64,000 nucleotides of DNA from Rebecca billardiae RCC1528. Its lineage: Eukaryota; Protista; Haptophyta. Below are positions 1 to 64,000 of the stretch, piece after piece. Where the stretch lies: NCBI GenBank assembly GCA_965240325.2, contig OZ251248.1:868001-932000 (forward strand), in the 5' to 3' direction. Numbering within the stretch: position 1 is the stretch's first letter; the number at the start of each line of letters is the position of its first letter. The translations under genes and the position numbers were made by a program. Below the pieces are notes generated by a model. The model was not told the DNA's origin, did not search any database, and saw only the letters and a program-made list of their open reading frames with translations.

Positions 1-3000
1 TCGTCGTCGGCGGCGGCGCCGCCGGCCCGCTCCGGGCTGCCGGCCCGCAGCGGCAGCTGGATCAGTCCGAGGACCCCTAGCTCGACTGCGCCGGCCGCGC
101 CGGGCGTGGCGCCGAGCGCATCGGCGCGCGGGGACGGCTCGAGGCTCGTCCGCACGAGCCGGAGCACGCACCACACGCCGCCGCCGCCATCGTCATCGCT
201 GCTGCGCCGCCGCCGTCCGCCTGCGCCGGCGCCTCGCGGGCTGCGGCGCGGCTGCGGCGGCGGCGGCGCGGCCGCTGCGCCTTGGGAGCGAGCGGAGACG
301 GCCACCGCCTCCGCAGCGGCGGCAGCCGGCGTCGGCGCGGCCCCGTGCGCCGGAGCCGCGTCGCCGCTGAGTGGCAGAGGGTCGGCCACGAGCGCCAGCA
401 CGGCCTCGCTGCCGCCGCCGCCGCCGCCGCCGTCCGGCACGGCCGTCGGTGTCGGCGGCGCTGCGGCCGAGCCGACGCCGCCGGCGCCGCCGGTGGGCGG
501 TGCTGCGCCGGCACCGCCAGCGCCAGCCGCCGTGCCGGGCGGCGGCGGCGGCGGCGCGGCGGCGGCGCCACCGCCGCCGCCGCCGCGGCCCGCGCCGAGC
601 GGGGCGATGGCCAGGACCACGCGGCCGTGCGCGCGCGTCGTCAGCGGCCAGGGCGCGAGCGGCGCGCGCGCGAGTGGTGCGCGCAGCGCGTCCGCGGCAG
701 TTGCCCAGTGCAGCGGGCGGCTGAGCGGCAGCAGCGGCCTGCGCTGCGGGTGCGGCGCGCGCCACAGCCGCGCGGGCGTCTGCCCGAACGCCGCCGCCTG
801 CTCCCGGAGTGCCGCCCGTTCCACCGGACTCTCGATCGTCTCCAGCCGGACTGCAGCCGGGTAAGTCAGGTAGTAGAATAGATTCGCCGACGCCTCGGCG
901 GCCGGCCCAGACTGCTTGTGCCCAAAGACAAGGTCGATCCAGCCGTGCAGGCTCGCCGAGACCGCCTCCGACTCGAGCGCGCGGCGGTGCACCTCCACGA
1001 ACGCGTGCGCGTCGCCGCGCGCCCAGCGGGGCAGCTCGACGTCGCCGAGCGTGACCCCATCCTGCCGCGTGCCGAGCGAATATCGGTTCCGGTTTTTTAA
1101 AAAGTCGGCGGCGCTGCCTGCGCGCGCGGTCGGGCGCGGGCGCGCGCGGCCGCGTGAGTGGTGGCCGGTGCGCGCCTCGGCGGCCAGCCCGGCCCAAGCG
1201 GCGGCGGCGGCGGTGGCATCCGCATCCCTCGCGCGCGTGCACGCACGCGGCGCGGTGCGCTGCCGGGCGGTTGTCGCGCCCGCGCGCATGGCTGCGCGCG
1301 TGCGCAGAGCGGGCCGCGACTCCACGGCAGCAGCAGCCGCGCGCGCCCACGCGAGTCTGCGCATAGACCAAGCAGCCGTCCAACACAAGCTATACACTCT
1401 GGACACACACGCATTTGCAAGCACATAGAGACACACCACCGACAATAACCACACACGAGTCGAGAACACTCCAAATAGAAACGGAATAGAAAAACCATAG
1501 AAAGACGCCGGCGCGCGCGCACCGTAAAACTCAGGGATCAGCTCCTTCACGTCAGAGAGGACTGAGAAGGCGGAGGCGGCGCACCGGACTATTGAGTCGA
1601 ACTGGCGGTCCGGCAGGTCGAAGCGGCCCTCCTGCACGGCGATGGCGCACGACGTGTACGGCTCGAGGCTGCGGGGTGGGCGGCGCGCGGCGGAGGGCTA
1701 GGCGTGTGAGCGACGCCGCAGCAGCCGCCACCGCCCCCACGGCGCTCGCGGCACCGCGCTCGCCGTCGCGCGCACTGCGCTCAGCCGCGCGTGGCGGCGC
1801 GGCGGCGCGGCCGCGCGCGCTCGCAGCCGGCGACAGCACGCGCGGGCGCGCGCGCGCGTACGGCGCGCGCACCGCAGCAGGAAGAAGAGCACGATCCCCA
1901 TCGACGAGTAGTGCGAGCCGTAGTGAAACGGAGGCACGCCGCCCTGTCCCGCGCCCGCCTGGCCGAGGTGGGTCAGGTCCATGCTTCGGTATCGCTCGGT
2001 GACGGCGGCGAGGCGCTCGGGGGTGCCTGCCGCGCCCATCGGCTTGGAGAGGTCGCGCCAGGCGCCGGCGTCGGCGAGGTCGAGCTCGTCCGCCGCGTAC
2101 GCCGCCGCGCTGAGCACCCACGGCATCACCGGGTATTGATTCAGGTCGAGGTACGACCGACCCGCATGCGCATTCAGCTCGAGCAGGTACTCATAATTAC
2201 TCAGCTCGCGGCGCTGCCACCGCTCGCAGAGCGCGCGCAGCGTGGCGCCGCGCCCGCGCGACGCCGCGTCGAGCTGCGCGCACGCGCGGCGCAGCGCGCG
2301 CACGCACGCCGAGCGCGCGGCCGCCCCCTCGAAGACCAGCAGACAGCCGCCGTCCGCCGCGCCCGCCGCGCCGCCCGCGCACGCACCGAAAACTTCGAGG
2401 CCGCAGTCCGCCAGCTGGTACCGCCGGCGCAGCGCGCGCGTCACCCGGTCGGCGGTGGTGGCCCACGCCCACTGCACCGCCGCTGAGGGCAGCGCCGCCG
2501 CCGTGCCGCCGGCGCCGAGCGTCGGCGTCGGCGTGTGCGGCGCGCCGCCCGCCGCCGGCCCGCCGGGGCCCGGCGCCGCCGGCGCCGGCACCTCGCCTGC
2601 CCAGTCCGGACCGCCCGGACCATCCGGACCGTCCGGCTCGAAGCGCACGGCGGCGCGCGTCACGGTGAGCGTGCCGAGCCGCGCCTGCAGCGGCAGCACA
2701 CGCAGGCAGCGCAGCGTGGCCAACGGCGGCTCGGCGGGCTGCGCGCGCGGGTGCGCGGGTGCGCGGCGCGGCGGCGGCGGCGGCGCCGGGCGCGGCGCGC
2801 TCGGCGCGGCCATGGGCGGCGGCGGCGCCGCCGCGCCGCCGGGCGGCCCACCGCCGCTGCGCTCCGGACCGCCTGGCCCGGCGGCGGGCGGCGGCACGTC
2901 CGCGCCCGTCGCCTGCGAGGCGTCGGCGTCGGCATGGGCGGCAGCGTCGCTGCTGAAGGGCAGGCTGTCGCCGTCGGCGCCGCAGCCGCAGCCTTCCGAG

Positions 3001-3159
3001 CCGGCGGCGGCGCGCCGCGCGCCCGGCCGCGCGCCCTCCGCGCCGCCTGCTGCAAGCGCGGCACCGGCGAGCGCGGCAGCGCCGCCGCCCGCATCCGCCG
3101 CGTCCATGTCGTCGCCCACGCCACCGCCGCTCGCGCCGCCCGCCTCTTCCTCTTCCTCC

Positions 3160-3257
<98 letters not shown>

Positions 3258-4317
3258 CGCACTGTCGGGGCGGACGAGCACGAGGGCCGCCGCTGCCGCG
3301 CCGCCTGCGCACGGCACGGGCAGCGGCGGCAGGCCGCGCTCCGCCGGCGCGCGCCCCGCCGCCACCGCCGCCGGCGGCGCCACCGCCGCCTCTGCCCACG
3401 ACGGCAGCGACGGGTCCGCGACCACAATCGTTCGGCGCCGCGCCGAGTCCTCCGCGCTACACACGCGCACGCGCGTCGGCGAAGCGTCCGAGCCATCGTC
3501 GGTGCCGTCGTCCGCGTCGGAGTCGGAGTCGGCCGAGGCGCCGTCGGGCTCGGAGGCCTCGTCGCCGCTGGGCCGCGCCGTCGCGGCGGGCGCGGGCTCA
3601 CTCGGCGCGCGCGCGCGCAGCATCGGCGCCGCGTTGCGCGGCGCGTGCGCGGCCGCGTGCAGCCACGCGCGCGCGCGCAGCCGCGCCCACGCGCCCTCGG
3701 CGCGCGCGGCGCACGCGCTCGCGGCGCCAAGCGCGGCGGCCGCGCGTCGGCGCTCCGCGCCCGCCAGGCTCAGCTCGGCCTCGCGCGTCTCCTCCGCAAG
3801 CCGAGACACCACCTCCGCCGCCGCCGCGCCGCCGTGCGCCTTCGCAAGCTCAAACTCGTCGCGGCGGCGCGAGCGCGCAAGCTCGGCCGCGCGCGCGCGC
3901 GAGCAGGTGTACGCGCGCGCGCCCAGCACGTGCGCGCGCAGCGGGCTGCGCGCCGCGGCGACGAGCGGCGCCCAGTGCGCCGCGGCGTCGAGGAAGGCCT
4001 CCGCCTCGGCGCCGCGCGCCGCCGACTCGCGCATAGCCGCCGCAACCGCGCGGCGCCGCGCGGCGCCGCGGCGCGCGGCCGGCGCCGGTGCCGGTGCCGG
4101 CGGCGGCGGCGGCGCCGGCGCAATCGGCAGCAGCCAGCTCGGCATTGGCGGCGGCGGCGGCGGCGGCGGCGCGGCGCGCTGCTGCGTGCTGTCCGCGCGC
4201 AGCCGGCCCCAGCTCGCGTCGGACGAGGCGCGCGAGCGCAGCGCGACCTCCTGGGGCTCACCCGCGCCGCCGCCGGCGCGCGCCGCCGGCTCGGCGGCGG
4301 CGGTCAAGCGCGGCACC

Positions 4318-4354
<37 letters not shown>

Positions 4355-5286
4355 TCGGATCGGCGGCGGCGGCGCCGTCGCCTGCCGCGCCGTCGCCGCC
4401 GCCGCTGCCGGCCGCGCCGCCGCCGAGCACCGCCACCAGCTCGGCGCCCAGCTGCGGCCAGTATGCGCGCAGCACGCGCTTGAGCGCGGGCACACTCAGC
4501 CGCAGCAGCGCCGCGCGCGCGCCTCGCACCGGCGGCAGCGGCGGGTGCGGCGGCGCGGGCGCGGCGTCGGCGCGTGGCCGGCCGCGCGCGCCGGCCGTGC
4601 CGCGCGCCGCCGCGTCCTCGCGCGCGGCCGCGGCGAGAGCGGCGGGCAGCCAGAGCACGGCCAGCAGCGCGAGCACTCGGCTGCGCTCAGCGTGCCACCA
4701 CGCGCCGCTCGCGCCCGCCTCCACACCGCCTTGCTGCAGGCCAGCGCCGCCGCCGTTGCCGCCGCCGCCTCCGCCGGTGCGCGTCGAGACTGCCGCCCCT
4801 GCGGCGAGCCCGCGCAGCTGCGCGCCGCCCTCCTGGTCGTGCCACAGCAGCTCGCACAGCCGGCGCTCAGCCGCAGCCTCGGCGAGCGCGGCGCGCGCCC
4901 TCGCCTCCGCGGGTTCGGGCGGCCGCCAGCCTTCATCCGCGCCGCGGCTTGTGGTAGCAGCGTCGTCGTCGTCGTCGTCGTCGTCGGCCGCCGCCGCGTC
5001 GGCGTCGGCGGCCGCGGCGGCGTCGATCTCGTCGAGCTGCTGACGAAACGCTGCGTCCGCGTCGGCGCCGGCGCCGTCCGCGTCGTCATCGCCGCCGCCG
5101 CCGCCGCCGCCCACGTCGCGGCCGAGCGGCGCGGCCGACACCGCCGCGCTCAGCTCGAGGTGCAGCAACGTGAAGAAGAGCGTCTTTGGCGGCTCGGCGG
5201 CGGGCGGCTCGGCGGCGGCCGCGTCGTCGGGCCGCGGCGGCGCGGCGTGCCGCGGCAGCGGCGGCAGCTCGCGCTCAGAGAGCAGC

Positions 5287-5323
<37 letters not shown>

Positions 5324-8300
5324 TCCCCGCCGCCTCGGCGCCCGCGCCGGCAGGCTGCTCGAGCTCCGCGGCGCTCGAGGCGAAGGCGCCGTTCACGCGG
5401 CCGAGCGCGGCGGCGTGCGGCGCGGCGTGCAGCAGCCGCCGCGCCTCGTCATCCGAGAGCGCTCGCAGCACGAGCGCCGACGCGGCGCAGAGCACGGTGT
5501 GCACGAGCGGGGCGTCGAGCCACCAGTCCACTCTGCCCGCGCCGCCCCAGCCGCCGACCGGCGGCGGCGGCGGCAGCAGGCTCGCGCCTAGCCCGCTGCG
5601 CGCGGCGTCGTGCGCCGTGCGCGCGCGCCACACGCCGCGCACGGCGCCGTACCGCGCCACCGCCGCCGCCGCCGCCGCCTCCGCCTCCAGCTCTAGCCAC
5701 AGCGCCTCGGAGGCGCCGGCCGCCGTCTCCGGAAGGTTCTCGGAAAGTTCGTGCGCGTCGCGCGCCACGACGGACAGCAGCGACGACTGCGAGCCGCCTG
5801 TCGCGCCCGTGGCGAGGCTCGGCAGCGTCGCCACGGAGCACCCACTCAGAAGCGAGGGCGGGCGCGCACACCACGCACACCCGCCTCCGCTGCCGCCGCC
5901 GCCGCCGCTACCGGCGGAATAGCTCGCGGCGGCGTGCAGCCTGCGCGGCGGCGGCGGCGGCGCGGCGGCGCCGGCCGCGCCCAGGCGCCCGACGCTCGCC
6001 GCGCGCTCGGGCGCGGCCGGCACGCGGTGCGCCGCGCCTCCGCCACTGCCGCCGTCGTCGACGGAGCGGTAGCGCAGAGGTGGCGGCGCGGCGGCGGGCG
6101 GCGGCGGCGGCGGCTGCTGCTGCTGCGTGCCCGGCGGCGGCAGCGGCGGCAGCGGCGGCAGCGGCGGCAGCGGCGCGGACGCTGAACCCATGGGCGCGCC
6201 CCAACCCTCGCCCTCGTCGCCCGCGGGGGGCTGTGAGGCGCGGCGGTGCGCCGGCGCGGGCAAGACGCGGAGCGTGACTGAGACAGCGGCCGACCGCGCG
6301 CCCGCCGCGGCGCGCTCGGCGCCGCCGTCGGCCGCCGCCGCATCCGCCGCCCTCGCCGCCGCCGGCGGCGGCGCGCCCAGCGCGCGCAAGCGCACAGTCA
6401 CCGCGCACGCCGCGCCGCCCGCGCGCGGCTGCAGACCCGAGGGCCGACCGGCGCCGGCGCCGCCGCCGCCGCCGCGCGGGTGCGCGGCTGGGCTGGCCGC
6501 CGCCGCGTCGGGCCGCGCTCCGCCGGGCGCGACGGCGGGCAGTCCGGGCAGTCCGGGCAGTCCGGGCAGTCCGGGCGAGCCGCCGTACGAGCCGGCGTGC
6601 GACGAGGCGGGCGAGTCGATGGACGCGGCCGCGACGCGCCTCAGCAGCGGCGCGGGCGTCGAGCCATCGGCGAGCATCTCCGCCGTGGCCGCGGGCTCGG
6701 ACGCGGCGGAGCAGAAGGACTCGCAGCCGGCCTGCGCCCACGCGAGCGCGCACGGCGGCGGCGCCGCGCCGCGCGCGGCCGCCGCCGCCGCCGCCGCCGA
6801 GCACGCCGCCGCCGCCGCCGCGCCGGCGCACGCGCCGCCGCACGCGGGCACGGCGGCGCCGCTCGCCTCGGACGGGCGCGGCGGCACGGCGGCGCGCGCG
6901 CACGCGCCACCGGGCGAGCGAGGCAGCGGGCTGCCGCCTCCCTCGTCGTCCTCCTCCGCCGCGCCGCGCTCCGCGCCCGCGCCGGCGCGCGGTCGGACTA
7001 GCTGCTCGAGTGTGAGCAGCGCGATGCAGTGCAGCCGCGTGCACGCACCCGCGAGCCGCGCCGCCGAGCCGCGCGCCCCGCCGCCGCCGCCGCCGTCCGC
7101 TGCGGCAATCAGTCGCTCACAGCGCAGGGCGAGCCTGGCGAGAAGCTCCGCGCGCGCGCCGTGCGATGCGGCGGCGGGCGCGCAGCCGTCCAGCAGCTGC
7201 AGGGAGCGACCGAGCAAAACGTCGAGCGCCGCCCATCCCTCGTGCCGCGGCGGCGGCGGCGGCGGCGAGGCGGCGGCGGCGGCGGCGGCGTCGGCCGCGG
7301 CGTGCTCGGCTGCGGCTGCGGCGGCTGCGCCGCCGCCAGCCGAGGCCGCCGAGGCAGCGCGCTTGCCGAGGCGCGAACCGGTCGCAGCGGGCGACGGCGT
7401 GGCGGGCGAGGCGGACTGTGTCGCCGCTGGGCCCGCAGCGTCGGAGTGCGCGGTTGATGAGCGCGCGCGCGCGCGCTGCGGCTGCGGCGGCGGCGGGTGC
7501 GGCGGGTGCGGCGGCGGCTCCGCTGGTCCCGCGAGCGCCGCCGCCGCGCCCAGGCTGTCGTGTGAGGCGGTGGCCAGCAGCTCCACGCACGCCTGCGCCT
7601 CGGCGCGCGCCCGGCCCAGTGCCTCGGCCGCGAGCGCCGCCACTTGTGCCTCTGCGCCCGCGCGCGGGCTGAGGGCAGGCTGTTCGGCAGGGGTAGGGTT
7701 GGGGTGGGTAGGGCTGGGGGTAGGGTTGGGGTGGGTAGGGCTGGGGGTAGGGTTGGGGCCGCCCTCCGCCTCGTCCTCCGGAATCGGCCGCGGCGGCGCG
7801 GCGAGGGGGGACGAAGGCGGGCGCGGCGCCGGCGGCGCGTGCGCGCCCGCCTCGGCGGCCGCAGCGGCGGCTGCTGCGGCGACGGCGGCGGCGGTCGCCG
7901 GCCGCGCGCCACTCGAAGGGCTATGCCCCGGCGTCCCGGCGCCGTGTCTCTCAAAGCCAGCAGTGCTGAACCCACTGCTGCGGCGGCGCGCGGCGAGCGC
8001 GTCCAGCGCGCCGAGCGCCTCGGCGGCCGCCGCGCGCTCGGCGAGCGCCGTGCCCAGCAGCGGGGCCATCGCCACAGCCCAGTCCGTTCGGAGCAGCGAG
8101 CCCAGAGCGTCAGCTGTCGCGATCTCGGCTGCCGAGATCTCGTGATGACGGCGGTCGTTGGCGCCGCCGTCCGCGCCACGGCGCGCGGCGCCGAGCCCGA
8201 CCGAGCGGCGCGCGCCGCCGAGCGAAGCACCCTTCAGATGCAGCAGGCACCACTCGAGCGCGCGCAGCCGGAGTCGGTGGCTGGCCGCCTCGACGGCGCT

Positions 8301-10660
8301 CGCGCGCCCGGCGTCGTCGTCGTCGGCGTCGGCGCCGCGCGGCGCGGCCGCGGCCGCGCGCAGCAGCGTAGGCAGCAGCAGGCTGTGCGGCGCGGCGGCG
8401 CGGCCGGCTCCGGCGGCGCCGCCGTCGTCTGCGTCGTCGTCGTCGGGGTCACCGAAGCTGAGGCAGGCGCCTCCCGCGGCCTCCTCCGCCGCGCGCGCCG
8501 CCGCGTCCACCGCGTCGCCACCGCGCCGCTCCCAGCCCTCGTCGCCGCCTTCGCCTTCGCCGTCGCCCCCAGCGGCGCCGGCCGCCGCCGCCGCGCCGTC
8601 CGCGTCCGCGCGCCTGTCCGATTCTGCCAGGTCGCACACACCCGGGGACCCTCCGCGCGCGCTCGGCGCGCGCAGCAGCACGCGCGCCAGCGCGTCGAGC
8701 AGCTCGGCCGCGCGCGCCGCGCGCAGCCGCGCGCGCTGCCCCGCGGCCGGCGCGAGCGCGCACGCCAGCGCGACGTCCAGCACCTCGGAGCCGCGCGCGC
8801 CCCGACTGAGCAGCGTCGACCAGGGCGGCGGCGGCAGCGCGCCCGGCCAGGGCGGCGCGGCGGGCTCGAGGGCACCGCCGCCGCCGAGCGCGCCGAAGCG
8901 CGCGCCTGGCGCGGCGGGCGAGGGCGCGAGCCCGCCGCCGCCGCCGCCGCCACCGTCCCCAGCCCACCGCTCGAGAGCACTCGACGCCACCGCGAGTGCG
9001 AGCGAGCTCGCAGCCGCGACCGCGCGGTGCGCCGCGTTTGGCGCGGGCGGCGCGCGCGGCGGCGCGGACAGCGCGGCGCCGCCCGCGCGCAGCAGCTCGC
9101 AGAGTAGCCGCGCGAGCAGCGCGCAGCTGCGCCCGTCCGCCTGCGCGCGCCGCCGCAGCAGCAGCGCGCACAGCGCGCGGCTCCGGAGCGGCGTGCACAA
9201 CTCGCGCACCGTGCGCGGCGCCGCGCGACCGTCAAGACTCAGCCGCAGCAGGCATCGGCACACGCGCGCGCACGGCGCGCCCGGCGCGCACGCCGCCGCA
9301 TACGCGAGGGCGGCCGCGAGCTCGCGCGAGGCCAGGGTGTCCGCGTCCGCCTCGGCGCCCACGCCGGCGTGCCCTGTGTCGGAGGCGTCGGCGCGCGCCG
9401 AGGCACCGTCCCTTCCGCCGCCGCCGCCGCCGCCGCCGTCACCGCCGCCGCCGCCGTCGTCACCGCCGCCGCTGCCGCCTTCGCTGCCTTCGCCTTCGCC
9501 GCCGCCGCCGCCAGTCGCGGCCGCGAAGAGAGCGTCAAGCGCCAGAGCGTCCAGAGGGACCCACGAGTTAGGGTTAGGGTTAGGGCCCGGTGGGCCCCAC
9601 GCGTCCGCGTCGAGCGGCGCAGGCGGCACCGCCGGCTCCGGCCGAGCAGTGGAGGCGGCGGCGGCGGCTGGCTCGAGCGGCGCGGCGCCCCGCTGTGCGC
9701 TGAGCACGGCACGGCGCACCCACGGTGGCGGTGGCGGCCATGGCTGCGTGTCGTCGCCATCGGCAGTGCCGCCGTCGGCCCTCGCTGCCGCGGCCGCCGC
9801 CGCCTCCGATGTGCTGAGCACAGCGCCGAACGCGCGTGCCACGCAGTCTGAGCGGCGCAGCAGCGCGCGCCGCCGGCGCGCGGGCGCGGCGCAATCGGCG
9901 CCGTCGCCGCCGCCGCCGCCGACGGCGCACCCGCCGCGCACACCGAGGGTGTCCGTGTGCTCGCGGGCGCGCGCGCCGCGGCCGGGCACGCGCAGCGCGC
10001 GCGCCAGCTCGGTCAGGTGGCGGGCGAGGTTGTCGACGCGAAGGCGGGCGGCGATGCGGTGTTCCGCTGCCAAGGCGGCGGCGGCGGCGGCGCCCGCCGC
10101 CGGCCCGCGCGCGGCGCCGCTACCCTCGCCGGCCACGGCGGCGGCCAGCGGCGGCTGCGCGCCCGCCGCGCCATGCCAGCCGCCGCCGCCTTCGGCCGCC
10201 GCAGCCGCACCCCAGCCACCGCCGCCGCCCCCGCCGGCCACCGTCGGCGCCGCCCACACATGCCATACCCGCGCGCTCAGCAGTATTCTCTCAACTAGCG
10301 CGAGCGCGAGCGTGGGCGCGGGGTCGCGCGGGTGAGCGGCGCCGACGGCGGCGGCGGGTCCGCCCCCCGCGCCGCCGCCGCCGCCGGCCGCCGCCGGCTC
10401 GGCGAGTGCCCCCAGCTCGGTGAGCAGGCCGAGCAGCTCCCAGAGCGCGCGCACGGTGCGCGCGCCCGCGCGCGCCTCGGGCCGCGTGCCGCCCGGCGGC
10501 GCCGGCGTTCCGAGCAGGGCCTCGGCCAGCAGCGCCGGGCCGCCGGCCGCGTGCAGCTCCGCGCGGTGCAGCGCCGAGTGGCGGAGCGTCTCGGCAAGCA
10601 GGCGCACGCACGCCGCGCAGTGCGCGTCCGCCGCGCTTGAGGGCTCAGGCGGCGGCACTG

Positions 10661-10692
<32 letters not shown>

Positions 10693-11166
10693 GCTGCGGC
10701 GCGCTCGGCGGGCGGCGGCGAGGGCGGTGCCGCCTCGATCGCCGCCGCGCGCGACAGCAGCTGCAACGCCCACAGCGGGCCGGGCAGCGCGTCGCGCACT
10801 GTGCCGCACCCGCCGTGCTCGCCGCCCGGCGCGCCGCCCATCACCACCGCGGTGCCGCGCCGCAGCAGCAGCGGCCGCGTCACCGCTCCAAAGCCATAGC
10901 ACCGCAGCGGCGCGTCGGCGGGCCCGGGCGGCGCGCATTCCGACGGCCGCCACGCGCCGCCGAGCGCGCGCGCGCGGCCGAGCGCGCGACCGGTTGGCCC
11001 CTCCACTGCGAGAGCGCGCGCCTCGGCCTCGGCGAGCGGCCGGTCGAAGCATGCCACGCCCGCGACTCGGACCGCCAGGCCAAGGGGCTCCGCGGAGGCG
11101 CTCGGGCGCTGCTCGGCGTCCGCCGCGCCGCCGCCGCCACCTGCGCAGCCGCCCCCGCCGCCGCCG

Positions 11167-11202
<36 letters not shown>

Positions 11203-11590
11203 AGGCGCCACTCGGACGTCGCGCCGCCGCCGCCGCGCTCGGCACCGCCGCCCGCCGCCGCGCCCTCGACGCCCCCAAGCACCACGCAGCGCACGCCGCC
11301 GTCAGCCGCGCCGCCGCCACCCCCGCCGCCGCCCGCCGCGCCCGCCGCCGCCGCCGCCAGCAACGCCGCGGACGGCGGCGCGGGCAGCGGCGGTGCCATC
11401 AGCTCGCCGTCGACGCGGAGAGACACAAGATCGCGAGCGGCCGCGCCGCCCAGCCCGAGCGCGGGCAGCCCCGCGCTCGCGCCCCGCTCCCAGCACAGCG
11501 TCACGCAGAGCCAGCGCCGCGTGCGCACGGCGCAGCCGGCGCGCGCGCCGGTTGGGCAAGGGGCGGCGGGCTCGGACGATGCGTCCGCGT

Positions 11591-11622
<32 letters not shown>

Positions 11623-13177
11623 GGCGGTACAGCGCGATCGGCGCCGACCCCACCGCCGGCGGTCGTGGCACTGGCCCCAGAGGACGGCGCCCCGAGCCCG
11701 CCCGCACCCGGCGTGCCCTCAGCCGCGCCCTCGGCCGAGCCCGCCGCCCGAGTCGAGCTCACACGCGCGCTCGAGCCGCCGCCGCCGCTAGCGCCGCCGC
11801 CGCAACCGCCCGCCGTCGCCGCTTCGGTGTGGGAGGCTGAGGCTGAGGCGCGCGCGGCGCCGAGGCGCCGGCCGACGGCGGACGCGAGCGAGCGCGCGGG
11901 GCGACGCGCCGTGAGCGCCGAGAGCGCCGACGCCGCCGCCGTCGAAACCGACGCCGCGAGCTGGCGCGGGCGCGAGCGCCGCGCCGGCCGCTGTTGCTCC
12001 CACGTGCAGAGTTGAAGGCGCGCGACGGCCGCGCCGCGCTCGCAGCTGAGGAGCAGCTCGAGGCCGCAGCCGCCATCGTGCGGCGGCGCGGGCGCGGCGG
12101 CGGCGCCGCCAGCGCCGCGCGCACCGCCCGGCTCGGCCGCGCCGCCGCCGGGCCCCGCCGCCGACGCACAGGCGGCCGCACCGCCGCTCGGCGCGCCGCC
12201 GCCGCCGCCGCCGCCCGCCGCCGCGCTCAGTCGGAACACGCAGCAGCGCGCGGCCGCCGCCCCGTCCGCACCACCCGCCGCGCCGTGGGCGTGCCCCGGC
12301 GGCGGCGCGTCACCAGGCCGTCGCCGCGCCGCCGCGGCCGCCTCCGCGGCGGCCGGGGCCCCGTCCGGACAGTCCGGGCAGTCCGGGCAGTCCGGGCAGT
12401 CCGGGGCCTCGAGCCAGAGCCACAGGACCACAGTCCAGCCGGATCGCGCGCCGAGCGCGGCCAGCCGCGCGGCGGGGAGCGCGCAGAAGGGCTCGAGGCT
12501 CGGCGCGGGCGCGCCCCGCGCCAGCCCGACGACGCCCGCGCCCACGCGCAGCGCGAAGTACGCGCGCCCGTACGCGCAGCCGTCGGGCGCGGCGGCGGCG
12601 CACGCGGCCAGCGCCTCGAGCAGCGCGAGTGCGCGCGCCGCGGCGCGCGGGCGCACGAGCAGCGCGCTCGGCGCGTCGGGCGGGCGCAGGCCGAGCGCGC
12701 GATCGCGCTCCTCCGCGGCCAGCCGCTCGTGCGCGCCCGTGTCGTCCGCCAGCCACACGGCGAGCGCTCGGAGCGCGGGGCGCAGCGAGCCGGGCCGATC
12801 GCCGCGCGCGCTCGCGCGCGCGGCGAGCGCGCCGAGCACGGGCGCGGCGGGTGAGTCGTGCGCGAGGAGGTCGGGGAGCGCGTCGAGCAGCACGGCCACC
12901 GAGCGCACCTCGCCCGCCGCGCCCTCGCGCGACGGCGGCGCGCGCAGCGCGCGCGCGAGCCGTCGGGCATGCGCCGAGCGCGCGCCGGCCTGTCGCGCGG
13001 CGCGGCGGCGCGGTGGGCGTGGCGCGCGTGAGCGGCGGGGGTTCCGAGCGCAGGGCTTGGCGCGGGGCGCGTGCCGCGGCGCGGCGTTTGGCGCGCGCGC
13101 ACCGCGCGCAGCCGCTCCGCCTCGGCGGCGAGCAGGAGCAGGCCGCCGTCCTCCTCCGCGCGAGAATGAGCGTCCAT
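1..13177 (-). CDS. Giant BEACH-domain protein (neurobeachin/LRBA/LYST family; ConA-like, PH and BEACH domains), 3' end beyond the window
   Basis: Predicted exons on the minus strand: 13177-13103 (MDAHSRAEEDGG...), 12989-1873, 1668-1523, 1117-<1. The GTGCGC..CAG introns (13102-12990, 1872-1669, 1522-1118) join in frame. Spliced translation gives BEACH motifs: ERWQRRELSNYEYLLELNAHAGRSYLDLNQYPVMPW, FHYGSHYS, LLR|LEPYT...GRFDLPDRQF, DVKELIPEFY|G, DVELPRWA, RALESEAVSASLHGWIDLVFGHKQSG, NLFYYLTY, FGQTPARL. A PH-like segment (GTLTVT..VRF, RRRYQLADCGLEVF) precedes BEACH, and ConA-like strands (GWTVVLWLWL, RWLCVTLCW, LRVDGEL) lie near the N-terminus. The start codon and possible extra introns in the 11-kb exon are less certain. 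Confidence 0.9.
3163..3258 (-). repeat. Coding hexamer microsatellite (GCGTCC/GCGTCG)n encoding a poly-(Ala-Asp) tract, followed by a poly-Glu run
   Basis: Read directly; translates as DADADADA...EEEEEE inside the BEACH ORF. Confidence 0.85.
9568..9585 (+). repeat. Interstitial telomeric repeat (TTAGGG)3
   Basis: ttagggttagggttaggg, read as PNPNPN on the minus strand. Confidence 0.8.
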
Positions 13178-13349
13178 GGCGCCACAACTTTCACTTGGCC
13201 GCCGCGCGGGACGTCCGGACACTGAAGCTTCCCAGTCTAGCGCGCCCAGCGGCAGCCGCCTCTCGGTCCGCGCGCGAGGGCGGCATCCTGCGTGCCTCGC
13301 GGCCGACGCGCGCGCCGGCTGCAGCGCGGGCGCGCGGGCGCGCGGGGGC
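13178..13349. promoter_or_regulatory. Putative bidirectional promoter between the BEACH and AP-4 mu genes
   Basis: Only 172 bp separate the two predicted divergent ATGs (13177 minus, 13350 plus). Confidence 0.5.
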
Positions 13350-14720
13350 ATGACCGCGCCCGTCTCGCAGCTGTTCATCCTCGCGCCCAACGGCCACGCC
13401 ATCGTGTACAAGGACTACCGCGGCGAGCTGCCGAAGGAAACTTCCGAGACGTTCTTCCACGAGCTGGTCGAGAAGGGCGCGGGCTCGTGCCCGCCGGTGT
13501 TCGTGGTGGACGGCGTGTCGTACATCGCGGTGAAGCAGTCGGGGCTGCACTTCCTCTGCACCACCGTCGACAACGTCTGCCCCTCGCTCGTCATCTCGCT
13601 GCTCACCCAGCTCACCAAGGTGTGCAAGGACTACTTGGGCGTGCTGAACGAAGAAGCTCTGCGGAAGAACTTCACGCTGGTGTACGAGCTGGTGGACGAG
13701 GTGATCGACTACGGGTACCCGCAGAACGCGGCGACGACGGACCTGCAGGCCTACCTCTTCAACAAGCCCGTCCCCGTCGAGCCGCCCAGCGTCTCCAGCG
13801 TCCTCCCCTCGTTCAAGGCGAACCCGAAGACGATGGCGTCGGCCGCGGCGCACAAGTCGGTGGTGCTACAGGCGCAGGGCGGGATGGGCGGGTGGCGCTC
13901 GGGCGGGGGCAACGAGATCTTCATCGACCTCGTCGACCGCATCTCCGCGCTGCTCACCGCCGAGGGCCAGGTCCGGACCTTCTCCGTCGACGGCTGCATC
14001 CAGATGAAGTCCTTCTTAAAAGGCTCTCCGCAGGTCCACCTCGCCCTGAACGAGGACCTGGTGATCGCGTCGGGCGGCGCGGGCGGGCGCGCGGCGGGCG
14101 GGGCGTACGGCGCGGTGCAGCTCGACGACGTCAACTTCCACGAGTGCGTCGTGCTCGACCGCTTCGACTCGGAGAAGATCCTCACGCTCGCGCCGCCGTC
14201 GGGCGAATTCGTCGTGATGAATTTCCGGATCGGCACTCTCCGCTCCGAGCGGCAGTTGCCGTTCCGGCTGTGGCCGACGGTGCACCAGCTCTCCGAGTTC
14301 AAGACGGAGCTGCAGGTGACGGTGAAGGCGGACTTCCCGGACAAGCTGCACGCGGTCAACGTGCGCATCACCTTCAACGTGCCCAAGTCCGCCAGCGCCG
14401 CGTCCGTCTCGCTGCCGGCCAACGCGTCGCGCGCCGTGCAGACCGCTACGTACACCGAGTCGACCAAGGCCGTGGAGTGGCTCGTGAAGAAGTGGCCCGG
14501 CGGCTCGGCGCTCTCGCTCTCGACGAAGATGACGGTGCCCGCGGGCTGCGACGCCAAGAAGGAGATGGGCCCGATCTCGATGGCCTTCGAGATCCCGTGC
14601 TATAACGTGTCGCAGCTCGCAGTGCGCCACCTCAACATCGTCGAGCGCGACAAGTCGTACAAGCCGCACCGGTGGGTGCGCTGCCTCACGCACGCCTCGT
14701 CGTACTGCTGCCGCGTGTGA
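13350..14720 (+). CDS. AP4M1: Adaptor protein complex AP-4 medium (mu) subunit, intronless, 456 aa
   Basis: Longin N-terminus MTAPVSQLFILAPNGHAIVYKDYRGE; YLGVLNEEALRKNFTLVYELVDEVIDYGYPQ; mu homology domain NEIFIDLVD, IQMKSFLKGSP..LALNEDL, LDDVNFHECV, PPSGEFVVMNFR, GPISMAFEIP.YNVSQL, PHRWVR. The LALNEDL, LDD.NFHE and GPISM.F.IP motifs fit mu4 best. The ORF-track start at 13176 is an upstream in-frame extension. Confidence 0.92.
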   Translation: MTAPVSQLFILAPNGHAIVYKDYRGELPKETSETFFHELVEKGAGSCPPVFVVDGVSYIAVKQSGLHFLCTTVDNVCPSLVISLLTQLTKVCKDYLGVLNEEALRKNFTLVYELVDEVIDYGYPQNAATTDLQAYLFNKPVPVEPPSVSSVLPSFKANPKTMASAAAHKSVVLQAQGGMGGWRSGGGNEIFIDLVDRISALLTAEGQVRTFSVDGCIQMKSFLKGSPQVHLALNEDLVIASGGAGGRAAGGAYGAVQLDDVNFHECVVLDRFDSEKILTLAPPSGEFVVMNFRIGTLRSERQLPFRLWPTVHQLSEFKTELQVTVKADFPDKLHAVNVRITFNVPKSASAASVSLPANASRAVQTATYTESTKAVEWLVKKWPGGSALSLSTKMTVPAGCDAKKEMGPISMAFEIPCYNVSQLAVRHLNIVERDKSYKPHRWVRCLTHASSYCCRV

Positions 14721-14785
14721 GGGCACGCCGCGCCGCTGGGTGCGCGGACTCGCGCACGCCTCGTCGTACTGCTGCCGCGTGTGAG
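14663..14785 (+). repeat. 64-bp-period tandem duplication of the last ~19 codons and stop of AP-4 mu
   Basis: 14663-14721 is repeated at 14727-14785; gcacgcctcgtcgtactgctgccgcgtgtgag is identical in both. Confidence 0.85.
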
Positions 14786-17700
14786 TCCGCTCGGCGGCCG
14801 CGGGCGCCGACGGCCGGCGGCGGCGGGCGCTAACTGACAGTGACACTCGCCGACGGACGACGCCGGGGCGCCGCGGTCTTGTCCTACTAGCTGCCAGTAG
14901 GCGCTGATGCACCTGCCGTCCCATCGTCCGCGTGCTCAGAACGCGCAGCGTGCTGCCGTCGCCGTCGACGGCGCGTGAGTCAGCGGCTGCCGCTCGGCTG
15001 ACACTGTCACTGACGGCTTTCGGCGGGGCATGCATCACTTTTGTAGCTCGCGCGTGAACTTTATATGGGTTGGCGCTGCGCGTCATTCGTCAACTTGGGC
15101 TGGAAACCTGTTTCTGAAACGCATGATGGTACGCCGGGCCGGCAGCCCGAGCTCGGAATTCCGACGCTGCCAACGGCGCCACAGGGGCGCAGCGGCGGGG
15201 CTGACGACGCGCGCGCGTGTGCACGTCTGACCACGGAGTGCGCGCTGCAATGACTGGCCCGTCCGCAGCACCACGCCCCGCGCTGTGAGTGAGAGTGTGG
15301 CCCGCGCCCAAGCGAGAACGCGGGCCGGGCGGCACTCCGCCGACCTCGCCGGCCGCCGACCAGCCCGCGGCCGCCTGCTGCAGCTCGTGGAACACGCAGT
15401 CGCGCGCTCGCGCGTGGAGGGCGGACCTGCGCGTATGCGCCCGCCGGGCTTGCCGCTTCATCCGCTGGCACCGCAGTGCAGGTCGAGCCGTCCGCCGCCC
15501 ACCGAGCCGGCGCCACGCCTCGCGCTCGTGCTCGAGCTGAGGCGGCGGCGTGTCGCCCGAGCCGGCGGGGTCGCGCGCGTGCGCGTGGTGGGCAGCCTCG
15601 CGCGTGCGCCCGCCGCGCGCCCCGCGTCTCTCGCTTGGCGCCGCACGCGAGCCGCTCGTCGCGCGACCGAACGAGACGTCAACGCAAGGGCGACCCTTGG
15701 AATGGCGTGGGCTCTCGCCTGTCGTCCTTCACGGGACGTCGTCGATGCGAGGCCGCGCGAGGTTGCTCCGATGCCAGCCAGGTTTGGCGCTCTGCAGTGG
15801 CGGATGCCAGCTAACCGCGCGCGCGTCGCGCTCCTTCTGGCGATCCGGTGTTTACGATAGGCGGATGCAGGGGTTGCCTGGGGCCGCCAGTCGCCACGGG
15901 GGGGGGCAGGGCGGCGAGGCAGCGCCCGCCCGGCAGCACATCGCCCCCCCCGTGGACGCTGACTCAAGCCGCACCCACCCCAGCGCGGCGATCCCACGCC
16001 AGGGAGGGCGGGCGGGAGGCGGAGGAGCGCCGCTGGCTGTCCGTGAGTGTGCCGGCGCCGCCGCGGCCTGCCGCCCGGGGGCCCCGGGCCCGGGCGGGGC
16101 CGCTGTGCTCAGGCGTCGGCCGGGGCAGGGTGCGCCGGGGGGCAGTCGCGGCGGAAGCGGTCGGCTGCACGACGTGGGCTGCCCTGACCGGCCCCGAAGG
16201 TGCGCCTGTCACGCCGAGGGTCGGCCCTCCTGCAGGTACGCTCACTTTCCGCTTGGTACCCGCGCCGCAAAGGCGAGCTGCTTCCGACTCACATCTCGTC
16301 ACCGTGCGGTCACTCCGGCGATGCCGCTGCGAGCGCCGAGCCCGCGTCCGGCCAGGTATACGCCCACCTAGCGGGGAGGGGCACGGGCGGCGGCGGAGCA
16401 GCGACGCGGCAGTCATAACGCGATAACCGCCGCGGACTGCCAAACCCACCACTCCCGTCGCGTCGGCCATCGCCCCATAACCGCGCGCGCGTCGCGCTCC
16501 TTCTGGCGATCCGGTGTTTACGATAGGCGGATGCAGGGGTTGCCTGGGGCCGCCAGTCGCCACGGGGGGGGGCAGGGCGGCGAGGCAGCGCCCGCCCAAA
16601 GAGGCGCAGCGCCAGGCGCCACGCCGGCGTGGCCGGCGTCGGCCGGCGCGGCCGAGGCCAGGCCCGGCCCCGACCCCCAGAGGCGCAGCGCCCTGCCCAC
16701 CACCACGCCGCACGCCGCCGGTGTGAGGCCGCGGAGCGGCGGACTGGGTGCCCCCCCCCCCTCCCCCCCAGCGCTCAGCCCCTGCCAGAGGTCGCCGAGA
16801 GCCCGCAGCGACCGGCGGACCACAGGACCACTGGCGTAACCCGCCCGTCGTCGCGCGCCGGCACAGGCCAGGCGAAGCGCTGCAGGTGACCCGCAGGCCA
16901 CGCCGTCCACTTGCCCGACGAAACCGCCCAGCAGCACGCGCGCACCGCCGCCGCCGCCGCCGGCCGGCGAGAGCGCATGCGCCCGAGCCGTCGCGGAACA
17001 CACCCGAGCCGACATGAGGCGCAGGTATCGACGTCGGCTTGCCGACAACGTCGTCAACCACGCGCCTGCAGACCGCACGAGCGCCCGTGAAAGCGCGCCG
17101 AAAAGGGGCGTGCGAGGTGACGCGCACGGTGCGCGAATGGTGATGGCCGTGCGGCGCACGAATGACGATCGGTGCGCGCGCACGATGAGCGGTGCACGCG
17201 CGGGCGGATCGGAGCGCGCGCATGATAAACGGCGCATGATACTCGGCGCGCGCGCATGACGGCGCGCGCGCATGATGATCGGCGCTGGTCGGTGCGCGCG
17301 CATGATGATCGTCACGCGATGATCGGCGCGCGCGCATGACCATGCGCGCGCGTGACGAATTCGCCGCAACGGCTCGCGCGAGAGGCACAAGGCGATTGAC
17401 GATGAACGCGACCACGTTCGAGCGCTCGAGCGAAGCAGGAGGTGATGAGTGAGGAAGATGGCACAGGAATGGGAGAGGAACGCGTGGCGCGTGGCGGGAA
17501 GGGCCAGGCACGCTCGGCGTGAGGAAAGGAACGCGCGTAGAAACGGAACGGAACGGAAAGCAGCGGTTCGAGCGATAGACAGGAGGTGATTGACGACGAT
17601 GAGCGCGTGCGCGCTCGAGCGACGCAGAAGGTGACGAGCGAGGAAGACCAAGGCCAGGTGAAAGCGCCGCAGGTGGCCAGCGGGCCACGTCGCTTTTCGC

Positions 17701-18199
17701 GCCCGAAAACGCCCAGCAGCGCGCGCGCCCCGCTGCAGTGGCAGCCGACCGGCGAGAGCTGCATCCGCCAGAGCCGCCACGCGGCGCAGGTATCAACGCC
17801 GGCCCGCCGACAACGTCGTCCCCGACACCCCGGCCACAGACACCACGTACACCCATGTAAGCGCGCCGAAAGGTGCGCGCGAGGATGGCGCACTCGGCAC
17901 CCGAATGATGATGATGGTTGCGCGGAGCACGAATGATGATCGGCGCGCGCGGGTATCAACGCCAGCCCGCCGACGACGTCGTCCCCCACGCCCCGGCCAC
18001 AGACACCACGTACGCCCATGTAAGCGCGCCGAAAGGTGTGTGCGATGATGGCACGCTCGGCACCCGGATGATGATGCGATGGTTACGCTGAGCACGAAGT
18101 GATGATCGGCGCGCGCACATGATGATGATCGGCGCGCGCGCATGAGAAGACAGGTGCGAGTGACGCGCGGAGAAGATGCGCGCGGAGACGATAGGCGCG

Positions 18200-18812
18200 G
18201 AGGACATAGGCGCAAGTAACGCGCGGAGGAGATAGGCGCAAGTAACGCGCGGAGAAGATAGGCGCAAGTAACGCGCGGAGAAGATATAGTAGGCGCAAGT
18301 AACGCGCGGAGACAGGCGCAAGTAACGCGCGGAGAAGATAGGCGCAAGTAAACGCGCGGAGAAGATATAGTAGGCGCAAGTAACGCGCGGAGACAGGCGC
18401 AAGTAACGCGCGGAGAAGATAGGCGCAAGTAACGCGCGGAGAAGATATAGTAGGCGCAAGTAACGCGCGGAGACAGGCGCAAGTAACGCGCGGAGAAGAT
18501 AGGCGCAAGTAAACGCGCGGAGAAGATATAGTAGGCGCAAGTAACGCGCGGAGACAGGCGCAAGTAACGCGCGGAGAAGTAGATAGTATAGGCGCAAGTA
18601 ACGCGCGGAGGAGGTATAGGCGCAAGTGACGCGCGGAGACAGGCGCAAGTAACGCGTGGGGAAGTAGATATAGTAGGCGCAAGTAACGCGCGGAGAAGTA
18701 GATAGGCGCAAGTGACGCGCGGAGACAGGCGCAAGTAACGCGCGGAGAAGTAGATAGTAGGCGCAAGTAACGCGCGGAGATGAGATAGGCGCAAGTGACG
18801 CGCGGAGAAGAT
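18200..18812 (+). repeat. Minisatellite with core AGGCGCAAGTAACGCGCGGAG and short variable purine-rich linkers
   Basis: More than 20 copies of the core, separated by ac, aagat, aagatatagt, aagtagatagt and similar linkers. Confidence 0.9.
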
Positions 18813-18861
18813 AGGGTGCGCACACGATGATCGGCGCATGATGATCGGCGCGCGCGCGAGG

Positions 18862-18940
18862 GATAGACAGATAGACAGATAGACAGATAGACAGATAGAC
18901 AGATAGACAGATAGATAGACAGATAGATAGACAGATAGAC
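18862..18940 (+). repeat. (GATA/GACA)n microsatellite
   Basis: gatagacagatagacagatag... read directly. Confidence 0.9.
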
Positions 18941-21211
18941 GCGCGAGTGAGCGACGGCGAGCTGTAGAGAAGGGTGAGTCGTGCGGCGGCGAGTGGCGGC
19001 GGCGTGCTTGCAGCGCGGCAGCGGCGTGCGGCGAGCGCGAACACGCGGAGCGCGCGCGGCTCCGCTGTTGCGCCCCGAGGGGCCCGCGCCGAAGAAGCGC
19101 GCTCGCTCGAGCGGGGGGCAGATCGAAGGTGATGAAGCGCGCGGTTCCGCTCAAGCGAAGTAGAAGGTGATGAGCGACGAGTGTGCCCGACGGACGACAG
19201 CGCAACGACACCTCACGCGCCGCCCCGCCGGCCGCCCAACAGATGGCCGAGAACGGGACGCCGAAGTAGCATGTGTGCGCTCACTGCCCGCGCCGCCGAC
19301 ATGCGCTCCAGCTCGGACGAAGGGCAGAAGGTGTTGTTGAGCGCGCCCCCGCGAGCGCGCAGCAGCTGGTGAGGAGCGTGTTGTTGAGTACGCCCCCGCG
19401 AGCGCGCAGCAGCTGGTGAGGAGCGTGGAGCGTGCCCGACACACGCCCGCTGGCGCCGCCCCGCCGTGCGCCCAGCCGCCGGACGCTGCCGATGGACGCA
19501 GAAGCAGCATGGATGCGCACGAGTCTCGTCCAGCGCCAAAATGCGCTCGCGCGCGAGCGAGGCAGACAGCGCCGAGCGCGCCCACGCTCGAGCGAAGCAG
19601 GTGGAGATGAGCGAGGAGCGCGCACGACGGACGGCAGCGCACCGGCACCTCACTTACCACCCCGATGTGCGTCCCCGATGGGCGCCCGGCCACCGGACGC
19701 CTCAGAAGGACACCCAGCACAAGCGTGGTCGCGCACGAGCGGATGAGAGAAGCAGAAGGCGCTGAGCGTTCCCCTCGAGTAAAGCAGTGGGCCATGAGGA
19801 GGAGGGAGCACGACGGACGGCAGTGCCCAGCACCTCGCGCTCCGCCTCGCAGTGCGCACGACCGTCGGATGCCGCCGCAGAAGGACGCCGAAGCAGCATC
19901 GTGAGAGTTCGAGCGTGATGCACGCGCACCACGCCAGGGGGGGACAACGAGGAACGGGGAGCGAAGGAGGCGGAGGAGCGCCGCTGGCTGTCCGTGAGTG
20001 TGCCGGCGCCGCCGCGGCCTGCCGCCCGGGGGCCCCGGGCCCGGGCGGGGCCGCTGTGCTCAGGCGTCGGCCGGGGCAGGGTGCGCCGGGGGGCAGTCGC
20101 GGCGGAAGCGGTCGGCTGCACGACGTGGGCTGCCCTGACCGGCCCCGAAGGTGCGCCTGTCACGCCGAGGGTCGGCCCTCCTGCAGGTACGCTCACTTTC
20201 CGCTTGGTACCCGCGCCGCAAAGGCGAGCTGCTTCCGACTCACATCTCGTCACCGTGCGGTCACTCCGGCGATGCCGCTGCGAGCGCCGAGCCCGCGTCC
20301 GGCCAGGTATACGCCCACCTAGCGGGGAGGGGCACGGGCGGCGGCGGAGCAGCGACGCGGCAGTCATAACGCGATAACCGCCGCGGACTGCCAAACCCAC
20401 CACTCCCGTCGCGTCGGCCATCGCCCCGAAACTGGGGCTTTTGGCCCAGTTTGCGATGGCACAGTGGGGGGCTTCGCGGGTCAGTAAACTGGGGAAAAGC
20501 CTCAGTTTCAGATGGCACGCGCCCACTGCGGCCGTGCCATCGCAAACTGGGCCGAATCGCCCAGTTTGCGTGTGCACGGGGACGCACTGCGGCCGGCTGC
20601 AACTTGGCTCAGCATGGGGCAACAGGGCAGCTGTCCACAGCCCAGGCGGGGCGTCACCGCCTGCGGGCCGCCGGTGGGCAGGGCCGACGGCGTCGCAGAG
20701 CTCATGCGTGGGAGCAGCGCGTTGAGAAGGCAACCAAGGTCGAGAAGGAGGGGGCAAGGCCGGCAAGCAGCAGGGGCCACCGGTACGTTCGTACATGCCT
20801 CCACACCGGTGCACATCACCCTTGCTCGCGGCCGTGACCTGTGCTGGCACTCACCTCATCATCGCCCACCATGCAGTGGCGGCCGAGCTAAGGCGAATAC
20901 TCACAGGCACCGAACACGCATCGGCGGTGCCCACTGGTGCTGGCATGCTGTCCTCTACTTGCTGTCGGACAGCAAGCGGAGACGGCACCGCCGCAGCTGC
21001 GAGCGGGTGAGGTGCTGCTCTGCTCAGCGAGGCTGAGAGGCTGAGCACGGATCACGGATGGTGAGCCCTGGTCTCTCAACGCATCCAGGAGAGCAGTTGG
21101 TGCATAACTGTGCTCAGGCGTGCAGGACCAACCATCCGGTGCTGCTTCAAGCACCCGCGCCAACAGCGGCGGTACTCAACTCCACGCTGCTCATGCGGCC
21201 ACACAGCTGCA

Positions 21212-23960
21212 GGGATGGTGCCACGGCGGGCGGCGGCGGTCGACGCAGCTGTCAGCTCGGCGGTGCGCGCCCGAGGGGCCTAGGCGACGAACGCGCCGAG
21301 CGCGGTGTGGCTGCTCGCTTCGCCCAGCGCGCGCGAGCCGCTGCCATCGGGTGCCGCTGCGCCCGCGCCCAGCGCGGGCAGCAGCAGCTGTACTCAACTC
21401 CTCGCCGAGTGCGGCGGCAGCAGCAGGGATGGTGCCACGGCGGGCTGCGGCAGTCGCTGCAGCTGGCAGCTCGGTGGTGCGCGCCCGAGGAGCCTGGGCG
21501 CTGGGCGCACCGAGCGCGGTGACGCTGCTCGCCTCGCCCAGCGCGCTGGAGCCGCTGCCACCGGGCGCCGCTGCGCCCGCGCCCAGCCGGGGCAGCAGCA
21601 GCTGCGCTCGACTCCGCGCCGAGTGCGGCGGCAGCAGCGGGGATGGTGCCACGGCGGGCGGCGGCGGTCGCTGGAGCTGGCAGCTCGGTGGTGCCTGCCC
21701 GATGGGCCTGGGCGCTGGGCGCACCGAGCGCGGTGACGCTGCTCGCCTCGCCCAACGCGCTCGAGCCGCTGCCATCGGGCGCTGCGCTGCCCGCGCCCAG
21801 CTTGGGCAGCAGCAGCTGCGCTCGACTCCGCGCCGAGTGCGGCGGCAGCAGCAGGGATGGTGCCACGGCGGGCTGCGGCGGTCGCTGGAGCTGGCAGCTC
21901 GGTGGTGTGCGCCCGAGGAGCCTGGGCGCTGGGCGCACCGAGCGCGGTGACGCTGCTCGCCTCGCCCAGCGCGCTGGAGCCGCTGCCACCGGGCGCCGCT
22001 GCGCCCGCGCCCAGCCGGGGCAGCAGCAGCTGCGCTCGACTCCGCGCCGCGTGCGGCGGCAGCAGCAGGGATGGTGCCACGGCGGGCGGCGGCGGTCGCT
22101 GCAGCTGAAAGCTCGTTAGTGCCTGCCCGATGGGCCTGGGCGCTGGGCGCACCGAGCGCGGTGACGCTGCTCGCCTCGCCCAGCGCGCTCGAGCCGCTGT
22201 CACCAGGCGCTGCTGCGCCCGCGCCCAGCCGGGGCAGCTGCAGCTGCGCTCGACTCCGCGCCGAGTGCGGCGGCAGCAGCAGGGATGGTGCCACGGCGGG
22301 CGGTGGCAGTCGCTGGAGCTGGCAGCTCGGTGGTGCGCGCCCGAGGAGCCTGGGCGCTGGGCGCACCGAGCGCGGTGACGCTGCTCGCCTCGCCCAACGC
22401 GCTGGAGCCGCTGCCATCGGGCGCTGCGCTGCCCGCGCCCAGCTTGGGCAGCAGCAGCTGTGCTCGACTCCGCGCCGAGTGCGGCGGTAGCAGCAGGGAT
22501 GGTGCCACGGCGGGCGGCGGCGGTCGCTGGAGCTGGCAGCTCGGTGGTGCGCGCCCGAGGAGCCTGGGCGCTGGGCGCACCGAGCGCGGTGACGCTGCTC
22601 GCCTCGCCCAGCGCGCTCGAGCCGCTGCCACCGGGCGCTGCTGCGCCCGCGCCCAGCTTGGGCAGCAGCAGCTGCGCTCGACTCCGCGCCGCGTGCGGCG
22701 GCAGCAGCAGGGATGGTGCCACGGCGGGCGGCGGCGGTCGCTGCAGCTGAAAGCTCGTTGGTGCCTGCCCGATGGGCCTGGGCGCTGGGCGCACCGAGCG
22801 CGGTGACGCTGCTCGCCTCGCCCAACGCGCTGGAGCCGCTGCCATCGGGCGCTGCGCTGCCCGCGCCCAGCTTGGGCAGCAGCAGCTGCGCTCGACTCCG
22901 CGCCGAGTGCGGCGGCAGCAGCAGGGATGGTGACACGGCGGGCGGCGGCGGTCGCTGGAGCTGGCAGCTCGGTGGTGCGCGCCCGAGGAGCCTGGGCGCT
23001 GGGCGCACCGAGCGCGGTGACGCTGCTCGCCTCGCCCAACGCGCTGGAGCCGCTGCCATCGGGCGCTGCTGCGCCCGCGCCCAGCCGGGGCAGCAGCAGC
23101 TGCGCTCGACTCCGCGCCGAGTGCGGCGGCAGCAGCAGGGATGGTGACACGGCGGGCTGTGGCAGTCGCTGGAGCTGGCAGCTCGGTGGTGCGCGCCCGA
23201 GGAGCCTGGGCGCTGGGCGCACCGAGCGCGGTGACGCTGCTCGCCTCGCCCAGCGCGCTCGAGCCGCTGCCATCGGGCGCTGCTGCGCCCGCGCCCAGCT
23301 TGGGCAGCAGCAGCTGCGCTCGACTCCGCGCCGAGTGCGGCGGCAGCAGCGGGGATGGTGCCACGGCGGGCTGTGGCAGGTGCTGGAGCTGGCAGCTCGG
23401 TGGTGCGCGCCCGAGGAGCCTGGGCGCTGGGCGCACCGAGCGCGGTGACGCTGCTCGCCTCGCCCAGCGCGCTCGAGCCGCTGCCATCGGGCGCTGCTGC
23501 GCCCGCGCCCAGCCGGGGCAGCAGCAGCTGCGCTCAACTCCGCGCCGCGTGCGGCAGCAGCAGCAGGGATGGTGCCACGTCTGGCGGCGGCGGTCGCTGG
23601 AGCTCAAAGCCCGGCGGTGCGCGCCCGAGGGGGCTAGGCATTTGGCGCACCGAGCGCGGTGACGCCGCTCGCTTCCCGCAGCGCGCTGGAGCCGCTGCCA
23701 TCCGATGCTGCTGCGCCTGCGCCCCGCTTGGGCAGCAGCAGCTGCGCTCGACTTCCCACCGCGTGCGGCGGCAGCAGCGGGGATGGTGCCACGGCGGCCG
23801 GCGGCGGTCGCTGGAGCTGACACCCCGGCGGTTCGTGCTTCAGGGGCCTGGGCGGTGGACGCACTGAGCGCGGTGACGCTGCTCGCCTCGCCCACCGCGC
23901 TCGAGCCGCTGCCATCTGATGCTGCTGCACCGCCCGGGCAGCTGCAGACTCTGCGCTCGA
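21212..23960 (+). repeat. 214-bp tandem satellite array, ~13 units (left foldback arm)
   Basis: gggatggtgccacggcggg... recurs every 214 bp (matching ORF starts 21643, 21857, 22071, 22285). The last 2-3 units are more diverged. Confidence 0.92.
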
Positions 23961-24859
23961 CTCCACGCCGCGTGCCGTGTCGTGGCAGGCAGCAGCAGCA
24001 GCAGGCTGGTGATTAACTGCTGCTGCTCAGCAGATTACTGCGACTGCTGCTCGGTCGCTGCGTATGAAGTAGATGAGCGAGTCGCTTGTGCCGGGCCGCA
24101 GGCAGCAGCCCAGCCGTGCCGATATGCCTCGGATGGCGTAGTCAGTGGTCGTACTCGGGGCGGAGAGTAGTGCCGTGCCCGTAGGTGATCCGGACTCGCG
24201 AGTCGCGGAGTGCCGAGCACAGCCCGGCCGGTATTGGCGGATATGGACGACTGCTATATCGTCGTCGCGCGATACATCGGCATCATCAGCATCATCATCA
24301 GCATCGAATACCGTAGTCTGCTCCGAATATGACGGCGCGAATTTGAGCGCAGCTAAGAATTTATAATAAGTATAGTAGCGCAGATGACGCCAGACGAATT
24401 CATCACTCTGCTCCGATGACCGAGCGGCGCGCATTATATATATATATATATATAGCTGCTGCGGCTGCGCATGCAGTGCCATGAGCCCTCTATACCAGTT
24501 GTCGGTCTGCTGCATATATATATAGTACATTATGACCAACTCCTCGGAGATCGGGTCCGCGTAACCGGATCGCCCGAATATCCCCGATCGGACGGCGGGA
24601 CGCGACTCCGGAGTCGGAGACCGGACGGTGATGACACAGTACTCAGTAGCCGCTCGGCTCGCGGCTCTGACCGGGCTGATGCCCCGCCCCCGCAATAACC
24701 GACCGCGCGCGGTCGTTTACCGGCGGGTTAACGCGGCGGCCGGCCGCGCTGCGAGGCTGCGACTGCTGACAGCGAGTCAGCGGGTCACTCATCTAGTTCA
24801 TCATACGCATCGACCGAGCAGTCGCGACGGTGCTGACGATCTGAGCTGCTGCAGCTGCT

Positions 24860-27166
24860 CCGGCTGGGCGCAGACAGCGCAGCGCCGGGTGGCAGCGACT
24901 CACCAGCGCGCTGGGCGAGGCGAGCAGCGTCACCGCGCTCGGTGCGCCCAGCGCCCAGGCTCCTCGGGCGCGCACCACCGAGCTGCCAGCTGCAGCGACC
25001 GCCGCCGCCCGCCGTGTCACCATCCCTGCTGCTGCCGCCGCACTCGGCGCGGAGTCGAGCGCAGCTGCTGCTGCCCAAGCTGGGCGCGGGCGCAGCAGCG
25101 CCCGATGGCAGCGGCTCGAGCGCGCTGGGCGAGGCGAGCAGCGTCACCGCGCTCGGTGCGCCCAGCGCCCAGGCTCCTCGGGCGCGCACCACCGAGCTGC
25201 CAGCTCCAGCGACTGCCACAGCCCGCCGTGGCACCATCCCTGCTGCTGCCGCCGCACTCGGCGCGGAGTCGAGCGCAGCTGCTGCTGCCCCGGCTGGGCG
25301 CGGGCGCAGCGGCGCCCGGTGGCAGCGGCTCGAGCGCGCTGGGCGAGGCGAGCAGCGTCACCGCGCTCGGTGCGCCCAGCGCCCAGGCCCATCGGGCAGG
25401 CACCAACGAGCTTTCAGCTGCAGCGACCCCCGCCGCCCGCCGTGGCACCATCCCTGCTGCTGCCGCCGCACGCGGCGCGGAGTCGAGCGCAGCTGCTGCT
25501 GCCCCGGCTGGGCGCGGGCGCAGCAGCGCCCGATGGCAGCGGCTCCAGCGCGCTGGGCGAGGCGAGCAGCGTCACCGCGCTCGGTGCGCCCAGCGCCCAG
25601 GCTCCTCGGGCGCGCACCACCGAGCTGCCAGCTCCAGCGACCGCCGCCGCCCGCCGTGGCACCATCCCTGCTGCTGCCGCCGCACTCGGCGCGGAGTCGA
25701 GCGCAGCTGCTGCTGCCCAAGCTGGGCGCGGGCGCAGCCGCGCCCGGTGGCAGCGGCTCGAGCGCGCTGGGCGAGGCGAGCAGCGTCACCGCGCTCGGTG
25801 CGCCCAGCGCCCAGGCTCCTCGGGCGCACACCACCGAGCTGCCAGCTCCAGCGACCGCCGCCGCCCGCCGTGGCACCATCCCTGCTGCTGCCGCCGCACT
25901 CGGCGCGGAGTCGAGCGCAGCTGCTGCTGCCCAAGCTGGGCGCGGGCAGCGCAGCGCCCGATGGCAGCGGCTCCAGCGCGTTGGGCGAGGCGAGCAGCGT
26001 CACCGCGCTCGGTGCGCCCAGCGCCCAGGCTCCTCGGGCGCGCACCACCGAGCTGCCAGCTCCAGCGACCGCCGCCGCCCGCCGTGTCACCATCCCTGCT
26101 GCTGCCGCCGCACTCGGCGCGGAGTCGAGCGCAGCTGCTGCTGCCCAAGCTGGGCGCGGGCAGCGCAGCGCCCGATGGCAGCGGCTCCAGCGCGTTGGGC
26201 GAGGCGAGCAGCGTCACCGCGCTCGGTGCGCCCAGCGCCCAGGCTCCACGGGCGCGCACCACCGAGCTGCCAGCTCCAGCGACCGCCGCCGCCCGCCGTG
26301 TCACCATCCCTGCTGCTGCCGCCGCACTCGGCGCGGAGTCGAGCGCAGCTGCTGCTGCCCAAGCTGGGCGCGGGCGCAGCGGCGCCCGGTGGCAGCGGCT
26401 CCAGCGCGTTGGGCGAGGCGAGCAGCGTCACCGCGCTCGGTGCGCCCAGCGCCCAGGCTCCTCGGGCGCACACCACCGAGCTGCCAGCTCCAGCGACCGC
26501 CGCCGCCCGCCGTGGCACCATCCCCGCTGCTGCCGCCGCACTCGGCGCGGAGTCGAGCGCAGCTGCTGCTGCCCCGGCTGGGCGCGGGCGCAGCAGCGCC
26601 CGATGGCAGCGGCTCCAGCGCGTTGGGCGAGGCGAGCAGCGTCACCGCGCTCGGTGCGCCCAGCGCCCAGGCTCCTCGGGCGCGCACCACCGAGCTGCCA
26701 GCTCCAGCGACCGCCGCCGCCCGCCGTGTCACCATCCCTGCTGCTGCCGCCGCACTCGGCGCGGAGTCGAGCGCAGCTGCTGCTGCCCAAGCTGGGCGCG
26801 GGCGCAGCGGCGCCCGGTGGCAGCGGCTCCAGCGCGTTGGGCGAGGCGAGCAGCGTCACCGCGCTCGGTGCGCCCAGCGCCCAGGCTCCTCGGGCGCACA
26901 CCACCGAGCTGCCAGCTCCAGCGACCGCCGCCGCCCGCCGTGGCACCATCCCCGCTGCTGCCGCCGCACTCGGCGCGGAGTCGAGCGCAGCTGCTGCTGC
27001 CCCGGCTGGGCGCGGGCGCAGCAGCGCCCGATGGCAGCGGCTCGCGCGCGCTGGGCGAAGCGAGCAGCCACACCGCGCTCGGCGCGTTCGTCGCCTAGGC
27101 CCCTCGGGCGCGCACCGCCGAGCTGACAGCTGCGTCGACCGCCGCCGCCCGCCGTGGCACCATCCC
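24860..27166 (-). repeat. 214-bp tandem satellite array, ~11 units, inverted (right foldback arm)
   Basis: Reverse complement of the left array; the same peptides appear on the opposite strand in the ORF track. Confidence 0.92.
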
Positions 27167-29262
27167 TGCAGCTGTGTGGCCGCATGAGCAGCGTGGAGTT
27201 GAGTACCGCCGCTGTTGGCGCGGGTGCTTGAAGCAGCACCGGATGGTTGGTCCTGCACGCCTGAGCACAGTTATGCACCAACTGCTCTCCTGGATGCGTT
27301 GAGAGACCAGGGCTCACCATCCGTGATCCGTGCTCAGCCTCTCAGCCTCGCTGAGCAGAGCAGCACCTCACCCGCTCGCAGCTGCGGCGGTGCCGTCTCC
27401 GCTTGCTGTCCGACAGCAAGTAGAGGACAGCATGCCAGCACCAGTGGGCACCGCCGATGCGTGTTCGGTGCCTGTGAGTATTCGCCTTAGCTCGGCCGCC
27501 ACTGCATGGTGGGCGATGATGAGGTGAGTGCCAGCACAGGTCACGGCCGCGAGCAAGGGTGATGTGCACCGGTGTGGAGGCATGTACGAACGTACCGGTG
27601 GCCCCTGCTGCTTGCCGGCCTTGCCCCCTCCTTCTCGACCTTGGTTGCCTTCTCAACGCGCCGCTCCCACGCATGAGCTCTGCGACGCCGTCGGCCCTGC
27701 CCACCGGCGGCCCGCAGGCGGTGACGCCCCGCCTGTGCTGTGGACAGCTGCCCCATGCTGAGCCAAGTTGCAGCCGGCCGCAGTGCGTCCCCGTGCACAC
27801 GCAAACTGGGCGATTCGGCCCAGTTTGCGATGGCACGGCCGCAGTGGGCGCGTGCCATCTGAAACTGAGGCTTTTCCCCAGTTTACTGACCCGCGAAGCC
27901 CCCCACTGTGCCATCGCAAACTGGGCCAAAAGCCCCAGTTTCAGCTGGCATCCGCCACTGCAGAGCGCCAGACCTTATTGCCGATGCTCGTAGTCCAATG
28001 CAAGATGATACCCGCGTGCCAATATCAGCGCGCCCCTTTGCTCGTGAAATGTCTAGCGAGAAAGTGGCGGATCGTGTGAATGTGAAGTGTGAACTCGCGA
28101 CACGACGAATGGGCCGATGCGATTCGCGCGAATGTGAGTACGCAAAGCGCCGAACGACGAGCGGCTTTTGACCGAACGACGAGCGGCTTTTGTCCTATCG
28201 AGCGCGTAAGCGGGTACGCGAATTGCGCTTATGTGACCCGGTGGGCCGGTGGTGAGTGGGGCGTCAAATATGGGTTGGCGCTGCGCGTCAACTTGGGCTG
28301 GAAACCTGTTTCTGAAACGCATGATGGCACGCCGGGCCGGTAGCCCGAGCTCGGAATTCCGACGCTGCCAACGGCGCCACAGGGGCGCAGCGGCGGGGCT
28401 GACGACGCGCGCGCGTGTGCACGTCTGACCATGGAGTGCGCGCTGCAATGACTGGCCCGTCCGCAGCACCACGCCCCGCGCTGTGAGTGAGAGTGTGGCC
28501 CGCGCCCAAGCGAGAACGCGGGCCGGGCGACACTCCGCCGACCTCGCCGGCCGCCGACCAGCCCGCGGCCGCCTGCTGCAGCTCGTGGAACACGCAGTCG
28601 CGCGCTCGCGCGTGGAGGGCGGACCTGCGCGTATGCGCCCGCCGGGCTTGCCGCTTCATCCGCTGGCACCGCAGTGCAGGTCGAGCCGTCCGCCGCCCAC
28701 CGAGCCGGCGCCACGCCTCGCGCTCGTGCTCGAGCTGAGGCGGCGGCGTGTCGCCCGAGCCGGCGGGGTCGCGCGCGTGCGCGTGGTGGGCAGCCTCGCG
28801 CGTGCGCCCGCCGCGCGCCCCGCGTCTCTCGCTTGGCGCCGCACGCGAGCCGCTCGTCGCGCGACCGAACGAGACGTCAACGCAAGGGCGACCCTTGGAA
28901 TGGCGTGGGCTCTCCGCCTTGTCGTCCTTCACGGGACGTCGTCGATGCGAGGCCGCGCGAGGTTGCTCCGATGCTCGTAGTCCAATGCAAGATGATACCC
29001 GCGTGCCACTATCAGCGCGCCCCTTTGCTCGTGAATTGTCTAGAGAAAGTGACGGATCGTGTGAATGTGAAGTGTGAACTCGCGACACGACGAATGCGCC
29101 GATGCGATTCGCGCGAATGTGAGTACGCAAAGCGCCGAACGACGAGCGGTGTTTTACCGAACGACGAGCGGTTTTTGTTCTATCGGGCGCCTAGGCGGGT
29201 ACGCGAAATGCGCTTATGTGACCGACAAACAGACAGACAGACGGGTTAGGGGGGCGTCAAAA

Positions 29263-29392
29263 AAAGGCCTGCGACGGGCTGGTCCCCAGCGTGAAGTCGT
29301 GCCTTTGTTCTCGTGGGTTTCCAGAATAAAGGCCCGCGACGGGCTGGTCCCCAGCGTGAAGTCGTGCCTTTGTTCTCGTGGGTTTCCAGAAT
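29263..29392 (+). repeat. 65-bp tandem duplication upstream of calmodulin 1
   Basis: gcgacgggctggtccccagcgtgaagtcgtgcctttgttctcgtgggtttccagaat at 29271 and 29336. Confidence 0.85.
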
Positions 29393-29500
29393 TTTCAGAA
29401 TTCAGATTCTGCCGAATAATCATGCGGCAAACGGTCGCCGCTTGCCAACAGTACTCACTTGTATGAACTAATAGCAAATGTTACTCACGATTCCTTATGA

Positions 29501-30348
<848 letters not shown>

Positions 30349-30917
30349 ACAGTGCTACCCGACCGCGGGGCTCATGACTGAATGGGTTTCAGTCAATCCG
30401 AGTTTGCCGCGCGACTGCCGCCGTCGGACTCCAGCTGCGGCGCGCCAACCAGTGCGCGCGGGCTCGCTGCAGGCTCTGTCTGATCGTAACGTGTAAGTAA
30501 CAATAGCACCTATGTATGTGACACACGTGTGACTACACCGAGTATTCTATTCAGGCTACTGCGTCGGCCCGGTCCTGTGCAGGCTGCATGAGCCCGCGCC
30601 GCGAGCCCAGCCCGCCCCCGCCGGCCCCCGCCCCCGGGGCCGGGCCCGGCCCCGACGGCCCCCGAGGCCCGCGAGGGCGAGGGCGAGGCCGGCCCGGGCC
30701 ATCACAAGCTGGGTCTAGATAGCTCTTAAGAATGACAACAAGGCAGCGCGCTGCCGACTGAACCGTCCCGCGGCGCTGTCGATTGAACGACAGCAAGCGC
30801 GCGTGCCAGGGCCGTGAGGGCGCCAGCGTCAATCGAACTCGTCGCGGGGCAACGTGATCAGACAGATCGGCCTCGCCAGCGGTGCGCGCCCCGGGCCCGG
30901 CGGAGAGGCTGGGTCGC

Positions 30918-31607
<690 letters not shown>

Positions 31608-32362
31608 TCAACGGTGGGGAGGGAGGGGCAAGGAACCGCGCGGCGACCGCTGCAAAGGGGCGCCCCCGTACCGGCCCGAGCAACGGGCGAGCACCCGAGC
31701 GAACGAGTGGACACGCGGTGCCCAATCAAAAACGAACGCGCGGGTGTGGTCACTGGATCCGGTACAACCGGACTCTCGCCAGTGGCAACATGCCGCCCGG
31801 CTCGTCGCCCAAACGCACCTCGGGCATGTACACAGCGATTGAAAGGGCATGCGCCGCTTCGGCATGCTGTCATTCGTCGCGTCCGACACCTCAGTTGCCC
31901 GACGCGCGATCTCGCGGCTTTCCAACGCCACAGCTTGCATGCGATGCTCTTTGCACGCCCGTAACAGGTGCCTGAGGTGGCGCCTGCGTGCTTACGCCAC
32001 TGGAGTAGCAATACGCCACGCTGTTGCCACTCTGAAACGGCGGAGACGGCTTGCTCACTACTCTGGCTCACGGCGGCTGGTTAGACCCAAATCCCTGCCG
32101 CCGGGTTCGCCCTCCCCAGCGGTCGCGCCGCCGCGCGAGAACGCGACGTGGGAACGCGAGGACGTCGCTGCGCGCGCGGTGCACCCGTGGTGCGCCGAGT
32201 AAGAAAATATGAGTATTGCTGCCCTCTGCCGGCACTCGTCCCCTCATAGGCTCGATGAGAAGCTGCACTCAGAGGCCGAGCTGCGCCCTAGCCCCCGGTG
32301 CACCCGGTGGGCAGCGTGCACATGCGTGGACTGCGTGCTCTGCGCAATGTCTGGAGACTGAG

Positions 32363-32450
32363 TGACATCACGTGACGTCATGACGCGTAACGCTGTGCGT
32401 TACGCGTGATGACGGCACGTGACGTCAAATATGACGTCACGACGTGACGC
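32363..32450. promoter_or_regulatory. Palindromic cluster of TGACGTCA and CACGTG motifs (bZIP/bHLH-type sites)
   Basis: TGACGTCA at 32373, 32420 and 32432; CACGTG at 32369 and 32416. 32363-32427 forms a near-perfect 65-bp inverted repeat with a 3-nt loop. Confidence 0.4.
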
Positions 32451-33048
32451 CAGGAATGGCGTATCGTGACGGCCGGACAGCGCTCTGTCCATGCGGCACA
32501 CCCGCACCCACGTACTGTCCCACAGGCAGCTCGGCGGCCGGCGCGCGCGGCGCCGCACCATCGGGCGGCCGCGCGGCCGCACACTGCCCCTGGCCCGCCG
32601 CCCCGGGCTCAGAAGAGCGGCTACTTTCAGCGGTAGTCGATGCAGATGGCCACAATACTACCGGCCACTGCGTCCAGTAGCAGCAGCACGCCCGCCCTGC
32701 TCGACCAGTACCTGTCGTGTCGAACCTGCACGTTACGCGCCTTCTGTTATTACGGCAGCCTGTGCCTCCCGACCGGGAGCCTCTGACGCGGCGCCTCGTG
32801 ACGACATATGTATCTAGCCTGTATAATACCGAAGAAACGGTCCCCACAAGAGTGCATGCCGGCATTACGAGCAGAATACGCGCAAAACGTGTTACGTCAC
32901 GGCGCGACGACAGAAATGCTCGTCATGCAGCGTAATAGCCCAGCCTTGCCTCTGTCTGCACTCTGCCCCGCCGGCGTCTCTAGGGCGAGTTGATGCTCAG
33001 TGGCACGGCTGTCTGCTGGCAGTGTACGTCCTCAGGTTGCCGACCACG

Positions 33049-33592
33049 ATGAGCTCCTTATCAGTACAATCAGTACGTGGTACTGATAGCGTTTACTCCT
33101 GCAGACACGCTAGAATGATGCTCACATGAAGCTACGAACGCTTGCGTCGCCGCAAATGGACCCAAGAAGGGCATGGACCTCTTCCCAACCCGACGTCACC
33201 CGGTGTAGTGGCGTCGCGCGCGCGCGCGCGCACACGCGTACGGCGCGTACTGATATCTTACTGACAACGTCCATAAGTACGGTCGCCGCGGGTGCAATGC
33301 ACGCGTGCACACGCTCACAACGGGGTCGCTGACGGCTCTGCGCGTGCACAGGGTGGCTCCCACCTTTGGCAGGGCTGGCTCACAGCACCATGCCGCGAAA
33401 TCCGCTCTGTTTTGAATCGTGCACGCCATCGTGGGCGACAGCTCCGCTAGCCGAGGCGACAGCCATGCTGAAATCTGGTTGCAAGCCGCACGACGCCCGA
33501 CCACAAGGGCTCGCCGCGAGCGATCGCCGGGGACGATAGCGCTTATCAGTACGAGGTACTTATAAGAGTACTTATAGTACTGATAAGCTCAT
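33049..33592. mobile_element. Possible MITE (~545 bp)
   Basis: Imperfect termini atgagctccttatcagtac / gtactgataagctcat, with internal tcagtac/gtactga copies and a hairpin at 33541-33588. No clear TSD. Confidence 0.35.
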
Positions 33593-33970
33593 AGCCGACT
33601 TGCGAGTGCAGGCACAGGCCTGATAGCAGTATGCAAACGCCTAGCCGACGCCTACGAGTGTGCGCCCTGCACGGTCTGACCACATCATAATGCATGGGCA
33701 CAGTGCACGTGCGTACGCGGTGTCGAGCTGGATCCAAGATTCCAAGCTGTGACGCCTTTGCGCACACAGCTCGCATTGGCGGAGAGAGGCAAGAAGCAAA
33801 CGCCGAGGCGTACAGTAACGGGGCCAGGGGGCCTCCTCATGATCTTGGGTGACTGCCGTGAGTGACTCCCGGCTTCTCGTCGCGTTCGGGCTCCCTTCCA
33901 GAATCCCCACCGCTTCATCTGGACCCCCCTGGACCAGTCAAGGACGGTCCCTTGGACCAGTATTGACCAG

Positions 33971-34560
33971 TATGGAGCGCTCGTTGGAACTTGATCCCGG
34001 TTTGGCGCCCACGCGGCGAGGGCGACGACGGGCGTACACGGGGCCCGCGATGGCGGGAAGCGCGCGGGTGTGGCCGAGAACGGCACGGTTCGGACGCCTC
34101 TCGCCAGCTGCGGACGCGCACCGCGCCTCCTCCTCGCACGCTGCTAACTTGATCCGGGGCCATGCGGTGTTTTGCTGCCGACCAGCTCAAGTTCCACGGC
34201 TGGTCAAGGTTCGGCTTGCGACCTCGCCGCTAGGTGCTTGCAAGAAGGTACACGAGTTGGCCGAACTCCCGCACACCCGCTCTGCGCTCGTCGACGCCCT
34301 CTGAAGGTGACTCGGGGTGCATGCGGGGCAGTGGAATGCAGTGGTTCGGCATTGACTCTCAGTCGTCCAGCGCGCAGACCACGTATAGCGCGGATGTGGT
34401 GCGCGCATGGCCCAGTAATGCGGTCGCGACATGTCTGCCTGGTCTACCCAAGGCCTGCCACACCGCGAAGCGAGCGCTCAGGAGCGTGTGCCGAGCGTGC
34501 CAGCCCCGCCGAGATGGGGCTAAGTTCCATCGCGGCTCAACTTCCAACGAGCGCTCCATA
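33971..34560. mobile_element. Possible MITE (~590 bp), TA-flanked
   Basis: tatggagcgctcgttggaa at 33971 and its exact reverse complement ttccaacgagcgctccata ending at 34560. The match extends imperfectly, and GGAACTTGA-like motifs recur inside. Confidence 0.5.
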
Positions 34561-34911
34561 CATACAACCGTACTTTAGTCAGCATTACAGCCCTTGATGA
34601 ATACGAAACAGGACGCCTCGGCCGCCGGTTTGATGCCATTATAGTAATCACGTAAACATTCGTAGTTGTTTATGACCAAGGCACCCATCAGGCGTGATGA
34701 GCAGATGAATACTCCTCGAATCATTTCAGTGAATTCAGGCCACAGCCGATTAATATCCGCGCGGGTGCGAACGTTCTAGCCTTATCAATTTTCCACCCTA
34801 ACCGTTATCCAATCTCCACTCCCTTGGGAGAATCAAGTGATCCACATGCGGGTACGTGCGACTGCCGCCCACAACGCACAAGCCTCAGCCTACGCAGAGC
34901 GGTAGGTAGAG

Positions 34912-37900
34912 ATGCCCCCTGCGGTGGGCCTGCTCGCGCTCGTCGCGACGACGGCGCCACATCCGGGGCCGCTGCTGCGTTTGGGCAGCGCGGGTGGCGT
35001 CTCGCGCATGTCGAGCGGCGCGCAACACACCTGCGTCCTCTACGACACTGGCCTCGCGAAGTGGTGCGCCGCGTCGCCGCGCGCGCGCGGCGCCGCTTCG
35101 CCCCGCCGCCCCGCTCTCCCCGTCCCGCGCGCGCTCTCCGCTCACGCGCCGGCCGCGCGGGGACACCCGCGGCGACGAGCAGCTTTGGGTACAATTCGGA
35201 TGGGCAGCTGGGCTACGACAGCACCGACGACATCGGCGACGCTCCCAACGAGCTCGGCGACGGCCTCCCGTTCCTCACCATGCCCACCAGCACCACGATC
35301 ACCGACCTCTCCACGGGCGCTGCGCACTCGTGCGCGGTGCTCTCGGACGCGACGATCCGATGGTGTGCGCCGGGCGTCGACGGGCGCGCGCGACGCCGGC
35401 GCGAACGCCCCGGGCGCTCAGACGACCCCCTCACACGCGCGCCGCGCCCGCGCTCGGCCGCAGCTGGGGGCGGAACGACAAGGGGCAGCTTGGGACGGGC
35501 GACACCACGTCCGCTGGAGATGGCTCAGGCCGTGCCATGGGCAACACGCTGCCGGCGGTCAACCTCGGCGGCTCAGCCACGCCGCAGGCCGTGCGCTGCG
35601 GGGAGTCGCACACGTGCGCGCTCACCACGATCTCGTCTGTTGTCGGCGTGCAGTGCTGGGGCCTGGGCGACAAGGGCCAGCTGGGGTACGAGGATTCGAA
35701 CGACCGGTTGACGCCCGGGGGCCACGTTTCCTTTGGCAGCGGCCTGACCGTCAGCTCGATCGACGCGCACCTGGGCATGCACAGCTGCGTGCTCTTTGCA
35801 GACGGCTCGGTCAAGTGGTGCGCGCGGCGCGCGCGCGCATGCGCGGCGCAGTGCACGGCGGTTGGCGCGCGAGCCGTGCGCGGCGGGTGCATCGGGCTTA
35901 GTGCGTGGGCGTGCGGTGCACTGGGCAGCGCGGGGGGCACGCCGCACGAACCGCACTGGGCGTTCGGGCGCGCGCAGCAGCCGTCGCACGGATGCATGGC
36001 AAGGATGGCCGCCGGCGAGGGCGGCTGTCTGTCCGCGCGTGCTGGGTTGCCCGTGGCTGTGTTGCCCGTGTCTGTCTCTGTGTCCGCGCGCGCGCCTCGA
36101 GCCTCCCTCACGCGCTCGCGCCGCGCGTGCCCCACGCGCACGATCCCGCGCGCAGCTGGGGCAACAACGGCGCAGGCCAGCTCGGCACGGGCGACTTCAA
36201 CACACGCGGCGACTCGGGGAGCTCGATGGGCGACGACCTGCCCGCGACGCTCTCCGCCGGCTCGGCGGACGAGGTGGCGGTCGGGGAGAAGCAATCGTGC
36301 GCACGCCTCACCGCCGGTGGCATCAAGTGCTGGGGCGACGGCGCGTCTGGGGCGCTGGGCAACGGCGGCAGCAACGTCGAGGACGACCCGTCGACCGTGT
36401 CGAGCTTCACGCTTGGTTCAGGCCTCGCACCCACCGCGCTCGGCCTCGGCTCCAAACACGGCTGTGTGATCGCAACGGGCGGTGTGCTCAAGTGGTGCGC
36501 GCTGCGCGCTGCGACTGCCCACCTCGCGCCACGCGGTCCCGGCCCGGGCCACCACGCCGCCCGAGGCGATCCAGCCGGCGTGCAGCTCACCGCAAACCCC
36601 CCGCCACGCCCCCCGCCTCACGCCAACCCCGGCTGGTCTGTGCGCGCTCTGCGGACGCGTCGGCGCCGCGCGCCCGCCATTGCCGCCATGTCGCCACGCG
36701 TGTGTGCAACCACGGGCGAACCTGTACACGCGATTCGACTGGCGGGCACACAGCTGGGGGGACGCATCCAAAGGGCAGATCGGCTCCGGCGACTCGTCGA
36801 ACCGTGGCGACTCTGGCGGCGAGATGGGCGACGCGCTCAAGCCAGTCAACCTCGGCACCGGCCGGACCACGGTGACAGTGAGCGCGGGGTCGTTCTTCAC
36901 TTGCGCCGCGACAGACGACGGCGGCATCCGATGGTGCGTGCGTGCGTGCGTGCGCGGAGTGGGTTGCGGGGGGGCGGGGCGCGCGGCCGCGCGGCGCGCC
37001 GGCCGCTGCGCGCGCGGATGGCAGCCCCTGCTCGCGGCAACGCGAGAGGTGGCACGAACCGGGGCCGCCGCACTTGGCACTACTGTGCGCGCAAGCGTGC
37101 CGCCTTGCTCTGACGGCATGCGCCTGCCCCGCGCGTGCACGCGGCCGCTTGGCGCGCGCGCGCTGCGCAGCTTCGGCGACTCGGCCAAGGGCCAGCTGGG
37201 CTCGGGCGACGACGTGCAGCGCGGGTCGACCGCTGGGACGATGGGGAACAGTCTGCCCGCGGTCGGGCTGACGCCGCCAACACCCCTTCCGCCACCCTTG
37301 CCGCCGCCCTCGCCGCCACCGAGCCCTCCGCCACCGAGCCCGCCGCCTTCGCCGCCGCCTTCGCCACCACCGTCGCCACCACCCAGCCCACCGCCCTCGC
37401 CTCCACCCAGCCCACCACCCTCGCCACCACCGAGCCCGCCACCGAGCCCGCCCCCATCGCCGCCTCCGAGCCCGCCGCCTCCGAGCCCGCCGCCCTCGCC
37501 GCCGCCATCACCGCCACCCTCGCCACCACCGAGCCCTCCGCCACCGAGCCCGCCGCCCTCGCCGCCGCCTTCGCCTCCACCGTCGCCACCACCCAGCCCG
37601 CCGCCGTCGCCGCCGCCCAGCCCGCCGCCCTCGCCGCCACCGAGCCCGCCACCGAGCCCGCCCCCATCGCCGCCCCCATCGCCGCCCCCGCCACGCCCGC
37701 CCCCGTCACCGCCGCCGAGCCCGCCGCCGAGCCCGCCACCGAGCCCGCCGCCGAGCCCGCCGCCGAGCCCGCCGCCATCACCTCCGCCAAGCCCACCTCC
37801 GAGCCCGCCGCCGAGCCCGCCGCCATCCCCACCACCATCGCCGCCACCGAGCCCGCCGCCTCCCAGCCCGCCGCCCTCGCCGCCGCCATCACCGCCGCCC

Positions 37901-40900
37901 TCGCCACCCCCGTCTCCGCCACCATCGCCTCCGCCGAGCCCGCCTCCGAGCCCGCCGCCGCCGAGCCCACCTCCATCACCGCCGCCCAGCCCGCCGCCCA
38001 GCCCGCCACCCAGCCCACCTCCCCCGAGCCCGCCGCCGAGTCCGCCGCCGAGCCCGCCGCCGAGCCCGCCCCCCTCTCCGCTGCCATCGCCACCGCCCAG
38101 CCCGCCACCAAGCCCGCCCCCCTCGCCGCCGCCGAGCCCGCCGCCGAGCCCGCCGCCTCCAAACCCACCTCCGAGCCCACCACCCTCCCCGCTTCCGAGC
38201 CCGCCCCCCTCACCTCCACCGAGCCCTCCCCCTAGTCCTCCGCCATCGCCGCCGCCGAGCCCACCGCCGTCGCCGCCGCCAACCCCGCCGCCGTCCCCGC
38301 CGCCATCCCCGCCTCCGCCAAGCCCGCCGCCCAGCCCGCCGCCCTCGCCTCCACCGAGCCCACCGCCGAGCCCACCGCCTCCATCGCCGCCGCCCTCGCC
38401 ACCACCGAGCCCCCCGCCGAGCCCGCCGCCATCGCCGCCACCGTCGCCACCACCAAGCCCGCCGCCAAGCCCACCGCCATCACCACCCCCGTCACCGCCA
38501 CCGAGCCCTCCGCCGTCGCCGCCGCCGAGCCCACCACCGCCGTCTCCGCCTCCATCGCCCCCACCGTCGCCTCCGCCGAGCCCGCCGCCGTCGCCGCCAC
38601 CGAGCCCTCCTCCGAGCCCTCCACCCTCGCCGCCCCCAAGCCCACCGCCGTCGCCTCCGCCATCGCCACCGCCGAGCCCGCCGCCCAGTCCGCCGCCACC
38701 AAGCCCGCCGCCGAGCCCGCCGCCCAGCCCGCCGCCCAGCCCGCCGCCCAGCCCGCCGCCATCGCCGCCGCCAAGCCCACCGCCATCGCCACCACCGAGC
38801 CCACCGCCGAGCCCACCGCCATCACCTCCGCCCAGCCCACCGCCCAGCCCACCGCCACCGTCGCCCCCACCATCACCACCACCGAGCCCGCCGCCAAGCC
38901 CACCGCCATCGCCACCGCCGTCACCGCCACCGAGCCCTCCGCCGTTGCCGCCGCCGAGCCCACCGCCGTCGCCGCCACCGAGCCCTCCACCGTCGCCGCC
39001 GCCCAGCCCACCACCGCCGTCTCCGCCTCCATCGCCCCCACCGTCGCCCCCGCCGAGCCCACCGCCGTCGCCACCACCGAGCCCTCCTCCGAGCCCGCCG
39101 CCGTCGCCGCCGCCCAGCCCTCCGCCGTCTCCACCGCCGTCGCCGCCGCCGAGCCCGCCGCCGAGCCCGCCGCCACCGAGCCCGCCGCCGAGCCCGCCGC
39201 CGAGCCCGCCGCCCAGCCCGCCGCCGAGCCCTCCGCCGTCACCGCCGCCGAGCCCACCGCCATCGCCACCACCCAGCCCGCCGCCGAGCCCACCGCCATC
39301 ACCTCCGCCCAGCCCACCGCCCAGCCCACCGCCACCGTCGCCCCCACCATCACCACCACCGAGCCCGCCGCCAAGCCCACCGCCATCGCCACCGCCGTCA
39401 CCGCCACCGAGCCCTCCGCCGTCGCCGCCGCCGAGCCCACCGCCGTCACCGCCACCGAGCCCTCCGCCGTTGCCGCCGCCGAGCCCACCGCCGTCGCCGC
39501 CACCGAGCCCTCCACCGTCGCCGCCGCCCAGCCCACCACCGCCGTCTCCTCCTCCATCGCCCCCACCGTCGCCCCCGCCGAGCCCACCGCCGTCGCCACC
39601 ACCGAGCCCTCCTCCGAGCCCGCCGCCGTCGCCGCCGCCCAGCCCTCCGCCGTCTCCACCGCCGTCGCCGCCGCCGAGCCCGCCGCCGAGCCCGCCGCCA
39701 CCGAGCCCGCCGCCGAGCCCGCCGCCGAGCCCGCCGCCCAGCCCGCCGCCGAGCCCTCCGCCGTCACCGCCGCCGAGCCCACCGCCATCGCCACCACCCA
39801 GCCCGCCGCCGAGCCCACCGCCATCACCTCCGCCCAGCCCACCGCCCAGCCCACCGCCACCGTCGCCCCCACCATCACCACCACCGAGCCCGCCGCCAAG
39901 CCCACCGCCATCGCCACCGCCGTCACCGCCACCGAGCCCTCCGCCGTCGCCGCCGCCGAGCCCACCGCCGTCACCGCCACCGAGCCCTCCGCCGTCGCCG
40001 CCGCCCAGCCCACCACCGCCGTCTCCGCCTCCATCGCCCCCACCGTCGCCCCCGCCCAGCCCACCGCCGTCGCCACCACCGAGCCCTCCTCCGAGCCCGC
40101 CGCCGTCGCCGCCGCCCAGCCCGCCGCCGTCTCCACCGCCGTCGCCGCCGCCGAGCCCGCCGCCGAGTCCGCCGCCACCGAGCCCTCCGCCGAGCCCACC
40201 GCCCAGCCCGCCACCCAGCCCGCCGCCGAGCCCTCCGCCGTCACCGCCGCCGAGCCCACCGCCATCGCCACCACCCAGCCCGCCGCCGAGCCCACCGCCA
40301 TCACCCCCGCCAAGCCCACCGCCCAGCCCACCGCCACCGTCGCCCCCGCCATCACCACCACCGAGCCCGCCGCCCAGCCCTCCGCCATCGCCACCGCCGT
40401 CACCGCCACCGAGCCCTCCGCCGTCGCCGCCGCCGAGCCCACCACCGCCGTCTCCGCCTCCATCGCCCCCACCGTCGCCCCCGCCGAGCCCACCGCCGTC
40501 GCCGCCACCGAGCCCTCCTCCGAGCCCGCCGCCGTCGCCGCCCCCAAGCCCACCGCCGTCGCCTCCGCCATCGCCACCACCGAGCCCGCCACCCAGTCCG
40601 CCGCCACCGAGCCCGCCGCCGAGCCCGCCACCCAGCCCGCCACCCAGCCCACCGCCGAGCCCACCACCTTCGCCGCCGCCAAGCCCACCACCATCGCCGC
40701 CGCCGAGCCCGCCGCCGAGCCCACCGCCATCACCCCCGCCGAGCCCACCGCCCAGCCCACCGCCACCGTCGCCCCCTCCATCACCACCACCGAGCCCGCC
40801 GCCAAGCCCACCGCCATCGCCACCGCCGTCGCCACCCCCGAGCCCACCACCGAGCCCACCACCGAGCCCGCCGCCGCCGTCTCCGCCACCATCGCCTCCG

Positions 40901-43900
40901 CCGTCGCCACCGCCGAGCCCGCCACCATCTCCGCCGCCACCGAGCCCACCGCCCAGCCCGCCGCCGAGCCCGCCGCCCAGCCCGCCACCGAGCCCACCAC
41001 CATCGCAGCCGCCGAGCCCGCCACCTTCACCGCCACCAAGCCCGCCGCCGAGCCCGCCGCCCAGCCCGCCCCCCAGCCCGCCGCCAAGCCCGCCGCCACC
41101 ATCGCCTCCTCCGAGCCCGCCGCCAAGCCCCCCACCGAGCCCACCGCCATCGCCTCCGCCGTCACCACCCCCGAGCCCACCGCCGAGCCCGCCTCCATCG
41201 CCACCGCCTTCGCCACCGCCGAGCCCACCCCCGAGCCCACCGCCAAGCCCACCGCCACCGTCTCCGCCACCCTCGCCCCCGCCGTCGCCCCCACCGAGCC
41301 CGCCTCCGTCGCCGCCTCCTAGCCCACCTCCGAGCCCTCCGCCATCACCGCCACCAAGCCCACCTCCATCGCCGCCACCTTCGCCACCTCCGAGCCCGCC
41401 ACCGAGCCCACCACCGCCATCGCCTCCTCCGAGCCCGCCGCCGAGCCCGCCACCCAGCCCGCCGCCCAGCCCGCCACCATCGCCGCCGCCCAGCCCACCT
41501 CCCTCGCCACCGCCGAGCCCACCGCCGAGCCCACCGCCGTCGCCACCGCCCAGTCCGCCGCCGAGCCCGCCGCCGCCATCGCCTCCTCCGAGCCCGCCGC
41601 CAAGCCCACCGCCGAGCCCGCCGCCATCGCCACCACCTTCGCCACCGCCGAGTCCGCCACCTTCGCCGCCACCGAGCCCACCGCCTCGCCCACCACCGTC
41701 GCCGCCGCCGAGCCCGCCACCCAGCCCGCCTCCCAGCCCGCCGCCATCGCCGCCTCCTAGCCCGCCGCCGAGCCCGCCACCAAGCCCGCCACCAACGCCG
41801 CCTCCAAGCCCGCCGCCGAGCCCGCCGCCGAGCCCGCCCCCGAACCCGCCTCCCAGCCCGCCGCCGAGCCCGCCACCGAGCCCGCCACCGAGCCCACCCC
41901 CAAGCCCGCCGCCGAGCCCACCACCGTCGCCGCCGCCCAGCCCGCCGCCATCCCCACCACCGTCGCCGCCTCCGAGCCCGCCGCCAAGCCCTCCCCCGAG
42001 CCCGCCGCCCAGCCCGCCTCCGAGCCCGCCGCCGACCCCACCGCCGAGCCCGCCCCCGAGCCCGCCGCCCAGCCCGCCACCGAGCCCGCCGCCAAGCCCG
42101 CCCCCGAGCCCACCCCCAAGCCCGCCGCCGAGCCCTCCGCCCAGCCCACCACCAAGCCCGCCGCCCAGCCCGCCGCCGAGCCCCCCACCCAGCCCGCCCC
42201 CAAGCCCGCCGCCAAGCCCGCCGCCCAGCCCACCGCCGAGCCCACCGCCCTCGCCCCCACCGAGCCCTCCGCCGAGTCCACCGCCGTCGCCGCCGCCCAG
42301 CCCACCGCCGTCTCCACCGCCGTCGCCCCCGCCGAGCCCGCCGCCGAGCCCGCCGCCGTCACCGCCGCCCAGCCCGCCTCCAAGCCCGCCGCCCAGCCCA
42401 CCACCCAGCCCGCCCCCGAGCCCGCCTCCCAGCCCGCCACCGAGCCCGCCGCCCAGCCCGCCCCCGAGCCCGCCGCCAAGCCCGCCTCCGAGCCCGCCGC
42501 CAAGCCCACCGCCGAGCCCCCCCCCAAGCCCGCCGCCGAGCCCGCCGCCGAGCCCGCCCCCGAGCCCGCCGCCAAGCCCGCCGCCCAGCCCGCCGCCGAG
42601 CCCGCCGCCCAGCCCGCCGCCAAGCCCGCCACCCAGCCCGCCCCCGAGCCCGCCGCCCAGCCCGCCGCCCAGCCCGCCGCCGAGCCCACCGCCCTCGCCT
42701 CCACCGAGCCCACCGCCGAGCCCACCGCCGAGCCCACCGCCGAGCCCGCCTCCCAGCCCGCCTCCGAGCCCTCCGCCCAGCCCGCCACCAAGCCCGCCGC
42801 CCAGCCCGCCGCCAAGCCCGCCACCCAGCCCGCCCCCGAGCCCGCCGCCCAGCCCGCCGCCCAGCCCGCCGCCGAGCCCACCGCCCTCGCCTCCACCGAG
42901 CCCACCGCCGAGCCCACCGCCGTCGCCACCGCCCAGCCCGCCGCCGTCTCCACCGCCGTCGCCGCCGCCCAGCCCACCTCCGAGCCCGCCGCCGTCACCG
43001 CCGCCCAGCCCGCCCCCGAGCCCACCCCCAAGCCCGCCGCCGAGCCCGCCGCCGAGCCCGCCCCCGAGCCCGCCGCCAAGCCCGCCGCCGAGCCCGCCGC
43101 CGAGCCCGCCCCCGAGCCCGCCGCCAAGCCCGCCGCCGAGCCCGCCGCCGAGCCCGCCACCGAGCCCGCCCCCAAGCCCGCCGCCGAGCCCGCCGCCCAG
43201 CCCACCGCCCTCGCCTCCACCCAGTCCACCGCCGAGCCCACCGCCAAGCCCACCGCCGAGCCCACCGCCGTCGCCGCCGCCCAGCCCGCCGCCGTCTCCA
43301 CCGCCGTCGCCGCCACCGAGCCCCCCGCCGAGCCCACCGCCAAGCCCACCGCCTAGCCCACCGCCGTCGCCGCCACCCAGCCCACCGCCGTCTCCACCAC
43401 CGTCGCCGCCACCGAGCCCGCCGCCGAGCCCTCCACCGTCACCGCCGCCGAGCCCGCCACCCAGCCCGCCTCCCAGCCCACCACCATCGCCGCCGCCGAG
43501 CCCGCCACCCAGCCCGCCGCCAAGTCCGCCTCCGAGCCCGCCGCCCAGCCCACCGCCCTCGCCGCCCCCGAGCCCGCCACCCAGCCCGCCACCCAGCCCG
43601 CCGCCCAGCCCGCCGCCGAGCCCGCCACCCAGCCCGCCTCCCAGCCCGCCGCCGTCGCCACCACCGAGCCCGCCGCCAAGCCCGCCGCCGTCGCCACCGC
43701 CGAGCCCGCCACCCAGCCCGCCGCCAAGCCCGCCTCCGAGTCCGCCGCCCAGTCCACCGCCCTCGCCGCCCCCGAGCCCGCCGCCGAGCCCGCCACCCAG
43801 CCCGCCACCGTCGCCACCGCCGAGCCCGCCGCCCAGCCCGCCTCCCAGCCCGCCGCCATCTCCACCACCGTCGCCGCCGCCAAGCCCGCCGCCGAGCCCG

Positions 43901-46900
43901 CCTCCCAGCCCGCCGCCCAGCCCGCCGCCCAGCCCGCCCCCGAGCCCGCCGCCGAGCCCACCGCCAAGCCCACCACCGAGCCCGCCGCCGTCGCCGCCGC
44001 CAAGCCCGCCGCCGTCACCGCCTCCGAGCCCGCCGCCGAGCCCACCACCGAGCCCTCCACCGAGCCCACCACCCAGCCCGCCGCCAAGTCCGCCTCCGAA
44101 CCCACCACCCAGTCCACCGCCCTCGCCGCCCCCGAGCCCGCCACCCAGCCCACCACCCAGCCCGCCACCGTCTCCCCCGCCGAGCCCGCCACCCAGCCCG
44201 CCTCCCAGCCCGCCGCCATCTCCACCACCGTCGCCGCCGCCAAGCCCGCCGCCGAGTCCGCCGCCGTCACCGCCACCGAGCCCGCCGCCAAGCCCGCCGC
44301 CCTCGCCGCCCCCGAGCCCACCGCCCAGTCCACCACCCAGCCCACCGCCGTCGCCACCGCCCAGCCCGCCGCCCTCGCCGCCTCCGAGCCCGCCGCCCAG
44401 CCCGCCGCCGAGCCCGCCACCGAGCCCGCCCCCGAGCCCGCCACCCAGCCCGCCGCCGAGCCCACCGCCCAGCCCGCCACCCTCGCCGCCCCCGAGCCCA
44501 CCGCCCAGTCCACCACCGAGCCCGCCTCCGTCGCCTCCGCCCAGCCCACCGCCGAGCCCGCCACCTAGCCCGCCACCGTCGCCTCCTCCGAGCCCGCCGC
44601 CGAGCCCGCCGCCGAGCCCGCCGCCGAGCCCGCCACCCAGCCCGCCCCCGAGCCCACCGCCCAGCCCACCGCCCTCGCCGCCCCCGAGCCCGCCACCCAG
44701 CCCGCCTCCGAGCCCACCGCCCAGCCCGCCGCCTTCGCCGCCCCCGGGTCCGCCGCCCAGCCCACCGCCGAGCCCGCCACCGTCGCCGCCGCCCAGCCCA
44801 CCGCCGAGCCCGCCACCCAGCCCGCCACCAAGCCCACCGCCAAGCCCGCCGCCCTCGCCGCCCCCGAGCCCACCGCCGTCACCGCCTCCAAGCCCGCCGC
44901 CCTCGCCGCCCCCGAGCCCGCCTCCTAGCCCACCGCCAAGCCCGCCGCCCTCCCCGCCGCCTTCACCGCCACCGAGCCCGCCGCCAAGCCCACCGCCCTC
45001 GCCTCCGCCCTCGCCACCGCCCTCGCCGCCACCGTCACCGCCGCCCAGCCCACCGCCAAGCCCACCGCCCTCACCTCCGCCCTCGCCGCCGCCGAGCCCC
45101 CCGCCTAGCCCGCCGCCTAGCCCGCCCCCAAGCCCGCCGCCATCGCCGCCCCCGAGCCCACCGCCGTCACCGCCTCCGAGCCCGCCGCCGGCGCCGCCGC
45201 CGAGCCCGCCGCCGAGCCCACCGCCAAGCCCACCGCCGTCGCCGCCCCCAAGCCCGCCGCCATCCCCACCGCCGTCGCCGCCGCCGAACCCGCCGCCAAG
45301 CCCGCCGCCGTCACCGCCGCCAAGCCCGCCGCCGAGCCCGCCGCCAAGTCCGCCTCCAAGCCCGCCGCCCAGTCCGCCGCCCTCGCTGCCTCCCAGCCCG
45401 CCGCCCAGCCCGCCTCCCAGCCCGCCACCGTCGCCGCCCCCGAGCCCGCCACCCAGCCCCCCGCCCAGCCCGCCACCATCGCCGCCCCCGAGCCCGCCGC
45501 CGAGCCCACCGCCCAGCCCACCGCCCTCGCCGCCGCCTAGCCCGCCACCCAGCCCGCCGCCCAGCCCGCCACCGTCGCCACCGCCCAGCCCGCCGCCCAG
45601 CCCGCCGCCGAGCCCGCCACCGTCGCCACCACCGAGCCCGCCTCCCAGCCCGCCACCCAGCCCGCCACCATCGCCGCCCCCAAGCCCGCCGCCGAGCCCT
45701 CCGCCATCGCCTCCGTCGTCGCCGCCACCTTTGCCCCCAGCCAGCCCTCCGCCCAGCCCTCCGCGCTATCCGATGCCGCCACTGCCGCCGCCGCCATCGC
45801 CGCCGAGGGCGCCGCCGCCGCCGCGTGTCGTGCCCTTCTCACCGCCGTCACCGCCGTCGCCGCCGCCGAGCCCGCCGCCGCCCTCGCCTCCGCCGCCGCC
45901 TCCGAGCTCGCCGCCGCCGTCGCCACCGTCGACGCCGCCGCCACCGCCTCCTTCGCCATCGCCACCGCCACCGTCGCCGCCGCCACTGCCGCCGCCGCCG
46001 CCGCGCACCGAGCCGTTCCCGCCGCCGTCGCCGCCGTCGGCGCCGCCGTCGGCGCCGCCCACGCCGCCACCAGCACTGCCGCCGTCCTCGCCGCCATCGG
46101 CGCCGCCGTCCTCGCCGCCGCCACCGCCGCCCTCGCCGCCACCGGCCATGCCGCCGCCGCCGCGCACCGCGCCGTTCCCGCCGCCAACGCCGCCGCAGCC
46201 GCCGCCGAGCGCGCCGCCGCCGTCGCCGCCGCCGTCGCCACCGCCGCCGCCGCCGGCCGCGCCGCCGTCCACGCCGCCGCCGCCGCCCTCCGCGCCACCG
46301 CCATCGCCGCTGCCGCCTCCGCCGAGCCCGCCGCCGCCGCCACCGAGCCCGCCGCCGCCGCCGCGCACGGAGCCGTTCCCACCGCCGTCGCCGCCCTCGC
46401 CGCCGCCCTCGCCGCCGCCGCCCTCGCCGCCGCCGCCGAGCTCGCCGCCGGCCCCGCCGCCACGGCCGCCGCCGTCGGAGCCGCCGAATGCGCCGCCGCC
46501 CCCGTCGCCGCCGCCACTGCCGCCGCCACCACCGCGCGCCGAGCCGTTCCCGCCGCCGTCGCCGCCGAGCCCTCCGCCGAGCGCGCCGCCGCCGTCGCCG
46601 TCGCCACCGTCGACGCCGCCGCCACCGCCTCCTTCGCCATCGCCGCCGCCACCGTCGCCGCCGCCGCTGCCGCCGCCGCCGCCGCGCACCGAGCCGTTCC
46701 CGCCGCCGTCGCCGCCGTCGGCGCCGCCCACGCCGCCGCCGGCACTGCCACCGGCACTCCCGCCGTCCTCACCCCCATCGGCGCCGCCGCCGTCGTCGCC
46801 GCCGCCGCCGCCATCGCCGCCACCGTCCATGCCACCGCCGCCGCGCACCGCGCCGTTCCCGCCGCCTTCGCCGCCGCAGCCGCCGCCGCGCGCGCCGCCG

Positions 46901-49900
46901 TCGTTGCCGCCGCCGTCGCCGCCACCGCCACCGCCGGCTGCGCCGCCGTCCACGCCGCCGCCGCCGCCCTCCGTGCCACCGCCATCGCCGCTGCCGCCTC
47001 CGCCGAGCCCGCCGCCGCCGCCACCGAGCCCGCCGCCGCCGCCGCGCACGGAGCCGTTCCCACCGCCGTCGCCGCCCTCGCCGCCGCCCTCGCCGCCGCC
47101 GCCCTCGCCGCCGCCGCCGAGCTCGCCGCCGGCCCCGCCGCCACGGCCGCCGCCGAGCCCGCCGCCGAGCGCGCCGCCGCCCCCGCCGCCGCCGCCGCTG
47201 CCGCCGCCGCCGCCGCGCACCGAGCCGTTCCCGCCGCCGTCGCCGCCGAGCGCTCCGCCGAGCGCGCCGCCGCCGTCGCCACTGCCTCCGCCGCCGTCGC
47301 CGTCGCGGCCGATGCCGTCCCTGCCGCCGGTCTCGCCGCCGCCGCCGCGCGTGCAGCCGTTCCCGCCGCCGTCGCCGCCGTCACTGCCGCCGTCACCGCC
47401 GCCGCCCTCGCCCTCGCCGCCGCCGCCCTCGCCTCCGCCGCTGCCGCCGCCTCCGCCGCGCACCGAGCCGTTCCCGCCGCCGTCGCCGCCGAGCGTGCCG
47501 CCGTCGCCGCCACCGAGCGCGCCGCCGCCGCCACCGCCGTCGCCGCCGCCGAGCCCGCCCTCCGCGCCGCCGCCGCCCCCAGTCCTCCGCGCCGCCCTCG
47601 AGTCTGTCACGCCGCGCGGCGCGTCGCTCGGCGCGGCGGGCTTGGTGCTCACGCTGCGCGGCGCGGGCTTCGCCGCCACGCCCGGCGGTGGCGACAGCTG
47701 CGCGTTCGGGCCTGTGGCAGAGGCCGGGGGCGCGTTCGCCGCGCTCGCGACCACCGCCGCCGCCGTGCTCTCCGCCGACGAGGCCACGTGCGCGCTGCCG
47801 GCGGGCGGCGCCGCGCTGGGCGCGGGCCTGTACGAGGTGCGGCTCACGCTCGACGGCGGCGCGCACGTCGTGCGTCCGCTGTTCGACGCGCCGAGCGTCG
47901 AGCTGTACGACGGCAGTGCGCTGCGCGTGGACGCGCTCGACCCGCCCGCCGGCCCCGTGGGCGGCGGCACCGTCGTCACGCTCTCGGGCGCGGGCTTTGC
48001 CGAGTACGGCGAGGGCCAGCTGTGCTGCGTGCTGCCCGCCGTGGACCCGCTCGCGTGCGCCGCGGCGGCGACGCTGCTGCCCGAGCTGGGCGGCGCGAGC
48101 CGCGCGCGGTGCACGCTGCCCGGCGCGCCGGCCGGCGCGCCGACCACGCTCGCCCTCGAGCTCTCGCTCAGCGCCGCGCGCCCCGGCAGCGTCTCCGCCT
48201 CCGCGCGCCCCTTCGTCTTCTACGCGGAGCCCAGCGTGCGCTCCGTCGCGCCGAGCTCGGGCGTACACGGCCTGTCCGTGATCGTGGGCGGCGCCGGCTT
48301 ACTGGCGCTGCAGGGCGCGGGGCTGCTGCCGCTGCTGCGCGTGGCCTTCGGCGACGGCGCGCCGCCCGTGCCCGCCCAGCTCGCCGTCGACGACGCGCTG
48401 CTCGTGCGGACCCCCGCCGCCGGCCCGGAGGGCCCCGCGCAGGTGCGTGTAGCCCTGAACGGGCAGCAGTTTGCGCCGGCGGCCGGCGTGCCGCCCGGCG
48501 GCGGCGCGGGCGGCGGTGTGTACTTCACGTTCGTCGGCGTGCACGCGCCTGCGCTGCTCCGCGCGGCCTTCAACGCGGAGGCGACGGCGCTGCGCCTCGA
48601 GTTCGCTGCGCAGCCGACCGACCGCGCGCGCATGGCGGAGGGCGTGCAGCCGTGCAGCCGTGTGCTCGACGAGCCCACCCTGGCGCTCGTCGCCGGCGCG
48701 CCCTCCGCCTCCGCCGCCGCCGCCGCCATCGCGGGCTCCTCCTCCGAGCCGGGCTGCTTCTGGGAGGGCGACTCGACGCTCGTCGTGCAGCTGACGTCGT
48801 CGACGGGCCTCGCGCCCAGCGCCGTCGTCGGCGTGCGCGACGGCGTCCTCGCCCCCGCCGCGTGCTCGCCAACGTGCGACGACGCTCTGCTCGGCGTCGG
48901 GCTGCGCGCGGCCGTGGACGTGGACGCGCCGTGCGGGCCGGAGGCGCCGTGCCCCGTGCCTGTCGCGACGCTGAGCGCGCCCGGCACTCTCTCCGCGTGC
49001 GCGAACGAGACGGTGCGCCTCGACGCCACCGCCTCCACCACCGGCGGCATCGGCCTGCCCACGTACGAGTGGACGGTCGACGTCTCCGCCACCAACGCGC
49101 CCGAGGCCGAGGTGGCGGCGGTGCAGGCGCAGCTGGGCGCGCTGCCGCCCGCCGCGTCGGTGGCGAGTCTGACGATGCCGCCGGGCGGGACGCGCTGGGG
49201 GTTCGCGCTGCGCGTGACCTCGTTCCTCGGCGTCACGTCGGCCGCGGCGACGCACGTCGCGCACCGGCAGAGCGCCGCCGAGCTGCTCGTCGACATCGCC
49301 GGCCCCGCGCTCGTCGCCGCGTGGCCGTCGGAGCAGCTGAGCCTGGCGGCGTCGACGCGCCGGCCGGAGGGCTGCGGCGCGGGCGAGCACGCGCACGGCG
49401 GGGGGCTGCGCTTCGAGTGGACGCTGCTCGGCGCGGTGGAGACGGCGAGCGGCGCGCCGGCGGCGGGCGGCGCGCTGCTACTCCGCACGCTCGCCGCGCA
49501 CTCGGGCGCCACGCTCTTGCTCCCGCCCTTTGCGCTCGAGCCGCTGCGCACATACACGCTGCGCGCGCGCGCGGCCGAGCCGGGCGGCGGCGGCGGCGCG
49601 GCGGAGGGCAGCGCGACCGTGCGCGTCGCCACGCGCCGGCTGCCGCTGCGCGCGACGATCGCGGGCGGTGACCGAACGCTCGGCGCGCTCGAGCCCGTCG
49701 TGATCGACGCGTCCGCCTCCGCCGACCCCAACCGCGCCGACGGCGCCGCGGGGCTGCGCTTCGAGTGGACTGGCGTGGCGGTGCGCGGCGCCGACGTCGG
49801 CGAAGACTCTGCTGCCGCGGCGGCGGCGGCGACCGCGGGCGAGGCGGTCGGCATCGCGCTCAACCTCACCGAGCTCGGCGCCGCGGCGCACCTCGCCGTG

Positions 49901-50814
49901 CTCCGCGTGCCCGCGCTCGCGCTGCCGCTCGGCGCGTACGACTTCACCGTGGCCGTGCGCACGGGCGACTTTGCTGAGCGCGCGGCCGCGTCGGTGCGCG
50001 TGACCGTGATCGCGGGCGTGACGCCCGTGGTGACGTTCGCGCCGCTGGCTCGGCCCAAGTACAGCCCGACGTTCGAGCTGCCCGAGCACCGGCTTGTGCT
50101 CTCGACCGCGCTGGACGAGGCGTCCGCGCGGCTGCAGGCGCGCGGCGTGCTCGCGTTCAGCTACGCGTGGCGCGCGATGCTCGTCGGCGCGGGCGGCGCG
50201 CTCGCCGACGCGGCCGTCGACCTGCATGACGACGCGGCCGTCACGACGACCGGCGCGGCGGGGCCGAGCCTCGCGTTCCGCTCGGGCGCGCTCGCGCCGG
50301 GCGCGACGTACGTGTTCGAGCTGACGGTGAGCGGCGCCGACCAGCCCGCGCTCAGCTCGGTGCGCGTGGTGATGAACCGCCCGCCGTTTGGCGGCGGGCT
50401 GCGCGTGCAGCCGCCGGAGGGGGTCGCTCTGTCGACGCTCTTCGAGCTGAGCGCGCCCGGCTGGGCGGACGACGCGGAGGACCTGCCGCTGCGCTACGCG
50501 TTTGGCTACTCGGCCGCCGCCGAGGGCGGCGCGTCGACGAGCGTGGCGCTGCGCACGGCGGGCCTCAGCCCGTTCCTCTACGGCGTGCTGCTGCCCGCGG
50601 CCAACCTGACGGTGCGCGTGGCGGTGCAGGACGCGTGGGCGGCGGTGGCGAGCGCGGACGCGGCCGCGCGCGTGCTGCCGCCCGCGCAGCTCGACGACGC
50701 GTCCGCGGCGCTCGGCTCGCTGCTCGAGCGGGCGCGCGACGCCGTCGACGCCGGCGACGCGGAGCAGGCGTATCGGCTGCTCGACGTGCTCGTCTGGCTC
50801 GTGAGCGACTCGTA

Positions 50815-50880
<66 letters not shown>

Positions 50881-50913
50881 CGGGAGCGGCGGCGGCGGCG
50901 GCGGAGCTCTTGG

Positions 50914-50944
<31 letters not shown>

Positions 50945-53900
50945 TCGCCGCCGCCGCTGCTCGCGGTGGGCGGCCGGCTGAGCGAGGCGGAGATGGTGGC
51001 GGCGCGCGACGCGCTGCTCGAGCTCTCGATCGGCGCGGCGGAGGTCACGCCGCGCACGCCCTCGGGCCTCGAGCAGGCGGCGGCTTCGCTCGCGGCCGTG
51101 CTGCGCGCGCCCATCTCGCTCGGCGGCGGCGCGGCGATCGAGGCGCTCGAGCATGCGGCGGGGCTCGCGGCCGCGGTGGCGGAGGTGGGCGCGGCTGCCG
51201 GCGCGGCGCGCGCGCTCGCGGCCGCAATCGACGCGGCGCTCGGCGCCGACTCGGCGCCGCTCTCAGACGCGCAGGCCGACGCGCTCGCCGACGCGGCCGC
51301 GGCGGCGCTCGGCGCGCTCGGCGCGGCCGCGCTCGCCGGCGCCGTGCCGGGCGAGGCGGCGGTGCAGCTGCCCGGACTGTCGCTCAACGTGAGCGCGGTG
51401 CGCGTGGAGGCGGCCGAGCTCATCGGCGGGCGGTGGATCCCCGCGCTCGACGCGCACGGCGGGCTGCTCGTCCGCGCCGACGTGCTCGCCTTCCTGGGCA
51501 ACCTCTCGCTCGCCGCAGGCGTCGACGTTGTGCTCAGCTCGGTCGCGCGCGACCTGCGCACGCGCACGGACGGCGCGTCGGGCGGCGAGGACGGCGGGCT
51601 GGAGCTGGCGGACGGCGCGGGGAGCGAGGTGCTCACGCACGTGTTCACCGTCACGCTGCGCGCGGCGGGCGGCGACGAGATCGCGATCTCCGCCCTGCCG
51701 CGGCCGCTGCTGATCGCCGTGCCGCCGCGCGCCGGCCTGAGCGCCGCCGCCGTCCGCTCCGCCGCCGAGTGCCGCTACTGGGATCTGCGGGCGGCGGCGT
51801 GGCGGGCGGACGGGTGCGAGGCGGTGGCGCCGCCGGAGGACGCGGCGGAGGTGGGCGCGGGCGCGCCGCTCGACCAGCTGCCGCTGCTCTACTGCGCGTG
51901 CACGCACCTCACCGAGTTCGCCGGCGTGGGCGAGCCGCCGCCGACGGGCGGCGGCGACGCGGGCGGCGACGACGGCGGCGGCGCCGGCACCGCGCTCGCC
52001 GCCGCGAGTCCGGCCGGAGTGAGTCCGGGCATCGCGCAGGTGGCGTTCGACGTGGTCGTCTCGCTCGCCGCGCGCACGGTGCCGCGGCTCGTGTACCTGC
52101 TCGTCGGGCTCAACGGCGCGCTCCTCGCCCTCGCGTCGCTGATGGACGCGCGCGCGAGGCGGCGGCACGCGCGCTGGTACCGCGCGGAGCGTGCGAGCGC
52201 GGGCGCGACGGCCGCGGCAGAGGGCTCGGTGCGCGGCCGGCACGCGGGCGCGGTGGTGGAGGAGGCGGAGGCGAGGCGCTCGTTCGTGCTCAGGCGGCTG
52301 CACTCCGCCGCGTCGCTCGCGCGCGCGCTGCCCAAGGACGGCGGCGCGCCGCGCGCCGAGGCGGAGGGCCCCCCGGGAGAAGCGCCAGAGGCCTCGGGCC
52401 CGGAGCGGGCGCCGCCCAACGTAAACCCTAGCCCTAAGCTGACGGCTAACCCTACACTGACGGCGCGCGCGCTCGCCACGCGGCTGGGCGGCGGCGACGA
52501 GCGCGGCGGCGCCGCCGCCGAGCCCGAGGAGGCGGACGCGCGCAGCGAGGGCTCGGCGGCGGGGCTGGCGCGCATCGAACCAGAGGGCGGCGCGCATCAT
52601 CACCCGTCCATGCCGCGCGCGACGGGACTCGCGCGCGGCGCGCGCGGCGCGCCCTCGCCGCGAGCGAGCCCGAGTTTGCGCGGCGGCGGCGCGGGCGCGG
52701 GCGCCGCCTCCGACTCCGAGGCTGAGGACGAGGAGGCGGACGCGCGCAGCGAGGGCTCGTCACCGGAGCTGGCGCGCATCGAGCCAGAGGGCGGCGCGGC
52801 CGGACTACCGCTGCCGCCCGCGCGCCCGGCCGCTGCGCGCTCTCCGCGCACGCGGCCGGGTCGGGCTGTGCGGCAGCCGCGGCCGCGGCCGGCGGCGATC
52901 TCGTGCGACGAGACTGCGGGCGGGCTCGGCTCGCTGCTCGCCGACGAGCACTCGCTGCTCGCGGTGCTGCTGACTCCCGCGGAGCAACCGGCGCAGCGCG
53001 CGCTGTTTGTGCAGTCCGTGTTTGTGGCTTTTTTTTTAATGCTCGCCCTCGCAGTCCGGCTCTTCACGCCGCCGGGGCAGCCGCGCGCCCCGTCAGGCGC
53101 AGGCGCGGGCGCGGACGCGGGCGCGGGCGCGGCGGTGGGCGGCGCCACGGCGCTGATCGCGGCGGCGGGCGGCGCGGCGCTCGCGTGCGCGCGGCTGCTG
53201 CGCGGCGCACTCGCCTCCTCGCGCGAGCCGCCGCCGCCCACGGTGCGGCTGTACCGCGCGCTGCGGGACACCATCGTCCGCATCCTCGAGGCGGACCTCG
53301 CCGCGCTGCGGCGCGCGGCCGCGGCCGCGGCCGAGAGCAGCGCGGCCGAGAGCGCCGCCGCGCCCGCCGCCGCCGGCGCGGCCGAGGCTTCGGCCGCCGA
53401 GGCGGCCACGGCTGCGGCGAGGCGCGCGGTGCGCGCGATCGCGCCGACGGCCAGCTTTGCGCTCCGCCTCGAGAGCTCGATGGTGCAGCAGCAGCAGCGG
53501 CAGCAGCGGCCGCAGCAGCCGCCGCCGCGCTCGCTGCGCCCCGCGGCCACATTTGCCGCGCCCACTCCGGACGAGGGCGCCTCGGCGGCGCGGGCGCAGA
53601 CGCGGCAGCAGGCGCGCGCGCAGGGCGCGCACAGGCGTTGCCCGCTGCGCGCCTCGGCGTCCCAACCGTCGCTGCTCGGCGCAGAGGCAGGCGCCGAGCC
53701 CGACGGCGCGGGAGCGGAGGGGCGGCGCGGCCGCGGCGCGGCCTCGCCGCTGAGTCCGCGCGGCGGCGCCGACGCCGACGCCGACGGCGCTGGTGGCGGC
53801 GGCCGCCTCGCCGCGGCCGCGGTGGCGGCGGCGGCGGCGGCCGCGGGCGCGGCGGCGCGGCCGGCGCGCGCGCTGTCGCGTCGATCCAGCGGGAGCAGCG

Positions 53901-55630
53901 TGAGCTCGCTGCTCTGGGGCGCCGAGCGCGCCGAGCCGTGCGCGGCGGAGGCTTTCACGGACCTCACCGCCGCCGCGCCGACGACGCCGCCGCCGCGCGT
54001 CGCGCGCGGCGGCAGCGGCGGCGGCAGCGGGGCTTCGCTGGGCGCGCGCGATCGGGTGACGCCGACGCGGCTGCCGCCGGCGCAGCGCGGCGCGCTGCTG
54101 CGCACGCCGCCGCCGACCGCTGCGCCGGCGCTCATGCCGCGCGTCGCGCCCGCCGCCGTCGCGGCCTCGCCGGCCGGCGGCGCCGCGCCCGCCGCCGCCG
54201 CGCCGCCGCGCGCGCCGCTCATCCTGCCGCGCCCGCCATCGGTGGCTGCGCGCGCGGTGCCGGGCGGCGGCGGCGCCGAGCGTCCAAACGTGCCGCCGCG
54301 CCGCCTGGCGAGGCCGCCGCCGGCCGGCGCGGCATGGCGCTCGGGGCCCGTCGCGACGCCGGTCTCGCCGACGCGCGCGGCGCCGCCAGCCGCGGCCGCG
54401 CCCGCTGCGCCGGCGGCGGCGCGCACGCGGATGGCGCCGCCAACTCGCGCCGACGCCGCGCCCGCCGCGCCGACGCCGCCCGGCGGCGCGCGCCGCGCCG
54501 CCGACGGCGCGCCGAGCGGCGCGCCGCCGCCGCTCACGCCGCCGAGCGGCGGCGCCGGCGGCGCGCTCGCCGCGCCGCCGCGCGCCGACGGCCGCGTGAC
54601 GCCTGAGCGCGCCGGCCGCGCGCCGAGCGGCGCCGCCGCTTCCGCGCGCGCGCCGGCCGCGCGGCGCATGCGCATGGCGCCGCCGCCGCCGCCGCCGGCG
54701 CGCGCGCCGCCGCCGCGCCTTCCAGAGGTGGCGGAGGTGGAGGAGGCGCCCGCCTCGCCGCCGCCCTCGCCGCCGCGCGCGCCCTCGCCGCCGCGCGCGC
54801 CGCTCGGCGCGCGCGCGCGCGCCGCGCTGCGCCGCACGCGCGCGTCCGCGCGCCGGCTCAGCGGCGCGGTGGCGTCTGCTGCGGCGGCGGCGGCGGGCGC
54901 GCGCCGAGCCTCCGTGTCCGCGCTGCACGCGCGCGAGCTGCGCGCGCTGCGCGTCATCTTCGACTCGTTCGACTCGGCGGACGACGCGCGCCTCGACGAG
55001 CGCACGCTCTCCACGCTGATGACCGAGCTGGCAGACCCACTCACGCAGTACGAGACGCGCGCGCTCGTGCGCGCGCTCGACGCGTCTGGCGACTGGCGCG
55101 TGGATGAGGGTGAGCTGGTGCAGTGGTACGCGCGGCAGCACGCGCGGGAGATGGCGCGCGGCGGGCGGCGGCGGAAGGGGGCTGGGCGGTGGGCGTGCGC
55201 GCCGCCGCCGAGGCGTGCGCGCCCGCCGCTGCTGTGGGCCGGGCTGCTCACGCTCAGCGCAGCCCTTGCCATCCTCGTCATCGTCGGCGCGGACGCGGTG
55301 CCGAGCGCCGCGCTGCGGCCGATGCTCGGGGCGTGGGGCGCGGCGCTCGCGCTCGCGCTGTGCGTGCTCGAGCCCGCCGGCCTCGTGCTCGCGTGGTGGG
55401 CGCTGCCGCGCGTGCGCGCGCGGCTGCGCCAGATGCGCGCGCCGCCGCCGCCGCCGCGCGAGGACTCGGGCTACTCGGAGGAGGAGGGCGGCGGTGCGCC
55501 GCGGCCGCAGCAGCCGCTGCGCGCGCCGCGCGGTGCGGCCGGGACGGCGTACAGCGGTGGCGGCACGCCGCTGGCAGGCCCGAGCCTGGGGCGGCCCTCA
55601 GAGTCCAGTCCTGCCTCGCCCTCTGCCTGA
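34912..55630 (+). CDS. Giant polycystin-1 (PKD1)-like membrane protein, ~6,550 aa: RCC1 propeller, Ser-Pro3 stalk, 3 IPT/TIG, PKD/REJ, GPS, 5 TM with EF-hand pair
   Basis: Predicted exons 34912-35063, 35183-35362, 35464-35817, 36156-36494, 36754-36933, 37171-55630 (19,665 nt, in frame; all introns GT..CAG). Seven RCC1 blades (HTC/HSC...KC-WG.N..GQLG); SPPP tract 37271-47581; IPT motifs (LDPPAGPVGGGTVVTLSGAGF, VRVALNGQQF); REJ hallmark NRPPFGGGLRVQPPEGVALSTLFELSAPGWADDAEDLPLRYAFGY; GPS CRYWD...W...GC...CACTHL|TEFA; five hydrophobic segments; EF-hand-like pair. More introns may exist in the last exon. Confidence 0.85.
34996..37270 (+). other. RCC1/BLIP-II 7-bladed beta-propeller region (domain of the giant receptor)
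   Basis: Seven ~60-aa repeats with QHTC, AHSC, SHTC, MHSC, KQSC, KHGC, FFTC, each followed by C-W/F-G and a GQLG-type motif. Confidence 0.85.
37271..47581 (+). repeat. 10.3-kb coding repeat: (Ser-Pro3)n extensin/HRGP-like tract, ~3,440 aa
   Basis: 12-nt unit with synonymous variation and no stop in frame across 10 kb. SP4 punctuation in the first ~4.3 kb; 11 PR-x-x-PF motifs in the last 1.8 kb. Confidence 0.95.
51770..51922 (+). other. GPS (GAIN) autoproteolysis motif; predicted cleavage HL|T between 51910 and 51911
   Basis: CRYWDLRAAAWRADGC...LYCACTHLTEFA has the conserved C..W..W..GC..C.C.HL(T/S).F pattern. Confidence 0.9.
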
Positions 55631-56277
55631 CAATGAGGCCGCCATCTGTTGTGCAGTTGGTTTGGTGGGTCTGGCGCGAAGCTCACAAGGGGTCAGCAAT
55701 GTACTGGAGACGCAAGCGCTGTGCAAATCCAGCCGCAGAATCCGGAGCAGCAGGACTCAGAGCCCAGAGCTCAGCGATTATCGCCCCAAGCAGCAGGCAC
55801 GAGGTTGCCGCAAATGGCGGCACGCAGCGCCGCAGCAGCAAAGGGCATTCATTGTGGCAAATCGCGTCGGCGTCCGTGCGCGTGCGTCGGCGGCCGATTC
55901 CTTCGCACGCGCAGGCGCAGGCTCCGCTGCCCGCGGGCAGCGGCCGGGCAACACAGGCATGCGTGATTTCCTGCAGCAGCGTGCAGAAGTGGCAGGTGCC
56001 CAGTCAGCCCGAGCGGCTTTCCTGCAGCATGCAGAAGGGGCCGCAGCCCAGCCCGCACGGCTTCCTGCAGCAGGCAGAAGGGGCTGCAGCCCAGCCCGCA
56101 GCAGCCCCCCCCTCAACAGCTCTCTCGGCCCACGGCCGCCGCACCGAGCGCTGCCAGGCGCTCGTGCATTGCTCAGACCCTCTCGCGCGGCGAGGGAGGC
56201 TCCCAAAGGCCCGCAGGCCTTCGTCATCGCGCACGTGTCAAGAGCTCCGCTTGAGCCTTGCCCAGGACTCGCAAACG

Positions 56278-56718
56278 TCCTCCATCGTCCTCCGGCCAGC
56301 GGCCGTCGAGGCTGCTCTGCTCCACCGTCCTCCGGCCCGCGGCCGTCGAGGCTGCTCGGCTCCACCGTCCTCCGGCCAGTGGCCGGCGAGGCTGCTCTGC
56401 TCCACCGTCCTCCGGCCCGCGGCCGTCGAGGCTGCTCTGCTCCACCGTCCTCCGGCCAGCGGCCGTCGAGGCTGCTCTGCTCCACCGTCCTCCGGCCCGC
56501 GGCCGTCGAGGCTGCTCTGCTCCACCGTCCTCCGGCCAGCGGCCGTCGAGGCTGCTCTGCTCCACCGTCCTCCGGCCAGCGGCCGTCGAGGCTGCTCTGC
56601 TCCACCGTCCTCCGGCCCGCGGCCGTCGAGGCTGCTCTGCTCCACCGTCCTCCGGCCCGCGGCCGTCGAGGCTGCTCTGCTCCACCGTCCTCCGGCCTGC
56701 GGCCGTCGAGGCTGCTCT
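56278..56718 (+). repeat. 40-bp tandem minisatellite, ~11 copies
   Basis: Unit tccaccgtcctccggcc(a/c)gcggccgtcgaggctgctctgc, bracketed by a ~46-bp direct repeat at 56239 and 56751. Confidence 0.92.
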
Positions 56719-58429
56719 TTGCGGCCCGCCGGGCCCTAGAACCCGGCCCGCAAGAGCTCCGCCTGAGCCTTGCCCAGGACTCGCAAGCGTCCTCCACCGT
56801 CCTCCGGCCCGCAGGCCGTCGAGGCAAGGGCTTAGCACGCTGCAGGTGCCGCTTGTGCCCGCAGGCAGCAGCCAGGCAACACCTAACACAGGCATGTGTG
56901 ACTTCCTGCTAAGCATCAATAGTACTTGCACTAGCAGTACTACGCGAAAGGTGCATTCATCAGCCGCCCAATAAGGCATACGCGGATTTCCTGCATATCG
57001 TCATGCAGAAGGGGTGGATGCCCAGCCGGTGCGGACCATGGCTGTCCGTCCGGCGCTCGCCGTGCAGTGAGGCAGCTCCGCCGAGCAGCAAGGCGCAAGC
57101 CCGCTGGCTGCAGCAGGCAGATCCACTTGGCACTGCAGCATACGGGCAAGGCCGGCAGAGCCTGCCTTGCTAATTAGGCCTGAGCAGGCCGCTGGAGACC
57201 AGCAGGCCTGCACTGCCGCTTACTTGCTGGAACCTGGGTATACAGCAGGGCCGCTACGTTGCTATCAGCGCACTGGCCTGCCAGGCAGCACAGGCCGTGC
57301 CGGTAGGCCGCAGCCAAGGCCCTTGCAGCAGCCGAGAGGCCGCTCAACGCCTGCCTCGTCGTCGTCAAAGCCAAAGGCAGCAAAGCAATCGAAAAACGAA
57401 CACCGCCACCGTGCGCATCATGCAGTTGGGATACGGATTACGGTCCCCGACCCTACAAGCACAGCCACCCGACGCCCCTGTGGAACGATTGGGAACGTCA
57501 GCGCGGCAAACACGTCGCAGCCGCAAGTACCCTGGTGGCACAGTGGGCTGCAACCACTCGGGCCTCCACTTGGAGGTATCCCAACTGTCGACGACGTCGC
57601 CGATCTGGTGACTGCGTAGCAGTGGGCATAACATACTACAATCATGCGGCGAACAAGGAACAAGGACCGCTTGTGTTGTGCAGTTGGTTTGGTGGGTCTG
57701 GCGCGAAGCTCACAAGGGGTCAGCAATGTACTGGAGACGCAAGCGCTGTGCAAATCCAGCCGCAGAATCCGGAGCAGCAGGACTCAGAGCCCAGAGCTCA
57801 GCGATTATCGCCCCAAGCAGCAGGCACGAGGTTGCCGCAAATGGCGGCACGCAGCGCCGCAGCAGCAAAGGGCATTCATTGTGGCAAATCCTCCCACCCA
57901 CCCACCCTGACTACCAGGCAAGCAGCTGAGGGTGCTCACCACTGGCCCCAGCAGGAGCTGACACCAGTGCTGGCTATGCACTACCACCGCAAGGGTGGCT
58001 CTCTCACTGCCAGCAGGCAGTCGACACAGGGCACTGGTTGGGCGCCAGCGAGCAGCTCACTCCAAGATGCCGATGGCGCGAGTGTGTGCTTGAGCATGGC
58101 CTGAGGGCCTCATATTGTCTTTGCTGACGAAGGAGATGACGACGTTGGCGCATCGGAGGCAGGTCGGAGAGTGGTGAGGCGATGACTGGTTGGAGGCGCA
58201 ATGGCGGGTCGGAGCGCGATGACGGGTCGGAGGCAGGGCGAGTCTTCCAGGTCGAAGGTGGGGGTTTGAGGTCGGAGAGTGGCGAGGCGATGACTGGTCG
58301 GAGGAGCGATGACGGGTCGGAGCGATGACGGGTCGGAGTCACAAGTTGCAACCGACGCTGGCATTCGGCTGTGCAAAGCCGCTAATCAGGCAAGGAACCA
58401 CTGCGATCGCAGTTTCGAGGGCCCTGCAA

Positions 58430-61400
58430 GCTGCAGGCGCCGCTGCCCACAGGCAGCTGCCTGCAGGGCAACACAGGCATGCGTGATCGCCTGCAGCAGG
58501 AGGCAGAAGGGGCAGCCAGCCCGAGCTAATTTCCTGCATCATCGATCATGCAGAGGAAGGGGCAGCTGCCCTGCAATGGCACGGAACATCGCGCTCACAG
58601 TGCCAAGGGCTCAGCACACCACAGGCGCAGCTGCCAGCAGGCAGCTGCCAAGCAACACAGGCGTGCCTTATTTACTGCAGCAGCATGCAGAAAGTGCAGT
58701 CAGCCCGAGCGGCTTCCCTGCATCATCATGCGGAAGAAGGGGCAGCGGCCCAGCCGGCGCGGCACATTGCACGTGCAGTGTCAAGCCCCTGGCTAAGCAA
58801 ACCGCAGCCGCAGGCGATGCGATTTCCTGCAGCAGCATGCAGAAGGGCAGCCGGCCCGAGCGGCTTTCCTGCAGTATGCAGAAGGGGCAGCAGCCCAGCC
58901 GGCGCGGAACATCGCGCTCGCCGTGTCAAGAGCTTAGCACTCAGCAGGCACCGCTGCCAGCAGGCAGCTGCCAGCCCACGAGCGGCTTTCCTGCAGCAGG
59001 CAGAAGGGGCAGCAGCCCAGCCAGAGCGGCTTTCCTGCAGCATGCAGAAGGGGCAGCAGCCCAGCCGGCGCCGAACAACGCGCTTGCAGTGTCAAGGGCT
59101 TAGCACTCCGCAGGCGCCGCTGCCCGCAGGCAGCTGCCAGCCCACGAGCGGCTTTCCTGCAGCAGGCAGAAGGGGCAGCAGCCCAGCCCGAGCGGCTTTC
59201 CTTCAGCAGGTGAAGGGGCAGCAGCCCAGCCGGCGCGGTGAAGGGGCAGCAGCCCAGCCGGCGCGGCACATCTCGTTCACAGTGTCAAGGGCTTAGCACT
59301 CCGCAGGCGCCGCTGCCAGCAGGCAGCTGCCAGCCCAAGCGGCTTTCCTGCAGCATGCAGAAGGGGCAGCAGCCCAGCCAGAGCGGCTTTCCTGCAGCAT
59401 GCAGAAGGGGCAGCAGCCCAGCCGGCGCCGAACACGCGCTCGCAGTGTCGAGGGCTTAGCACTTCGCAGGCGCCGCTGCCCGCAGGCAGCCGCCAGCCCG
59501 AGCGGCTTTCCTGCAGCATGCAGAAGGGGCAGCTGCCCAGCCGGCGCTGCACATCGCGCTGGCAGTGTCGAGCCCCTGGCTCAGCAAACCGCAGCCGCAA
59601 GCGCGACTGCCAGCAGGCAGCAGCCTTACAAAACAGGCATCATTGTGATGCGATTTCCTGCAGCAGCATGCAGAAGGGGCAGCCAGCCCGAGCGGCCTTC
59701 CTGCAGTATGAAGAAGGGGCAGCAGCCCAGCCGGCGCGGAACTCGCGTTCGCCGTGTCAAGAGCTCAGCACTCTGCAGGCGCCGCTGCCCGCCGGCAGCT
59801 GCCAGCCAGAGAGAGGCTTTCCTGCAGCATGCAGAAGGGGCAGCAGCCCAGCCAGAGCGGCTGTCCTTCAGCAGGCGAAGGGGCAGCAGCCCAGCCGGCG
59901 CGGAACTTGCGCTTGCCGTGTACAGCCCGAGCTGCTTTTCTGCAGCATGCAGAAGGGGCCGCAGCCCAGCTGGTGCTGAACATCGCGTTCGCAGTGTCAA
60001 GGGCTTAGCACTCCGCAGGCGCCGATGCCCGCAGGCAGCTGCCAGGCAACACAGGCATGCATGTGTGATTTCCTGCAGCACTGAGGCATGCAGAAGGGGC
60101 CCCGCCAGCCCAGCCAGAGCGGCTTTCCTGCAGCATGCAGAAGGGGCAGCAGCCCAGCCGGCGCCGAACAACGCGCTCGCAGTGTCGAGGGCTTAGCACT
60201 CCGCAGGCGCCGCTGCCCGCAGGCAGCTGCCAGCCCGAGCTGCTTTCCTGCAGCATGCAGAAAGGGGCAGCTGCCCAGCCGGCACGGCATATTGCGCTCG
60301 CAGTGTCGAGCCCCTGGCTCAGCAAACCACAGCCGCAAGCGCGGCTGCCTGCAGGCAGCAGCCTGGCAAAACAGGCATGTGGTGCGATTTCCTGCAGCAG
60401 CATGCAGAAGGGGCAGCCAGCCCGAGCGGCCTTCGTGCAGTATGCAGAAGGGGCAGCAGCCCAGCCGGCGCGGAACTCGCGCTCGCCGTGTCAAGAGCTT
60501 AGCACTCTGCAGGCGCCGCTGCCCGCTGGCAGCTGCCAGCCCGAGAGAGGCTTTCCTGCAGCATGCTGAAGGGGCAGCAGCCCAGCCGGAGCGGCTGTCC
60601 TTCAGCAGGCGAAGGGGCAGCAGCCCAGCCGGCGCGGAACTCGCGCTTGCCGTGTACAGCCCAAGCTGCTTTCCTGCAGCATGCAGAAGGGGCCGCAGCC
60701 CAGCTGGTGCTGAACATCGCGTTCGCAGTGTCAAGGGCTTAGCACTCCGCAGGCGCCGCTTCCCGCAGGCAGCTGCCAGGCAACACAGGCATGCATGTGT
60801 GATTTCCTGCAGAACTGAGGCATGCAAAGGGGCCCCAGCCCAGCCAGAGCGGCTTTCCTGCAGCATGCAGAAGGGGCAGCAGCCCAGCCAGAGCGGCTTT
60901 CCTGCAGCATGCAGAAGGGGCAGCAGCCCAGCCGGCGCCGAACACGCGCTCGCAGTGTCGAGGGCTTAGCACTTCGCAGGCGCCGCTGCCCGCAGGCAGC
61001 CGCCAGCCCGAGCGGCTTTCCTGCAGCATGCAGAAGGGGCAGCTGCCCAGCCGGCGCTGCACATCGCGCTGGCAGTGTCGAGCCCCTGGCTCAGCAAACC
61101 GCAGCCGCAAGCGCGACTGCCAGCAGGCAGCAGCCTTACAAAACAGGCATCATTGTGATGCGATTTCCTGCAGCAGCATGCAGAAGGGCAGCCAGCCCGA
61201 GCGGCTTTCCTGCAGTATGCAGAAGGGGCAGCCGCCCAGCCAGCGCGGAACATCGCGCTTGCAGTGTCAAGAGCTTAGCACTCTGCAGGCGCCGCTGCCC
61301 GCCGGCAGCTGCCAGCCCGAGCGGCTTTCCTGCAGCATGCAGAAGGGGCAGCAGCCCAGCCAGAGCGGAACTCGCGCTCGCCGTGGGCGTGTAGCCGTGT

Positions 61401-62360
61401 ACAGCCCGGGCGGCTTTCCTGCAGCATGCAGAAGGGGCCGCAGCCCAGCCGGCGCGGAACATAGCGTTCGGCGTGTCAAAGGCTTCGCACTCCGCAGGCG
61501 CCGCTGCCCGCAGGCAGCTGCCAGCCCGCGAGCGGCTTTCCTGCAGCATGCAGAGGGGGCAGCAGCCCAGCCTGAGCGGCTTTCCTGCAGCATGCAGAAG
61601 GGGCCACATCCCAGCCGGCGCGGAACATCGCGTTCGCAGTGTAAGGGTTTAGCACTCCGCAGGCGCCGCTGCCCGCAGGCAGCTGCCAGCCCGAGCTGCT
61701 TTCCTGCAGCATGCACAAGGGGCCGCAGCCTAGACGGCGCGGCACATCGCACTCGCCTTGCCGGGGCTAACACGCAGCAGGCGCCACTACCCGCAGGCAG
61801 CGGCCAGGCAACACAGGCATATGTGATTTCCTGCAGCAGTATGCAGAAGGGGCGGTCAACCCGAGCTGCCTTCCTGCTCATGCAGACGGGCAGCAGCCCA
61901 GCCCGAGCGACTTTCCTGCAGCGTGCAGAAGGGGCAGCAGCCCAGCCGGCGCGGAACCCGGCCCGCAGGCCGCTGGAGCCCGTGCAGGGTCGTGCACTCG
62001 CACTGAACGACAGACCTGAGGCTCTCGGAGCTGGCACAGGAAGGGGGTTCTGCTACGACCCTCCCCCAGCGGCCCGCCAGGCCGCAGCAGGTGCAGATGC
62101 TGCTGGTCAAGACGCCAGCTGGAGAGCATCGTGCCTCGTGCCTCGTGTCAAGAGCCCAGCAAGCCCTCTGCAGACCGAGGTCGCTGCAGCATGCAGCAGA
62201 GCCTGCTCGTTACACCGGCACGCGCGGTTTCCTGCTGCAGGTCACGGGGCAGCTGCCCGGCTTGGCTGGAGCCGCTGCTTTCCTGCAATGCTGGACGTGC
62301 GGCAGTCGCCCGTGCGGCAGTCGGCGCACGGTTTCCTGCAGCAGCATGCAGAAGGGGCAG
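58430..62360 (+). repeat. Modular satellite built from gcggctttcctgcagcatgcagaaggggcagcagcccagcc and linked modules, with higher-order blocks
   Basis: Dozens of copies of the core. The block at 59381 recurs at 60891, and 59700-60100 recurs near 60430-60830. Confidence 0.88.
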
Positions 62361-62921
62361 TCTGCCCGAGCCGGAATTCCCTGCATTGTGCAGGATGTGC
62401 TCCTACCACCTCTGCTGTACAAGGTGGCCGGCTGGGGCTCTGCGCAGGGCCCTGCGTAGTTGCAGCTCCGGTCCGGCGCATGCGCTTCGGCTGGCGGTCC
62501 GAGACGGCGGGCCCCTGGCTCGCGGGCGGCACTGTGGGCAGTGCGTCCGCGCCCGGGTGGGCGGTTACTGTGTGCGGGGAACGTCAGCGCGGCAAACACG
62601 TCGCAGCCGCAAGTACCCTGGTGGCACAGTGGGCTGCAACCACTCGGGCCTCCACTTGGAGGTATCCCAACTGTCGACGACGTCGCCGATCTGGTGACTG
62701 CGTAGCAGTGGGCATAACATACTACAATCATGCGGCGAACAAGGAACAAGGACCGCTCGGGCATCACTATCAGAGAGTTGGTTGCATCAAAGGAGGCACG
62801 GCAGGTTGCATGCTCAGGAAGCGACGCGACGAAACGAAAAAGCAGAAATCAGGGTGGTCCGGAACACGGTGAGTAGGCGCCCGCGCACCCGGTCGGAGGA
62901 CTGAGGAGTTCTTGAGGAGCC

Positions 62922-64000
62922 ATGCCGACCGAGGATCGATGGCGCTCATCGACCTCAGCCTCGTCGTCGCTCGTGTACCTCGTCGCGAGCCTGACCTCGT
63001 CGCCAACGCGCGTCGGCATGATCGGCCCGACGCTGGCCACGCTCGGCGCCGCGCACCAGCGGCGCCCATTCGACGAGGTCCTCCTCGTCCTGCCGCGCAC
63101 GTTTGCGCGCACAGGCGAGCCGTACCCGGAGCCGTTGCCGTTGGACACTGCGGGCGTGACCGTGCTGCGGTGCGAGCATGACTGGGGCCCGGCGACGAAG
63201 CTCGTCCCGACGGTCCGCTACCTCGCCACCGAGCGCGCCGCCGCCATCGCCGCCAGGCTCGGCCTCCCTCCGGGCGCGAGTCCGCGCTCGGCGCTCGAGC
63301 GCGTCCACATTGTCGTCGTCGACGACGACAGCCTGTATCCTCCGCAGATGGCGCGCTCGCTGGCGTCGACGGCCACGCCGACGCGCTCGGAGTGCGCGGG
63401 CGGGTGGAACGTCGTCGCGCGCACCGCGCTCGAGCACGAGGGCGCGCAGCGCCCCGTGCTACTCATGCCGCACCTCGCGCCCGTCCACGTGTGCGAGGGG
63501 TTCAGCGGCTGGCGTCTGCCGCTCGGACCGCTCGCGCACGACGTCGAGGGGTTCGAGGCGCGGATGCGGGCGCTCACGTCGGACGCGGACCTGCGTCTGT
63601 CGGACGACCTGGTGATCAGCGACCAGCTCGCGCGCGCCGGCGTGCGCCTCGCGCACCACCGCACCGCAGGCTTCAACATCCTCCTGGTACGGCAGCGCGC
63701 GCTCGGCTTTGGCGCGGACGCGCTCCATCGCACCGACACGGCGGGCAGCTCGCACTCGGCGCGGTACGCGCGGATCATCCGCAGCGGGAGGCTCGACGCG
63801 CTGCCCTCGCCCGAGCGCTGGGCCACGATGTGCGCGCCGCAGCCGTCGCCGCCCCTGTGCGCACCGCGGCTCGCCACCCCTGCCGCTGCCGCCGACAGCA
63901 ACAGCAGCAGCAGCAGGGGCGCGTGCGCCGGCGCGGGCGGCGCGGAGCGCGCGGCGGTCGCCGTGCTGGGCGCAGAGCACACGGGCGCGCGCACGTGCGG
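62922..64000 (+). CDS. Putative GT-A fold glycosyltransferase, 3' end beyond the window (absent from the ORF track because no stop is reached)
   Basis: Manual translation from ATG 62922: MPTEDRW...LVASLTSSPTRVGMIGPTL...FDEVLLVLP...VTVLRCEHDWGPATKLVP...IVVVDDDSLYPP...VHVCEGFSG...LSDDLVISDQL...GFGADALH. SLT..P.R, D.GPATK, hhhhDDD..YP, EG..G and SDD..IS are typical of a GT2-like nucleotide-sugar transferase family. The frame is open to 64000. Confidence 0.75.
   Translation, partial: MPTEDRWRSSTSASSSLVYLVASLTSSPTRVGMIGPTLATLGAAHQRRPFDEVLLVLPRTFARTGEPYPEPLPLDTAGVTVLRCEHDWGPATKLVPTVRYLATERAAAIAARLGLPPGASPRSALERVHIVVVDDDSLYPPQMARSLASTATPTRSECAGGWNVVARTALEHEGAQRPVLLMPHLAPVHVCEGFSGWRLPLGPLAHDVEGFEARMRALTSDADLRLSDDLVISDQLARAGVRLAHHRTAGFNILLVRQRALGFGADALHRTDTAGSSHSARYARIIRSGRLDALPSPERWATMCAPQPSPPLCAPRLATPAAAADSNSSSSRGACAGAGGAERAAVAVLGAEHTGARTC

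Follow-up and report, generated by a model that had tools for sequence, protein, structure and literature searches.

The window analysed here (64,000 nucleotides of contig OZ251248.1 of Rebecca billardiae RCC1528, positions 868,001 to 932,000) contains, some 1 kb downstream of a gene for the mu subunit of an adaptor complex, a long inverted structure that raises three questions: whether it is a mobile element, what it is made of, and which enzyme could have moved it. The flanks answer the first of them. Positions 15775-27980 form a single insertion, with a perfect 7-bp duplication on its two sides, placed inside a repeat of which an intact copy lies next door:

15063-15774, plus strand: dispersed repeat (about 965 bp), left part of the interrupted copy and target of the insertion, 98% identical to 28268-28974
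15768-15774, unstranded: target-site duplication, left copy, CCGATGC
27981-27987, unstranded: target-site duplication, right copy, CCGATGC
27981-28238, plus strand: dispersed repeat, right part of the interrupted copy, 94% identical to 28968-29223
28268-29223, plus strand: dispersed repeat, neighbouring intact copy, with the empty site CCGATGC at 28968-28974

A preliminary description of this DNA had proposed a genuine transposon insertion from the two copies of CCGATGC and the empty site beside them. Both are there, and a single CCGATGC is kept in six uninterrupted copies of the repeat, the neighbour and five dispersed ones. Only the status of the neighbour has to be amended, since what had been taken for a local paralog is one member of a dispersed repeat family, of which the genome has at least 40 copies (86-98% identical).

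What was inserted is very probably a copy of a young DNA transposon of the foldback type, non-autonomous and of the cut-and-paste class. Its own parts, read from left to right, are the following:

15775-15812, plus strand: left 38-bp terminal inverted repeat, CAGCC-type end, the same end type in all copies
20428-21203, plus strand: left unique arm, 776 bp, with five subterminal CCCAGTTT motifs of alternating orientation
21204-23931, plus strand: left 214-bp satellite array, 12.7 units
23932-24847, unstranded: central non-repeated region, 916 bp, GC 0.60, containing (TA)n and no recognisable gene
24848-27174, minus strand: right 214-bp satellite array, 10.9 units, opposed to the left array
27175-27942, minus strand: right unique arm, 768 bp, with local palindromes in its subterminal 180 bp
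27943-27980, minus strand: right 38-bp terminal inverted repeat, CAATA-type end

The traits that had suggested a foldback at first reading, namely CA...TG termini, near-identical arms with a single indel, repeated subterminal motifs and opposed arrays of unequal copy number, are all borne out. The terminal inverted repeats agree at 34 of their 38 positions, with mismatches at terminal positions 3, 4, 5 and 10, and between the unique arms there are 2 substitutions and a single gap of 8 bp. The window has 10 occurrences of CCCAGTTT where 0.27 would be expected, all of them no further than about 140 bp from an arm end, and a 16-mer subterminal motif is present in 8 copies in the arms, against an expectation of 0.39 for the whole window; the subterminal 180 bp of the right arm reach a single-strand fold z-score of -7.2. 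The idea that the satellite arose from the arm was dropped, the two sharing only a weak 62-bp match (74%). Even with up to 3 mismatches allowed, the subterminal motif is absent from the satellite units, which therefore give no sign of extra binding sites, unlike those of Galileo. The size is another matter: the span of 12.2 kb holds as a single insertion, but as a measure of the foldback it was overstated by a 4.6-kb nested element. Because the 4,615 bp at 15813-20427 are unrelated to it, the foldback proper measures 7.6 kb, most of which consists of the inverted arms (3.5 and 3.1 kb, with the 214-bp arrays inside them), in keeping with the shape claimed for it.

The nested element has the structure of a split direct repeat:

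15813-20427, minus strand: nested gene-less split-direct-repeat element, 4,615 bp, at the junction of left end and arm
15813-15931: A1
16015-16476: B1
16477-16478: AT linker
16479-16597: A2, followed by a tandem-repeat-rich body
19966-20427: B2

Its internal repeats are 100% identical and it has no target duplication; it is very young, and unrelated to the foldback arm. In the genome, its 462-bp repeat recurs in at least 20 pairs with a spacing of about 3.95 kb and an identity of about 100%. With direct repeats in the order A-B-A-body-B, without a target duplication and with its termini, as joined, mirrored in an internal B-A junction, it recalls Ngaro/PAT-like retroelements, from which it differs by an 83-bp spacer between the first A and B and by having neither reverse transcriptase nor tyrosine recombinase. 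It is probably a non-autonomous tyrosine-recombinase (Ngaro/PAT-like) retroelement that would depend on such a recombinase; given that its open frames show no Pfam match, it is at most a non-autonomous derivative of that group.

One may ask whether the 12.2-kb composite, nested element included, was the unit that transposed here, the nested element then not being a later arrival. Another foldback (C16:635161-648467, duplication GCGGCAC) does carry this nested element, identically oriented and at the very same nucleotide. However, that copy belongs to the other subfamily, with arms about 2% from those of the window and nested elements only 0.36% apart; the left junctions of the two nested elements differ by 2 bp, and the close relatives of the window copy are all without one. 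Overall, 9 other foldback copies lack the nested element and have an intact end-to-arm junction. Elsewhere in the genome the nested family has a T|GAA-like target preference, which the window site fits, and since each foldback offers only 8 TGAAA sites, independent insertions into two foldbacks are plausible. We thus see the composite as a possible unit of transposition, with appreciably less than an even chance of having been one. Could the whole be no mobile element but an inverted duplication of local origin, or an error of assembly? Such errors can indeed produce palindromic structures, but the architecture is identical in eleven copies, which are spread over nine contigs and each have a 7-bp duplication specific to the site, and the empty site is preserved in six paralogs. 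The copy-by-copy duplications refute this explanation, to which we grant practically no probability.

The element belongs to a family with other members in the genome. At least 10 further complete copies exist, each at a different site with its own perfect duplication, which is 7 bp long in 11/11 complete copies examined. The canonical element measures 6.7-9.8 kb and consists of a 38-bp end, a unique arm of about 770 bp, satellite, a 0.9-kb non-coding centre and the mirrored arm; each unique arm holds five copies of a 16-18-bp motif forming local palindromes. Among complete copies the unique arms diverge by 0-0.4% (the window's subfamily) or by 1.2-2.2%; those of the window copy lie 0.0-0.3% from the arms of others, as befits the young element it was thought to be. 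Satellite length, in contrast, ranges from 4 to 14 units per arm among near-identical copies. The centre is 97-98.6% identical in 6 other subfamily-1 copies, in an orientation fixed relative to the two end types, and in the C34 copy it is interrupted by a 2.2-kb insertion. The 214-bp unit is also present at dozens of other loci, consistent with the suggestion that the foldback carries a satellite. Two sister families have the outer 16 bases in common with this one and an identical left/right asymmetry; the terminal 16-mer delimits one of them, of 5.6-7.3 kb, in at least 16 pairs and the other, of 10-15 kb, in 6, and a 14-kb copy (C15:1773864-1787908) has the duplication CAATGAC. No target-site consensus is evident across the 11 sites, and a pattern search for excision footprints (at least 8 bases of each end within 30 bp) found none.

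We looked for coding capacity in the family, and the results agree with the claim that the element is non-autonomous. The long open frames of the window copy, including those of the centre and of the nested element, yield no Pfam domain; the open frames in the longer centres of the C15, C17 and C34 copies, and in the nested element, look like GC-driven random frames, and the 14-kb sister copy on C15 has no clean open frame. Among the copies read, a set that leaves out the 15.4-kb C11:61726-77142 and most sister-family copies, none with these ends encodes a transposase, and no autonomous copy joining these ends to a P-type transposase (RNase H-like fold, GTP-binding insertion) was found.

Which enzyme moves the family has to be judged from the rest of the genome, and a P-type enzyme is the most likely, at about an even chance. 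The 7-bp duplication fits the 7-8 bp of the P superfamily (P, 1360, Galileo). The sole candidate found is a 1,317-codon open frame on contig C21 (C21:1532843-1536796), the only P-type transposase gene in the genome (a single PF21787 match). It aligns to motifs of the fly P transposase, with D820, D933 and E1219, conserved catalytic residues, invariant in the alignment, and its nearest protein look-alikes are all P/THAP9 clusters. A word-based protein search with its catalytic half gave no match; a full HMMER search of a large protein library gave 645 relatives, the closest of which stem from transcriptomes of marine protists and combine PF21787 with PF21788, the GTP-binding insertion domain. 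Comparing the C21 protein by tblastn with the window and all fetched copies gave no match. Neither matching ends nor the subterminal motif accompany the gene, nor is there an inverted repeat with flanking duplication within 16 kb, and a search near it for the family termini, the mini-foldback termini or any CA...TG inverted repeat with a 7-bp duplication returned only GC-rich chance matches. THAP (PF05485) was matched neither in the genome nor in the N-terminus of the C21 protein, with control genomes equally silent. It is because matching ends are missing around the C21 gene and THAP went undetected that the P-superfamily assignment stays at about even, and the Galileo-type membership initially proposed is not established: copies with these ends show no transposase, and the only P-type gene is without such ends.

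A bolder proposal, which we consider rather unlikely, is that this single stationary gene drives in trans all the foldback families with 7-bp duplications: this one, its two sisters and the 1.1-kb mini-foldbacks. If so, the end asymmetry would mark two distinct recognition sites of the enzyme, and the driver would be a gene with an intact catalytic triad but without ends of its own or a recognisable THAP domain. A transposase of the Mutator-like (MULE) type, to which most foldback elements (FB, Tetris) have been proposed to owe their movement, seems improbable here. MULE domains do occur in long open frames at C23:328244 (1,051 codons) and C10:1918801, but neither gene has the terminal 16-mer nearby among the matches listed, and the duplication is 7 bp in 11/11 copies against 8-10 bp in Tetris (PMC4079207); the 8-10 bp expected of Mutator foldbacks were seen in no copy. 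The hAT superfamily does not fit, with duplications of 7 and not 8 bp and, as the only PF05699 match, an 89-codon frame with a stop. More serious, if still short of an even chance, is the alternative of an enzyme from a different or as yet undescribed superfamily, or from an autonomous element that was lost or unassembled, the C21 gene being unrelated and possibly domesticated. No transposase gene with these ends was found, a single-copy gene without its own ends is what one expects of a domesticated one, and the transposase profile search of the genome covered only a handful of Pfam families. However, copies only 0-0.4% apart imply very recent activity, and a working enzyme should therefore still be present; moreover, few superfamilies are known to give 7-bp duplications.

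From these observations a history of the locus can be sketched. A transposase acting in trans would bind the terminal 38 bp and the pairs of subterminal motifs, excise the element and make cuts staggered by 7 bp in the target; in the window, the foldback landed in a member of the dispersed 965-bp repeat, duplicating 7 bp of it. The 4.6-kb nested element struck exactly at the junction of left end and arm, before or after this landing. The two ends may well be functionally distinct, since their differences are kept across three families. The satellite would be passive cargo, its unit number presumably shifting by slippage or unequal exchange much faster than unique sequence changes.

Satellite-carrying foldbacks, known mainly from Drosophila, have thus been recently active in a GC-rich haptophyte alga; in the literature that was searched, no paper combines "haptophyte" and "foldback". 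Near-identical copies with very different satellite lengths offer a natural series for the rate of tandem-repeat expansion inside a mobile element, and ectopic recombination could take place between the long inverted arms of different copies or within them. Their folding into cruciforms or long dsRNA, put forward in the preliminary description, is not established. For annotation, the intact single P-type gene on C21 is a concrete, testable enzyme candidate.

Among known systems, the Drosophila P element is bounded by 31-bp ends, duplicates 8 bp of its target and encodes a THAP-containing transposase in an internal gene; nothing of this was seen here. It resembles our family in its CA...TG ends, in the unlike organisation of its 5' and 3' ends and in having binding sites that lie subterminally, some tens of bp inwards (as cited in PMC3688188), and its RNase H-like catalytic core is common to the candidate C21 enzyme. 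Galileo, a Drosophila member of the P superfamily, has a 7-bp duplication and long, internally repetitive ends (PMC3573991, PMC3688188). The likeness extends to tandem repeats of about 210 bp in very long inverted ends, differing in number between the two ends of one copy, to a short terminal segment conserved between families with longer, family-specific arms, and to the many copies that have both ends but no transposase gene (PMC3573991, PMC3688188). However, nearly complete Galileo copies encode a THAP-containing P-type transposase, while no coding copy was found here; its ends hold 0-3 repeat units versus 4-14, its tandem repeats hold secondary THAP binding sites whereas our satellite is without the subterminal motif, and its host is an insect rather than an alga. 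Tetris/DAIBAM of Drosophila virilis is likewise a foldback without genes, variable in its middle domain and with arms that contain tandem repeats of about 220 bp; its repeat is also found outside complete elements and its autonomous partner is unknown (PMC4079207). It differs by duplications of 8-10 bp, tentatively ascribed to Mutator (PMC4079207), where ours are of 7 bp, and only 3 structurally complete copies are known, versus at least 11 clean copies here. The satellite-carrying foldback design is already known from flies.

The structure that the preliminary description gave to the foldback in the window is confirmed with two corrections, and its interpretation is supported in part. The window spans C32:868001-932000 of an assembly that is very GC-rich and comprises 72 Mb in 41 contigs. 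Both junctions of the insertion bear out the 38-bp CA...TG termini and the CCGATGC duplication, the two ends by our count being identical at 34 of 38 positions. The unique arms, which had been called near-identical but for an 8-bp indel, measure 776 and 768 bp and are separated by that gap and by two substitutions besides. The opposed arrays of the 214-bp satellite are indeed unequal in copy number (12.7 versus 10.9 units) and flank a centre of 916 bp. Repeated motifs had also been reported in the arms: CCCAGTTT occurs 10 times in the window against 0.27 expected, each time in the outermost 140 bp of an arm, a 16-mer containing it is found four times per arm, and the subterminal 180 bp form local palindromes on folding (z-score -7.2).

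Junctions of the foldback and neighbouring features in the window
1698-13187, minus strand: frame of a large BEACH-domain protein, neighbouring gene
13176-14717, plus strand: open frame of an adaptor-complex medium (mu) subunit, neighbouring gene
15768-15774: CCGATGC, followed by the left 38-bp end beginning CA
27943-27980: inverted right 38-bp end closing TG, followed by the second CCGATGC
28268-29223: second copy of the interrupted repeat, 29 bp from the interrupted one

The empty site at 28968-28974, from which insertion had been argued, is real, but the interrupted sequence is more than a local paralog: it is a dispersed repeat. Positions 15063-15774 and 27981-28238 make up a single copy of it, about 965 bp long, starting ATATGGGTTGG and ending TTATGTGACC, and the genome holds at least 40 copies at 86-98% identity. 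A single CCGATGC is read through in six uninterrupted copies, five on other contigs and the adjacent one. The mu-subunit stop codon is some 1 kb upstream of the insertion, and the BEACH-domain gene is farther out. On the other side of the foldback, a degenerate 12-bp (four-codon) repeat extends over some 10 kb (37422-47575, GC skew near -0.45 to -0.5) within one open frame of 6,382 codons (36482-55630) that runs on into a polycystin-like region. A second gene-less element occupies 55647-62757, with long direct repeats (228 bp and 181 bp, two of each) and an interior built from many short repeat families.

The genome-wide terminal search proposed earlier, with tabulation of target duplications, was run with the right end as query and returned ten further complete copies plus fragments, the complete ones on contigs C15, C16 (two), C17, C19 (two), C22, C34 and C36. 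Every complete copy carries a perfect 7-bp duplication, distinct in each, and all share two distinguishable end types (CAGCC on the left and CAATA on the right in the window), relative to which the orientation of the centre is fixed. Plain copies measure 6.7-9.8 kb. By their unique arms, the members of the family form two subfamilies, one of seven copies, the window's included, that are 0-0.4% apart, and one of three copies 1.2-2.2% away; four other copies match the window's CAGCC-side arm exactly, and one matches its opposite arm. Satellite units number 4 to 14 per arm among near-identical copies, so that the arrays evolve at a far higher rate than the unique sequence does. The older subfamily consists of the first C16 copy, C17 and C15; in two of these three, the arms diverge by 0-0.3% within the element, against 1.2-2.2% from other copies. 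Such greater similarity within an element than between elements suggests that sequence was exchanged between its two arms. The 13.3-kb copy at C16:635161-648467 is flanked by GCGGCAC. Its left terminal repeat hosts a 1.1-kb mini-foldback of the form CAAGGG...CCCTTG, whose inverted ends are 405 bp long and which has a 7-bp duplication of its own, GCTCTGC.

The window's copy is itself interrupted. Positions 15813-20427 separate its left end from its arm, and we regard this segment as an insertion because end and arm are joined directly in nine other copies. It contains split direct repeats (119 bp and 462 bp, each twice, 100% identical) and a body full of tandem repeats, with no target duplication at its junctions and no Pfam match. 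The genome contains the 462-bp repeat in 20 or more additional pairs, spaced by about 3.95 kb and about 100% identical, which makes the nested element part of a distinct and very young family. Judging by the architecture, we infer that it is probably a gene-less tyrosine-recombinase-type (Ngaro/PAT-like) retroelement. The nested element recurs at C16:636315-641804, within the 13.3-kb foldback copy, a member of the other subfamily, with both its insertion point (to the nucleotide) and its orientation unchanged. This coincidence could mean that foldback and nested element moved as one composite unit, a tenable but less favoured reading: the nested elements are 0.36% apart and the foldback arms about 2%, there is a 2-bp difference at the left junction, and the foldback site fits the T|GAA-like target seen at nine further members of the nested family, suggesting a preferred target of this type at the end-arm junction. 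We therefore favour two independent hits of the nested family at one foldback site.

A terminal 16-mer (at most one mismatch) also revealed two sister families with the left/right asymmetry of the foldback, one with at least 16 end pairs 5.6-7.3 kb apart and one with six pairs 10-15 kb apart. All six pair positions of the latter coincide with satellite matches of 87-89% identity, and one 14-kb copy, flanked by CAATGAC, has 12 and 11 satellite units in its arms and no clean open frame. Ten units of the 214-bp satellite also lie in a single orientation at C15:2004588-2006727, and neither an inverted partner nor an arm or terminus of the family lies within 5-8 kb; this is possibly a solo array, or the cargo of another element.

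No protein-coding capacity was found in any foldback-family or sister copy read, and the proposed search for a copy encoding a THAP/P-type or hAT transposase accordingly yielded none among them. Genome-wide Pfam matches comprise one P-type (PF21787), one broken hAT and two good MULE; there was no THAP match, a search equally silent in every control genome. The P-type match lies in a single-copy open frame of 1,317 codons on the minus strand of C21:1532843-1536796 (L047:4843-8796), which lacks terminal repeats and in which no THAP domain could be recognised; around it we found neither foldback-like ends nor a flanking inverted repeat with a 7-bp duplication. It aligns with the fly P transposase at the PHLxK..RN and D..EH.FG motifs, and its protein-atlas neighbours are P/THAP9 clusters throughout. 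A full HMMER search gave 645 relatives, the closest combining PF21787 with a GTP-binding insertion domain and coming from marine protist transcriptomes, a pelagophyte's included; the catalytic D820, D933 and E1219 stand in invariant columns. We name this gene as a candidate transposase; its proposed link to the foldback draws on the 7-bp length of the duplication, on the CA...TG form of the ends and on its being the sole P-type gene in a genome where these elements moved very recently.

The assignment to a Galileo-type P-superfamily foldback agrees with that duplication and those ends, but no coding copy with the same ends was found and, for this reason, we do not file the element in the P superfamily. 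Our literature search found no paper joining "haptophyte" and "foldback". What this analysis adds is an empty site in several paralogs, a nested split-repeat element that appears to reuse one site, a subfamily structure and a candidate transposase gene. Galileo, a P-superfamily element, makes 7-bp duplications and has long ends with repeats of about 210 bp, whose number differs from one end of a copy to the other, and a terminal segment of about 40 bp that is conserved across its families (PMC3573991, PMC3688188). Tetris, a foldback without genes, carries repeats of 220 bp in the arms, makes 8-10-bp duplications and is tentatively assigned to Mutator (PMC4079207). In how the element works, the Rebecca foldback resembles both.
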